From Candidatus Thorarchaeota archaeon (GTDB lineage: Archaea > Asgardarchaeota > Thorarchaeia > Thorarchaeales > Thorarchaeaceae), in contig RDNZ01000011.1 of assembly GCA_011364905.1 (NCBI GenBank), forward strand, positions 1 to 50,365: DNA of 50,365 nt, given 5' to 3'. Shown here piece by piece: positions 1-50,365 of the stretch. The notes under the pieces are model-generated. The model saw nothing but the letters and a program-made list of their open reading frames with translations. It was not told the DNA's origin and searched no databases. Numbering within the stretch: position 1 is the stretch's first letter; each line of letters opens with the position of its first letter. Both the position numbers and the translations under genes were made by a program.

Positions 1-1260
1 AATCTCGCGTTCCTTCCATGCCCTGTCATGTTTACCAAAACACCATGCCACACCTGCGTATCCATTAGGGTCTCGACCATCAAGTTCGTATTTGTCATTC
101 AGTTCGATACAGATATGGTATGCTTCCTCAGGAGAGTCGCTCCACTCTATGATCTTCTTACCCCAATACATCCTCATGTATCCATGCATCTTTCCTGTTC
201 TTGTCATCTCCCTTTGAGCAGCATTCCAGTAGTGGTCATGAGTCCTTGACTGCTCCAACTCACGGATGGTGTAGGTATAGTCTCTTGGGTCCGAGGCATG
301 GAGATCTAGGGTTTCTTTCGCCCATCTTGGCAGACATTCTATGTTGTCATAATTGTCATTGTAAAACGCAAAATTCATACTTAGCTCCCTTCGTATTATG
401 AGCTCTTCGAGGTATGATTCTACACTAGAGCTTTCTGTTTTCAAGACTTCAAGCGCAATCTCTAGGGGAGATAGTTGACCAAAATGCAAGAACGGACTCA
501 TATTGGACAGATGGTCAGACGCAGGATCATTCCGTTGGGATGCGAAAACCTCCAAGTCGTTTAATATGAATTTCCTCAACAACTGACGCCCAGAACTTGC
601 TCCACCTCTGAATGGGATTTCTTGTAAATCACGGTTCTTAAGATGCAGTCCATTCACAGCTCTGTTGATATTTGAGAGGTCAGTATCGCCGAATCCGATG
701 TTATCGGATCTTTTTTTGACACGTCTGTTTCGCAAAGGTGCTAAATAGTCAGAGAGGATTCTATGGACCTTTGGTCTTATTGTGCCAGCTGAGTACTCCT
801 CTTTCTTAGAAACCGTTTCAACAGGGATAATGACATTTGTTTCAACCTGTACTAGGGGACAATCTATTGAACCTGCCACCACCCGTCGCCACTCTATTTG
901 ATTCCTCTGATAATCTCGGTCAACAATTATCATAGAAGCATCTTCCGCAAGAACAGGAATCATCTGCTGTGGGTCCTTCTGATAAACAGCAAAACCAATT
1001 CCTCGTTTATTTAGAGACTCACTGACTTCAAATAATCCCTGAAGCATGAATCGATAATGGGAAGCATTTGCGTATGGGTAGTTGTCCAGTAAACAGAATA
1101 CTGTCAACAGCGGCTGATTGTGTTCATTGGCTTGTTCAACAGCATATTCCAATGCATGATTAAAATCACTTCTCTGAGATGCTTGCATCCAGTAAAGAGT
1201 GTATTTGCCATTCTGTACTGAATTAGAGTTCAGAGAACATAATCGGTCTGGATTTATCAA
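1..1260 (-). CDS. phrB: Class II CPD DNA photolyase (3' end runs off the window)
   Basis: Not in the ORF track; translated by hand at both ends. From TTG at 1260: ...YTLYWMQASQRSDFNHALEYA...; near the window edge: NDKYELDGRDPNGYAGVAWCFGKHDRAWKERE, the class II photolyase FAD-binding signature. Confidence 0.93.
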   Translation of the reverse strand, partial: MINPDRLCSLNSNSVQNGKYTLYWMQASQRSDFNHALEYAVEQANEHNQPLLTVFCLLDNYPYANASHYRFMLQGLFEVSESLNKRGIGFAVYQKDPQQMIPVLAEDASMIIVDRDYQRNQIEWRRVVAGSIDCPLVQVETNVIIPVETVSKKEEYSAGTIRPKVHRILSDYLAPLRNRRVKKRSDNIGFGDTDLSNINRAVNGLHLKNRDLQEIPFRGGASSGRQLLRKFILNDLEVFASQRNDPASDHLSNMSPFLHFGQLSPLEIALEVLKTESSSVESYLEELIIRRELSMNFAFYNDNYDNIECLPRWAKETLDLHASDPRDYTYTIRELEQSRTHDHYWNAAQREMTRTGKMHGYMRMYWGKKIIEWSDSPEEAYHICIELNDKYELDGRDPNGYAGVAWCFGKHDRAWKEREI

Positions 1261-1305
1261 TGCACATCCAGTTCTTGAAAATCCCCTAATGAAGAGTTGG
1301 TTTGT

Positions 1306-2076
1306 TCATATCGGTAATTGCCAAAGCGCCCATGGAGGCAACTGAATGAACAAACGGGTATACATGATAATAGCTAGGACAAGCAATGATACAATTACTA
1401 CCCCCCAGTCGCGACTTCTAAACTTGAGTGGATTCATATAGGTCCTATGCTCGCTGGCTCCAAATCCTCTTGATTCCATGCTCTCTGCTATGGATAGAGC
1501 TCGTCGTATAGACACGATGATTAGAGGAACAATAATGGGCACAATATTACGAATTCGTTTCAGCAAATTGCCCTTGTCTAGCTCAACACCGCGAGCTTTC
1601 TGTGCGTCCATAATTGCATAAGCTTCACGCCCAAGCGTCGGCACGTACCTCATTGCCATACTCATGGCAAACGCAAACTCGAATTTTACACGCATCTGAA
1701 TCAAAGCTTGTGAGAGTTCGTCCGGATGCACAGTAAGAAAGAACACAGAGAAAGAGGTCATCAGTGCTATGAGACGCAGAGTAAGTGCCAAGGATTGAGA
1801 GAAGGGATTGGTAGCAGTTGATAGTAATGTGTTGAAGACTATAATGAAAATGAGGAGGACTGAAAGGCCTTTCATGCTGCGACCCCATCGACGGAGAGAT
1901 TTGGCTGCAGCTATGATTGGAATAAGGCAGCAGAATATGATCAACAAGGGGACTATAGAGAGGAACGATAATGAGATTATAGCCAGCACAATAGACATGA
2001 CGAGCTTTGCTCGCGGATCCAAACGATGTATCACTGAGTCCTGACGAGTGTATTGAAAGACTTCGAGAAAAGACAT
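1306..2076 (-). CDS. ecfT: ECF transporter transmembrane component T
   Basis: IHRLDPRAKL N-terminus, AQKARG and AESMESRGF motifs; follows two ABC ATPases. Confidence 0.93.
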   Translation of the reverse strand: MSFLEVFQYTRQDSVIHRLDPRAKLVMSIVLAIISLSFLSIVPLLIIFCCLIPIIAAAKSLRRWGRSMKGLSVLLIFIIVFNTLLSTATNPFSQSLALTLRLIALMTSFSVFFLTVHPDELSQALIQMRVKFEFAFAMSMAMRYVPTLGREAYAIMDAQKARGVELDKGNLLKRIRNIVPIIVPLIIVSIRRALSIAESMESRGFGASEHRTYMNPLKFRSRDWGVVIVSLLVLAIIMYTRLFIQLPPWALWQLPI

Positions 2077-2901
2077 CTAGGTCCCTCCTAGGACATTCAC
2101 AACAGCTTCTTCGAGGTCATCCAACAACGTAATTCTTTGGGGGACATCTGAGAAGATAGCATGGAGACACATAGCAGCGTCCGTTAGCTGTGGTCTTGTG
2201 AGAGAACATTTCTCTATAACCTCAGTATTGCTTAGGACAGAGTTTGTTGGACCATCTGCAACTATTCTGCCATCTGCCATCGCAACTGTGCGTGGGAAGT
2301 TTTCTATGACGAACTCAATATCATGGGTGACTACGAGGACTGTCTTGCCCTTTTCGTTCAATTCGCTGAGCATACTTGCGAGCTTGTCTTTCTGGCGAGC
2401 GTCCTGACCGATTGTGGGTTCATCGAGGGATAGAACTCTTGGTTCAGTTGCAAGAACTGAGGCAAGTGCAACCCTTTTTCGTTCACCCCCGGACAATGTG
2501 AAGGGAGACCGCTCAGCAAGTCCTTCAAGGCCTAGATCATTTAGAGTCCTCATGCAACGCTCCTTAGATTCCTCTTTCGAGTATCCCAGGTTATCCAGAC
2601 TGAACAGAATCTCACGCTCTACAGTTTCCAGGAAAAGCTGATGGTCGGGATTTTGCATAACAAGTCCAATCTCTCGGGAGAGTTCTGCTACTGAGTAATG
2701 CTTCGTATCCACTCCATCTAGGATAACCCGACCTCGGTCTGGGCGAAGAAGACCATTGAGATGCTTTACCAAGGTGGTCTTGCCAGCTCCATTACTTCCC
2801 ATGACTGCAATTCGTTCACCATCATCAATCTGAAGGGAAACACCCTGTAGTGCAGTGTATAGACCATCATAGGCGAAATGTACATCTTCGAGGAGTATCA
2901 T
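2077..2901 (-). CDS. ecfA2: ECF transporter ATPase A'
   Basis: Walker A GSNGAGKT, QNPDHQLF, LSGGERKR, LDEPT. Start moved to ATG 2901 (MILLEDV), which overlaps the upstream stop as ATGA. Confidence 0.9.
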   Translation of the reverse strand: MILLEDVHFAYDGLYTALQGVSLQIDDGERIAVMGSNGAGKTTLVKHLNGLLRPDRGRVILDGVDTKHYSVAELSREIGLVMQNPDHQLFLETVEREILFSLDNLGYSKEESKERCMRTLNDLGLEGLAERSPFTLSGGERKRVALASVLATEPRVLSLDEPTIGQDARQKDKLASMLSELNEKGKTVLVVTHDIEFVIENFPRTVAMADGRIVADGPTNSVLSNTEVIEKCSLTRPQLTDAAMCLHAIFSDVPQRITLLDDLEEAVVNVLGGT

Positions 2902-3740
2902 CTCCGTTTGACCTCCTGCACGATAGCAGCGAGCTCTGCTCCTGTAAGAGGCACGGTATCCAGAGTTATTCCTCGTTTTTTCAGCCGCTTGTAGAGTTGT
3001 GTTGCCTTGGGGATTCCCACACCAATCTCTTGACACAAATCCGAAGTCAGGACATCTCGTGGGGCACCGTCAGCTATCAACCTACCCTTATCCATCAATA
3101 CGACTCGAGATGCATCCTTCGACACCAAGTCCAACCGATGCTCAACAAGAACCACAGTCATATCGCGTTTGTTCAGTTCTGCAATTAGATTTAGAATCGC
3201 CTCAGCACTCTTTGGATCCAGATTCGATGTTGGTTCGTCAGCAACTAACACTTTGGGTTTCAAAGCCAGTGTTGCAGCCATCGCCACTCGTTGTTGTTCG
3301 CCTCCAGACATCTCATGTGGGTGTTTATCACGAAGATGATCAAGATCCAGCATGTCTATGAGCTCCTCAACGCGGCGACGTACTTCCTCAGGCGCAACTC
3401 CTAGATTCTCTGGTCCAAAGGCAATCTCCCTCTCTACGTTCAGTGTAACCAACTGATTCTCTGGTTGTTGAAACACTAGTCCTGCAATCTGAGCAAGTTC
3501 TGCAACACTACTCTCTCTCGTGTTCTTGCCATCAACTATGACATTCCCTGCAATGTAGCCACGATGAAACTGGGGCACAAGGCCGTTAATAGCACGACAG
3601 AGAGTCGTTTTCCCGCAACCACTGGGACCTGTGATGACAACATACTCTCCCTCCTCAATTTTTAGGTCAACTTTCCTGAGTGCAAGAGAGTCTGCTCCAA
3701 GATACTTGAAACTGAAATCTGCAAACTCGATGAGTGACAC
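2898..3740 (-). CDS. ecfA1: ECF transporter ATPase A
   Basis: GPSGCGKT, FQQPENQ, MSGGEQQR, DEPTSNLD. Start moved to GTG 3740, preceded by GGAGG. Confidence 0.9.
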   Translation of the reverse strand: MSLIEFADFSFKYLGADSLALRKVDLKIEEGEYVVITGPSGCGKTTLCRAINGLVPQFHRGYIAGNVIVDGKNTRESSVAELAQIAGLVFQQPENQLVTLNVEREIAFGPENLGVAPEEVRRRVEELIDMLDLDHLRDKHPHEMSGGEQQRVAMAATLALKPKVLVADEPTSNLDPKSAEAILNLIAELNKRDMTVVLVEHRLDLVSKDASRVVLMDKGRLIADGAPRDVLTSDLCQEIGVGIPKATQLYKRLKKRGITLDTVPLTGAELAAIVQEVKRR

Positions 3741-3753
3741 TCTAGCTAACCTC

Positions 3754-4761
3754 CTAGGTTGGCAAATCTTCGTGTGCGCCACGTTTTTGTTCGATAGCCC
3801 TCTTAATGAGTTCAATGGAATGAACCATTGCTTTCTCGAGGTTCGTCTTACCATTGGCCCCAGCGGCATTGGCGTGGCCTCCGCCTTCACCCTCGATTAA
3901 GTGACCCAACGGCTTCATCAAATCAGAGCCCAGACTGACACCTGTCTTCTCATAGAATTCTCTCGTACTTCGAGAACTAAACCTCACAACATTCTTTGTG
4001 GGACGTCCACCAACTATAGCAACATCCGCACCGAGATCTATCATTCCCCTACATGCACTTGCTTCAAAGGCATTGATTTTGGAAATCGCGACAATCCAAT
4101 CATCAATGATATGAATCTTTATCCTTCCTGCAGCCTTGAGCCGAGCAATCCGTTCAGACCGGTCAGGTTTGATTAACAAGGACCTCACACATTTGCCATA
4201 GTCAGCTCCAGCATCGATTAGCCGTATTGCTGTGGACAAAGTGGCGGTTCCAGCATAGAAGAATCTACGCGTGTCAAAAATAAGTCCAGTTAATAACAGG
4301 TTGGCTGTGCTTGGATCAATCTTGACACAAAGGTCACTGTAGACTTTCACGATAATCTCACATGTCGACGACATTTCATCGTGCACAATCTGATGTTCTG
4401 CTATTAGGGCAATCTCAGGGTTTCGTTCATGATGGTCTATTACAATCGTCTTTTCAGGGTCATTCAGAATGTGCTGGAGTCCTTTTCCAAGTTGGAATCT
4501 ACTATTTGTGTCAATCAGAACCACCAAGTCATAGTTTGATTCCACTGTTCTCGAAACCTTCAGAATAGGGTTGAAAACTTCTAGAACCTGATTTGATAAG
4601 CGACTGATGTCATCTGCAACCAGCTGCGGACTTCCATCTGCGTTTATTGTTTTATAGAGACTAGCAAAAGCAACCATAGAGCAAATGGCATCTGGGTCTG
4701 CATTCTGATGCCCAAGAATGAGGGGTTTCTTGGAGTTTTTTAGCAGGTCTTCTATACTCAC
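3754..4761 (-). CDS. DHH/DHHA1 family phosphoesterase (NrnA-like)
   Basis: GHQNADPDA, IDT, IDHH, DTRRF and GGGH motifs; typical neighbour of the archaeal exosome superoperon. Confidence 0.9.
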   Translation of the reverse strand: MSIEDLLKNSKKPLILGHQNADPDAICSMVAFASLYKTINADGSPQLVADDISRLSNQVLEVFNPILKVSRTVESNYDLVVLIDTNSRFQLGKGLQHILNDPEKTIVIDHHERNPEIALIAEHQIVHDEMSSTCEIIVKVYSDLCVKIDPSTANLLLTGLIFDTRRFFYAGTATLSTAIRLIDAGADYGKCVRSLLIKPDRSERIARLKAAGRIKIHIIDDWIVAISKINAFEASACRGMIDLGADVAIVGGRPTKNVVRFSSRSTREFYEKTGVSLGSDLMKPLGHLIEGEGGGHANAAGANGKTNLEKAMVHSIELIKRAIEQKRGAHEDLPT

Positions 4762-5069
4762 TTCTTCTTCATCTCCGTTAGCTGATTCTCAAACCACTCA
4801 ACGCCAAAATCTGTGGCTTCTTGCAACAAATCGTCAAGCGAATGGCCTGTATCGAACAGTTGACTTATCTCCAGCTGGACGTCGAGGTCTAACTGTTTGT
4901 CTACAAACTCCAAAGAACAGCTAACGAACATGGTATCAATACTTTTCTCAGGAATTCTCTCTAGAATAAACTTGCTAACTTCCTCTTCACACGCCTCTGC
5001 AAGTTTTTCAATGGCTTCCTCAGACAGATCAGGAAGTCCTATACTAAGTGTAGGACTCATTTTTCTCAC
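4758..5069 (-). CDS. DUF3194-like small acidic protein
   Basis: IGLPDLSEEAIEKLAEACEE N-terminus; sits downstream of prefoldin beta, as in other archaea. Confidence 0.7.
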   Translation of the reverse strand: MRKMSPTLSIGLPDLSEEAIEKLAEACEEEVSKFILERIPEKSIDTMFVSCSLEFVDKQLDLDVQLEISQLFDTGHSLDDLLQEATDFGVEWFENQLTEMKKK

Positions 5070-5428
5070 TGGAGAGTCAGATTTCGCTTGGAAATCTCAA
5101 GCTGGATAGACTTCTGTAACTCGGCCAGCTCAGGAGTAAGCGTCTTGAGCTTGGCTTCAGCCTTTTTTATGCTGTTGTCAAGCTCCCGAACTCTATCCTC
5201 AAGCTCCTCAATCATTGATGGTTTTTCAACTCTAAACATAACCTGACCCACAGTCTTGTATGTAACCACATCGTCTGGTTGCTTTCCAAGCTGGTCAAGA
5301 GTTTCTTTGAGTTGATCAACTTGTTCTTTGTAAGCTCTGACCATGTTAGAATATCCTTCTTCCTGACGCCTCAGGTTGTCATACTTGCGAAGTTCATTCT
5401 CCAATTCAGGGGGTATATTCTGTGCCAT
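5066..5428 (-). CDS. pfdB: Prefoldin beta subunit
   Basis: 120 aa coiled-coil/hairpin/coiled-coil with YKTVGQVMF; synteny. Confidence 0.9.
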   Translation of the reverse strand: MAQNIPPELENELRKYDNLRRQEEGYSNMVRAYKEQVDQLKETLDQLGKQPDDVVTYKTVGQVMFRVEKPSMIEELEDRVRELDNSIKKAEAKLKTLTPELAELQKSIQLEISKRNLTLQ

Positions 5429-5511
5429 TTTTGTTCTCTCTCATCTTCAATAGTTGCTCAATTCAGACTGCGCCCTCGAAGTTGGGACTTAAGCGTTTTG
5501 ATTGGTCAATT

Positions 5512-5772
5512 TCAGTCCATTTGCTCGATGGATTTAATGCATGCAGAAACCCACGCAATATAGGAGTTCATGGCAGCTCGTAACGCAGTTATGTCCCCGG
5601 CTTCAACCTCTATTATCAGAACATTATCATGGACTGCAACAATTGTCGTTGCTCTGTCAGAGGGTCCTGATTGAGTTTCAGGGGTGAGCGCAGCAAGAAG
5701 AATGTCTGCGGTTTCCTTTGATTCTAGTGGAATCTCAATTGAGGCCTTGCCAGCAAGAATGTTCGCACTCAT
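5512..5772 (-). CDS. pcc1: KEOPS complex subunit Pcc1
   Basis: ALTPET, A.DITALRAAMNSYIAW; synteny. Confidence 0.9.
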   Translation of the reverse strand: MSANILAGKASIEIPLESKETADILLAALTPETQSGPSDRATTIVAVHDNVLIIEVEAGDITALRAAMNSYIAWVSACIKSIEQMD

Positions 5773-5773
5773 C

Positions 5774-6331
5774 CTATATGTTCCTCCTGATAGATGCTAC
5801 TCGGATTCTAGGACCAATTTCAAACTTATCTCTCGAATGGTAATGCGTCCACAGAATCTTTCCTGAAGGTAAATCCTCTAACCAGACCATTGACCAGTTT
5901 TCATCAACAGGTGCATCGCTCGGATCAGGCAACTCAGCCGCTTCTAGGTTTAAAAGAGAACCTAATAATTCTCCTAAATCCCGAGTTTTCTCACTGCTTC
6001 GAGTTTTTATAAAAACACCAGCGATTCCTGCTATTCTAACTCTGTTGCCTGGATTTACCTCACGCCGGAGTTTAGCACTCTCCATTTTTACTGTGTATAT
6101 TTCCTTCCCCATTTGGTTCATGAAGACAAGAAGACTCGGATTTCCTCTTCTCATTGATATAACTACAGCTCCATTCGCACCAGACGTATGAATCCGAGCA
6201 GAGAGTTCTTGTAGTCCAATTCCTCCCCGATTGAATCTCTCAGTTCCACTGAGTACTGTACACAAATCACGAGAGAAAGAACGCACTCTATTTGAAGTCT
6301 TTCTAGATGTTGTAATGAGGAGACTTGGCAA
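5774..6331 (-). CDS. Brix-domain (Imp4-like) ribosome biogenesis protein
   Basis: LLITTSRKTSNRVRSFSRDL, NRG, RGNP and C-terminal EIGPRI. Start probably TTG 6331. Confidence 0.85.
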   Translation of the reverse strand: MPSLLITTSRKTSNRVRSFSRDLCTVLSGTERFNRGGIGLQELSARIHTSGANGAVVISMRRGNPSLLVFMNQMGKEIYTVKMESAKLRREVNPGNRVRIAGIAGVFIKTRSSEKTRDLGELLGSLLNLEAAELPDPSDAPVDENWSMVWLEDLPSGKILWTHYHSRDKFEIGPRIRVASIRRNI

Positions 6332-6347
6332 AATAGTCCGGCCTTGG

Positions 6348-6749
6348 TTATTCTTCCTCAGTAGAGGTCGTCGCATCCGCATCGGTGACTGTTTCTGCAT
6401 CAATCACGATTTCCTCTTTCTCAACATTTGGTAGGAAATCAACTACGTCTTCGATGTCCTCATTCTCTCGAAGCGAGAGAAAATCACCCGAAACTCTTTG
6501 AGCTATTGCCCTCTTAGCAGCTTTCCCAGCATCGGTATATGGAACGTATGCACCTCCTGCAAAGATAAGACTGCATTTGCTGCACTCCCAAAGGCCCGCC
6601 GCCTTTCGCTTCAAGGCTTTAGTAGCACATGCTGGACAACGATTTGGTTCCTTCCTCCGGTTGTCTATATCAAGGACTCTTCTTCGTAGCTTAGCACCAT
6701 ACCTTGATCCATATCTTCCTGTGCTACCAACCTTCTTGGTTCGTGCCAT
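6348..6749 (-). CDS. rpl37ae: 50S ribosomal protein L37Ae (eL43) with acidic C-terminal extension
   Basis: TKKVGSTGRYGSRYG, zinc ribbon CPAC...CSKC, FAGGAYVP. Confidence 0.96.
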   Translation of the reverse strand: MARTKKVGSTGRYGSRYGAKLRRRVLDIDNRRKEPNRCPACATKALKRKAAGLWECSKCSLIFAGGAYVPYTDAGKAAKRAIAQRVSGDFLSLRENEDIEDVVDFLPNVEKEEIVIDAETVTDADATTSTEEE

Positions 6750-6866
6750 ATTCCGGTCTCCTAGTTGTGTTAATGCTTCACTCCCTTGGGCGTGAAGATA
6801 GGCTGCTGGAACCTATCAGTCGCCCGTCTGAATCTCTTATTAGATTATCTATTTGTGAGCGGTAAA

Positions 6867-6896
6867 TAGATGGTCAGATGCGAATAAGACCATCTA
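6867..6896 (-). terminator. Hairpin immediately downstream of the rrp42 stop
   Basis: tagatggtc (6867-6875) pairs with gaccatcta (6888-6896). Confidence 0.4.
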
Positions 6897-6904
6897 CTTG
6901 TGCT

Positions 6905-7732
6905 CTACTCTACAGACTTCACAGCATCATCGACCACTTTGTGGATATCCTTACTTGCCTCGAGAGCCATGTCCATAGCCTGATCTATGAGCTCAAGCGA
7001 CATAGGACCAGAACCACCACCCTTCTGCATTGCAGTAAAGTTATTGTTCTTGTCGACAGCCATTGTAAATCTACAATCCTGAACGAACTCCTCCTTCAGG
7101 ATAGTATCGAGAATCAGAATGTCATCAATTTTTGCTACTGTATGTTCCACTGCAACATTCTTTAAGGGCAGAGACAGCACCTCACCGGTTTGAACGAGCT
7201 TGCCCTCTTCTACTTTCATCTCAGGATATTTGGTAGTGAGCAGCGCTGCATTAACCGCAATAGAGGATGCGTCGATGAGGTTTCCATCGTACTCCAGAGG
7301 ATATACATCAGCAAACACCATGTAGACTTTCTTGCCTTCCGCAATGCACAGCTTCTTGGCATCAACAGTTTCAGACTCTCGCACACCTCGATCTACAACT
7401 CGTGCTAGTTCGATGGCGTCCTCCTTAGGTGGTCCAAGTTCGAAGAGCGGCGATGCGATTGGTGACATCTCAGCAGTGACCATCGTCACCCCTTCATCAG
7501 GTGAGTCGGAATATGGTTCTCCGACAAGAACCTTAACACCTGCAACTACGGTCGTGTTTCCCAGTCTTACGAGAGCGGAGCCTTCGGCTTTCGCAGCCAC
7601 AACATTCACTTCAACCTCAATATCCCGGTACTCATTAAATGCGCGACCATCAAGTCGCTCGCCCTTCCGCAAAAGATCCGATATGAACTCACGGTCAATA
7701 TGACTGATTGTTTCAGTGCTATAATCGCCCAT
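6905..7732 (-). CDS. rrp42: Exosome subunit Rrp42
   Basis: RNase PH fold: RLDGR, AEGSALVRLG, ELARVVDRGVRES, DGNLIDA. Confidence 0.96.
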   Translation of the reverse strand: MGDYSTETISHIDREFISDLLRKGERLDGRAFNEYRDIEVEVNVVAAKAEGSALVRLGNTTVVAGVKVLVGEPYSDSPDEGVTMVTAEMSPIASPLFELGPPKEDAIELARVVDRGVRESETVDAKKLCIAEGKKVYMVFADVYPLEYDGNLIDASSIAVNAALLTTKYPEMKVEEGKLVQTGEVLSLPLKNVAVEHTVAKIDDILILDTILKEEFVQDCRFTMAVDKNNNFTAMQKGGGSGPMSLELIDQAMDMALEASKDIHKVVDDAVKSVE

Positions 7733-7733
7733 T

Positions 7734-8558
7734 CTACTCATCCTCCATTAAATCAGCTTCGCCAAGATCTGTTTCCATATCATCGTCGAAGTCATCGTCT
7801 TCATCATCGTCGTCCTCATCGCCGTTCTCAGATGCTTTCTTGACATACGCACGTCGGAGAGCTTCCTTTTGTAGCTCGTGCAGATATTTACATGAGTTGA
7901 TGCCCATCTGCATTGCCTCCAAAAGTTCCTCCTTTTTGAACATCCCATCCTGCTGCAAAAGGGTGATTTCATCTGTTGTAGGTAATATGGCCATGGGTAC
8001 ATCTCCTTGGCCATACTTGTCTTCCTCATCACCGAGGTCAACCAAGAGTTTGCCATCAGCTTTTCCAACAGCTACTGCAGGTATCAGACACCTCATTGGA
8101 ATCCCAGCATCAGCGAGTGCTAAAGATGCCGCATTGATTGCTGCGCAGCGTGTGCCGCCATCAGCCTGTATCACTTGAACAAAAACATCAACGACTGCTT
8201 TTGGAAACTCCTCAAGGAAGAGGGCTGGTTTTAGAGCATTGGCAACCACCATAGAGATCTCCTTCTCTCTTCGAGATGGAGCTGGTCTTTTTCTATCTGG
8301 TACAGAAAAAGTTGCCATTCGGTATTCAACCCGTAGGTACGCTCTATCATTCAATGTCAAGTGCCGTGGATGCAACTCCCTTGGACCATAAACAGCAGCG
8401 ATGATGTATGTTTTTCCTTGTCGGATAGATGCTGAGCCATCTGCTTGTTTGAGTACTCCAACCTTTAGCTCAATCGGTCGAAGTTCATCGGTTCTACGAC
8501 CATCTATTCTCAAGCCTTCAGGACTAATTAAAAAGTCAGGCTTTGTTTCAGGACTCAT
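7734..8558 (-). CDS. rrp41: Exosome catalytic subunit Rrp41
   Basis: RIDGRRTDELRP, AVYGPRE, SRREKEIS, ADGGTRCA, catalytic-region aspartates in EDKYGQGD. Confidence 0.96.
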   Translation of the reverse strand: MSPETKPDFLISPEGLRIDGRRTDELRPIELKVGVLKQADGSASIRQGKTYIIAAVYGPRELHPRHLTLNDRAYLRVEYRMATFSVPDRKRPAPSRREKEISMVVANALKPALFLEEFPKAVVDVFVQVIQADGGTRCAAINAASLALADAGIPMRCLIPAVAVGKADGKLLVDLGDEEDKYGQGDVPMAILPTTDEITLLQQDGMFKKEELLEAMQMGINSCKYLHELQKEALRRAYVKKASENGDEDDDDEDDDFDDDMETDLGEADLMEDE

Positions 8559-9481
8559 TTTTCTTTCACTTCCTCTTTCTGCTTCTCATCTACTTCTTCT
8601 TCTTCGTTATTTTCAACTTCAGCAACAACATCTACTGATTCATCCTCAGTGTCAGTCGTGGCCTCAGACTCGGTTTTAGACTCCTTTTCTGGCTTGGGTT
8701 CAACTTCCTCTGAGGCTTTTTCATCCTCTGTTTCAGACGCTGAAACAGTATCTGCAATAGAGTCTTCTTCGGAATCTGTTTCATCCTCGACCCCACTGCC
8801 TATCTTACTCATCTCTTCTGCAAGCATCTCACTTATACGGTCTGTGAGTTTAGATGTATGAGCTTGCTCCTCGATTGTCTTGAAAGCCTTGATTGCAAGT
8901 CTCAAAACTGCCGTGTTAGGAGCGCGAATCCAAATTCGACCATTTTGGCCCACCATGGTTTGGATATTCAAGTGGTCTTTGATCATGTTGATCATGGACC
9001 CTCTTCTGCCAATTATTCGTGGAATTTTCGCAGGGCTTACATCAAGGACCATTCCACCTTGGAGCACTCTAAGTCCTCGTCCTTTCATCCCGAGAAAGGG
9101 GCCACTCCCTCTGTCAAACGCAATGACCTCCGCCGCGATTACATCTCCCATGTCCATGTATTCAGAGATGTCATCGGAGTAAGGTCTTCGTAGCGCATTA
9201 TTTGCATGAAGTGATGCACCATATGGACCACCAATGTCAACTTTCCAATTATTCCCTGCCACTAGAGTTATTGTGCCAATTACTAAATCTCCTTCTTTTG
9301 GGATGTAAGCACCCTCAAGAGCAACAACTTTTACAGTGTTCCCTCTGAGTTCTGCAAGGCCTACAAGAGAGGAGAATATCTTACCGCCCTCGTCATATGT
9401 ACCGAAGGATGCTCTATACCTACCTTCTGCGAGCAACTGACCAGGGACTACTACTTCTCGTTTCTGAAAATATACTGCCAA
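8555..9481 (-). CDS. rrp4: Exosome cap subunit Rrp4 (S1/KH)
   Basis: VVPGQLL, YIPKEGDLVIG, KIPRIIGRRGSMI, GQNGRIW, AHTSKLTDRI. Confidence 0.96.
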   Translation of the reverse strand: MAVYFQKREVVVPGQLLAEGRYRASFGTYDEGGKIFSSLVGLAELRGNTVKVVALEGAYIPKEGDLVIGTITLVAGNNWKVDIGGPYGASLHANNALRRPYSDDISEYMDMGDVIAAEVIAFDRGSGPFLGMKGRGLRVLQGGMVLDVSPAKIPRIIGRRGSMINMIKDHLNIQTMVGQNGRIWIRAPNTAVLRLAIKAFKTIEEQAHTSKLTDRISEMLAEEMSKIGSGVEDETDSEEDSIADTVSASETEDEKASEEVEPKPEKESKTESEATTDTEDESVDVVAEVENNEEEEVDEKQKEEVKEK

Positions 9482-9536
9482 TGATTTGTTCCCTCATTCT
9501 ATAATGATTGTGATTTTTCGTTTACTTAATTCATGC

Positions 9537-10268
9537 TCATCTGACGAGTTCGATCCTAATCTGCCCCTTCGTCAGCTTGTTGAGTTCGTCATAGAGTTCT
9601 TGTCTTTTCTGTGCAGGAATCTCAACCAATCCTGTCCATGAGCCATCCTGTCCCCATGATTGTGATTTGATGACACCCGCTGTTGCTACCATGTTGTAGC
9701 CCTTCCCGGAGTAGGATGCTGGCAAGGTTATCTGAAGTTTTACACTCTCAAAGGAAATAGGTATAATCACACGGAGTGCCTTCACAACATTTGGAACTTG
9801 TTCATCTACACTGAGAAAGGGGTCCACACGAACCTTCGCTTCTTCCATAGCTTGTCGAATTCTATCAGGTGGATGGGGATTACCCGTTTGAGGATTCATT
9901 GCGCGTTTGGAGATGTTATCTATGATGGTTTCAGTCTTCTCTTCCACAAGTTGCTCTCTCTGTTCATGTGTTAATCTGAACTCGCCTTGTTTGATAATCT
10001 CCGGTGCAATCTCAAAGATTTCATCGGAGCCAAATGCATCCTTAACGAGGCTTTCAGTTGCCCGTTCCCCTCGTTTGGCATCCTCATAGACCTCATATGA
10101 TTTCAGTATGTCCTCAAGAGGAATACTCTCACCACGTCTGTATTCAAATGCAAGGTGTGGATCTACGAACAGCTCGAATCTAAGATGACCTTTTTGAATT
10201 CCAATGACCACTGCATCGAGCTCAAGCCATTTTTCGCCTGTTTTCCTGCCGGACCCGCCACCCATCAT
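9537..10268 (-). CDS. Ribosome maturation factor SBDS/Sdo1
   Basis: RFELFVDP, GEFRLTHEQR, NPQTGNPHPPDRIRQAMEEAKV. Confidence 0.95.
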   Translation of the reverse strand: MMGGGSGRKTGEKWLELDAVVIGIQKGHLRFELFVDPHLAFEYRRGESIPLEDILKSYEVYEDAKRGERATESLVKDAFGSDEIFEIAPEIIKQGEFRLTHEQREQLVEEKTETIIDNISKRAMNPQTGNPHPPDRIRQAMEEAKVRVDPFLSVDEQVPNVVKALRVIIPISFESVKLQITLPASYSGKGYNMVATAGVIKSQSWGQDGSWTGLVEIPAQKRQELYDELNKLTKGQIRIELVR

Positions 10269-10282
10269 TTGTAGGTCAACTC

Positions 10283-11011
10283 CTAATCAGAGGACTCGGT
10301 AGTTTGAAGGACCGATTTAATCTCAGACACTGCAAGTTTCTCAAATGTCCGAGATTCTACTGGGATTCTAGCAATCTCAACATTATCTGCTGTTAGAGTC
10401 GTTTCGCTGGTTTCGCGAAGGGACCCAATTGCCAGTGTAATTGCATCATCCAGACTCATTTTCCGATTGTATCTCTTCTCAAGATATTCGCCAGCACTCG
10501 CAGCACCTCTTCCGATGATAGAGGCTAGAAAGCCCCAATATGTACCAACTGGGTCGGTGACGTACAATCTTGGGGACCCATCGAAATCTACTGAGCCAAT
10601 AATCATGGCAACACCATAAGGTCTTGCACCGCCCCCTTGCGTGAACTCTGCCTTAATATCGCAGATGTGTTCAGCTAAGGCTTCTGCTGGAATCGCTTCT
10701 TCGTATGTTAACCAGTATGACTGCGCCTTGACTCTTGCTTCTGCTATTAGTTTTCTAGCATCAGCCATCAAACCAGATGTTACCACCCCAACATGCTCGT
10801 CTATCTTTGAGATTTTCTCTACGCTGTCGGGCTCTTGCAAGGGCTGGATTTTCTTCTCAGCTAGAAGAATGACTCCTTGTTCAACGAGAATACCAATCGA
10901 TGTGGCGCCTTGCTCAACTGCCTTCTTTGCATATTCAGCAGCAAATATCCGTCCGTCAGGACTAAAGATACTCGTGCTCATATCATAACCAGCGCCAGAG
11001 ATCCCAAACAC
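10283..11011 (-). CDS. psmA: 20S proteasome alpha subunit
   Basis: GYD...IFSPDGR..AEYA, EKI, SGLMADAR, RPYGV, TDPVG. Start GTG 11011 with GGAGG upstream. Confidence 0.95.
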   Translation of the reverse strand: MFGISGAGYDMSTSIFSPDGRIFAAEYAKKAVEQGATSIGILVEQGVILLAEKKIQPLQEPDSVEKISKIDEHVGVVTSGLMADARKLIAEARVKAQSYWLTYEEAIPAEALAEHICDIKAEFTQGGGARPYGVAMIIGSVDFDGSPRLYVTDPVGTYWGFLASIIGRGAASAGEYLEKRYNRKMSLDDAITLAIGSLRETSETTLTADNVEIARIPVESRTFEKLAVSEIKSVLQTTESSD

Positions 11012-11212
11012 AATTTTTTCCTCCAAGTAGTCTTCAGAGCCCAGCGGAAGTCAGAAATTCGCTAAGTTATTCAATCCAACAATTCCGAAGAGTTGTGAAG
11101 GCTCCTTTGCTAACAGTCCAAGGCGTTCCTGCCACTAGGCTGTTAATCGAAGACCAAGGCTTACGCTCATAAAGCTTCTGGTCCATCCGCTTTATTTAGG
11201 AGGCACAATTAC

Positions 11213-11611
11213 TCAGTCTTGTATCAGATAGAGGTATACAACGAAACCAAGAGACAAAATTACAGTCATAGAACCAACGAAGAGGGCAAACATGGCTGTC
11301 GACATAATAGCTATAAAGATGACAGTAATAATGACCTCGGTCCAACCGGCCCTTATGCTGGTAAGCGCCAATCTAAGATTAATCACACTCACTAAAAGAA
11401 AGACAAAGATCATGAACATGATTAGAACTTCAAGAACGACTGTGACTGCAGGATTGAATTCATTAATAGCCCCAACAGGACTGGTATCAATGACTTCAGG
11501 GGAAGACCAAGCCCAGAAAGCCAGTCCCAGGACTATAAACACTACAGTGAATAATACAGTGAAAACCGTTGAACGCAGGAGTTCTCGTCTTTCTGGGATT
11601 TCTTCACTCAC
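11213..11611 (-). CDS. Hypothetical membrane protein (about 4 TM)
   Basis: 132 aa, four hydrophobic segments. Confidence 0.7.
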   Translation of the reverse strand: MSEEIPERRELLRSTVFTVLFTVVFIVLGLAFWAWSSPEVIDTSPVGAINEFNPAVTVVLEVLIMFMIFVFLLVSVINLRLALTSIRAGWTEVIITVIFIAIMSTAMFALFVGSMTVILSLGFVVYLYLIQD

Positions 11612-11711
11612 TGTTCTTTACACCGACCTTGGAACTCGAGGATTTGTGTTCCACTCTTAAACATACCGACCGATTCAATGATGTCCATTATTGATAGAAT
11701 TGCAGAATGGA

Positions 11712-12683
11712 TTAATGATCATGACTATGATTGTTTTCTTGATCGATTACCAATGATGCTTTGAATGTATCAATCATTTCATCCGATTCGGTTTTTTCGG
11801 CTTTGGGCTCGACATGCACTCTGTCACGTACCCGTTTAATTTGGAGAGCTAACAGATAGGCCAGTGCAGCCAGGATACCAGCAATTGCACTAGGAGATAC
11901 AAAAACCACAAAGGAGGTTGTGAGACCAACAAGTTCCGAAACAAGAGCAATGAGGAACACAGAAAAAATGACTCCCCGAACTGACTTGACTAATTCGTTG
12001 GATGCGGCTGCTGGTGCAACCATTATCGCATATACAAGTATGGCCCCTACAGCCTTTGTTGCCAAAGCAATGGCAAGTGCTGAAACAATGAGCATAAGGT
12101 AATGGTAGGCACGTGCATTCATACCGTGTGCAATAGAACCTTCCATATCAACACTGACATAGACGAACTCTTTGTTGAACATTAATGTGATGAAACCCAG
12201 CAGAACAGCTGTGCTTGCTAGCATAATGATATCGATATTATTGAGTAGCAAGATATCCCCTATTAGGTAGCCCCAAATTTGAGGGACTCGATAAGGTGGG
12301 ATGTAGTACATCAAAAAGACCGCAATGCTCATCGAGAGGGCAAATGATACTCCTACCGCAACCTCCATCTTTTGTGTCAATCCTGATTCGCCCGCGTAAC
12401 CTGTGAAAGCTGCTACAAGTACACTGAACAATAGAGCTCCAAGTATGGGATTGAACCATGGTACCAAACCAGAGTCTTGAAGGAATATCCCCAGCGCTGT
12501 ACCTCCCAGTGCAGCATGTGCAACACCAGCGGCCATGAATGACAGTCCGCGAAACACAAGGAAGGTGCCACTCGCAGCAGCAACAACTGCAATCAGAACG
12601 GCCGCAAGTAGTGCCCTCTGTAAGAATGGGCTGTCCATAATCAATTGGATTATCTCAATCATGGCGATCAATTCCAGAGTCAC
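11712..12683 (-). CDS. Metal ABC transporter permease (ZnuB/TroCD family)
   Basis: GTFLVFRGLSFMAAGVAHAALGG, YLIGDIL, KAVGAILV...PAA. Confidence 0.92.
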   Translation of the reverse strand: MTLELIAMIEIIQLIMDSPFLQRALLAAVLIAVVAAASGTFLVFRGLSFMAAGVAHAALGGTALGIFLQDSGLVPWFNPILGALLFSVLVAAFTGYAGESGLTQKMEVAVGVSFALSMSIAVFLMYYIPPYRVPQIWGYLIGDILLLNNIDIIMLASTAVLLGFITLMFNKEFVYVSVDMEGSIAHGMNARAYHYLMLIVSALAIALATKAVGAILVYAIMVAPAAASNELVKSVRGVIFSVFLIALVSELVGLTTSFVVFVSPSAIAGILAALAYLLALQIKRVRDRVHVEPKAEKTESDEMIDTFKASLVIDQENNHSHDH

Positions 12684-13458
12684 GGGTCATGCAATATCGG
12701 TGGCCTGCATATTCTACGATTCTTGCAGTTGGGCCATACACTTTTTTCATCAATTCTGGATCCATCACACTACAGGGCTCGCCAATCCCAATTACAGTGT
12801 TCTTCAGTAGCAACACCTCCTCCACAAGTGTATGAATGGGATTTAGGTCATGAGTCACCATTATTATACTGACATCGTTTTCCTTGTGATACTTGTCTAG
12901 GGCTTCAACAATGAGGTCCTGACTCTCAACATCTGTGCCCGATAACGGCTCATCAAGCACAAGAATTGAACCATCACTGGCGAGAGCCCTCGCTACTAAC
13001 ACTCTCTGACGCTGCCCACCAGATAGCTCAGGAAAGGGTCGATTCCACAAATCAACCATATCAACTTGTTCAAGCGCATCTCTGGAAATTTTAATGTCCT
13101 TTGACGACGCGAATCGTGGAGGCAGTTTCTTGAGGAGTCTACCCATTAGAACTATGTCTTTCACTTTCATGGGTACAGTGAGTTCTATACGGTCTCTTTG
13201 AGGTACATATCTGATCATTTTCCTGATTTTTCCAGAATTCTTCACAGAGTCGAACCCATTGACCTTGATAGTACCTCTAAACGGCCTTATGAGTCCCAGA
13301 AACGCCTTGATTAAAGTTGATTTTCCAGATCCATTTGGACCTATGATTGCCATGAAACTCGGGGATTTTATCTTGAAAGAAACATCATGAAGAGCCATTT
13401 CACCATTGGGATATCGAACTGCTAGATTCTGAGCCTCAAGCAATGGTTCGGCAGTCAT
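12655..13458 (-). CDS. Metal ABC transporter ATPase (ZnuC family)
   Basis: GPNGSGKS, YVPQR, LSGGQRQRV, VTHDL. Confidence 0.92.
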   Translation of the reverse strand: MTAEPLLEAQNLAVRYPNGEMALHDVSFKIKSPSFMAIIGPNGSGKSTLIKAFLGLIRPFRGTIKVNGFDSVKNSGKIRKMIRYVPQRDRIELTVPMKVKDIVLMGRLLKKLPPRFASSKDIKISRDALEQVDMVDLWNRPFPELSGGQRQRVLVARALASDGSILVLDEPLSGTDVESQDLIVEALDKYHKENDVSIIMVTHDLNPIHTLVEEVLLLKNTVIGIGEPCSVMDPELMKKVYGPTARIVEYAGHRYCMTRDSGIDRHD

Positions 13459-13868
13459 AGTGTGTCCACCCCAATCAAACTGACATCGACCTTGAGAACT
13501 TTCTTTTGTGCTCGAAGTTTCTTAAGAAACTCGCGTACAATATCCGCTTTTGCAGTGACTATCATTACCTCTATGCAACTGCCATCGCTTGTATGTGAGT
13601 GGACAGTGGCTGCTATGTTCTCCTTAAACTCGTGTTGAACCACATTGATGTTATGTTTCTGTCCCTTCTTGTAGTAGAGCGCTGTGATTACGACGGTTAT
13701 GACTCCTTTTGCGCGCTCTATGTTTCGATGCTCAGACATCAATGCCTTGACAGCATGGCGTACAACATCTGACCGATTCGAGAACTCGCCCTCTCTTAAG
13801 AGAAACTCCAATTCCTCTAGATCAGACTCTGTCATGGATACTGCAATAGGTTTAAACGGCATTTTCAA
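13455..13868 (-). CDS. nikR: NikR-like ribbon-helix-helix metalloregulator
   Basis: N-terminal RHH (AVSM...NRSDVVRHAV) plus ACT domain with QH...HSH...C metal ligands. Confidence 0.82.
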   Translation of the reverse strand: MKMPFKPIAVSMTESDLEELEFLLREGEFSNRSDVVRHAVKALMSEHRNIERAKGVITVVITALYYKKGQKHNINVVQHEFKENIAATVHSHTSDGSCIEVMIVTAKADIVREFLKKLRAQKKVLKVDVSLIGVDTL

Positions 13869-13888
13869 TCCCCAAAATGGGTCTTTGG

Positions 13889-13916
13889 TTAGTAACTATT
13901 TCAAAATTGTTATTAA
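13889..13916. promoter_or_regulatory. Putative NikR-type operator in the divergent promoter
   Basis: ttagtaac-N12-gttattaa, an inverted repeat with 7 of 8 positions matching, spanning 28 bp. Confidence 0.5.
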
Positions 13917-13947
13917 GCATTTGGCTAGATGATGCTTGAGAGTGTAA

Positions 13948-15003
13948 TTGATGCGGCGAAAGGCGTCTTTGATCCCATTGTTTCTACTCCTACTACCACT
14001 TCTCTTAAGTGGAGTGACATTGGACGTTGACGCTCAAACTACTCCGACAAGGAGCGTTGCTGCTTCCGTCCCTTCACTGGCCGGGATTGTTAAGAGAGTG
14101 GGAGGTTCCATCTATAATACCACTGTTTTGCTTGAGCAAGAAACGGATCCCCATGCGTTTTCAGTCACTCCTAAGATGATAGCAATTGCCGACGCAGCAG
14201 ATTTACTCGTTTTGACAGGACACTTTCTTTGGGAGGAGGAGCTGGCGAATCTTACGTCAACGCCATTCATCACGTTTCATGATGCAAACGCATTAGAGAA
14301 TTACGAGGATTTTGGAGCAGCCTACTCACCAATGCCAGGCGGAGGAACTGGAAACGATGCACAAGGGAATCCACACGGATTCTGGCTTTTGCCCAAGAAC
14401 GCAGAGGCTGTGGCAAATGCTACCCGCGCGGCGTTGACAACACTCAATGCCTCGCTTTCGAGCGAATTGACCTCGAACTTCGATGCCTTTGTTGAGTCCA
14501 TTGACGAACTACAAGGCCTCATCGACACAGTTGATGATCAGAACGGTTTCTCTGATATGCAGGCTGTGGTTGTAGCACCTGCTGAGGCTTATGTCGCAGA
14601 GGCATTTGGGATTACAAGCGTGGCTGTCCTTCAGATTGAGGAACTTACCATATCAAGTCAGAAGCTTGTGGAGGTTGGAAATGCAATCAGGAACGGGAGC
14701 ATACAACTGATTATTGGTTCAGATGTGGCTCAGTTCGAGGCAGGTGGGGAGTTTGCATATCAGCTTCAGGCAGACTATGGCGGTGTCTTAGTCTGGTTGA
14801 AGACGGTATTTTTCGCAGAGCTTGATTACATTTCAATGATGAGCTATGATCTTGGAGCTCTTGTTTCAGGATTGGAGGGAGTGCCAGGAAATGCGACAAA
14901 TACTGGGTTGAACATTGGACTGATAGCATTAGCAGGAGTTCTTGGGATCATGGTTACTATCGAATCAGCGCTTTTGATAGTGCGCGCCAGAGAGGACACA
15001 TGA
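13948..15003 (+). CDS. Metal ABC substrate-binding protein (ZnuA/TroA family) with C-terminal TM anchor
   Basis: Signal peptide, DPHAFS, ADLLV, NPHGFWL, hydrophobic C-terminus; divergent from the permease and ATPase. Confidence 0.88.
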   Translation: MMRRKASLIPLFLLLLPLLLSGVTLDVDAQTTPTRSVAASVPSLAGIVKRVGGSIYNTTVLLEQETDPHAFSVTPKMIAIADAADLLVLTGHFLWEEELANLTSTPFITFHDANALENYEDFGAAYSPMPGGGTGNDAQGNPHGFWLLPKNAEAVANATRAALTTLNASLSSELTSNFDAFVESIDELQGLIDTVDDQNGFSDMQAVVVAPAEAYVAEAFGITSVAVLQIEELTISSQKLVEVGNAIRNGSIQLIIGSDVAQFEAGGEFAYQLQADYGGVLVWLKTVFFAELDYISMMSYDLGALVSGLEGVPGNATNTGLNIGLIALAGVLGIMVTIESALLIVRAREDT

Positions 15004-15008
15004 ATGAA

Positions 15009-15338
15009 TCACTGAACATTTGTGCCAAGACGCATATTATAAACTGCAAACTCTAACTCAGTCAGTTCATCCTGGATCTTTCTGTATTTTGTTTCAAACT
15101 CCTCTATACCAATGATGCCAGCCTTCTTGTCTACAACAAGTTGCTTCAAGGCTTTTTGGCGGTCGTGAATCTTTTTCTTAAGCAGTTCCCACTCATCCTT
15201 TCTTGAGGCTATAGACTCACCCCAACTAGTACTTGCGTCTGCATCTTGATCGAGCTTGTGCACTACATCATCCAAAGATTTCTTGATTTCCTCTGGATTG
15301 CCTGACTTCTCAGATTCATGTTCACTCAACACACTCAC
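15009..15338 (-). CDS. Small coiled-coil hypothetical protein
   Basis: 109 aa, charged and helical, with a GIIGIEEFETK segment. Confidence 0.7.
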   Translation of the reverse strand: MSVLSEHESEKSGNPEEIKKSLDDVVHKLDQDADASTSWGESIASRKDEWELLKKKIHDRQKALKQLVVDKKAGIIGIEEFETKYRKIQDELTELEFAVYNMRLGTNVQ

Positions 15339-15380
15339 CGCTCTTGGTTCAAAGAATCATATTCGATATATGCCTTCAGT

Positions 15381-16349
15381 TTACGCAATAAATGACCACC
15401 CTAGAATAACTGGTAGGATGGGTATCACAGGCAAGAGAAGAAGAGTTCCTAGTGTGACGGTTGTTGAGGCGATTTCGACATCTAAATCGAAATTAGCAGC
15501 ATAAACTGCAGTTAGTATAGCGGGAGGCATAAGAGACTCCAGCAGCAACACTTGTTTTGGAATCTGTGAGAGAGTGGACAGAAAAATGACAGGCAGTATG
15601 AGTAACGGAATAACAAGCTGGCGAACCATTACTACATTCAAAGCCTTTCGAACATCTTCCAGAGAGAATCTCACTCCAACTCCAAGTCCGACTGAAACAA
15701 GAGCAAGATATGTTGTAACTGGTGAGTCATAGGAGAGTACAGTAGCAATGGATGCAGGAAGATCAATATTCAAACCAAGGATGATAAGGGATGCCGCAGC
15801 GGCAAGAAACGGAGGAAAAACAACTGCATCTCTGATGATTTTCTTCCAGCCAGCTTCTCTTCCACCATAAGTGGCCCCCATCAACGGTCCAACAGAAACA
15901 AGGAGAATCATTTGCGTAAGAGAGAACATGATAATGAAGGGTACAGCAGATGGACCTAGGAACATCAAAGCCAGTGGCAGAGCTACAAAAAGGGCATTAT
16001 TGAAAGTAGAACATATGAATAGAGACCCCTTGGTCTTGTCAGGGATATCACTCTGACGGAGTCTGAGATGAATCAGTACAGGTCCAAGAAGATGAATAGC
16101 AACTGCGATCATGAGGAAGATTGGAATTTCAATTTGGGACGTAGGTGTTGAGGTTAGAAAAGAGTAGAACACGAGGATTGGAAAAAAGAGGTTGATAATG
16201 AGAGAGTTGAGATGTTTGTTGAAAACAGCTCCCATGGCAGAAAGACGAGCGACTAAGTATCCAACAAGAATGAAGCCATAGAAGAGGGCTATCTGAGGGA
16301 GCAGAACATCAGTAACCTGAATCGCAAACACCATCGCCCAAGACATCAA
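15381..16349 (-). CDS. AEC (auxin efflux carrier/MdcF-like) family transporter
   Basis: About 10 TM; FNNALFVALP, PPF, MPPA motifs. Confidence 0.85.
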   Translation of the reverse strand: MMSWAMVFAIQVTDVLLPQIALFYGFILVGYLVARLSAMGAVFNKHLNSLIINLFFPILVFYSFLTSTPTSQIEIPIFLMIAVAIHLLGPVLIHLRLRQSDIPDKTKGSLFICSTFNNALFVALPLALMFLGPSAVPFIIMFSLTQMILLVSVGPLMGATYGGREAGWKKIIRDAVVFPPFLAAAASLIILGLNIDLPASIATVLSYDSPVTTYLALVSVGLGVGVRFSLEDVRKALNVVMVRQLVIPLLILPVIFLSTLSQIPKQVLLLESLMPPAILTAVYAANFDLDVEIASTTVTLGTLLLLPVIPILPVILGWSFIA

Positions 16350-16372
16350 GACTTACGGAATAAGCTGCCGGA

Positions 16373-18160
16373 TTAGGAATTCAGACCTGGCAAACCAAGT
16401 TCTTCAAGTGCTGCGTCAGAGGGGCAGCCAGTCTTCCTATCCCACTTCCTATATTCATAGTATTCGTCTAATTGAGCATCAACATCTGGAATGAAGTCTT
16501 CAGTTACACTATCTGGGTGAGGGATTAATAGTGGTCTAGGCAGTTTCTCGTCACTGGTCCTCAAACCGCACTTGAGATTGAAAAGTCGCTTCATGGTGAC
16601 CGACCGAGCGCCTATCTTCAGAACATCGTCTATTCGATATGATGTTCCGATCGCTAGGTTCAGCAGACTAATGATTGTTTCCGGTGGCACAAAGGCAAAC
16701 TGGCACATTATCACAGAGTCAAAAAACGCTCTGAAGTCTTGAGCCTTCGCGGCAACCACGCCCTTGCCATCATTCTCAAGTCGATCGCCGCTGATAATAC
16801 CCAGTGCCCTAACATCTGCACCCATATCGACACTATACATATCCCCTTCCATATGTGATGCCCCTCTTGAGGCAATTGAGTAAACCGTTGCCATTCCTGA
16901 GAAAGCACGAGGATCATGATTTGGAATTTCCATACCTCTGACCTGAAGTACAATATCCTCTCTCGAATATTTCTTGGCAAAGGCAAGCGACCCATCTGCT
17001 AGTAAGTCACCAATACCTTCTCGCTTTGCAATAGCATGGATTGTTTCTATGACCTTGTCTGGGCTTGCCCAGGTAAACCCATAGTCTGCCACACCAATAT
17101 CGCACAGATAGGTGGCGAATGCGATAGTGCTCCCGCAACTGATTGTGTCCATGCCATATTGATTGCAGAGATTGTTTATGAGCGCGATTTTTGGCAAGTC
17201 AGAAATCAGCATATTTGAACCAAAGGATGCAATTGTCTGGTACTCCGGGCCGGCAACATCATTCAAACCATAGTCTGTGACAGTGACCTTTCTACCACAT
17301 CCAATCGGACATGAGTAACAGGCAGTACGTCCTGTAAGAATCTTCTCCATTGCCTTGGCATTGATCTGGTCAACTTCATCAAATTCAATCTCTTGGAAGT
17401 ACTTGATTGGCATGTCGTTGAACATCATAGCAATGTCCACATACATGGCGGTTCCTTGATCACTAAGCATTGACATTGCTTCACGAAGTGTTTTACTTGA
17501 TTCCTGTGCCAGTTCACGAAACTTATCAGGGCTGTGAAGTGAAACTTTCTCGTTACCAGCAACTGTTATTGCCTTGAGATTCTTTGAACCCATGACAGCC
17601 CCAAGACCGCACCGTGCAGACACTCGTTCATCTGTGACAATACTGGCAAATCGGACAAGGTTTTCCCCAGCTGGGCCAATACAGCAGACTTGAACCCGAC
17701 CAAGTCGCTCCTTTAATTCGTTCTGTGTTGGACCAGTCATCTTGCCCCATAAATCAGCCGCAGGACTCAACGCACCTGTTCCAGAATCTATTTGGAGTGT
17801 GACAGGAGCTGCTGCACGTCCCTTGATGAGAATGCCATCAAATCCAGAGAATTTTAGAAACGCACCAAAATGACCCCCAACATGAGACTCGCCCCAGATG
17901 TTCGTTAGAGGCGATTTTCCACATACAACATGCCGCCCGGTACAGGGAGCTAGAGTACCTGTCAGAGGTCCGGTCATAAACAGCAGCATGTTTTCAGGAC
18001 TCAAGGGGTCAACTCCTTGGTCAAGATGTTCGTAAAGAAAGCGGGATGCAAATCCACTACCACCAAGAAACTGGGCGGACATGGTGGGAGAGGTCTCAAG
18101 AGTTTCTATCTTGCCCTTAGAAAGATCTACAACGAGGATTTGTCCCATATATGCAGCCAT
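16373..18160 (-). CDS. aor: Tungsten aldehyde:ferredoxin oxidoreductase family protein
   Basis: IGPAGENLVRFA, GLGAVMGSKNLKAI, CYSCPIGC, GPEYQT, DTIS, DSVIMC. Confidence 0.93.
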   Translation of the reverse strand: MAAYMGQILVVDLSKGKIETLETSPTMSAQFLGGSGFASRFLYEHLDQGVDPLSPENMLLFMTGPLTGTLAPCTGRHVVCGKSPLTNIWGESHVGGHFGAFLKFSGFDGILIKGRAAAPVTLQIDSGTGALSPAADLWGKMTGPTQNELKERLGRVQVCCIGPAGENLVRFASIVTDERVSARCGLGAVMGSKNLKAITVAGNEKVSLHSPDKFRELAQESSKTLREAMSMLSDQGTAMYVDIAMMFNDMPIKYFQEIEFDEVDQINAKAMEKILTGRTACYSCPIGCGRKVTVTDYGLNDVAGPEYQTIASFGSNMLISDLPKIALINNLCNQYGMDTISCGSTIAFATYLCDIGVADYGFTWASPDKVIETIHAIAKREGIGDLLADGSLAFAKKYSREDIVLQVRGMEIPNHDPRAFSGMATVYSIASRGASHMEGDMYSVDMGADVRALGIISGDRLENDGKGVVAAKAQDFRAFFDSVIMCQFAFVPPETIISLLNLAIGTSYRIDDVLKIGARSVTMKRLFNLKCGLRTSDEKLPRPLLIPHPDSVTEDFIPDVDAQLDEYYEYRKWDRKTGCPSDAALEELGLPGLNS

Positions 18161-18170
18161 CGAACCACCT

Positions 18171-18818
18171 TTAGAAGTCCTTCATCATTTCCCAGATGTC
18201 TTGTTCATCCTCAACAACATCCTCGGGAAGCTCAATTGGTTCACCTGCTTGTTTTGCAGTCAGGTATATCTTGCACGCTCGTTCGAATAGAATCGAAAGG
18301 AAGAGTGCATCCTTTAGGGTCTTTGCAACACATACTGATCCATGATTTGCGATTAATGCTGCACTTCTATCCTGTAGGACCTTGACTACATTAATTCCGA
18401 GTTGTTTTGTGCCTGGCATAGCATATTTGCTAACTCTGATACCTGCTCCCAATTTAGACACAATCTCATCGAGTATTGGAGGTAAAGGCTTATGCAGTGC
18501 AGCCATAGATGAAGCATACACACTGTGTGTATGGACAACAGCAAGAGCGTCTTCACGGTTTTTGTATATCTCAAGATGCATCGGAGTCTCAACACTAGGA
18601 TTCCTTGTTCCCTCTATCTCATTTCCATCGAGGTCAATAACAACAACATCTTCGATTGTCATCTCTGTATAGTGAACAGAGCTCGGAGAGATGACAACAT
18701 GTTCTCCCATTCTCATGCTTGCATTTCCTGATGATCCAATGACTAGGTCATGTTTAACCATCTCCAGACAGATGTCAAGGAGTTCCTGTTTCTCTTTCTC
18801 GTACACTTCAATCACCAT
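18171..18818 (-). CDS. Class II aldolase (FucA-like)
   Basis: GNAS, PSVETPMH, HTHS and NHG zinc/catalytic motifs. Start trimmed to about 18818. Confidence 0.9.
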   Translation of the reverse strand: MVIEVYEKEKQELLDICLEMVKHDLVIGSSGNASMRMGEHVVISPSSVHYTEMTIEDVVVIDLDGNEIEGTRNPSVETPMHLEIYKNREDALAVVHTHSVYASSMAALHKPLPPILDEIVSKLGAGIRVSKYAMPGTKQLGINVVKVLQDRSAALIANHGSVCVAKTLKDALFLSILFERACKIYLTAKQAGEPIELPEDVVEDEQDIWEMMKDF

Positions 18819-20307
18819 CGGACTGTAATCCGCACCATTTTGAGTAGTATCGGTCGTATGATTCTGCTCTTGCATCAGGGCGATAGGTGGGTCTCCAGCG
18901 GACCATCGCTTTTGAAGCTTCATCAAGTGATGAGTAGATACCTGCACCGGTAGCTGCACAGATTGCTGCGCCTAAGAGACTCCCTTCAGTTTGAGTTGGC
19001 ACATTAATGGGTTGTTTTAAGACATTTGCCAGTAGTTGTGGCCATGTTTCAGACTTGGTCATCCCACCAACTGTTTTCACACCGACTGACTGGTAATATT
19101 CTCGGAGTTGGTCAAAGTTCCCTCGAACTGCAAAAGCGACATTCTCAAGTACTGCATGTATCATGCTTGCTGAGTTTAAGGGAGTCACTTGAGGAAGAGC
19201 AGGTTGAGGAAAGACCATCTTTGCCTTTTTCACCTCAGTCATCTGTTGACAATCCATAACATTTGGACCAAGAGCCACAAGAGTTTCATCACTTCCAGGT
19301 GGGATTCCTTTCACAAGCTCATCAAGACGCTCAAAGGTCATCTGCATACATTCTATTGGATTTTCAGAACGTTCACAAAGGAGGCTTACAGCCCATTCTA
19401 GGATTGCTCCAGTCAATGTGGCATTGCTTTCCAGAGTCCACTGACCTTTCTTCAGATGTGTCCCAGTCCAGATTCTCTGATTTGGAACAGTTAGATGATG
19501 ATCAAGGATTATGATTACAGGAGTAGTACTACCTGCTATGATGGTGATTTCTCCTATCTTGGACTCGCTTGCAAGAAGAGCGCAGTGCGTGTCTGCACCG
19601 GCTTGGACAATTGGGAGACCCTTCGGAAGGCCACATTCTTTCACGGCTTTGGAAGACACTTCACCAACAACCATTCCAGCCTCTCGAATGGGGGGCAAGA
19701 TACTCATATCTATTTCAAGAGCTGAAGTTACTTTTTCGCTCCATGAATTAGTTCTTACATCAAGAAAACCAGTGGCACTCGCTGATGAGGTGTCTGTAGT
19801 ATAAACTCCTGAGAGCTTGAATTTTATCCAATCACATATCGGAAGCAGATGTGCAATCTTTTCATAAGTCTCAGGCACTTCTTCTTCGAACCAACTAAGT
19901 CGGGATGGAGCGAACATCATTGGAGGCCAACAACCCGTGATCTCATGATAAGTCGCACCTAGAGTTTCATCAATTAGATATTGTGTCAAGGCTCCGCGTG
20001 CATCGATGTTTGGGCCGCCGTGAAGCTCATTGCCCTTTGAGTCAAGTAGTACTATGCCATGCCTTTGGCTGGTTGTAGCTACAGCGCCAATATCAGTCGG
20101 CTGAACTCCAGACTTTTTGATGGCCTGTTTGGTAACAGAACAGACAAGTTTCCAGAATCTGGCAGGGTCGAATTCTTTTGCGATTTCCAGGCTGGTAGGT
20201 GTGATATAGTCCCAATTTGTTTTTGAGATGCCAAGCGTTTCTCCTTTTTCACCAACAATCATACACCTGACACCTGTCGTGCCTGCGTCAATCGCGGCTA
20301 TTACCAT
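18808..20307 (-). CDS. FGGY family carbohydrate kinase (LsrK/xylulokinase-like)
   Basis: AIDAGTTGVR, TSQRHG, DARG, GADTHCA, VGGMTKS, LGAA. Confidence 0.9.
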   Translation of the reverse strand: MVIAAIDAGTTGVRCMIVGEKGETLGISKTNWDYITPTSLEIAKEFDPARFWKLVCSVTKQAIKKSGVQPTDIGAVATTSQRHGIVLLDSKGNELHGGPNIDARGALTQYLIDETLGATYHEITGCWPPMMFAPSRLSWFEEEVPETYEKIAHLLPICDWIKFKLSGVYTTDTSSASATGFLDVRTNSWSEKVTSALEIDMSILPPIREAGMVVGEVSSKAVKECGLPKGLPIVQAGADTHCALLASESKIGEITIIAGSTTPVIIILDHHLTVPNQRIWTGTHLKKGQWTLESNATLTGAILEWAVSLLCERSENPIECMQMTFERLDELVKGIPPGSDETLVALGPNVMDCQQMTEVKKAKMVFPQPALPQVTPLNSASMIHAVLENVAFAVRGNFDQLREYYQSVGVKTVGGMTKSETWPQLLANVLKQPINVPTQTEGSLLGAAICAATGAGIYSSLDEASKAMVRWRPTYRPDARAESYDRYYSKWCGLQSDGD

Positions 20308-20316
20308 ATCAAATCC

Positions 20317-21315
20317 CTACTCGTAGACCTCTGGATTCAGTATGTTCGGCGGTTTTTCACCTTTAAGGAAAGCTATGATACTAGCTACGATGCTTTCCGA
20401 CTGTCTCTGGATTGTTTCAACCGTATTTCCGCCCATATGGGGCATAACGGTTACATTGTCCATCTCAAGAAACTCATTATCACAATCAACTGGTTCCATT
20501 GAAAATACATCTAAGGCAGCACCCGCTATTGAGCCCTTTCGTAATGCATCTTTTAGTGCATGCTCATCTGTTATTGAAGCTCTAGCAGTGTTAATCAGGA
20601 CAGCAGTCTTCTTCATCATGTCGAATTCCTTAGCACCAAGCATCCCTCGAGTTTCTTCAGTGGGTTTACAGTGTATAGTGACAATGTCCGAGGTTCTTAG
20701 TAATTCATCAAGACTAACGATCTTTCCGCTGACTTCCTCAACCTTTTTTGGATCGACGTAGGGGTCGAAAACAAGAATCCCAGCTCCAAATGATTGAAGC
20801 CGTTTCGCCACCTCGAATCCTATACGACCCAGTCCTATGATTCCCACAGTTCGATTATGAAGCTCGAATCCCATGAGTGTAGTGTACATCTTGGCAAAAT
20901 CTGCAAAGTCATCCACAAAGAAGTCATTCTTGAGAAATCGCTCTGCAGCTACAATGTGTCGTGCCTGGGCGAGCATCAGCGCAATTGTGTGTTCGACTAC
21001 TGCAATAGTGTTCCTGCCAAGTACTGCGATGACAGGGATTCCCTTTGCAGTCGCGGCTTGCAGTGAGATATTGTTGGGCGAGCCTCGTACGGATCCTAGC
21101 AGCTTTAGCTGGGTCTGTTCGATAATCTCCTCTTTTAACTCATCACCCTCCACAATGACGATGTCATACTTCCCATCTTTTATTGTTTGAAGGAGAGAAT
21201 CACCCATATGCAGCTTGCCCGTTTCAAGCCAGCTTCTGTGATCAACCTCAAGACCTGCATTCCGTAGTTCCTTCAGACCAGCCTCAGTAAAAGGAGCTGT
21301 GATGAGAACCCGCAA
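20317..21315 (-). CDS. D-isomer-specific 2-hydroxyacid dehydrogenase
   Basis: GIIGLGRIG, INTARA, LDVF..EP, PHMGG. Confidence 0.9.
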   Translation of the reverse strand: MRVLITAPFTEAGLKELRNAGLEVDHRSWLETGKLHMGDSLLQTIKDGKYDIVIVEGDELKEEIIEQTQLKLLGSVRGSPNNISLQAATAKGIPVIAVLGRNTIAVVEHTIALMLAQARHIVAAERFLKNDFFVDDFADFAKMYTTLMGFELHNRTVGIIGLGRIGFEVAKRLQSFGAGILVFDPYVDPKKVEEVSGKIVSLDELLRTSDIVTIHCKPTEETRGMLGAKEFDMMKKTAVLINTARASITDEHALKDALRKGSIAGAALDVFSMEPVDCDNEFLEMDNVTVMPHMGGNTVETIQRQSESIVASIIAFLKGEKPPNILNPEVYE

Positions 21316-21481
21316 CTAGTAAAGAACCTCCATTTCCAGAGGGATTGACTATTATTTTGTCCCTTTATAGATTCAGCGAATTATTAGGAAACAGACTAGT
21401 TTGTGGCGCAAACCGCGATGTAGTTCAAAGATTGTCCACTCCTTATATTCATTCTACACATGATAATACTCGTGATTTACA

Positions 21482-22228
21482 ATGTCTGAATCTGCAATAA
21501 CGATAACAAATCTGACAAAACGGTTCAATGGCATAACAGCTGTCGACAATCTCAGTCTTGAGATTGGATGGGGAGAGCTGTTTGGTATCCTTGGACCCAA
21601 TGGTGCAGGTAAGAGCACGACAGTCAATATTCTCAATACGCTCTTGGAACCTACTGAAGGCTCCGCGACGCTCGATGGTCATGATGTGGTCTTCGATCCA
21701 GAGCATGTTCGAAAAGTGATTGGTGTCTGTCCTCAGGAACCTGCATTCTATCCGCATCTAACAGGTAGAGAGAATATCACGCTCATGGGGGATATGCATC
21801 TCGTTCCCAAAGATGTTCTCGAGAGCAGGGTCAGTTCCATGGTTGAGAGAATTGGTATGGAAACTGATATCGATAGACTAGCAAAGGAATACAGCGGTGG
21901 AATGATTCGTAGGGTCAGTATGCTAATGGCGTTAGTCAATGACCCAAAAATTGCTCTATTAGATGAGCCTACTGTCGCAATGGATCCTAAATCTCGAAGG
22001 GCAGTCTGGGACTATATTAGAGAGCTGAGGATGCAGGGTAAAGCCATCATTCTAACAACACACTACATGGAGGAGGCTCAGGAGCTATGTGACAGAGTTG
22101 CCATCATTGACGAGGGCAAACTGATTGCACTTGGATCTCCAACAGATTTGATGGAAACACATCAATCTAAGAACCTGGAAGAAGTCTTCCTGAAACTAAC
22201 AGGTAAGAAACTGAGGGAGGAGACATAG
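21482..22228 (+). CDS. ABC-2 type exporter ATPase
   Basis: GPNGAGKS, YSGGM, LDEPT, TTHYMEEA. Confidence 0.93.
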   Translation: MSESAITITNLTKRFNGITAVDNLSLEIGWGELFGILGPNGAGKSTTVNILNTLLEPTEGSATLDGHDVVFDPEHVRKVIGVCPQEPAFYPHLTGRENITLMGDMHLVPKDVLESRVSSMVERIGMETDIDRLAKEYSGGMIRRVSMLMALVNDPKIALLDEPTVAMDPKSRRAVWDYIRELRMQGKAIILTTHYMEEAQELCDRVAIIDEGKLIALGSPTDLMETHQSKNLEEVFLKLTGKKLREET

Positions 22229-22230
22229 AG

Positions 22231-23391
22231 ATGAATCCAAGAAGAATAATATCTTTAGTGAAGAAGGACCTGAAGAAAACACACAGAGAGCCAGCTGTTC
22301 TGTTTCTTCTGATAATATTTCCCATAGTATTGACCATCGTCTTTGGTTTTGCCTTTGGTGGAATTGGAGATGGAGGAACTACAAGTTTTGACGTAGGGCT
22401 CCTTAATCTGGATGCAACGAGTCCGCAAGCTGATTGGAGTATGGCCTTTGTTAACAATCTCACGGACTCCGAGGTCTTTGTAGTTTATGCATATGACGAT
22501 AATGCAACTGGTCAGTCTGCCCTTCTACAAGGTAACCTCGATGCATTCATTGTCATTCCTGAAGGGTTTGGAGATAGTATAGCATCATACTATGGATCTC
22601 CTATTGATCCTAGTTCTTGGACAAATACTACCATCGGACTCTACGTTGATAGTGGGTCAATGATGGCAGTATCAGCGGTTCCTCCTCTTGTACAGCAAGT
22701 TCTGATGAAAACAGTGTTTGGGAGTGATGCAATGACTTTGAATCTACCAATCGAGATTTCAAGTCCTGCATTGGTTAAATCAAGTACGTTCTCTCAATGG
22801 GACTTCATGGCGCCTGGCATATTTGCGTTTGCATCAATTTTCCTGACAATGATTGTGGCTCAATCTATGACATATGAACGAGATGAAGGTCTCTTGAAGA
22901 GACTGCGAACCACGCCGGTCTCATCAGCAGAATACATGGTCAGTCAGACTCTGACTTACATGATCATAGCATCTGTTCAAGTAGCACTTGTATTAGCCTC
23001 ATCATTCGCTATAGGATATAGACCCGCAACTGGACCAGCAGGAATTGCGTTCACTTTTGTGATTGCATTAGCATTCTCCTTGGTCGCAGTCGGTTTCGGA
23101 CTGATTGCAGCATCCATATCGAAGTCTGCAGAAGTTTCAACAGGAGTAAGCTTCGCATTCATCATGCCTCAGATGTTCTTTGGAACATTCATGCCATTGG
23201 GAGGCGCAACCGAGGTTATTGCAAAGTTTATGCCCAGCAAGTACCTCACCGATACAGTGACTACACTATTCCTCAGAGGTGCACCGATAACAACTCCTGT
23301 CATCTGGACTAATTTAGCGATTGTGTCAATTCTTGGTGTTCTACTTGTTGCTGTAGGAATCGTTCTGTTCGAGAAGTTCGGTTCTCGCTAG
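22231..23391 (+). CDS. ABC-2 type exporter permease
   Basis: N-terminal TM, extracellular loop, ERDEGLLKRLRTTP, five C-terminal TMs. Confidence 0.9.
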   Translation: MNPRRIISLVKKDLKKTHREPAVLFLLIIFPIVLTIVFGFAFGGIGDGGTTSFDVGLLNLDATSPQADWSMAFVNNLTDSEVFVVYAYDDNATGQSALLQGNLDAFIVIPEGFGDSIASYYGSPIDPSSWTNTTIGLYVDSGSMMAVSAVPPLVQQVLMKTVFGSDAMTLNLPIEISSPALVKSSTFSQWDFMAPGIFAFASIFLTMIVAQSMTYERDEGLLKRLRTTPVSSAEYMVSQTLTYMIIASVQVALVLASSFAIGYRPATGPAGIAFTFVIALAFSLVAVGFGLIAASISKSAEVSTGVSFAFIMPQMFFGTFMPLGGATEVIAKFMPSKYLTDTVTTLFLRGAPITTPVIWTNLAIVSILGVLLVAVGIVLFEKFGSR

Positions 23392-23421
23392 GAGTCCCAC
23401 TAGGGACTCCAATCCTTTTTT
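23391..23421 (+). terminator. Hairpin plus T-tract terminator
   Basis: ggagtccc-acta-gggactcc, then aatcc-tttttt, directly after the stop codon. Confidence 0.7.
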
Positions 23422-23482
23422 CTAGTAGAGTTATTATGGGGGTTTTGGAAGTGAATTTGTTATTCAATACTGAGGTGATTGT

Positions 23483-24160
23483 TTGAACCAAGAGAATGCT
23501 TCTTCAGATGAAGATATGGTCGAGAAAGCAAAGCAGCTACTTCTGCTAACTGACCTCGTTGATAAATATCCAAAGGTAGTGGCACGTAGGGTTTCTGGAT
23601 TGGTCTACCTCATCATTGCCGGAGGAATATCTTTTGCCACGCTAATCTACATGTCTATGCTAAAGTTTCTTGGACCTATTGACCCAGTACTGGTAAATCT
23701 CGTTTTTGTTGGAATTAGCCTATTCTTCTCATGGTTGGTGGCTTTTCGACTAGTATTACCACTAACTCAATCATATCCAAAGGAGCCAGAACCAAAAGAG
23801 GGACAAAGAGCTCCCTTCGTAGTTTGGGGGGTTCTTGCAGTTGCTATCGTGACTGTGGCACTGATAACATTCTCAACTAACAATGGCCTCTTTTTCATAC
23901 CTATTTTACAAATTATCATGGGCACTGGTTTTCTTAGCAACTATATTCTTGGGAGAAGAAGTGTAGAGGCAGATATCTTCACACGAGAACATCTTTACTT
24001 TTCATTAGCAGTTTTTTTCAGCATTATACCGATGTTTCTAATTCTAGAACTTGCCTATGTCTTACTGATAGTCGTTGATATGGGAGGAATCTATGTGATG
24101 GGGATCTATATGCTCATCACATCCGAACGACTTCTTCTAGAGAGTAAAGGGCAGGGATAA
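23483..24160 (+). CDS. Hypothetical membrane protein (about 6 TM)
   Basis: Hydrophobic 225 aa ORF, 2 nt upstream of a wHTH gene. Confidence 0.75.
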   Translation: MNQENASSDEDMVEKAKQLLLLTDLVDKYPKVVARRVSGLVYLIIAGGISFATLIYMSMLKFLGPIDPVLVNLVFVGISLFFSWLVAFRLVLPLTQSYPKEPEPKEGQRAPFVVWGVLAVAIVTVALITFSTNNGLFFIPILQIIMGTGFLSNYILGRRSVEADIFTREHLYFSLAVFFSIIPMFLILELAYVLLIVVDMGGIYVMGIYMLITSERLLLESKGQG

Positions 24161-24162
24161 AG

Positions 24163-24513
24163 TTGAGTATAGATGGGGACCTCCTATCTACACTGATAGG
24201 ACTCATGGAAGAAGACCGTGAGACTATGGTCCCTACTAGACTCTCTATTCTGGTCTATCTCTATTTCACACAAAATGCAACATTCCCAGTTCTGCAGAAG
24301 AAGCTTGGTCTCACCTCAGGGAATTTGTCCAGTCATCTCAGAAAACTGGAAGAGTTGGGTCTGATTCGGATTTCAAAACGATTTGTTGACCTCAAACCTA
24401 CAACTTTTGCTGTTCTAACCAAAGAAGGAGCTGAACAGGTAAGAAACCAGATGGCCCGTATGCGTGAAGTAGTTACAATGGTTGTTGAAAAGGGACCAAA
24501 ATCAGAGGAGTAG
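24163..24513 (+). CDS. Winged-helix transcriptional regulator (HTH_34/ArsR-MarR-like)
   Basis: RLSIL...LGLTSGNLSSHLRKLEELGLI...LTKEG. Confidence 0.88.
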   Translation: MSIDGDLLSTLIGLMEEDRETMVPTRLSILVYLYFTQNATFPVLQKKLGLTSGNLSSHLRKLEELGLIRISKRFVDLKPTTFAVLTKEGAEQVRNQMARMREVVTMVVEKGPKSEE

Positions 24514-24834
24514 TTTCTGTAGTTTTAGTAGATCTGGTACTTCACCTTTGGTCTTGAGTTTACCAGCAGAGTATGCCGCCATTGGGCTCTCTGTTTTCTC
24601 AATAATCGAGAAGAATACTGGGGAGTCCATAGTCACTTGAAGCTCGGCATCAGTTTCGCCTTCAGCCACTTCAAGAAGTTCTGCGTCTCCAATCCTCATA
24701 AACATCTTAACATCGATATCAGGAAAGATGAACTGAAGGGTCTTGTTGTACTCTTTGAACCGTCGTTGGATTTTCGGATCCTTGAAGCGTTCTCCGAGCG
24801 ACTGCAGCATTGCCAGAATCGTCTCTTTGGTCAT
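24502..24834 (-). CDS. SCP2 sterol/acyl-binding domain protein
   Basis: SPMAAYSAGKLKTKGEVPDLLKL, typical of the SCP2 C-terminus. Confidence 0.85.
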   Translation of the reverse strand: MTKETILAMLQSLGERFKDPKIQRRFKEYNKTLQFIFPDIDVKMFMRIGDAELLEVAEGETDAELQVTMDSPVFFSIIEKTESPMAAYSAGKLKTKGEVPDLLKLQKLLL

Positions 24835-24945
24835 GTAGGCACCGATTAAAGAATTGTATTGTTCGAGTTATATTTTCTTGTGCTCAACAGTCATATTTAT
24901 TAACTATAGTTTTTGGCGACTTCTAATTTCTGTGAGAGAGAAATA

Positions 24946-26025
24946 ATGACAGTTGAAAGCGATTCTAATCAGACAAGTGAATCCACCTCAAAAGCAGCGT
25001 ACTACGTGTGGGTTGGAGGACTTCTGTTTACAGTGATGTTTACGTTGTTGATATGGATGTTAGGTCCATTCCTTGATCCTGTCCTAGCAACACTTCTTCC
25101 GGACCAAGGGGCTGCTTGGTATTTCTGGAAACTGCCAGCTCGTGAATTCATGACGATGTTTATTGTTTGGAGCTTTTACCTCGCACATCAGTTTTCAATC
25201 TGGGCGGCGATATATTGGGCACAAAAGAATCTGACTCAATATCGCGTCAAGCCAACGACTGGCCTTACAAAGTATAACTGGTCAGCAATCATTATCAATC
25301 TGGTATTCATATTGCTGCACCTTATCCAGACCCATATCTGGTTTGACGGCCTTGCACAGGATGTACCAATCTGGACAAGTCAGGGTTCAGTCATTGTTAT
25401 GCTGGTGATTGTTCTCATCATTGAGAATCCTAGACGGGGGCTCTTTCTAGGCAAGAAGATGGGAAAGCCAATGACAGTCAGTGTGTCTGGGTTTTTCAGA
25501 AGAAATCACCCCTACATCATTGCTTGGGCGATTGTCTACACATTTTGGTTCCACCCCATGGCGTATGACCCGCAATTACTGAGCGGCTTCTTCTACATGT
25601 TTTTGCTCTTCACTCAAATCTCGTTGGCGTACACTGTTGTACATGTGAATAAGGGATGGATAGTGTTACTGGAGAGCTTCGTCGGTATTCATGCATTTAT
25701 TGTGGCTACAACTACAGCCTCTCAAGCAGCGATAGGAATCTGGGTGATGTTTGCGACTGGATTTGCCTTCATGTTTGTCTTCACATACATGTTTATTTTC
25801 AAGGTGAGAAAAGAAATTAAATTGGGAGTAATTGCTGGATACATTTCAGCTTTGGTTTGGATCTACTTGCCAAGCCAATATGGAGGATATGGAAGAGACC
25901 TGAGCTATCTCATGCGGCTGGAGTTTCTTTGGATTCCAATCATCCTCTATCTACTTGCCATAGTTTTCTCTGCAATTGTATTTCTCTACATCAAGCTGAG
26001 GCGGTCTAGAACACAGGAACATTAG
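24946..26025 (+). CDS. Uncharacterised polytopic membrane protein with several intramembrane His residues
   Basis: About 9-10 TM; HQF, HLIQTHIWFDGLAQDV, WFHP. Confidence 0.75.
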   Translation: MTVESDSNQTSESTSKAAYYVWVGGLLFTVMFTLLIWMLGPFLDPVLATLLPDQGAAWYFWKLPAREFMTMFIVWSFYLAHQFSIWAAIYWAQKNLTQYRVKPTTGLTKYNWSAIIINLVFILLHLIQTHIWFDGLAQDVPIWTSQGSVIVMLVIVLIIENPRRGLFLGKKMGKPMTVSVSGFFRRNHPYIIAWAIVYTFWFHPMAYDPQLLSGFFYMFLLFTQISLAYTVVHVNKGWIVLLESFVGIHAFIVATTTASQAAIGIWVMFATGFAFMFVFTYMFIFKVRKEIKLGVIAGYISALVWIYLPSQYGGYGRDLSYLMRLEFLWIPIILYLLAIVFSAIVFLYIKLRRSRTQEH

Positions 26026-26028
26026 GGC

Positions 26029-26053
26029 AGGGGAGTGGGTGTACTATTCCCCT
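26029..26053 (+). terminator. Hairpin after the stop of the 24946-26025 gene
   Basis: aggggagtgg pairs with ctattcccct (G-U pairs allowed). Confidence 0.45.
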
Positions 26054-26098
26054 CAGTCCTTTCAATTAGCCTCATAAAGAGGTCACTGTCAAATTGTG

Positions 26099-26160
26099 TT
26101 AGAACACGTGTTCTAATGAAATTAATTAACGCTGTGAAGCTCATGTCAGAAAGATTATAT
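26099..26160 (+). promoter_or_regulatory. Perfect 18-bp palindrome plus putative BRE/TATA upstream of hdrA
   Basis: ttagaacacgtgttctaa (26099-26116); gaaagattatat (26149-26160). Confidence 0.55.
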
Positions 26161-26210
26161 CGCCCGTCACAATGCTCAATGTATCATAATGGCATCTTGG
26201 AGAATGTTCT

Positions 26211-29200
26211 ATGGTTAGCAAGTCAGCCAAGAAAGCGGAACACAAGACCAAACCAACTGATGTCCTTGTCATAGGAGGCGGTATGGCAGGTATCAATGCC
26301 TCATTAGGACTTGCCAATGGCGGCCACCATGCCCATATGATTGAGAAGTCAGTGAACATTGGTGGAAACTATGTTGCCATTTACAAGATATTCCCGGCGC
26401 TGGAATGCTCAGCCTGTGTTATGACTCCACTCACATCATTTGTTGGTAAACATCCAAACATCACAATCCATCCTCTGTCAACTGTTGAGAAGGTGACTGG
26501 AAAAGCTGGTGATTTCACCGTCACAATTCGAAAGAGGGCTCGCTATGTGAATGAAGAGAAGTGTACAGGCTGTCAGCTTTGTATTCGATCGTGCCCAGTT
26601 GAGGTACCAAACGAATACGATAAGGGACTCTCTCTTCGAAAAGCCATCTACATGAATTTCCCGCAACAGATACCACTTATTGCAACGATTGACAGGGATG
26701 CATGTATTGGTTGTGGGACTTGTGCATCGGTCTGTCCTCAAGACTGCATTATGTACGACGATAAAGACAAAGTGTACGAGCTGAATGTAGGCTCAATAAT
26801 CATGGCCACAGGTTTTCAGGAGTACCGACCTTTAGACTACGGCGAGTATGGATATGGAATATATCCAAATGTTGTAACATCCCTGGAATACGACAGGCAG
26901 AGTCATCCGACTGGACCTACTGACTCGCACATGGTTCGTCCTTCTGATGGCAAGGAACCTGAGAAAATCCTGTTTGTGAATTGTGTTGGGAGCAGAGATG
27001 TGCGAGAGAACATCAGCGGGTATTCAAAACACTGCAATCGGGTGTGTTGTTCATTTGGTCTAAAGCTTGCGCAGGTTACAAGGATGCACTATCCTGAAGA
27101 TCACTGCAAGATTATCTATACCTATATGGACATGAGAACTGCTGGAAAGGCTCTCGAGGAATTCTTGTGGGATTCCCAGAAGAATCGCGGCATTGATTTC
27201 ATTCGTGGACGGGTATCTGAGATTCAAGAGAACCCTGACACCCACGATCTCTTCGTTAAGATGGAGAACACAGATACTGGAGAGATTATCGAGATTGATG
27301 ATATTTCCATGGTGGTGCTCAACGCAAGTTTCAGACCAAGTGAGGGTTCTGCAGAGCTTGCCAAGATTCTCAATATCGATCTTGACGAGGCGGGATGGGT
27401 AAAGGAGAAGCATGCAAATGCAGCAGCTCTTGAAACAAATCGCCCCGGAGTTTTCGTAGCGGGTTGCGCACATGGCCCCAGAGATGGTACGGATAGTGTT
27501 AATGAGGGAAAAGGTGCAGCGATGGCGGCGCACAGCATTCTACCTGTTCCTACCCCTGAGCCTGTGCCCGAGATTCCTCCAGCTGAACTCGGTGACGAAC
27601 CTCGCGTGGGTGTATTCATCTGTCACTGCGGTGGGATCATTGGTAATGAGATAAGCTCACCAGGCCTAGCAGAATGGGCAAAGGATCTACCACATGTCGC
27701 TTATGCAACAGATTACATCTTCATGTGTAGCGATCCAGGCCAGCAGCTCGTCACTGACGCAATAAAGGAGCACAAGCTGAATCGTGTGGTCGTAGGTTCA
27801 TGCTCACCCCTACAACACGAGTCAACATTTAGACATGCTTTGGAAGCTGCAGGTTTATCAGGCTACTATTTGGTCGGACCAGTCGGTCTCAGAGAACATC
27901 TTGCACTGGTCCATGTTAGCGAAGATCCAGAGGTAAGACAAGAGAAAGCGCAGGATATGATTCGTAGCGCGGTCGCAAAAGCTATCAACAATGAAGAGGT
28001 GCCTCTGAAAAAAGTGGAAGTCACCCCTGTATCAATGGTGGTTGGCGGAGGCGTTTCAGGAATGACCGCAGCTCTTGATATTGCACGAAAAGGATTCAAC
28101 GTGGTCCTTGTGGAGAAACAAGATAAGCTTGGAGGCAGACTCAATGAACTCTCACATGTCTTTCCCAAACTGGAGTCAGCACAAGACATTGTAGACGATC
28201 TTATTTCAAGGACAGAGAAGAACAAAAGGATACAAGTGCTTCTGAACTCCAAAGTTGTGGAACGCGATGGGGCCTACGGGAACTACGACATTACCGTAGC
28301 TAACACCGAATCCGGTGAGCGGTCTGTTCATCGAATTGGTTCAATGGTGATAACTGTTGGAAATGATGTCTATGAGCCAAAACAAGGCGAGTATGGTTGG
28401 GGTGAAGTTCCTGGGGTGATATCCACTCTTGAGCTGGAACGAAGGCTACGGAATGGAGAAATCAAGAAACCGCCCAAAAACCCAGTGTTCATTCACTGCG
28501 TTGGCTCACGACAGAATCCCGGAGAGGGAAATCGATACTGTTCAAGAGTATGCTGTTCGGCTGTTATTGCAATGCAGCATCAACTGGTAGAGATGTTCCC
28601 TGAGATTAAGATATTCTCAGCATTCAAAGAACACATCCGTCCATTCCCCAAGGGCATGGAAGAAATGTGGCGAGAGAATAGACAAAACGGCGTGGCTTAC
28701 CTTAGATGGGTTCGTGAACAACCAGTGACCGTCGAGAAGGATCCTGATGGTGACTCCGCCATCGTTACAGTCTATGACACGCTCTTACAACAGACCATCA
28801 AAATCAAGTCTGATATGGTGGTGCTAGCTCTGGGACTTGAGGCACCACATGATGTCAACGAATTTGCAAAAGCGATGGGCATCAATCGTGGTCAAGATGG
28901 GTTCCTCGCAGAGATGCATATGAAGTACAAGCCAGTGGAAACCACAGTGCCGGGTGTCTTCCTAGGTGTGACTTATGCGAAGAGCATAGGAGACTCAATC
29001 AATCAGGCGCGCGCTGCGGCGAGTGAGGCATGTATTCCATTGAATCTTGGCACTGTGGAGATTGAACTTCTTACTGCAGAAGTGAACCAAGATCTATGCG
29101 TAGGGTGTGACCTATGCCATTATTCTGACATTTGTCCATATGATGCTATTTCAATGATGGAAGTGGAGCCAGGTGTGAAGAAGAGTGTCACCGACGAGAT

Positions 29201-29315
29201 GCGGTGTGAGGGGTGTGGTGCATGTTGTGCCATCTGTCCCACTGGAGCTCGAGACCTCCGTTGGTGGAGGGAAAAGAGCATACTACAAGAAACTGAAGAG
29301 ATGCTGAGGGAGTGA
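26211..29315 (+). CDS. hdrA: Large HdrA-like flavoprotein with two FAD modules
   Basis: Two GGGxxG FAD motifs, CVGSR/CxxxCC twice, inserted 2x[4Fe-4S] ferredoxin, internal GVFICHCG domain, C-terminal ferredoxin. Confidence 0.92.
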   Translation: MVSKSAKKAEHKTKPTDVLVIGGGMAGINASLGLANGGHHAHMIEKSVNIGGNYVAIYKIFPALECSACVMTPLTSFVGKHPNITIHPLSTVEKVTGKAGDFTVTIRKRARYVNEEKCTGCQLCIRSCPVEVPNEYDKGLSLRKAIYMNFPQQIPLIATIDRDACIGCGTCASVCPQDCIMYDDKDKVYELNVGSIIMATGFQEYRPLDYGEYGYGIYPNVVTSLEYDRQSHPTGPTDSHMVRPSDGKEPEKILFVNCVGSRDVRENISGYSKHCNRVCCSFGLKLAQVTRMHYPEDHCKIIYTYMDMRTAGKALEEFLWDSQKNRGIDFIRGRVSEIQENPDTHDLFVKMENTDTGEIIEIDDISMVVLNASFRPSEGSAELAKILNIDLDEAGWVKEKHANAAALETNRPGVFVAGCAHGPRDGTDSVNEGKGAAMAAHSILPVPTPEPVPEIPPAELGDEPRVGVFICHCGGIIGNEISSPGLAEWAKDLPHVAYATDYIFMCSDPGQQLVTDAIKEHKLNRVVVGSCSPLQHESTFRHALEAAGLSGYYLVGPVGLREHLALVHVSEDPEVRQEKAQDMIRSAVAKAINNEEVPLKKVEVTPVSMVVGGGVSGMTAALDIARKGFNVVLVEKQDKLGGRLNELSHVFPKLESAQDIVDDLISRTEKNKRIQVLLNSKVVERDGAYGNYDITVANTESGERSVHRIGSMVITVGNDVYEPKQGEYGWGEVPGVISTLELERRLRNGEIKKPPKNPVFIHCVGSRQNPGEGNRYCSRVCCSAVIAMQHQLVEMFPEIKIFSAFKEHIRPFPKGMEEMWRENRQNGVAYLRWVREQPVTVEKDPDGDSAIVTVYDTLLQQTIKIKSDMVVLALGLEAPHDVNEFAKAMGINRGQDGFLAEMHMKYKPVETTVPGVFLGVTYAKSIGDSINQARAAASEACIPLNLGTVEIELLTAEVNQDLCVGCDLCHYSDICPYDAISMMEVEPGVKKSVTDEMRCEGCGACCAICPTGARDLRWWREKSILQETEEMLRE

Positions 29316-29319
29316 AACC

Positions 29320-29892
29320 TTGGTCTCACTAGATGGACTTCTGGCGGGTTGGGCAGTTCTGAATGACTTATTGGGGGCTCTGAAAGAGAAGGACGTCTTC
29401 ATTCCTGATCTGACCTATGCGGACCTCAGAAACTCAAAGATGAGTTTAGAGTATCTCCGTTCATTCGAGAGCGAGATTAAGTCTGGATTACAGAGCGAAG
29501 ACGACAATCGGCTTCAGACTGAAATGGAGATTCAAATTCAAAGGCTTCGAGATACACTCATGGTCTGGGCTGAGGAGAAAGCAGGTGCCGAGTATAGGAA
29601 ATCATGGGATGTACGATTCGACAGTGCAATCAGAGGAGAGAGTGAGAAATACAAACCTGAACCTCAAGTGCACATCTCAGACATTCCTAGGGACAAAGAT
29701 GTAGGATTCTTCCGTATCAAGTTGCCAGAAGACATCCCAGTGGAGATTGTTTCTGAGATGGCAGAAGACTGTATGGTGAACATCTCATTGGATGGTGAGA
29801 GACACCTTCAGGTAAGTGGCAAGAGAGAATGCGTCAGGGATGCAATGAAGAGACTTGGGCAGCTTTTCTATGGCGATAGCAAGCTAGAGTAA
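29320..29892 (+). CDS. DUF2096-like protein
   Basis: W.VL.DL, DLR..K and PRDK...RIKLP pattern resembles archaeal DUF2096 (recalled, not searched). Confidence 0.65.
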   Translation: MVSLDGLLAGWAVLNDLLGALKEKDVFIPDLTYADLRNSKMSLEYLRSFESEIKSGLQSEDDNRLQTEMEIQIQRLRDTLMVWAEEKAGAEYRKSWDVRFDSAIRGESEKYKPEPQVHISDIPRDKDVGFFRIKLPEDIPVEIVSEMAEDCMVNISLDGERHLQVSGKRECVRDAMKRLGQLFYGDSKLE

Positions 29893-29907
29893 TGGCTTGT
29901 TGGGGTT

Positions 29908-30783
29908 CTAGATTCCAAGTATTTGTTTGATTGGATCCAATGGCACCCTGTTCAGTTCATAACCTAGAGGCTCAGGATCAATGCCCATAGCCAGACCCAA
30001 AACTTGAGTGACGAAAAGAGCTGGTAACTCTATGGAATTGCCTTCGTCATCCTTAAGCCCGAGTTGTTGAATGTCAAACTGGGTGTGGCACGCGGGGCAG
30101 TTTGTGACAACACAGTTGGCTCCCGCACCATTGGCAGATATCATTTTCTCTCGGAGTATCTTTGTCGCAACCTCTTCGCTTGAAATGAGGAGTGGCGAAC
30201 CACAGCAGCTTAGTTTACGGTCCCAATGAACACTGGTTGCTCCAGTCAGTTCAATCAATTCATCGACCTTTTGAGGTAACTCAGGATCATCAAAACCTGC
30301 GACAATGGATGGACGTATGAGGTGGCAACCGGGGTGAAAGGCGACCTTCAGGCCATCCAAGCGCTTGACAATCTTCTTCTCAATCTCATCCTTCATGTCA
30401 TAGAGGACTTCAACAAAGTGACGGATTTTGACCTTTCCTGTATACTCCAAGCCTAGTGGCTTGAGGGCAGCATTGACTTTTTTCCTGTACGAATCGTCAT
30501 CATGAAGGACATGATCAGTGTCTTTTAGAGAACCAAAGCAGCCGTTGCAAGGAGTGACTATGTTATGGCCTCTCTGTCCTGCCAATGCAATGTTTCGACC
30601 AGAAAGTGAGAGCCAGCTAGTTTCATCAATCGACTTGAGAACAACAGTCCCGCAGCATGATGCACCATCAAAGTCTATTAGCTTAATACCAAGCTCCTTT
30701 GCAACTGCGCGCATGGAGGACTCATAGTTGTTGAATCTGCTTGGAATTGCACAACCGAGAAAAACTTCGTAACTCTGAGTCAT
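29908..30783 (-). CDS. hdrB: HdrB-like subunit (divergent type)
   Basis: Two CCG domains: FLGC, SCCG, PCNGC, HPGCH, SCCG, NCPACH. Confidence 0.9.
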   Translation of the reverse strand: MTQSYEVFLGCAIPSRFNNYESSMRAVAKELGIKLIDFDGASCCGTVVLKSIDETSWLSLSGRNIALAGQRGHNIVTPCNGCFGSLKDTDHVLHDDDSYRKKVNAALKPLGLEYTGKVKIRHFVEVLYDMKDEIEKKIVKRLDGLKVAFHPGCHLIRPSIVAGFDDPELPQKVDELIELTGATSVHWDRKLSCCGSPLLISSEEVATKILREKMISANGAGANCVVTNCPACHTQFDIQQLGLKDDEGNSIELPALFVTQVLGLAMGIDPEPLGYELNRVPLDPIKQILGI

Positions 30784-30784
30784 C

Positions 30785-31303
30785 TTACTCCTCCACCTCC
30801 AGCTTCATGAGCTTGTTCTTATCTAGCAACTTCTTTGTGTCTGCTATGTTCAACTCAGGAACCGGGTCTAACCCGAGATCGTCACGCTCCCATTCTGTAG
30901 GAGCATATAGTCGTCCTGTGTCGTAGAGGGATTGACGAGCTCCGATGTAACCTGCAGGTGTAATTCCCTTCTTGAAGGCCAGGTTCTTCAGGCCGAACAA
31001 GATGTCAGTGATCTCAATTCCCTGCGGGCAACGTTGCTGACATGTATAGCATGTGGTGCAAAGCCACACCATATCGGTTTCGAGAACTTCTTTTAGACCA
31101 AACAGGAGCATCCGCATGACTTCATGTATCTGGATGTTCACCTTGTCTGACACCGGACACCCAGCACTACACTTGGCACACTGGAAACAAGTAGTGAGGT
31201 CTTGTCCACCAATAAGTTTGGAAACCTCATTCGTGAACTCAGCGTCCAATGCTTTGAACTTTTTACCATCAAATGACTTGAATTGACCCCAAGACTCGGT
31301 CAC
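30785..31303 (-). CDS. hdrC: HdrC subunit
   Basis: CFQCAKCSAGCP and WLCTTCYTCQQRCP. Confidence 0.9.
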   Translation of the reverse strand: MTESWGQFKSFDGKKFKALDAEFTNEVSKLIGGQDLTTCFQCAKCSAGCPVSDKVNIQIHEVMRMLLFGLKEVLETDMVWLCTTCYTCQQRCPQGIEITDILFGLKNLAFKKGITPAGYIGARQSLYDTGRLYAPTEWERDDLGLDPVPELNIADTKKLLDKNKLMKLEVEE

Positions 31304-31305
31304 TC

Positions 31306-34300
31306 TTATCGCCTCCTCGGTCGCAATGGACTTGGCCCAAGCTTGTCAGCCAGGTCCGCAAGTTTCCGAACGGTTTCTGCCCAGATAGAACCCTCGCTCG
31401 CGCTAATGTGTGTAAACTGGAGCCGATCAGGCTCAAGCCCTGCTTTCTCGATGATTTTCTTTGCAATGGCATATCTACGCTCAAACGTGATGTTTCCATC
31501 TACATAGTGACAGTCGCCTATATGGCACCCCGATATCCAGACCATATCAGCACCAAGTCGGAATGCCTCCAAGATGTGCTGTACGCTCACACGCCCCGTA
31601 CACATGACACGAATGTCCCGCACATTCGGTGGCTGCTGGAAACGCGATACCCCGGCACTGTCAGCCCCCGCATATGAGCACCAGTTACAGAGGACCGTTA
31701 GAATCCTTGAGTCGTTAGCAGGCATACTCTCCAAGGCTGTACGAATCTCGGAGATAATCTGGTCATCAGTGAAATGCTTCATGGTGATAGCGCCTGAGGG
31801 ACATCCTGCGCCACACTTACCACAGCCTTGACAGAGCACTGGATTCGTGACCGCATAGTCATGCCCTCCATCTCCGGGGACTACCTCGATTGCGTTGTAT
31901 GCGCAGTTAATCTCGCATGTTCCACAACCGACGCATATCTCAGGATCCACAACGGAAACTATGGCTTCAGCCTTTCTTATACCTCTGATGAGTGGGACAA
32001 GTGCTCTCGAGGCTGCAGCCTGACCCTGAGCGATTGACTCACCGATTTTTTTCGGTGCCGTTGCCGTCCCCGCCACATATACGCCATCAGTCTGGAAGTC
32101 CACAGGCCGAAGTTTTGGATGTGCCTCCATGAAAAATCCGGAAAGATTCAATGGTACCTTGAACAGCTCAGAGAGTTCCTTGTTGGGGCGTGGCACCATG
32201 GCAGTGGCAAGGACAACATGATCAAGATCAATGGCAAGTTCGACACCTAGAATCTGGTCCATCGCAGTTATGCTCAAGGCTTTGTCTTTACCCTTTTTGA
32301 CAGCAGGCGGAGAGTCTTTATCAAATCTGATAAAAACAACGCCTCTTTTGCGGGCCTCTCGATACTTGTCTTCAGCATCATAGAATACTCGGAGATCGCG
32401 GTAGAAATGGAATACCCGCGAGTTAGGATATTTGTCAAGAAGTTCCAGGGTGTGCTCGAGCGCTACAGTACAACATATACTGGAACACCAAGTTCTGGAA
32501 CCTTCAAGTGATGCCTCCTCTCGGGAACCCGCGCAGTGAATGACTCCAAATGTTTCACCATCCTGCAAGCCCTCACCACTCGCTATGCGATTGTTGAGCT
32601 CGGTTTCCGTCATCACTTCCGGAAGTTTTTGCAGTCCATAGAGACCCTTCTCTTCTAGCGCAACAGCACCGGTGGTGACAATCACGACCCCAACTTTCAC
32701 GGTTTCTTTCTTCTTCCCTGTCCTGATAACGACCTCGAATTCACCGATTGACCCTTTTGCATCCACAACCTCGGAGTTCAACATCAGTTTGATGTTCTCC
32801 TTCCCAGAAATCCGACCTTCATAGTCAGCCACTATTTCCGAGGTAGGTCTGTTATCGAAATCTACTGTGGCGAGCTCGTTGAGATAACCACCTACCCGAT
32901 CTTGCTTCTCCACTAGATAGACATTGAATCCCTTTTTAGCAATCACTTCGGTTGCAGCCATTCCAGCAATGCCGGCACCAATGATGAGAGCTGATGGCTC
33001 TATCTGAGTCACAGCTTCTTCCTGTGGCTCGAGAAGCTTTGCTCTTGAAACAGACATGCGAACCAGGTCCATAGCTTTCAAGGTGGCCTCATCCTTGTCA
33101 GACTGATGGACCCAAGAACAGTGTTCACGAATATTGGCGAGTTCGAACAGGTATTTGTTTAGTCCAGCCTCTTCGATGGTAGCTCTGAACAGTGGTTCAT
33201 GAGTTCTTGGAGTGCATGATGCGACTACCAAACGATTGAGTTTGTGTTCCTTTATCGCATCCTTGATGACAACCTGTGCATCTGACGAACATGAATAGAG
33301 AAGGTTCTCAGCATAGACTACGTTGGGCAGAGTACTGGCATATCGAGTGACCTCGCCAACATCCACCGTCCCAGCGATATTGATACCGCACGAACAGATG
33401 ACTACGCCAATTCGTGGTTCTGCAGTCATAAGCTCCAAGTCTTCTTCCGTCAACGCCTCTGTTTCATCACCCTGTGGAATGCTAATATCGAGAGCCGCAA
33501 GCGCCGCGGCAGCGCTCCCTTGAGCGACAGAGTCGGGGATGTCTTTTGGCATATGGACTGCGCCACACATATGGACACCCGGTACACCTGTTTCAGAGAT
33601 CATTAGAGACTTCGCATCAGGATGCAAGAAGCCGGACTCGTCTGTTTTGAGCCCCAGTTGTTCGAACACAGGTGTGCGAGCAGAAGGAACCATTGCAGGA
33701 CAAAGTACAACGAGATCGTACGTGTCAACCAAAACACTGTGACCCTTTGCATCACTATGTCGGACTATGAGGTTTCCAGAGCCATATTCTTCCTGAATTT
33801 CACTCGGTATCCCCTTTACATAATGAATATCGTACTCTGTTTCACCCCTGACAAGAAACTCCTCGAAGCCCTTACCAAACACTCGCAAGTCATTGTACAA
33901 TACATCGATGTGGACCTCAGGGGTGTGCTCCTTCGTAATGATAGCTTCCTTTGTTGCATAGGTACAGCATATCTTTGAACAGTAAGAACAATGGTTTATG
34001 TCTCTTGAACCCACACATTGAATGAAGGCTATCCGGTGAGGCTCACGACCATCTGATGGGCGCATTACAACGCCACCAGTTGGTCCACTTGCTGACACCA
34101 TCCGTTCATATTCAAGAGCGTTGACGACGTTGGGGAATCGGCCATAACCATATTCTGGAACACTTGCCGGGTCAAGTAGGTCATAACCTGTAGCTACGAT
34201 TATTGAACCTGCATTTATCACTCTCGTTTCATCAGCAATCTCAAAGTTGATGGCCTCAGCCTTGCAGGTCTTTTCACAGACCATGCATTCTATGCAGTTC

Positions 34301-34761
34301 TCGACATCAATGGTAGCTATATTCGGTACTGCCTGCGGAAACGGGATATAGGCTGCCTTTCGCATTTTGAGACCAAGGTCATATTCGTTTGGCACCTCTA
34401 TTGGACAGACTCTCTGACAATCACCACAGCCAGTGCACTTCTCTGAGTCTACTCGACGGGTATGAGTCAACACCTTGACGGTGAAGTCACCCTGTTTGCC
34501 TGTGACCTCAGTCACTTCGGAGTAGGCAAGAATCTCAATATTTGGATGACGCGAGGAGTCAACCATCCATGGACCTTGGATACACATACTACAATCCAGT
34601 GTGGGAAATGTCTTGTCGAGCTGAGACATATGACCCCCGATAGAGGGCTTTTTCTCAACTAGAAACACCTTGACTCCCATTTCGGCGAGATCGAGTGCTG
34701 CACGCATTCCTGAGATACCGGCGCCAATAACGACGACTGGTTTCGATATGGGCTCAGCCAT
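31306..34761 (-). CDS. hdrA: Large HdrA-like protein with two FAD modules, fused to C-terminal MvhD
   Basis: KTFPTLDCSMC, two FAD modules, EAHPKLRPVD, MvhD motifs CNWCSYAGAD, RVMCTGRV, GCHIGDCHY. Confidence 0.93.
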   Translation of the reverse strand: MAEPISKPVVVIGAGISGMRAALDLAEMGVKVFLVEKKPSIGGHMSQLDKTFPTLDCSMCIQGPWMVDSSRHPNIEILAYSEVTEVTGKQGDFTVKVLTHTRRVDSEKCTGCGDCQRVCPIEVPNEYDLGLKMRKAAYIPFPQAVPNIATIDVENCIECMVCEKTCKAEAINFEIADETRVINAGSIIVATGYDLLDPASVPEYGYGRFPNVVNALEYERMVSASGPTGGVVMRPSDGREPHRIAFIQCVGSRDINHCSYCSKICCTYATKEAIITKEHTPEVHIDVLYNDLRVFGKGFEEFLVRGETEYDIHYVKGIPSEIQEEYGSGNLIVRHSDAKGHSVLVDTYDLVVLCPAMVPSARTPVFEQLGLKTDESGFLHPDAKSLMISETGVPGVHMCGAVHMPKDIPDSVAQGSAAAALAALDISIPQGDETEALTEEDLELMTAEPRIGVVICSCGINIAGTVDVGEVTRYASTLPNVVYAENLLYSCSSDAQVVIKDAIKEHKLNRLVVASCTPRTHEPLFRATIEEAGLNKYLFELANIREHCSWVHQSDKDEATLKAMDLVRMSVSRAKLLEPQEEAVTQIEPSALIIGAGIAGMAATEVIAKKGFNVYLVEKQDRVGGYLNELATVDFDNRPTSEIVADYEGRISGKENIKLMLNSEVVDAKGSIGEFEVVIRTGKKKETVKVGVVIVTTGAVALEEKGLYGLQKLPEVMTETELNNRIASGEGLQDGETFGVIHCAGSREEASLEGSRTWCSSICCTVALEHTLELLDKYPNSRVFHFYRDLRVFYDAEDKYREARKRGVVFIRFDKDSPPAVKKGKDKALSITAMDQILGVELAIDLDHVVLATAMVPRPNKELSELFKVPLNLSGFFMEAHPKLRPVDFQTDGVYVAGTATAPKKIGESIAQGQAAASRALVPLIRGIRKAEAIVSVVDPEICVGCGTCEINCAYNAIEVVPGDGGHDYAVTNPVLCQGCGKCGAGCPSGAITMKHFTDDQIISEIRTALESMPANDSRILTVLCNWCSYAGADSAGVSRFQQPPNVRDIRVMCTGRVSVQHILEAFRLGADMVWISGCHIGDCHYVDGNITFERRYAIAKKIIEKAGLEPDRLQFTHISASEGSIWAETVRKLADLADKLGPSPLRPRRR

Positions 34762-35257
34762 TATTCTGTCACTCCGAAGAGGTATTGCGTCGATTCAGAC
34801 CGCCCGATAAAATGTTTACCATCCGACACTAATAATATGAAAGCCATTGGCAAATATTGAATGGCGCCAAACTTTGGGTGTTAACTATTTTTAACCCATG
34901 CACTTAATATTACATGGATAACGTCCCAACATTATGAAGGCGACTAGGCTCTACACTCGAGCTTACCTCACCCAAATAAAATACCGGGAGGACTTGCATC
35001 GGACTGACGATCTCAGTAAAATTGAGATAGTCAACTTCTCGAGACCTCCAAAAATCCATTCAAGTTGATGACTGTTTTTTCTATCTTTTTGCTTGTAGTC
35101 GAATTAGTGCCAATAATCATAATGAAGCATTCTGAAGTGTCTTAAAGGCCTGTAGTTCAAAAGGACCGCTATGAGCGCTTCTTGTACTTCTTATTGTGTA
35201 GGTTGCTCAATGGTTATTATAAATAGAAATGAGAAGACTTGTTTGGTGAATGATTAG

Positions 35258-36502
35258 TTGAAGAGAAGACCATTACTCGGACACGTATTACTTCTTTCAA
35301 TTCTGTTCATGCTCGTTTCATCCTTTGCCACTGTAAGCGCGTTCACGCTGAGTGATGGAGGTGATGACCAGCATGATGACACGAGCGAACCGACTGAAAA
35401 TCGAGATTCTGATGGAACAGTCAGTATACAGACCGATGTCATGACTATAGTGCTCAACCCCCATCTACCATCTTATCAGTACTGGTACACCCCAGATGAT
35501 AATGGATCTCTGGCTCGATTCATGGTCAACTTCATGATGATTGTGGAGTTTGAGGACAGCAATGGTGATGGTGTATACCAACCTAATGAAACACTTGCTT
35601 TCGCGCCTCTTGATGCGTTTGATTGGAACCTTCAGACTGGGACAGTCAAAAACGGGGATGGCCAGAATATCGAGGTATACAGTTCCTACACGAAGGGTGG
35701 TCTAAGTGACCATTGGGAGGATGACTGGTTTAAGAATTGGATGCCGGGATACAACAATCCTGAGGAGCAACAGCCATCTATCCTATCTGATGAGGGTAGC
35801 AACGATTACAACTTCTCCAGATTCGAGCATATGACACTGCAGTTCTATAGTCATATCTACATGAACAACTACACTGGTACTGTGACCGATGATGGAGGCA
35901 TTAAGGCAACCTACATGGTTTTGGGCGGAGTAGAACTCAAGATTGACATCGGAATCGGGAACTTTCCATTCCTATCCACAACATCAAAGGTGGCTGTACT
36001 GAACTATCTGCGCGAGGATGTTGCTTCTAGTGAGGAACACGATCACTACTTTGTCATGCACGAAGATACTGGCGACTATGAACATGACTCCAGTGAAACA
36101 ATGCAGCAGCTCGGAGAAGTTTTCAAGAATCACGATGAGAACCATGATGGCATTGGTGATACAACACAGGAGATTTCATTAGTTGAAGCCACAACAGATG
36201 TCACCCGCGGTTTCTATACCTGGTTGAATACTGCCGTAATGACCATGCTGAATGGATCACAGGTCGCAGTTGATGTGGGAGCCTCGTTTTGGACAGATGG
36301 CAATGGTCTCCTACTCTTCTTTGCATATCCCAATTTTGATGGAGGATCAATCCTTCATGACCCATCATTGAAACTTATTGAAGGTGGTTCACCTTACACG
36401 CCGCCGGTTGGTCTGTTTAACATACCAATCGAGTACTATGCCTTATTTGGTGCCACAGTCGTTTTGATTGCAATTGTCGGCTTCGCAGTCAAACGCCGTT
36501 GA
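35258..36502 (+). CDS. Secreted acidic protein with C-terminal TM anchor
   Basis: Signal peptide, DSNGDG motif, C-terminal TM followed by KRR. Confidence 0.8.
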   Translation: MKRRPLLGHVLLLSILFMLVSSFATVSAFTLSDGGDDQHDDTSEPTENRDSDGTVSIQTDVMTIVLNPHLPSYQYWYTPDDNGSLARFMVNFMMIVEFEDSNGDGVYQPNETLAFAPLDAFDWNLQTGTVKNGDGQNIEVYSSYTKGGLSDHWEDDWFKNWMPGYNNPEEQQPSILSDEGSNDYNFSRFEHMTLQFYSHIYMNNYTGTVTDDGGIKATYMVLGGVELKIDIGIGNFPFLSTTSKVAVLNYLREDVASSEEHDHYFVMHEDTGDYEHDSSETMQQLGEVFKNHDENHDGIGDTTQEISLVEATTDVTRGFYTWLNTAVMTMLNGSQVAVDVGASFWTDGNGLLLFFAYPNFDGGSILHDPSLKLIEGGSPYTPPVGLFNIPIEYYALFGATVVLIAIVGFAVKRR

Positions 36503-36510
36503 AGAACCCA

Positions 36511-36540
36511 GGAGGGAGGTGACTCCCTCCACTATCTTTC
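36511..36540 (+). terminator. GC-rich hairpin after the stop codon
   Basis: ggagggag-gtga-ctccctcc, followed by actatctttc. Confidence 0.6.
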
Positions 36541-36582
36541 TATAGAACCGGAGTATTCATAGAGGGAATAGAATTAGAAGAT

Positions 36583-37611
36583 GTGGTTCAGATGTTCAGC
36601 AACAAGCGGGCTATGATTGAGGTTGTTCTCACTCTCGTGGTCCTGTTATATGCAAGTTCGTTTGTACAGGTTAACGGGCTGCAGGTAGGTAACCAAGACA
36701 TCCTTATGACTAACATGAACATCATGACCACACTTGGAACGGATTGCGATACTACAGTAAACATTGAGTCTGAAGTGCTGAATGTTGGATCTACAGATTA
36801 TGATCACTTTGACATCAGGGTTGATGTAAGGAATCTCAATGTGTCCGAAGCACTATTGAATGGAACTGCTGTCCAGACTGAAATAATTCCTCAGAGCAAT
36901 TACATGGTCGTGCGACTATTTCCGATTAGTCCAATGGCAGTAGGCACTGAGTTCATACTCGATCTCAACCTTACGACGCAATGTCTCCAAGAAAACATTG
37001 GTTTAAGCGAAGACGGACAAATGTATCTGAATCATCTAATCTACTACATTAGACCTCTCAATGAGATTCAAAACCTAACGTTCGCAGTTGCCCTTCCAGC
37101 ACACGCGGCACTGCGGACAGGGGTTCCAGCTCCTCTTTTTCCAAGCCCATCTTCGAACTACACAAATGGACAAAACACTGTTTATGTTTGGTTCAATGAG
37201 CAGCTGCTACCTGGGCAAGAAGTTGCCTATGTTGTGAAATACGAGATTCCCGCAGCAAGCATGCAGATGGGGCAGACTCCTCTGGGTCTTTCCCAATTGA
37301 TTCCCCTTGGTGCCTTGTTCCTCATACTTGGAGCTGCTGTTACTCTCTTCATAGAACGCATTCCTCTAATAATCAAGCGTTTCAAGACTAGGACCATAGT
37401 CACACCAATCAGACTCTCTAGACAAGAAGAGGACGTTCTGTCATTTCTAACAAAGAAAGGCGGCTCTTGTTCTCAGCGGGAGATCTACGAAGAGCTCAAT
37501 ATCTCACAGTCTCTGGCAAGTACAATCTTGACCTCACTAGAGGATAGGAAACTGATTCGAAGATTCAGAGAGGGAAGAGAGAACATGGTTCACATCATGG
37601 AAGACATATGA
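36583..37611 (+). CDS. Membrane-anchored regulator: extracellular domain, TM, C-terminal wHTH (COG2512-like)
   Basis: Signal peptide, beta-rich domain with N-x-S/T sequons, TM, then LSRQEEDVL...SQREI...ISQS..STILTSLEDRKLIRRFREGREN. Confidence 0.82.
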   Translation: MVQMFSNKRAMIEVVLTLVVLLYASSFVQVNGLQVGNQDILMTNMNIMTTLGTDCDTTVNIESEVLNVGSTDYDHFDIRVDVRNLNVSEALLNGTAVQTEIIPQSNYMVVRLFPISPMAVGTEFILDLNLTTQCLQENIGLSEDGQMYLNHLIYYIRPLNEIQNLTFAVALPAHAALRTGVPAPLFPSPSSNYTNGQNTVYVWFNEQLLPGQEVAYVVKYEIPAASMQMGQTPLGLSQLIPLGALFLILGAAVTLFIERIPLIIKRFKTRTIVTPIRLSRQEEDVLSFLTKKGGSCSQREIYEELNISQSLASTILTSLEDRKLIRRFREGRENMVHIMEDI

Positions 37612-37619
37612 AGTTAAAT

Positions 37620-38540
37620 TCATGCTCTAGCTTCTATGCCAAGCCGTTTCCAATTCGGCTGGTTCTTCCGTTGCATGTACTGCAGGTGAGTTGTCAGTCC
37701 AAACTCTTCAGGTTCATGTCCAAACGCCAAAGCCAAGAGTTCCATAACATGTAGGATATCGAAATGGTATTCCGCGTCGAAAAACTTCTGGATTTCCACC
37801 TGACCCATATCAAGTTGAAGCTCACAGAATGGACAAGGTGTCACAACAACGTCTGCACCACCCGCCTCTAAGAGACTATCAAACTTCTGCTTAGTAAAAT
37901 CAAGTGCTGTTTTTACATCAGCTGTTCGGACTGCACCCCCAGCCCCGCAGCAGATCAACTCATCCTTATATGGCACATACTCGGCTCCTGAGGCTTCACA
38001 AATCTCTTTGAATATGTGCGGATGCTCTGAGTCGTCTTTCTTCTTGACCTGTTTGGGTCGCATCCAATGGCAGCCTGGATGTATCGCCATCCGAACGCCT
38101 TTGAGAGGCCGCGTCGCTTTCTCCCGGATCTTCTCAAGTCCGACTAGTGAGTAGAGGGCATCAACATAGTGCCAGACCTCTATTGTTCCCTTGAACTCAC
38201 GACCTATCTCTGCTAGATTCTCGTTCACAGCTGCCCTGAGCTCATCATCGTGCTTGAGTTCATGGTTCGTATCCCAAAGACTAGCGAAACAGCCATTGCA
38301 GCCAGTCGTTATAGGGTGGCCACCAGCCTCAGCAATTGTCAGATTGCGAGCTGCGATGGTTGCCCAAGTTACGCGGTCAAAAGACCCGAAAACTCCGGGA
38401 GCTGGACAACATGTTGCCCCTTCCATATCAAGAAGTTCAACTCCGAGGTCCTTGAATACGAGTTTCGCTGCCGCTTCAATACTTGGATAGCGGTGGGGTA
38501 TTATGCATCCTAGAAAATGATAGAAAGACTGTTTGGGCAC
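37620..38540 (-). CDS. hdrB: HdrB subunit (methanogen-like)
   Basis: FLGC, TCCPAPGVFGSFD, CNGCF, HPGCH, CCGAGG, CPFC. Confidence 0.93.
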   Translation of the reverse strand: MPKQSFYHFLGCIIPHRYPSIEAAAKLVFKDLGVELLDMEGATCCPAPGVFGSFDRVTWATIAARNLTIAEAGGHPITTGCNGCFASLWDTNHELKHDDELRAAVNENLAEIGREFKGTIEVWHYVDALYSLVGLEKIREKATRPLKGVRMAIHPGCHWMRPKQVKKKDDSEHPHIFKEICEASGAEYVPYKDELICCGAGGAVRTADVKTALDFTKQKFDSLLEAGGADVVVTPCPFCELQLDMGQVEIQKFFDAEYHFDILHVMELLALAFGHEPEEFGLTTHLQYMQRKNQPNWKRLGIEARA

Positions 38541-38542
38541 GA

Positions 38543-39106
38543 TTACTCCTCCTTCTTCTCTTCCTTTTCTTCTACCAGTTTGTCAAAACCAGTCTTCTTG
38601 GCAATCTTCCTAATCTCTTCGATTGCCTCGGGATATCTACTCGCATTGGGAGGCACTCGTTCTACGCCCACTTTTTCTCGTAGGACTTCCCATGATTCTT
38701 TATCGAGCGGTACAGCATGGCCAGCCTCCAAGACTTTGAGTGCGGTTTTTTGATGTGGAACGAGCATGTAACCCTCAGCGACAGCAATGTTCCTGATGGC
38801 CTTGATTACATCTGTTGGTTTTACGTCCTGCGGGCACCGGTCTGTGCAGGTATAGCAGGTTGTGCAAAACCATAGCTCAGGTGCGGAGATGCACTGCTCC
38901 TTGAGACCAAGAAGTGCCTTGCGAATTATCCCACGGACAAGATAATTCGTACGTGCACCAGCTGGGCAGCTGCCGCTGCATGTGCCGCATTGGTAGCAGT
39001 TCTGGACATTAGGACCCCCTGTCTTTATGATCATCTGGATAAATGAGTCATCTGGGGCATCAATGACAATAGGGGATTTTTCATCAGCACTAGTCAATAT
39101 TACCAC
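38543..39106 (-). CDS. hdrC: HdrC subunit
   Basis: CYQCGTCSGSCP, WFCTTCYTCTDRCP, GHAVP. Confidence 0.93.
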   Translation of the reverse strand: MVILTSADEKSPIVIDAPDDSFIQMIIKTGGPNVQNCYQCGTCSGSCPAGARTNYLVRGIIRKALLGLKEQCISAPELWFCTTCYTCTDRCPQDVKPTDVIKAIRNIAVAEGYMLVPHQKTALKVLEAGHAVPLDKESWEVLREKVGVERVPPNASRYPEAIEEIRKIAKKTGFDKLVEEKEEKKEE

Positions 39107-39352
39107 CGACTATAGAGGAGTTGGATTTCATGCTAAAATAGGTTACCGATTGGTCGTAAAATTCATTCACTCAAAGGTCCTGTGTATTAACACTGTTATG
39201 TCCAAATCATGATGTGAGAATTGGAAATCGGGGACTATTCGGATCTAACGGATACAGATTTAATCGAACAGGTCTAAAACGAAAGCTCCCTACATCTCAA
39301 TCCTTATATCCCGTTGAACGAGGGAGCTACTATTGAACACTGAGGACCAAGC

Positions 39353-39901
39353 ATGACTGATAGCACCTCCTGGGAAACCATTGATAATGATGCCATTGAT
39401 AGGGAATTTGCCGATGAGATTGTTAAATCAGGAGTAGATAGAATTCGAACATGTATACAATGCGGGACCTGCACAAGTGTCTGCCCAAGTGGAAGACACA
39501 CTGCTTTCAAAACCCGTGAACTAATGCGAAAAGCCGTTCTTGGCTTAAAAGATGAAGTTCTGTCAAGTGAGGATTTATGGATGTGTTCAACGTGCTATAC
39601 ATGTCTTGAAAGATGCCCGCGGCAGATAAGAATCACTGATGCTATTATCTCAATGAGAAACATGGCAGTAGACCATGGATTCATGCTTCCTGAACATAAG
39701 AAAGCCTCTCAAAAACTCCTTTCGACTGGTCATGCTGTACCAATAGATGAGGTGAATCAGGAGTTACGAAAAGAGCTTGGACTTCAGGAACTCCCTCCAA
39801 CAACACATTCGAACAAGAAGGCTCTCAAGCAAGTACAAGAGATTTTGAAAAGAACCGGTTTCAAAGACCTCGTAGAGAGTCAGAAGCGGGAGAGTAATTG
39901 A
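39353..39901 (+). CDS. hdrC: HdrC subunit
   Basis: CIQCGTCTSVCP, WMCSTCYTCLERCP, TGHAVP. Confidence 0.93.
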   Translation: MTDSTSWETIDNDAIDREFADEIVKSGVDRIRTCIQCGTCTSVCPSGRHTAFKTRELMRKAVLGLKDEVLSSEDLWMCSTCYTCLERCPRQIRITDAIISMRNMAVDHGFMLPEHKKASQKLLSTGHAVPIDEVNQELRKELGLQELPPTTHSNKKALKQVQEILKRTGFKDLVESQKRESN

Positions 39902-39902
39902 A

Positions 39903-40799
39903 GTGGCTGAAGCGCAAACTTACTCGTTTTTCCTTGGTTGCGTCATGCCAAATCGTCTGCCAAATCTAGAGGCGAGCATTCGAGTAGTACTCCCGAAACT
40001 AGGCGTAAATCTTGAGGACCTAGAGGGGGCAAGTTGTTGTCCTGCCCCAGGAGTTATCCGCTCTTTTGATGAACCAACGTGGCTAGCACTTGCATCAAGA
40101 AACCTAGCCCTCGCAGAGATGTCCGGTCATGACATCATCACTGGATGCAATGGTTGCTACTGCACATTCAAAGAAGCACTTGCTGAAATCAGAGAGCATC
40201 CTCGTCGGTTGAAGGAGGTTCAGAACATCTTCAAAGGCATGGGGCTTAAGTTCGACGGCAGAGTTGAAGCTAAGCATGTTATAGAGGTCATCTCTGAACT
40301 GGGACCAGACTACGTACGGAAAAAGGTGACACATCCTCTAAAAGGAATCAAGGTTGGAGTTCACTATGGGTGCCATCTTTTGAAACCAACCAATAACAGA
40401 CCTTGGGAAAAAACGCAGAATCCGACTTTTCTTGATGCATTAGTCGAAGCAACCGGAGCTGAAAGTACAGAATACAAGGACAAAGACATTTGCTGCGGAG
40501 CTGGAGGCGGTGTCAGAGGCTCGCAAGTAGCAGTGAGTTTTGATATTGCCAAGGAGAAGCTCGATAATCTTCTATATGCAGGTGTTGACTGCCTTGTCAA
40601 TGTGTGTTCGTTCTGTCACCTGCAATATGAAACAGCCCAGGTCCAGCTGAACAAAGAATTAGGAGAGAAGAAGTATCAGATTCCGGTTCTCTATTACACA
40701 CAGCTACTTGGTCTAGCGATGGGGCTTGATCCAAACGAACTGGGTCTTACCAAGCATATGGTGGATACACAGCCACTGCTTGACAAGATCCTAACCTAG
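39903..40799 (+). CDS. hdrB: HdrB subunit (methanogen-like)
   Basis: FLGC, SCCPAPG, CNGCY, HYGCH, CCGAGGGVR, CSFCHLQ. Confidence 0.93.
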   Translation: MAEAQTYSFFLGCVMPNRLPNLEASIRVVLPKLGVNLEDLEGASCCPAPGVIRSFDEPTWLALASRNLALAEMSGHDIITGCNGCYCTFKEALAEIREHPRRLKEVQNIFKGMGLKFDGRVEAKHVIEVISELGPDYVRKKVTHPLKGIKVGVHYGCHLLKPTNNRPWEKTQNPTFLDALVEATGAESTEYKDKDICCGAGGGVRGSQVAVSFDIAKEKLDNLLYAGVDCLVNVCSFCHLQYETAQVQLNKELGEKKYQIPVLYYTQLLGLAMGLDPNELGLTKHMVDTQPLLDKILT

Positions 40800-41725
40800 A
40801 ACCACTTTCTAGCTGCATAGTACACAACTAATGCCATCACTCCACTTGAAAAGAGAAGAATGGCTACAAAAGCTAGAATTCGAGGTTCCAAACCAGGGGT
40901 TGTCGTAGTAGTAGTTGTTGTTGTGGTCGTGGTTGTTATTGTGCCAGCAGTGAAAGTGCCATCAGACTTGTCTGAGTTATAATAGATACCATCTGTGACA
41001 CGAACGCGGACTATGTATGTGTCTGAACGGTCCAGGTTACCACAATCCCATTCAAACCATGTTTGATTAAGAGAGGAAGCCAATGTTTCAAAAGATTGTC
41101 CGGAGTCATCTGAAAACATAACATCGAACCTAAGAACAGAATCAGCATTCACATCTGAGGCAGTCCATGTGATATTATGAGGGGATGTCCAGTCCTCTCC
41201 ACCATTCGGAGCAATCACTCTTACCTTGGGAACAAAGAAGTTGCCGATGTAGATGTCTGTGAACTGGACTACCTTGATAGACCCGTTTGTTAGCCATGCG
41301 GTTGACGTGATTATGCAACTCGCATTATTTCCAAGAGCTCGAGTATCTATTTCCAATGTTGGTTGATCAAGTTCTAGATAAAGAACACTAGGAATGGCTG
41401 GAGCATCGATTTCAAGTCTTGTCCGGTTCACTAGCGAAGGAGTCCACTCTGATTTTAGAATAACATGGTCACCAGCTATAGTGTCGCCAGACTTCACTGG
41501 AGTGTCAATCAGATTGGTCCGAGATGTGTAACTGAGGTTTACTGCGGCAATATCGGCTGAGGGGAGAAACTCCACAGGCGGAAGGGCATATGACGCGGCA
41601 TTATGAAACTTGAAACTCGTAACAGGGAGGGCTAGTGAGAACACTAACAGTCCAAGCACTACGAATCCTATTCTCGTATTCTTCAGGCACGTATTCCTAA
41701 TTAGAGCATTCAGTCTGGGTTTCAA
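40796..41725 (-). CDS. Surface protein: signal peptide, Ig/FN3-like domain, poly-Thr linker, C-terminal TM
   Basis: PKVRVIAPNGGE..W...ITWTASD...YIVRVRVTDG, Thr run, TM followed by RKWF. Confidence 0.8.
   Translation of the reverse strand: MKPRLNALIRNTCLKNTRIGFVVLGLLVFSLALPVTSFKFHNAASYALPPVEFLPSADIAAVNLSYTSRTNLIDTPVKSGDTIAGDHVILKSEWTPSLVNRTRLEIDAPAIPSVLYLELDQPTLEIDTRALGNNASCIITSTAWLTNGSIKVVQFTDIYIGNFFVPKVRVIAPNGGEDWTSPHNITWTASDVNADSVLRFDVMFSDDSGQSFETLASSLNQTWFEWDCGNLDRSDTYIVRVRVTDGIYYNSDKSDGTFTAGTITTTTTTTTTTTTTPGLEPRILAFVAILLFSSGVMALVVYYAARKWF
40899..40942 (-). repeat. Degenerate ACN trinucleotide run encoding the poly-Thr linker
   Basis: gttgtcgtagtagtagttgttgttgtggtcgtggtt... Confidence 0.75.
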
Positions 41726-42192
41726 TCTCGTTCACCCTCCGGAAATGGTTGTTCTCGCCATACCTTAAGTGCCTCGTACCATAGCACAAGGCATGCGGAT
41801 ATAAGTAGGACAAGAAGGACCATTGAGTACCAATCAGTGCTTAACCAGAACAACAAAGACCCCAAAGCTGCAGTGAGCGATGTGTAGAATGTTGCATAGA
41901 ACAGGAATCGGGGAACCATCATACGACCCCTCCCCATGAATTGATTCAAGATTCCTATCCGAACATCACGTTTAATCGTATACTGGCCATGGACATCTTT
42001 GTCAACAAGTCCGTGTTCTCGTAAACGCTCTAAATGATGCATTGACAAGGATGGACTCGACAATTCGGCCCCCCGTTGTATCTCTCGAGCAGTCAGAGGT
42101 TCTGGATGACGCAACATATACCAATAGACACTTAGAGTCTTGCCTTTAATGAGCTCTGCCAACTCGTCATCGGTTGGTTCTGCGTTATTCAA
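41722..42192 (-). CDS. N-terminal wHTH (ArsR-like) regulator with two C-terminal TM helices
   Basis: KGKTLSVYWYML...REIQR...SSPSLSMHHLERL..GLVDKD..G.Y, then PRFLFY and two hydrophobic helices. Confidence 0.82.
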   Translation of the reverse strand: MNNAEPTDDELAELIKGKTLSVYWYMLRHPEPLTAREIQRGAELSSPSLSMHHLERLREHGLVDKDVHGQYTIKRDVRIGILNQFMGRGRMMVPRFLFYATFYTSLTAALGSLLFWLSTDWYSMVLLVLLISACLVLWYEALKVWREQPFPEGERD

Positions 42193-42392
42193 GGCCTACG
42201 ACTCCAGTTCTCTGGAAGACGATTTAAGAAGATTCGGCTCTTAAAACCTGTTGCTCGTGCTCGGGTAGGTCACGTCCCTCAAGGTAAGGCTAAAATAGCT
42301 CGAGGGTTCGCCATGGGTCATGCCTAAACAGGATTCTGTATTGGGCAATACTGAACGGACTCTTGTCAGAGGGGTCCAGGAGAAAGACATCG

Positions 42393-42737
42393 ATGTCAGT
42401 GGTTCGAAAACCGATAACACCGAAACCTCCAAGGACAAGAGAGAAGGTACTTGTCATCCTTCGTGAGCAGTGTAAGCAATGTATGCTCTGTGTTGAGTTC
42501 TGTCCCAAAAATGTGCTATGTCTGACAGACATCTACAATCGTAAGGGATACCATCCAGTCACCGCTTGTGACATAGATGCGTGCGTTAATTGTGAGTTTT
42601 GTGAAAGGATATGCCCTGACATGGCGATTTTCTTGGCCGACCGTGATGAAGCGGAGAAAGCATACAAAGCAGGTGCTGTGGAAGAAGGCACTGAGATCCC
42701 TGAATTCGAGAAGGACAAACCTAAGGAGGAAAAATAG
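42393..42737 (+). CDS. korD: 2-oxoacid:ferredoxin oxidoreductase delta (ferredoxin) subunit
   Basis: CKQCMLCVEFCP, GYHP, CVNCEFCERICPDMAI. Start ATG 42393 after AGGAG. Confidence 0.88.
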   Translation: MSVVRKPITPKPPRTREKVLVILREQCKQCMLCVEFCPKNVLCLTDIYNRKGYHPVTACDIDACVNCEFCERICPDMAIFLADRDEAEKAYKAGAVEEGTEIPEFEKDKPKEEK

Positions 42738-43874
42738 GTGCCCAAGCGCATCATGTTCACAATGGGCGATATTGCCTGTGCTGAGGGTGCGCTGAGTGCA
42801 GGGTGCCGCTACTTCGGAGGCTATCCCATAACTCCAGCGACAGAGATTGCTGAATGGATGTCTCAGAGGATGCCTGAACTCGGAGGCGCTTATGTTCAAT
42901 ACGAGGATGAGATAGCATCAATCACCAGCGTGATTGGAGCGTCTTGGACCGGAGTAAAGGCGATGACTGCCACCTCAGGACCAGGTGTTAGTCTGATGTT
43001 GGAGGCGGTTGGTTTGGCGGTCATGACTGAAACTCCTCTGGTGCTGGTTAACATCATGCGTGGCGGACCAAGTACCGGCCAACCTACCAGGGGGCAGCAG
43101 GGCGATGTGATGCAGGCTAAATGGGGAAGTCACGGAGACTATCAGATTATTGCCCTGACTCCAGCCTCTGTCCAAGAGATGTTCGACCAGACAGTACAAG
43201 CGTTCAATCTCTCAGAGAAGTATAGAACTCCTGTCTTTGTCTTGGCAGATGAAACAGTTGGACACATGCGGGAACGACTAGTTATTCCAGATAAGAAGAA
43301 GCTGAAGCTCGAATATCGTAAGCAACCGACGATAGATCCCTCAGAATATCTTCCATTCAAACCGGATGACGATCTTGTGCCACCAATGGCACTCTTTGGT
43401 TCCAAGTATCAATTCTATGCCACAGGGCTGACTCATGATGAACGTGGCTATCCAAGTGACAAGGAAGATGTTCAGATTAGACTCATAACAAGGCTGAATG
43501 ATAAGATTCTGAAGAACGCAGACAAGATCATCGATGTGGAGCGATTCATGCTTGACGATGCTAAGATTGCTGTTATTTCGTACGGTACACCGTCACGAAG
43601 TGCGAAAAAGGCAATAAGAGACGCTCGTGAACAGGGCATCAAAGTTGGCATGCTCAGGCTCAAGACAGTATGGCCATTCCCAGAAGAACAAGTTGCAGAA
43701 CTTGCCTCGGAGGTGGACCATATCATTGTGGCAGAGCAAAACATGGGGCAGGTTTACTACATGGTAAAGGCTTTTGCCGCACCCACTCCAATTCATCTTA
43801 TGACGAAACCAGCTGGAATGCCACAATTGCCCAATGAGATTCTTGATAAAATTAAAGAGATTAAGTCAATCTAG
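42738..43874 (+). CDS. korA: 2-oxoacid:ferredoxin oxidoreductase alpha subunit
   Basis: GGYPITPATEI, EDEIA, TATSGPG, RGGPSTGQPT. Confidence 0.92.
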   Translation: MPKRIMFTMGDIACAEGALSAGCRYFGGYPITPATEIAEWMSQRMPELGGAYVQYEDEIASITSVIGASWTGVKAMTATSGPGVSLMLEAVGLAVMTETPLVLVNIMRGGPSTGQPTRGQQGDVMQAKWGSHGDYQIIALTPASVQEMFDQTVQAFNLSEKYRTPVFVLADETVGHMRERLVIPDKKKLKLEYRKQPTIDPSEYLPFKPDDDLVPPMALFGSKYQFYATGLTHDERGYPSDKEDVQIRLITRLNDKILKNADKIIDVERFMLDDAKIAVISYGTPSRSAKKAIRDAREQGIKVGMLRLKTVWPFPEEQVAELASEVDHIIVAEQNMGQVYYMVKAFAAPTPIHLMTKPAGMPQLPNEILDKIKEIKSI

Positions 43875-43965
43875 AATAAACGGCGTTAACAGAATTACTG
43901 GTCATATCAATAATCCTTTTATCATGTTTGCCTCAGAGCCCGCTTGTTAATGGGAGAATCCCTCA

Positions 43966-44808
43966 ATGACCGAGTCCGTACATGTCTTGAAGCATCCAAT
44001 GACGAAATACATCCGAGAGGACCGACAACCCTGGATCTATTGCTCCGGATGCTCCATCGGGATTGTCACAGGAATGGTAGCACGGGCAATCGATAACCTT
44101 GGACTGGATTTCCACAAAACTGTAGTAGTTTCTGGAATAGGATGTACCGGTCGCACATCAGGCTACTTCAAGACTGGAACATACCATACGACTCATGGTC
44201 GAGCAATAGCTTTTGCTGAAGGCGCGAAGATTGCGAACCCCGAACTTGAGGTCATTGTTGTGAGTGGCGATGGAGACATCGCGGCAATTGGTGGCAACCA
44301 CCTGATTCATGCTGCGCGACGAAACATCGACATGACTGTTGTGTGCATTAACAATTTTAACTATGGAATGACTGGCGGACAGTTTGGACCCACAACTGAG
44401 CACGAGAAATACTCACAGACAAGTCCGAGACCGATTGGAAACATAGAACATCCATTCAACCTGGTCAAGCTGGCTGCATCGTCAGGTGCCACTTTTGTGG
44501 CCAGATGGACAGCAGTCCAAGCACGGAGAGGAACAAGATCTATCGAGAAGGGAATCAAGAAAAAAGGATTCTCATTCATCGAAATAATTGGAGCCTGTCC
44601 CACCGAGTACGGCAGAATGAACCGTCTTGGAGATGGCCTTGCTATGCACAAACACCTCCTTGAAGTTGCTGAGATCCAGAATGGTCTTCCTCCTCATGAG
44701 GCGGAGCTTGACTATGAGAAGAGGATTGTATGCGGGGAGTTTGTGGACATCGAAAAGCCTGAATACACCGAAGTTCTTCGAGAAATGCAGCGGAAACTCA
44801 AGGAGTAA
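43966..44808 (+). CDS. korB: 2-oxoacid:ferredoxin oxidoreductase beta subunit
   Basis: CSGC, SGIGC, HTTHGRA, TPP motif GDGD...NN, YGMTGGQ, CPT. Confidence 0.92.
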   Translation: MTESVHVLKHPMTKYIREDRQPWIYCSGCSIGIVTGMVARAIDNLGLDFHKTVVVSGIGCTGRTSGYFKTGTYHTTHGRAIAFAEGAKIANPELEVIVVSGDGDIAAIGGNHLIHAARRNIDMTVVCINNFNYGMTGGQFGPTTEHEKYSQTSPRPIGNIEHPFNLVKLAASSGATFVARWTAVQARRGTRSIEKGIKKKGFSFIEIIGACPTEYGRMNRLGDGLAMHKHLLEVAEIQNGLPPHEAELDYEKRIVCGEFVDIEKPEYTEVLREMQRKLKE

Positions 44809-45371
44809 TGACCATGTCTCGATACGAGGTCCGTTTTGGTGGTTTTGGAGGACAGGGTATTGTCACAATGGCTGTCATTCTAGGCGAAACGGTTTCATTG
44901 ATAGAAAAGAAACAGTGTGTACAGACTCAGAGCTATGGCCCAGAAGCAAGAGGCGGCGCAACAAAGAGCGAACTTGTAATAGATGATGTGGAGGTAGACT
45001 ATCCCAAGGTTCAAGAGCCAGATGTCTTCGTGGCAATGAGCAGGGCGGCTTATCTTGAATACGTTGATGGTCTCAAGGACAACGGGATATTAATTATAGA
45101 TGAAGACCTGGTAGAGGTAGAAGGCGACCTACCTGATGGAATAAAAATCTACAAGATTCCAGCCACAAGAATAGCAGATGTAGATGTTGGAGTCAAACAG
45201 GCAACAAACGTCGTCATGTTAGGAGCTCTGACAGCCATTACGGGGATTGTTACACCAGAGGGATTGAAAAAACAGATAGTCGAGCGTTGGCCAAGGTTCA
45301 AAGATACTAACCTGAAAGCACTTGAGCTTGGGTTGAAGGCTGGTAAAGAGGCTGTCCCAACTAGTGCCTGA
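44808..45371 (+). CDS. korC: 2-oxoacid:ferredoxin oxidoreductase gamma subunit
   Basis: GGFGGQG, QSYGPEARGG, NVVMLGA. Confidence 0.92.
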   Translation: MTMSRYEVRFGGFGGQGIVTMAVILGETVSLIEKKQCVQTQSYGPEARGGATKSELVIDDVEVDYPKVQEPDVFVAMSRAAYLEYVDGLKDNGILIIDEDLVEVEGDLPDGIKIYKIPATRIADVDVGVKQATNVVMLGALTAITGIVTPEGLKKQIVERWPRFKDTNLKALELGLKAGKEAVPTSA

Positions 45372-45402
45372 AGGTCCAACAATCCTATCTAATCCAATCT
45401 AC

Positions 45403-45466
45403 TGACCCGCTCTATGAATTTTCCTTTGGATAGTTGGCTGTTTTTCATAGAGGAATGGCTGGGTCA
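45403..45466. terminator. Long interrupted hairpin between convergent operons
   Basis: tgaccc pairs with gggtca, and ctctatgaa pairs with ttcatagag. Confidence 0.45.
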
Positions 45467-45501
45467 TTCAAAAGATCAATTTGGTGAAGAAGGTCTTTGA
45501 T

Positions 45502-46275
45502 TCAGTTCTCCTCTAATGCCAATACTGCGGCCCCCAGTGCACCAGTAAGCTGTGGATCCTCCGGAAGCCAAAGTTCCACGCCAAGTTGCTTCGAGAGATG
45601 GTGCCTGAATGCAGGATTCAGAGCCACGCCGCCAGTGACACATACTGGTTCCTTGACGCCTACCCGTTTCGACAATGCGGTAATCTTAGAAACCAAGGAG
45701 ATATGCACTCCTGCTGCGATGTCCGCCGCAGATTTCCCAGCACCAATTTGGCCGATGACTTCGCTCTCCGCAAAGACAGTACATGTGCTACTTATCGAAC
45801 ATGGAGTCTTTGATTGGAGTGCGAGGGGACCAAGCTCATCTATGGAAACACCAAGAACACGTGCCATAACCTCTAGAAAGCGTCCAGTTCCTGCAGAACA
45901 TTTGTCATTTAATTCAAAGTCCTCAGGCTTCCCTGTTGGACCTACACGAATGACCTTCGAGTCTTGTCCTCCGACATCTATGAGCAAACGTATGGCAGGA
46001 TTAATGCGGTGTACACCCACACTATGACAGGTGATTTCAGTGACTGATTTTTCTGCTAGCTCAACACGTGCGCGTCCATAACCAGTACTGATAACCGGAA
46101 TCCCATTGAGATCAAAGTTTGACGATGATGAGATATTATGAAGGATTTTCTCAACAGCTTCAATGGCTGATGCTCCAGTCAACATCAAAGACTTAGCTAC
46201 AATATTACCAGACTTATCTAGCAAGATGCCTTTAGTGGTAGTTGAACCTACATCAATTCCAATACCCATGTCCAC
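45502..46275 (-). CDS. ATP-dependent activator of 2-hydroxyacyl-CoA dehydratase (HgdC/BadF family)
   Basis: GIDVGSTTTKG, TGYGR, DVGGQDSK, NDKCSAGTGRFLE, STCTVFAESEV. Start trimmed to GTG 46275. Confidence 0.92.
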   Translation of the reverse strand: MDMGIGIDVGSTTTKGILLDKSGNIVAKSLMLTGASAIEAVEKILHNISSSSNFDLNGIPVISTGYGRARVELAEKSVTEITCHSVGVHRINPAIRLLIDVGGQDSKVIRVGPTGKPEDFELNDKCSAGTGRFLEVMARVLGVSIDELGPLALQSKTPCSISSTCTVFAESEVIGQIGAGKSAADIAAGVHISLVSKITALSKRVGVKEPVCVTGGVALNPAFRHHLSKQLGVELWLPEDPQLTGALGAAVLALEEN

Positions 46276-46288
46276 TAATTTTCTCTCC

Positions 46289-47527
46289 TTACATAAGCAT
46301 CTCAAGTAGCGCGTCGACTCGGGTTTCAATCTGGGCTTCGTTGTATACTCTAGAGTCAACCATGTCACCTTCGATTATGACACCCGGTACTCCAGTCCTT
46401 TCGGTGACCAATTCCTTTGAAACAAGTTGCCCCAGAGAGTAACGTTTGCATGATCGAACAGAGAACATGACGAATCCATCAAGATCATAGTCTTTGATTA
46501 GTTGACACATCTTGTCGACTTTGGCATCTAAGCCCATGTTCAGATAAACTTTGGAGTATGTTTCGACAACCTCATCAATGATTGATAGAGTATCTGTTCC
46601 GACCATATTGCCTGTCCATGCATGGGTATATGTATCAGCAGGAAAGACGACTCCTCTACTTGCCAAGATGTTGAAGAATCTTAGAGTATGCCATGGTGGG
46701 ATATTGTCCCAGAGCAGCCGAACTCTCTCATCACGGATTGCACCAATTCCATTCTTAACTCGTTCCTCTACCTCTGCAACAAAGGACTCATAGAACTCGA
46801 CACAGTGTTCTGTTCCCCGACTTGAAACTACAGGTGCCATTGTCAAGAATCTGTCTGCGCAATTCAATGGACTTGGCTTGTTTTTGCAGGCTTCAAGAGC
46901 GCGTATCCAGAGTTTTGTGGCTCTGCTCGAGAGTTCGGCCACTTCGCGTATTCTACCATCCTCAAGGGACCGATTGAAGTGTGACTCGATAAACTCAATC
47001 AAACGCTCAACGCCACGACGAACATATGCCTGATTATGAGGAAGTTGCACTTTATCTATGGGAGGAGTGTCTAGAAGGAAGACTGGAGCACCTGTCATCT
47101 CGGATATTGCGTCATACCATCGAAGAACGGTGCCGCAGATATTATTGCATGCAAGAAGAAGCTGAGGTGTCGGAAGCGAACCTATTGGAACCTCGTCGGG
47201 TTTTTCCGTTGACCCAATACTCGCACGTGCATATGAGCAGAGGTCTTGTGAGTACCCAAGATTCTCCGCATATCCGCATACTTCAGGACCGATTTTTTGA
47301 GCACCGACGATAGCTCCAGCCTGCTCCGGGTAGACCACACCCATATCCAATGCAATGGGAATCTCCACCGGAAACCCAGATGTAACCCACGCAAGATGAC
47401 CATTCTCACTGGCTTCCATTGCTTCCAATCCATGGCGAAGCGCTATCTGTTGTAGAAGTGCTTGTGTTTCGAGGCGCCTGTAGGGCTTTTCCTCGCTTGC
47501 TCGTTCTTGATTCATTTTCCAGCTCAC
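46289..47527 (-). CDS. 2-hydroxyacyl-CoA dehydratase subunit (HgdA/FldB/BcrB family)
   Basis: DLCSYAR, NNICG and RSCK cluster ligands; EGDMVD..TRVDA. Confidence 0.88.
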   Translation of the reverse strand: MSWKMNQERASEEKPYRRLETQALLQQIALRHGLEAMEASENGHLAWVTSGFPVEIPIALDMGVVYPEQAGAIVGAQKIGPEVCGYAENLGYSQDLCSYARASIGSTEKPDEVPIGSLPTPQLLLACNNICGTVLRWYDAISEMTGAPVFLLDTPPIDKVQLPHNQAYVRRGVERLIEFIESHFNRSLEDGRIREVAELSSRATKLWIRALEACKNKPSPLNCADRFLTMAPVVSSRGTEHCVEFYESFVAEVEERVKNGIGAIRDERVRLLWDNIPPWHTLRFFNILASRGVVFPADTYTHAWTGNMVGTDTLSIIDEVVETYSKVYLNMGLDAKVDKMCQLIKDYDLDGFVMFSVRSCKRYSLGQLVSKELVTERTGVPGVIIEGDMVDSRVYNEAQIETRVDALLEMLM

Positions 47528-48726
47528 TCCAGAGTTTCCAAGAAGCTTTGAATACGTGTTTCAATTCTGCCCCGATCACTGAGCTCAGGGTCTAGTGGCA
47601 ACCGGATGGTCCTCACATCTAGTTCGCAGGCGGCTTTCTCAATAGACGGGGCCTCAAACTGATCAGGATCGCAGAACGACTGCTCGCAAACAATGAGACC
47701 TTGGATTGAGAGATTCTCTAGAAGATCCTTCATAGCATTCATACGGTATGATAGACCTTCATGGGTTGGTTCGCCAGGTGCACTCAATACGGATTTCGCC
47801 ATTGCTATAAATGGGTCATCGGATTTAGTCGGTGACTTGGTGAACACTGTTTTGAATCCAAAGGAGAGTAGGTCTAGCACAATGAATGACTCAGAGAAGT
47901 TCGGGATTTCATTCATAAGAGAGGCGATTGCTTGGGGTTCAACCATTCCGCCTGCTATCACTATTCGAGGGGACACCAAATCATCAGGGAGTTTCACTTT
48001 TGTATAGTCACCACTCAGGATTGCCTTTTGCACGGTTTCAATGCTATCGGAGAGTCCCAACTCATCAGCCTTATTTTGAACCATTGACACTGTTTCCTTG
48101 ATTTCTGACATTGATGAGGCAGTTGGAATTGTCAGAAAGGTTCGGACAAGACGGACAACTTCAGAGTATGAAATAATCTCTGGCTGGATCACTCTGGCTG
48201 AATACAAGAACTGAGTACCATTATGAAATTCTTGGACAAAGTCAACTGCTGCATCGTAGTTTTCGGCAAGAAATGGTCGATTGTAGAGCTTTGAGAGCTT
48301 TTCACTAAGAAGGCGTATCTCCTCAGCCAAGAACTTGGTCGCTGAGTCATCCTGATTGTATCTTATGACCGGATAGGTCAACCGCAAAACCCGATCGTCA
48401 TGAAACCGTACACTCCATATGTCACCAAGATTTTGGAGAGAATCACATGTATTCCCTGGGAATAGTAGTCCAGCAAGAGTCAGAAACTGACCGTTGGCTC
48501 GTTGACTGTAGAGATTCCTGATATACGAACATGCGAAGGTCTGAAGACTCTCTTCAAAGCCACTCGCAACTCCCGGTAAGGCACGAACAAGGGATGGAGT
48601 GAATCCATGTGCCATAAAGAGCTCCAATGGGACATGGGGATAGATATAGCCAATAATCTCTTCGCCTGATTTCAGCAGCTCTTTCAAGCCTGCTATTGAT
48701 TGCTCGATCACTCCTTCATAGCTCAA
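47524..48726 (-). CDS. 2-hydroxyacyl-CoA dehydratase subunit (HgdB/FldC/BcrC family)
   Basis: PLEL, FACSY, TCDSLQ, FCDP, TRIQSFLE. Start probably TTG 48726. Confidence 0.85.
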   Translation of the reverse strand: MSYEGVIEQSIAGLKELLKSGEEIIGYIYPHVPLELFMAHGFTPSLVRALPGVASGFEESLQTFACSYIRNLYSQRANGQFLTLAGLLFPGNTCDSLQNLGDIWSVRFHDDRVLRLTYPVIRYNQDDSATKFLAEEIRLLSEKLSKLYNRPFLAENYDAAVDFVQEFHNGTQFLYSARVIQPEIISYSEVVRLVRTFLTIPTASSMSEIKETVSMVQNKADELGLSDSIETVQKAILSGDYTKVKLPDDLVSPRIVIAGGMVEPQAIASLMNEIPNFSESFIVLDLLSFGFKTVFTKSPTKSDDPFIAMAKSVLSAPGEPTHEGLSYRMNAMKDLLENLSIQGLIVCEQSFCDPDQFEAPSIEKAACELDVRTIRLPLDPELSDRGRIETRIQSFLETLE

Positions 48727-48941
48727 GTCAAATTCCTCTCTGGAAGACTGATGGTTGGATTGGTATTTCAAATTCTGCTACATTCTGTATCTTAATTGTT
48801 CCGTTGAACATGTCCGACTTGACGAATATGGCTTTTTGGAAACAGTAACTATCTTTAGGAGGAGTTATGAGTCCAATCATAGCACAAAACTGCTGTATTG
48901 CGGTCGATATTTGACTGTAGATCACACAAGGAGAGAAGAAC

Positions 48942-50365
48942 ATGGAAGAAATGCTATGGCATAAATCGAGATGGCCAGAAACAGTCAAGAAGTCACTGGA
49001 CTATCCTGAAGAGCCACTTTTTCAAATTCTAGATAAAATTGCTGCTGAACATCCTGAATCGCCTTCAACCATTTTTGATGGGATATCTCACTCATTTGCT
49101 GAAGTCAAGGATCATGCTGACAGGATTGCCAACTTCCTGTCAAGTAAGGGCATTGGCAAAGGCGACAAAGTCGCGATATTTCTGCCTAATACACCCCATT
49201 ACCCCCCAATCTTCTTTGGCATACTGAAGAGCGGAGCAACAGCCGTCACGTGTAATCCATCGTATAAGGCAAACGAATTGAATTTCCAGCTGAAAGACTC
49301 TGGAGCAAAGGCGGTATTCGTATTCGATCATCCATCCTTCACACCGACTTCATATGAGGCGATAGAAGGTACTGACGTTAAGATTCACGTTGTATGCAGT
49401 ATCAAGAGGTACCTACCAAAAGTAAAAGCAGTTCTTGGAAGCCTTATAGGCAAGATTCCCAAGAGTGGCTACTACGAGGACTTCTCGGATTTCTATGATA
49501 ATATCGTCGCACAGTACGATCCAAAGGCTCCTGATGTATCAATCAAACCAAAGGAAGATCTTGCCCTCATCCTCTACACAGGAGGTACGACCGGCACTCC
49601 AAAGGGAGCAATGCTAAGTCACAGCAATCTCTACAGTAATGTTATGCAGCTTGACGAGTGGACCCAGCTTGAACCTAAAGGAGGAGGTACTCCAGAGAAG
49701 CTCAAACCAGGAGAAGAAGTGTTCATTGGAGCGCTTCCGTGGTATCACTCATATGGTCTGACACTGACCATGGTTGCATCATACTTCATGGGAAGTTCTC
49801 TGGTTTGTGTTCCCGACCCGAGAGCTGGCAAGCCGCCAATGAGTGAGCTGCTGGCGGATATACAGAAATACAAAGGAACCATTCTGCATTGCGTGCCTGC
49901 ACTATATGCTGGAATGGTAAACAACCCGACAGTTGACAAATATGACCTCTCAAGCCTCAAGGCATGCGGTTCTGGAGCTGCACCATTACCTCCCGAGCTT
50001 TGCAAGAGATTTGAGGATAAAACTGGAGCTACACTCTTTGAGGGATATGGTCTGACTGAAACATCCCCATTGACTCATGCCAATCCCGCAATCAAGTCTT
50101 TACGCAAATTCGGTTCAATTGGAGTTCCCCTCCCAGACACCTACGCCATAATTTTGGATATTGCAACTGGCAAAAAGGAACTAAAGCAAGGAGAGACTGG
50201 CGAGATTGCAATCAATGGACCTCAGGTCATGGCTGGATATTGGAACAAGCCTGATGAAACAGCCGAAGTGATGAGGACCATGAATGGCAAGCGGTACTTC
50301 CTTACTGGAGACATAGGACATATGGATGAAGACGGTTTCTTCGTGATTTCAGACCGCAAGAAGGA
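48942..50365 (+). CDS. Long-chain acyl-CoA ligase (FadD-like), 3' end truncated by the window
   Basis: Not in the ORF track. MEEMLWHKSRWPETVKKSLDYP..., YTGGTTGTPKG, EGYGLTET, TGDIGHMDEDGFF..SDRK. Confidence 0.92.
   Translation, partial: MEEMLWHKSRWPETVKKSLDYPEEPLFQILDKIAAEHPESPSTIFDGISHSFAEVKDHADRIANFLSSKGIGKGDKVAIFLPNTPHYPPIFFGILKSGATAVTCNPSYKANELNFQLKDSGAKAVFVFDHPSFTPTSYEAIEGTDVKIHVVCSIKRYLPKVKAVLGSLIGKIPKSGYYEDFSDFYDNIVAQYDPKAPDVSIKPKEDLALILYTGGTTGTPKGAMLSHSNLYSNVMQLDEWTQLEPKGGGTPEKLKPGEEVFIGALPWYHSYGLTLTMVASYFMGSSLVCVPDPRAGKPPMSELLADIQKYKGTILHCVPALYAGMVNNPTVDKYDLSSLKACGSGAAPLPPELCKRFEDKTGATLFEGYGLTETSPLTHANPAIKSLRKFGSIGVPLPDTYAIILDIATGKKELKQGETGEIAINGPQVMAGYWNKPDETAEVMRTMNGKRYFLTGDIGHMDEDGFFVISDRKK

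Follow-up and report, generated by a model that had tools for sequence, protein, structure and literature searches.

What a dense cluster of heterodisulfide reductase (Hdr) genes might do in an uncultured, non-methanogenic Asgard archaeon is the question raised by contig RDNZ01000011.1 of Candidatus Thorarchaeota archaeon. The 50,365 nucleotides analysed here (the window) come from a metagenome-assembled genome (MAG) of 81% completeness and hold, in one island, two genes for double-module HdrA proteins of ~1,100 aa, one of them an MvhD fusion, together with three intact hdrC-hdrB pairs and a gene for a DUF2096 protein (Table 1). In Asgard archaea, Hdr complexes rank with the energy genes of highest expression, and their substrate has been called an 'unidentified heterodisulfide' (PMC11291895). 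We consider it probable that the island encodes Thorarchaeia-wide, vertically kept, soluble Hdr bifurcation (or confurcation) enzymes built on fused HdrA pseudo-dimers.

Table 1. Features of the island and its upstream region. Cut-offs for TIGR03288 (HdrB) and TIGR03290 (HdrC) are those of NCBIfam at equivalog level.
Feature	Position	Strand	Description
Palindrome TTAGAACACGTGTTCTAA	26099-26116		Perfect, 18 bp, upstream of hdrA1; candidate operator
Multi-Hdr island	26211-40799		Contig RDNZ01000011.1
HdrA1	26211-29315	+	1034 aa; two FAD/FeS modules, no MvhD; single-chain asymmetric pseudo-dimer
DUF2096 protein	29320-29892	+	Helical bundle and KH-like domain; Pfam PF23100 and PF09869
HdrB_a	29908-30783	-	Divergent head; both CCG motifs complete; TIGR03288 score 273, below cut-off 345
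HdrC_a	30785-31303	-	2x[4Fe-4S]; TIGR03290 score 102, below cut-off 160
HdrA2::MvhD	31306-34761	-	1151 aa; two-module layout like HdrA1 plus C-terminal MvhD domain (aa 1015-1151)
Variable insert (o414, o342)	35258-37611	+	Not part of the Hdr system
HdrB_b	37620-38540	-	Methanogen-type head; TIGR03288 score 380, above cut-off 345
HdrC_b	38543-39106	-	TIGR03290 score 196.5, above cut-off 160
HdrC_c	39353-39901	+	TIGR03290 score 211.5, above cut-off 160
HdrB_c	39903-40799	+	Methanogen-type head; TIGR03288 score 370, above cut-off 345

A conserved multi-Hdr neighbourhood

Our open reading frame, domain and HMM assignments agree with the genes and domains given in a preliminary description of this DNA, and the four transcription units proposed there all stand; a fifth, the inserted surface-protein/regulator pair o414 and o342, had been overlooked. 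That description saw no mcr, mvhAG or fdh gene in the window, and the contig has no match to McrA, to a [NiFe]-hydrogenase large subunit or to a molybdopterin (Fdh-type) protein. The ferredoxin-linked neighbours of the island are a 2-oxoacid:ferredoxin oxidoreductase, an aldehyde:ferredoxin oxidoreductase and a 2-hydroxyacyl-CoA dehydratase. A chimeric assembly is ruled out by the repetition of the gene order in dozens of Thorarchaeota genomes, two closed chromosomes among them, with synteny kept in 29-43 of the 34-44 Thorarchaeota loci that have sufficient flank. The island is a genuine, non-chimeric multi-Hdr neighbourhood in a non-methanogen.

On the minus strand, hdrA2::mvhD, hdrC_a and hdrB_a follow one another with gaps of only 1-2 nt, and the gap between hdrA2 and hdrC_a measures 1-4 nt in nearly all orthologous loci. 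The spacer from hdrB_b to hdrA2 is at least 252 bp long across loci and is a hot spot for insertions. Here o414 encodes a secreted, membrane-anchored protein with a signal peptide and C-terminal anchor (15/34 orthologous loci), and o342 a membrane-tethered wHTH protein with DUF7343/MarR domains (7/34). A paralogous o414-o342-type pair lies on contig C10.

Calling the island an undescribed system, as had been proposed, is too strong, because the double HdrA-MvhD fusion (PMC11237513) and the pseudo-heterodimer logic (PMC9012536) are already in print, the former for Thorarchaeota and the latter for anaerobic methanotrophic archaea (ANME). The fusion survey reports the same protein type in Thor- and Lokiarchaeota and likewise finds multiple hdrA copies; new relative to it are the domain dissection, the synteny and the link to three HdrCB pairs and DUF2096 (PMC11237513). 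What we describe is a class-wide Thorarchaeia variant of a known system, assembled from parts of known types, rather than an established new kind of system.

Asymmetry of the fused HdrA proteins

We mapped both HdrAs by alignment to solved HdrA structures and by domain BLAST. In HdrA1, module 1 (~aa 10-440) carries FAD together with the Cys194/197 loop, a 2x[4Fe-4S] domain as an insert, and the HA4 Cys. It also has the equivalent of Lys409, the residue that hydrogen-bonds N5 of the FAD proposed to bifurcate (PMC6405883). Module 2 (~aa 463-1032) has an N-terminal-type Cys domain, an FAD fold and a C-terminal ferredoxin, and lacks the Cys194/197 loop, the insert and the Lys. The same holds for HdrA2, so that in both proteins the Lys409 equivalent, the Cys197 loop and the inserted ferredoxin are confined to module 1, which alone combines the FAD fold and HA4 Cys set with the N5-contacting Lys. 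At the position of K409 in 5ODC_A, both HdrAs have Lys in module 1, and Glu or Ala in module 2. Among orthologues this Lys is without exception a feature of module 1, where 41/41 HdrA1 and 58/58 HdrA2 sequences have it, against 0/41 and 0/58 for module 2. The FPxxxCxxC motif occurs exactly once per protein across the 99 HdrA orthologues.

Both HdrAs thus show the complementary loss of Cys197 and the N-terminal domain between halves that implies a pseudo-heterodimer and was described for the tandem or fused heterodimeric HdrA3/4, 5/6 and 12/13 of ANME, and also for the Moorella MetFV-HdrABC-MvhD complex (Chadwick et al. 2022, PMC9012536). The module order is, however, opposite: the N-terminal half of ANME HdrA3/4 has the N-domain and lacks Cys197, whereas in Thorarchaeota the first half holds Cys197, the insert and the Lys, and the second holds the N-domain together with the C-terminal ferredoxin. 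A split-gene version of this order, module 1 then module 2 (then mvhD), is found next to mvhG-mvhA on contig C15 and also on C7. Our PDB sequence search returned no structure of a fused HdrA.

In comparison with the methanogen MvhAGD-HdrABC, Fdh-Hdr and Elp-Hdr complexes (PDB 5ODC, 7BKB, 8RVU, 9SFI; PMC12350162), the HdrA FAD/FeS domains, Lys409 and HA4 Cys align, as do the 2x[4Fe-4S] of HdrC, the double CCG non-cubane sites of HdrB and the MvhD domain. The methanogen HdrA is nevertheless a homodimer and not one chain with two unequal halves, and the Thorarchaeota island has no donor module in cis and belongs to a lineage without Mcr and ComA. In the cryo-EM model, one protomer's N- and C-terminal domains, with the MvhD-like subunit, serve FAD', HA4' and HA5' of the other (PMC12350162). 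Each giant HdrA would be a heterodimeric HdrA pair fused at the gene level, standing in for the symmetric (HdrA)2 core that methanogens have. Module 2 would supply the parts of the mobile arm, namely the N-terminal Cys domain and C-terminal ferredoxin, joined in HdrA2 by MvhD, and module 1 the only competent core, with FAD and the Lys409 equivalent, Cys197 and an HA4 cluster toward HdrC/HdrB; its inserted ferredoxin domain would lead to the reduction of ferredoxin. Such a division would give one bifurcating path per polypeptide, not two, and the asymmetry of both proteins, as read from their alignments, is consistent with this. Module 2 does retain GxGxxG and all four HA4 Cys, so FAD and a further HdrBC may yet be bound there, which counts against a strict single path per protein.

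Three HdrBC heads and their disulfide

None of the three heads is degenerate. All three island HdrBs have both CCG motifs with their full set of ten Cys, in columns that are invariant and also conserved in five other paralogues, and each HdrC has two CxxCxxCxxxC motifs. Phylogenetic analysis, which the preliminary description had recommended, placed the HdrBs (37-41% identical to one another) in three separate clades a, b and c, each class-wide, with 100/100 support for clade a. Matches to methanogen HdrB reach 244 bits for HdrB_a, 330 bits for HdrB_b and 328 bits for HdrB_c. Head a is unlike the other two in the loops following both CC motifs, while heads b and c are alike at the active-site loops and both resemble methanogen HdrB.

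Three anciently diverged, individually conserved clades beside two HdrAs, one of which (HdrA1) has no head of its own, together with the distinct loops of head a, would suit a modular hub in which the HdrCB pairs are alternative heads on the same HdrA cores, each for a different disulfide. We regard this as unlikely, given that the other Hdr loci of this genome have one HdrCB per heterodimeric HdrA pair and that heads b and c, both similar to methanogen HdrB, are alike at the active-site loops. It is also rather improbable that the paralogues are redundant isoenzymes that share one reaction, with regulation or the coupling to a donor as the sole difference. The genome does encode at least nine HdrAs, eight HdrBs and seven MvhD domains, and the candidate operator lies upstream of hdrA1 only, where the palindrome is unique in the window and has a 14-bp core at the same position in 5 close relatives; but old class-wide clades with distinct active-site loops are unusual for simple redundancy.

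The equivalog-level scores of heads b and c for both HdrB and HdrC, and their 328-330 bits to solved methanogen HdrB, could suggest that they are true CoM-S-S-CoB reductases, with coenzymes obtained or made by an unrecognised route. This is highly improbable, since neither McrA nor, above cut-off, the coenzyme M biosynthesis protein ComA was found in any of the 87 genomes of the class (0/87 each), 24 of them high-quality, and ComE-type matches were far below cut-off, in searches that covered McrA, ComA and ComE. These data make a non-methanogenic disulfide the likely substrate, as was thought probable from the start, and the enzymes that we favour would act on a thiol/disulfide couple other than CoM-S-S-CoB.

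One such couple could be a lipoyl disulfide bound to a GcvH-like carrier protein, by analogy with sHdr-LbpA, the sulfur-oxidising Hdr-like system with a lipoate-binding protein (Cao et al. 2018, PMC6067878). There, as in the Ehe cluster of Culexarchaeia, which contains GcvH (PMC9723716), several HdrBC heads likewise surround one HdrA, and for Culexarchaeia the same idea was printed in 2022. In other Asgard families, relatives of heads b and c have genes for GcvH-like lipoyl carriers and for lipoate ligase (lplA) as neighbours. Several Asgard families encode 'ESGKW'-type GcvH-like proteins, with the lipoyl-Lys retained, next to Hdr or CCG genes, for instance in the orders gcvH-lplA-hdrC-hdrB-DUF2096 (genome G092) and lplA-gcvH-hdrA (G132), or with fdhA-hdrC-hdrB-hdrA::mvhD facing gcvH and a gene for a thioredoxin (G112 and G129); in three Thorarchaeota genomes hdrD-like, glcD-like and o379 genes face gcvH. 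The gcvH-associated Asgard HdrB is sister to clade b (100/96 support), and McrA was found in 0/5 of the non-Thor genomes. Reduction of such a carrier by heads b and c is still doubtful, because GcvH or LplA lies in or near the island in 0/74 Thorarchaeota loci, the ESGKW type was not found in the assembled part of this MAG, and several of the adjacencies are convergent. The sulfur-transferase genes of the sHdr-LbpA type were likewise not found in the island and the 74 orthologous loci: unlike sHdr-LbpA and Ehe, the island has no lbpA/gcvH, lplA, tusA or dsrE, and a genome search for DsrC found none. The sHdrA (6TJR) is also only 349 aa long, whereas the HdrAs here are large and have ferredoxin domains.

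Electron donors, DUF2096 and significance

Within the probable framework of fused HdrA pseudo-dimers, hdrA2::mvhD-hdrC_a-hdrB_a would form a self-contained operon whose MvhD docks a donor encoded elsewhere. The island has no mvhA and mvhG next to its hdr genes, as a group 3c Mvh-Hdr would; the genome search proposed earlier located the sole MvhAG set, as mvhA-mvhG-mvhD, on contig C15 (164.9-167.1 kb), where it adjoins another Hdr set of its own. Candidate donors for the MvhD of HdrA2 are this MvhAG and, alternatively, one linked to F420H2 or ferredoxin. A C-terminal MvhD extension in an operon without hydrogenase is shared with Methanosarcina acetivorans HdrA2B2C2 (Yan et al. 2017, in PMC6019823), which differs in having a single-module HdrA and in reducing CoM-S-S-CoB with F420H2; the NF040770 score of HdrA2::MvhD (1129, above the cut-off of 1100) is inflated because the protein has two modules. 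HdrA1-DUF2096, which is headless, would presumably use HdrCB_b and/or HdrCB_c, a pairing suggested by proximity, or share HdrCB_a.

The DUF2096 gene starts 4 nt past hdrA1, at the place where sister operons have mvhD. Its product is encoded once in the genome, has no conserved Cys, and keeps only W11, W96, R124 and G167 invariant; the AlphaFold model (pLDDT 81) gives weak matches to the KH domain. We speculate, as a rather remote reading, that the island is a 'half-of-sites' bifurcating machine in which two one-active-flavin HdrA pseudo-dimers are wired to distinct HdrBCs, heads b and c have as their substrate a dithiol carried by a protein, e.g. a lipoylated GcvH-like carrier and not CoM-S-S-CoB, and DUF2096 takes the place of MvhD, serving HdrA1 as a non-redox adaptor or regulator. 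If true, this would give an identity to the 'unknown heterodisulfide' long sought for Asgard Hdr enzymes. The fused HdrAs, which would isolate a single arm-to-core electron path, could test the mobile-arm model of bifurcation, and with three intact heads side by side, whose substrates can be compared directly, this compact and strongly conserved island offers a test bed for the substrate question of Asgard Hdr.

Gene content and conservation of the island

Every gene named in the preliminary description was borne out by ORF calling, Pfam and NCBIfam in the source MAG (3.08 Mb, 81% complete, 4.6% contaminated), where the window opens a 71-kb contig and covers its first 50,365 bp. The overlooked gene pair o414/o342, which encodes a protein with a signal peptide and a C-terminal anchor followed by a membrane-tethered wHTH protein, is an accessory insertion in the island. 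Neither selenocysteine nor interrupted genes were found in the window, and no regulatory motif common to the three promoter regions was found at k >= 10.

Coordinates of the island, its surroundings and related loci
Feature	Location	Strand	Remarks
Exosome Rrp41/Rrp42/Rrp4, SBDS, proteasome alpha	window 6905-11026	-	housekeeping block
HTH_34 gene	window 24163-24513
Eight-helix membrane protein	window 24913-26025	+	no Pfam match; 185 bp 5' of hdrA1
hdrA1	window 26211-29315	+	ORF calling, Pfam, NCBIfam
DUF2096 gene	window 29320-29892	+	4 nt past hdrA1; ORF calling, Pfam, NCBIfam
hdrA2::mvhD	window 34761-31306	-	then hdrC_a, hdrB_a; gaps 1-2 nt
o414 + o342	window 35258-37611	+	overlooked earlier
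hdrC_b-hdrB_b	window 39106-37620	-	ORF calling, Pfam, NCBIfam
hdrC_c-hdrB_c	window 39353-40799	+	divergent from pair b, 246-bp spacer between
Membrane-tethered ArsR-type HTH gene, then surface protein with poly-Thr linker	window 40796-42192	-	4-nt overlap with hdrB_c stop codon
HGD-D 2-hydroxyacyl-CoA dehydratase pair, BcrAD/BadFG-type activator	window 45502-48771	-	adjoins AMP-forming ligase
Hdr locus	C7:18375-26785		hdrC-hdrB-module1-module2::mvhD, then 754-aa Fe-S protein, acyl-CoA dehydrogenase
Mvh-linked locus	C15		hdrA(946 aa)-hdrC-hdrB-module1(432)-module2(588)-mvhD-mvhG-mvhA; HdrA at 172275-175115
Second Hdr locus	C15		two hdrCB pairs, 1126-aa HdrA (131676-135056), mvhD, split module1/module2 pair
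Canonical hdrA::mvhD genes	C16 and C30
Second GcvH-like gene, cut by contig end	C19:45733-46044		then two DGC-domain (Cys-rich, putative Zn-binding) proteins
gcvH-like/lplA/hdrC/hdrB/DUF2096	L099 (G092:C84:61000-79000), about 8700-12400	one strand	adjoin Mrp/Nuo-type antiporter subunits

A scan of genome collections with HdrA2::MvhD as the query returned 72 loci at 71-91% identity, mostly labeled Thorarchaeota and otherwise Promethearchaeota, Hermodarchaeota or untyped archaeal MAGs. When the window proteins were mapped to these loci, a single conserved order emerged: POR - arsR - o309 - hdrB_c/hdrC_c - hdrC_b/hdrB_b - variable spacer - hdrA2::mvhD-hdrC_a-hdrB_a - DUF2096-hdrA1, with pairs c and b divergent and the last two units convergent. 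Among the 44 loci with adequate downstream flank we found hdrC_a in 43, hdrB_a in 41, DUF2096 in 42 and hdrA1 in 36; adequate upstream flank (34 loci) revealed pair b in 29, pair c in 26-27, o414 in 15 and o342 in 7. The proposed synteny check came out positively in these loci, and a chimeric assembly is ruled out because dozens of independent MAGs, along with the two closed chromosomes CP070761 and CP070658, share the order. The gap between hdrA2 and hdrC_a is 1-4 nt nearly everywhere. The spacer between hdrB_b and hdrA2 varies from a minimum of 252 bp to 7.9 kb and is therefore an insertion hot spot, and an sHdr-like five-gene operon (hdrC_b-hdrB_b-hdrA2-hdrC_a-hdrB_a) is unsupported across a spacer of this kind.

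Ferredoxin-linked fermentative enzymes lie near the island, namely a 2-oxoacid:ferredoxin oxidoreductase, an aldehyde:ferredoxin oxidoreductase and the 2-hydroxyacyl-CoA dehydratase with its activator, the last forming part of a module that ferments amino acids or hydroxy acids and requires low-potential electrons. The gene for the eight-helix membrane protein, on the same strand as hdrA1, is kept at the same position in many Thorarchaeota loci, and the ArsR-type/surface-protein pair is likewise conserved beside the island. Three membrane-associated or small wHTH regulators surround the island (the ArsR-type gene, o342 and the HTH_34 gene). The housekeeping block in the window places the island in the core chromosome.

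Asymmetry of the two fused HdrA proteins

Alignments to the solved HdrA chains 5ODC_A and 9SFI_A, together with domain BLAST, gave a single layout for HdrA1 and HdrA2::MvhD, each a single chain of two HdrA modules. Both modules have the GxGxxG motif of the FAD fold as well as the HA4 Cys set. Only module 1, the first half, carries the FPxxxCxxC loop (Cys194/Cys197), the inserted 2x[4Fe-4S] ferredoxin domain and a Lys at the K409 position of 5ODC, while only module 2 carries the N-terminal-type Cys domain, the C-terminal 2x[4Fe-4S] ferredoxin and, in HdrA2 alone, MvhD. Position 197 is Cys in both island proteins, and their orthologues have exactly one Cys197 loop per protein. At the K409 position, module 1 has Lys in 41/41 HdrA1 and 58/58 HdrA2 orthologues and module 2 in none of either set (0/41 and 0/58); HdrA1 has Ala, Thr or Ser there, and in HdrA2 Glu predominates.

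Lys409 forms a hydrogen bond to N5 of the FAD that is proposed to bifurcate (PMC6405883), and the arm of one protomer serves FAD', HA4' and HA5' of its partner (PMC12350162). Module 2, which keeps the FAD fold and the HA4 cysteines, may also dock a second HdrBC or hold a flavin that does not bifurcate. From the distribution of residues and domains we infer that module 2 would be a single arm feeding a single core, module 1, so that each fused polypeptide would hold one bifurcating path. The order module1-then-module2(-mvhD) also occurs as separate genes beside mvhG-mvhA in the source genome, and thus the island HdrAs are fusions of that arrangement.

Hdr genes abound in the source genome, with further loci on contigs C7, C15, C16 and C30. 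The genes on C7 may represent an Hdr complex tied to acyl-CoA oxidation or reduction, as judged from their neighbors. The Mvh-linked locus on C15 holds the only [NiFe] hydrogenase of its type in the genome. Both long C15 HdrAs carry unannotated insertions of ~400-500 aa that separate the inserted ferredoxin from the second half of the flavin domain and are reminiscent of NfnB-type insertions described in HdrA of ANME-1.

Three HdrBC heads and a candidate disulfide

All ten Cys of both CCG motifs are kept in the 8/8 HdrB paralogues of the source genome, and both ferredoxin motifs in the 3/3 island HdrC. Pairs b and c score above the NCBIfam equivalog cut-offs and pair a below, with HdrB_b, HdrB_c and HdrB_a reaching 330, 328 and 244 bits, respectively, against methanogen HdrB. 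In a midpoint-rooted maximum-likelihood tree of 27 HdrB built without methanogen sequences, HdrB a, b and c formed separate Thorarchaeota-wide clades (support 100/100, 100/100 and 100/99), clade a grouping with the HdrB copy on C7. With intact motifs and three class-wide clades, the heads are evidently old, distinct and under constraint, and so are not decaying duplicates; degenerate extra copies are thereby ruled out.

McrA was found neither in the source MAG nor anywhere in the class (0/87 species genomes, including 24 of high quality). No ComA match exceeded the cut-off in these 87 genomes, ComE-type matches fell far below it, and DsrC was not found in the source genome.

A lead on the substrate came from other Asgard families. 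One genome (G092) has gcvH-like, lplA, hdrC, hdrB and DUF2096 genes in a row, with an HdrB scoring 400 bits to methanogen HdrB. Tracing this 'ESGKW' type of GcvH, which keeps the lipoyl-Lys, led to lplA-gcvH-hdrA in G132 and, in both G112 and G129, to fdhA-hdrC-hdrB-hdrA::mvhD, which faces genes for GcvH and a thioredoxin. In three Thorarchaeota genomes (G079, G005 and G003; loci L136/L137/L141), a conserved block of hdrD-like (Fer4 + CCG), glcD-like FAD oxidase and o379 genes is convergent with an 'ESGKW'-type GcvH-like carrier gene; this block was not found in the source MAG. The HdrB beside 'ESGKW' GcvH genes is sister to clade b (support 100/96), and McrA was not found in the genomes with this adjacency. 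Together these features make a lipoylated carrier a concrete candidate for the disulfide, an idea already published for Culexarchaeia (PMC9723716). However, the Thorarchaeota island contains no gcvH/lplA-type gene, and the 'ESGKW' type was not found in the assembled part of the source MAG.

DUF2096 and relation to known Hdr systems

DUF2096, present in one copy in the source genome, occupies the place of mvhD in the sister operons. No paper mentioning it was found in the literature searched, and only 26 representative clusters were retrieved among 1.84 billion proteins (E <= 0.001); all those named by organism are Asgard, while the Pfam family has a match in Methanocaldococcus jannaschii as well. 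The AlphaFold model (pLDDT 81) comprises a helical bundle and a KH-like alpha/beta domain, for which Foldseek returned weak KH-domain matches only. It has no conserved Cys and is therefore ruled out as an electron carrier. An obligate partnership with Hdr is weakened by the non-Thorarchaeota Asgard loci, since 5/6 that were long enough to judge lack an Hdr gene within ~6-9 kb, G092 being the exception and a seventh (2.8 kb) too short. One relative occurs as a fusion with an Arc/MetJ regulator. An adaptor and a regulator are both possible roles.

The island was put forward as a candidate for an undescribed system, and while its genes and conserved order were confirmed, the interpretation was supported in part only and the system is not of a new kind. 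Fused HdrA-HdrA(-MvhD) and multi-copy hdrA have been reported in Thor- and Lokiarchaeota (PMC11237513), and HdrA2B2C2 (PMC6019823) is a precedent for an HdrA that carries a fused MvhD without a hydrogenase encoded in cis. Complementary loss of Cys197 and the N-domain in tandem or fused HdrA of ANME and Moorella has been read as a heterodimer (PMC9012536), although there the module order is opposite to that of the island. Conserved across the class, the island is a genuine variant of the Hdr bifurcation system, notable for its clean and conserved single-chain HdrA asymmetry with reversed module order, its three adjacent intact heads and DUF2096 at the place of MvhD.
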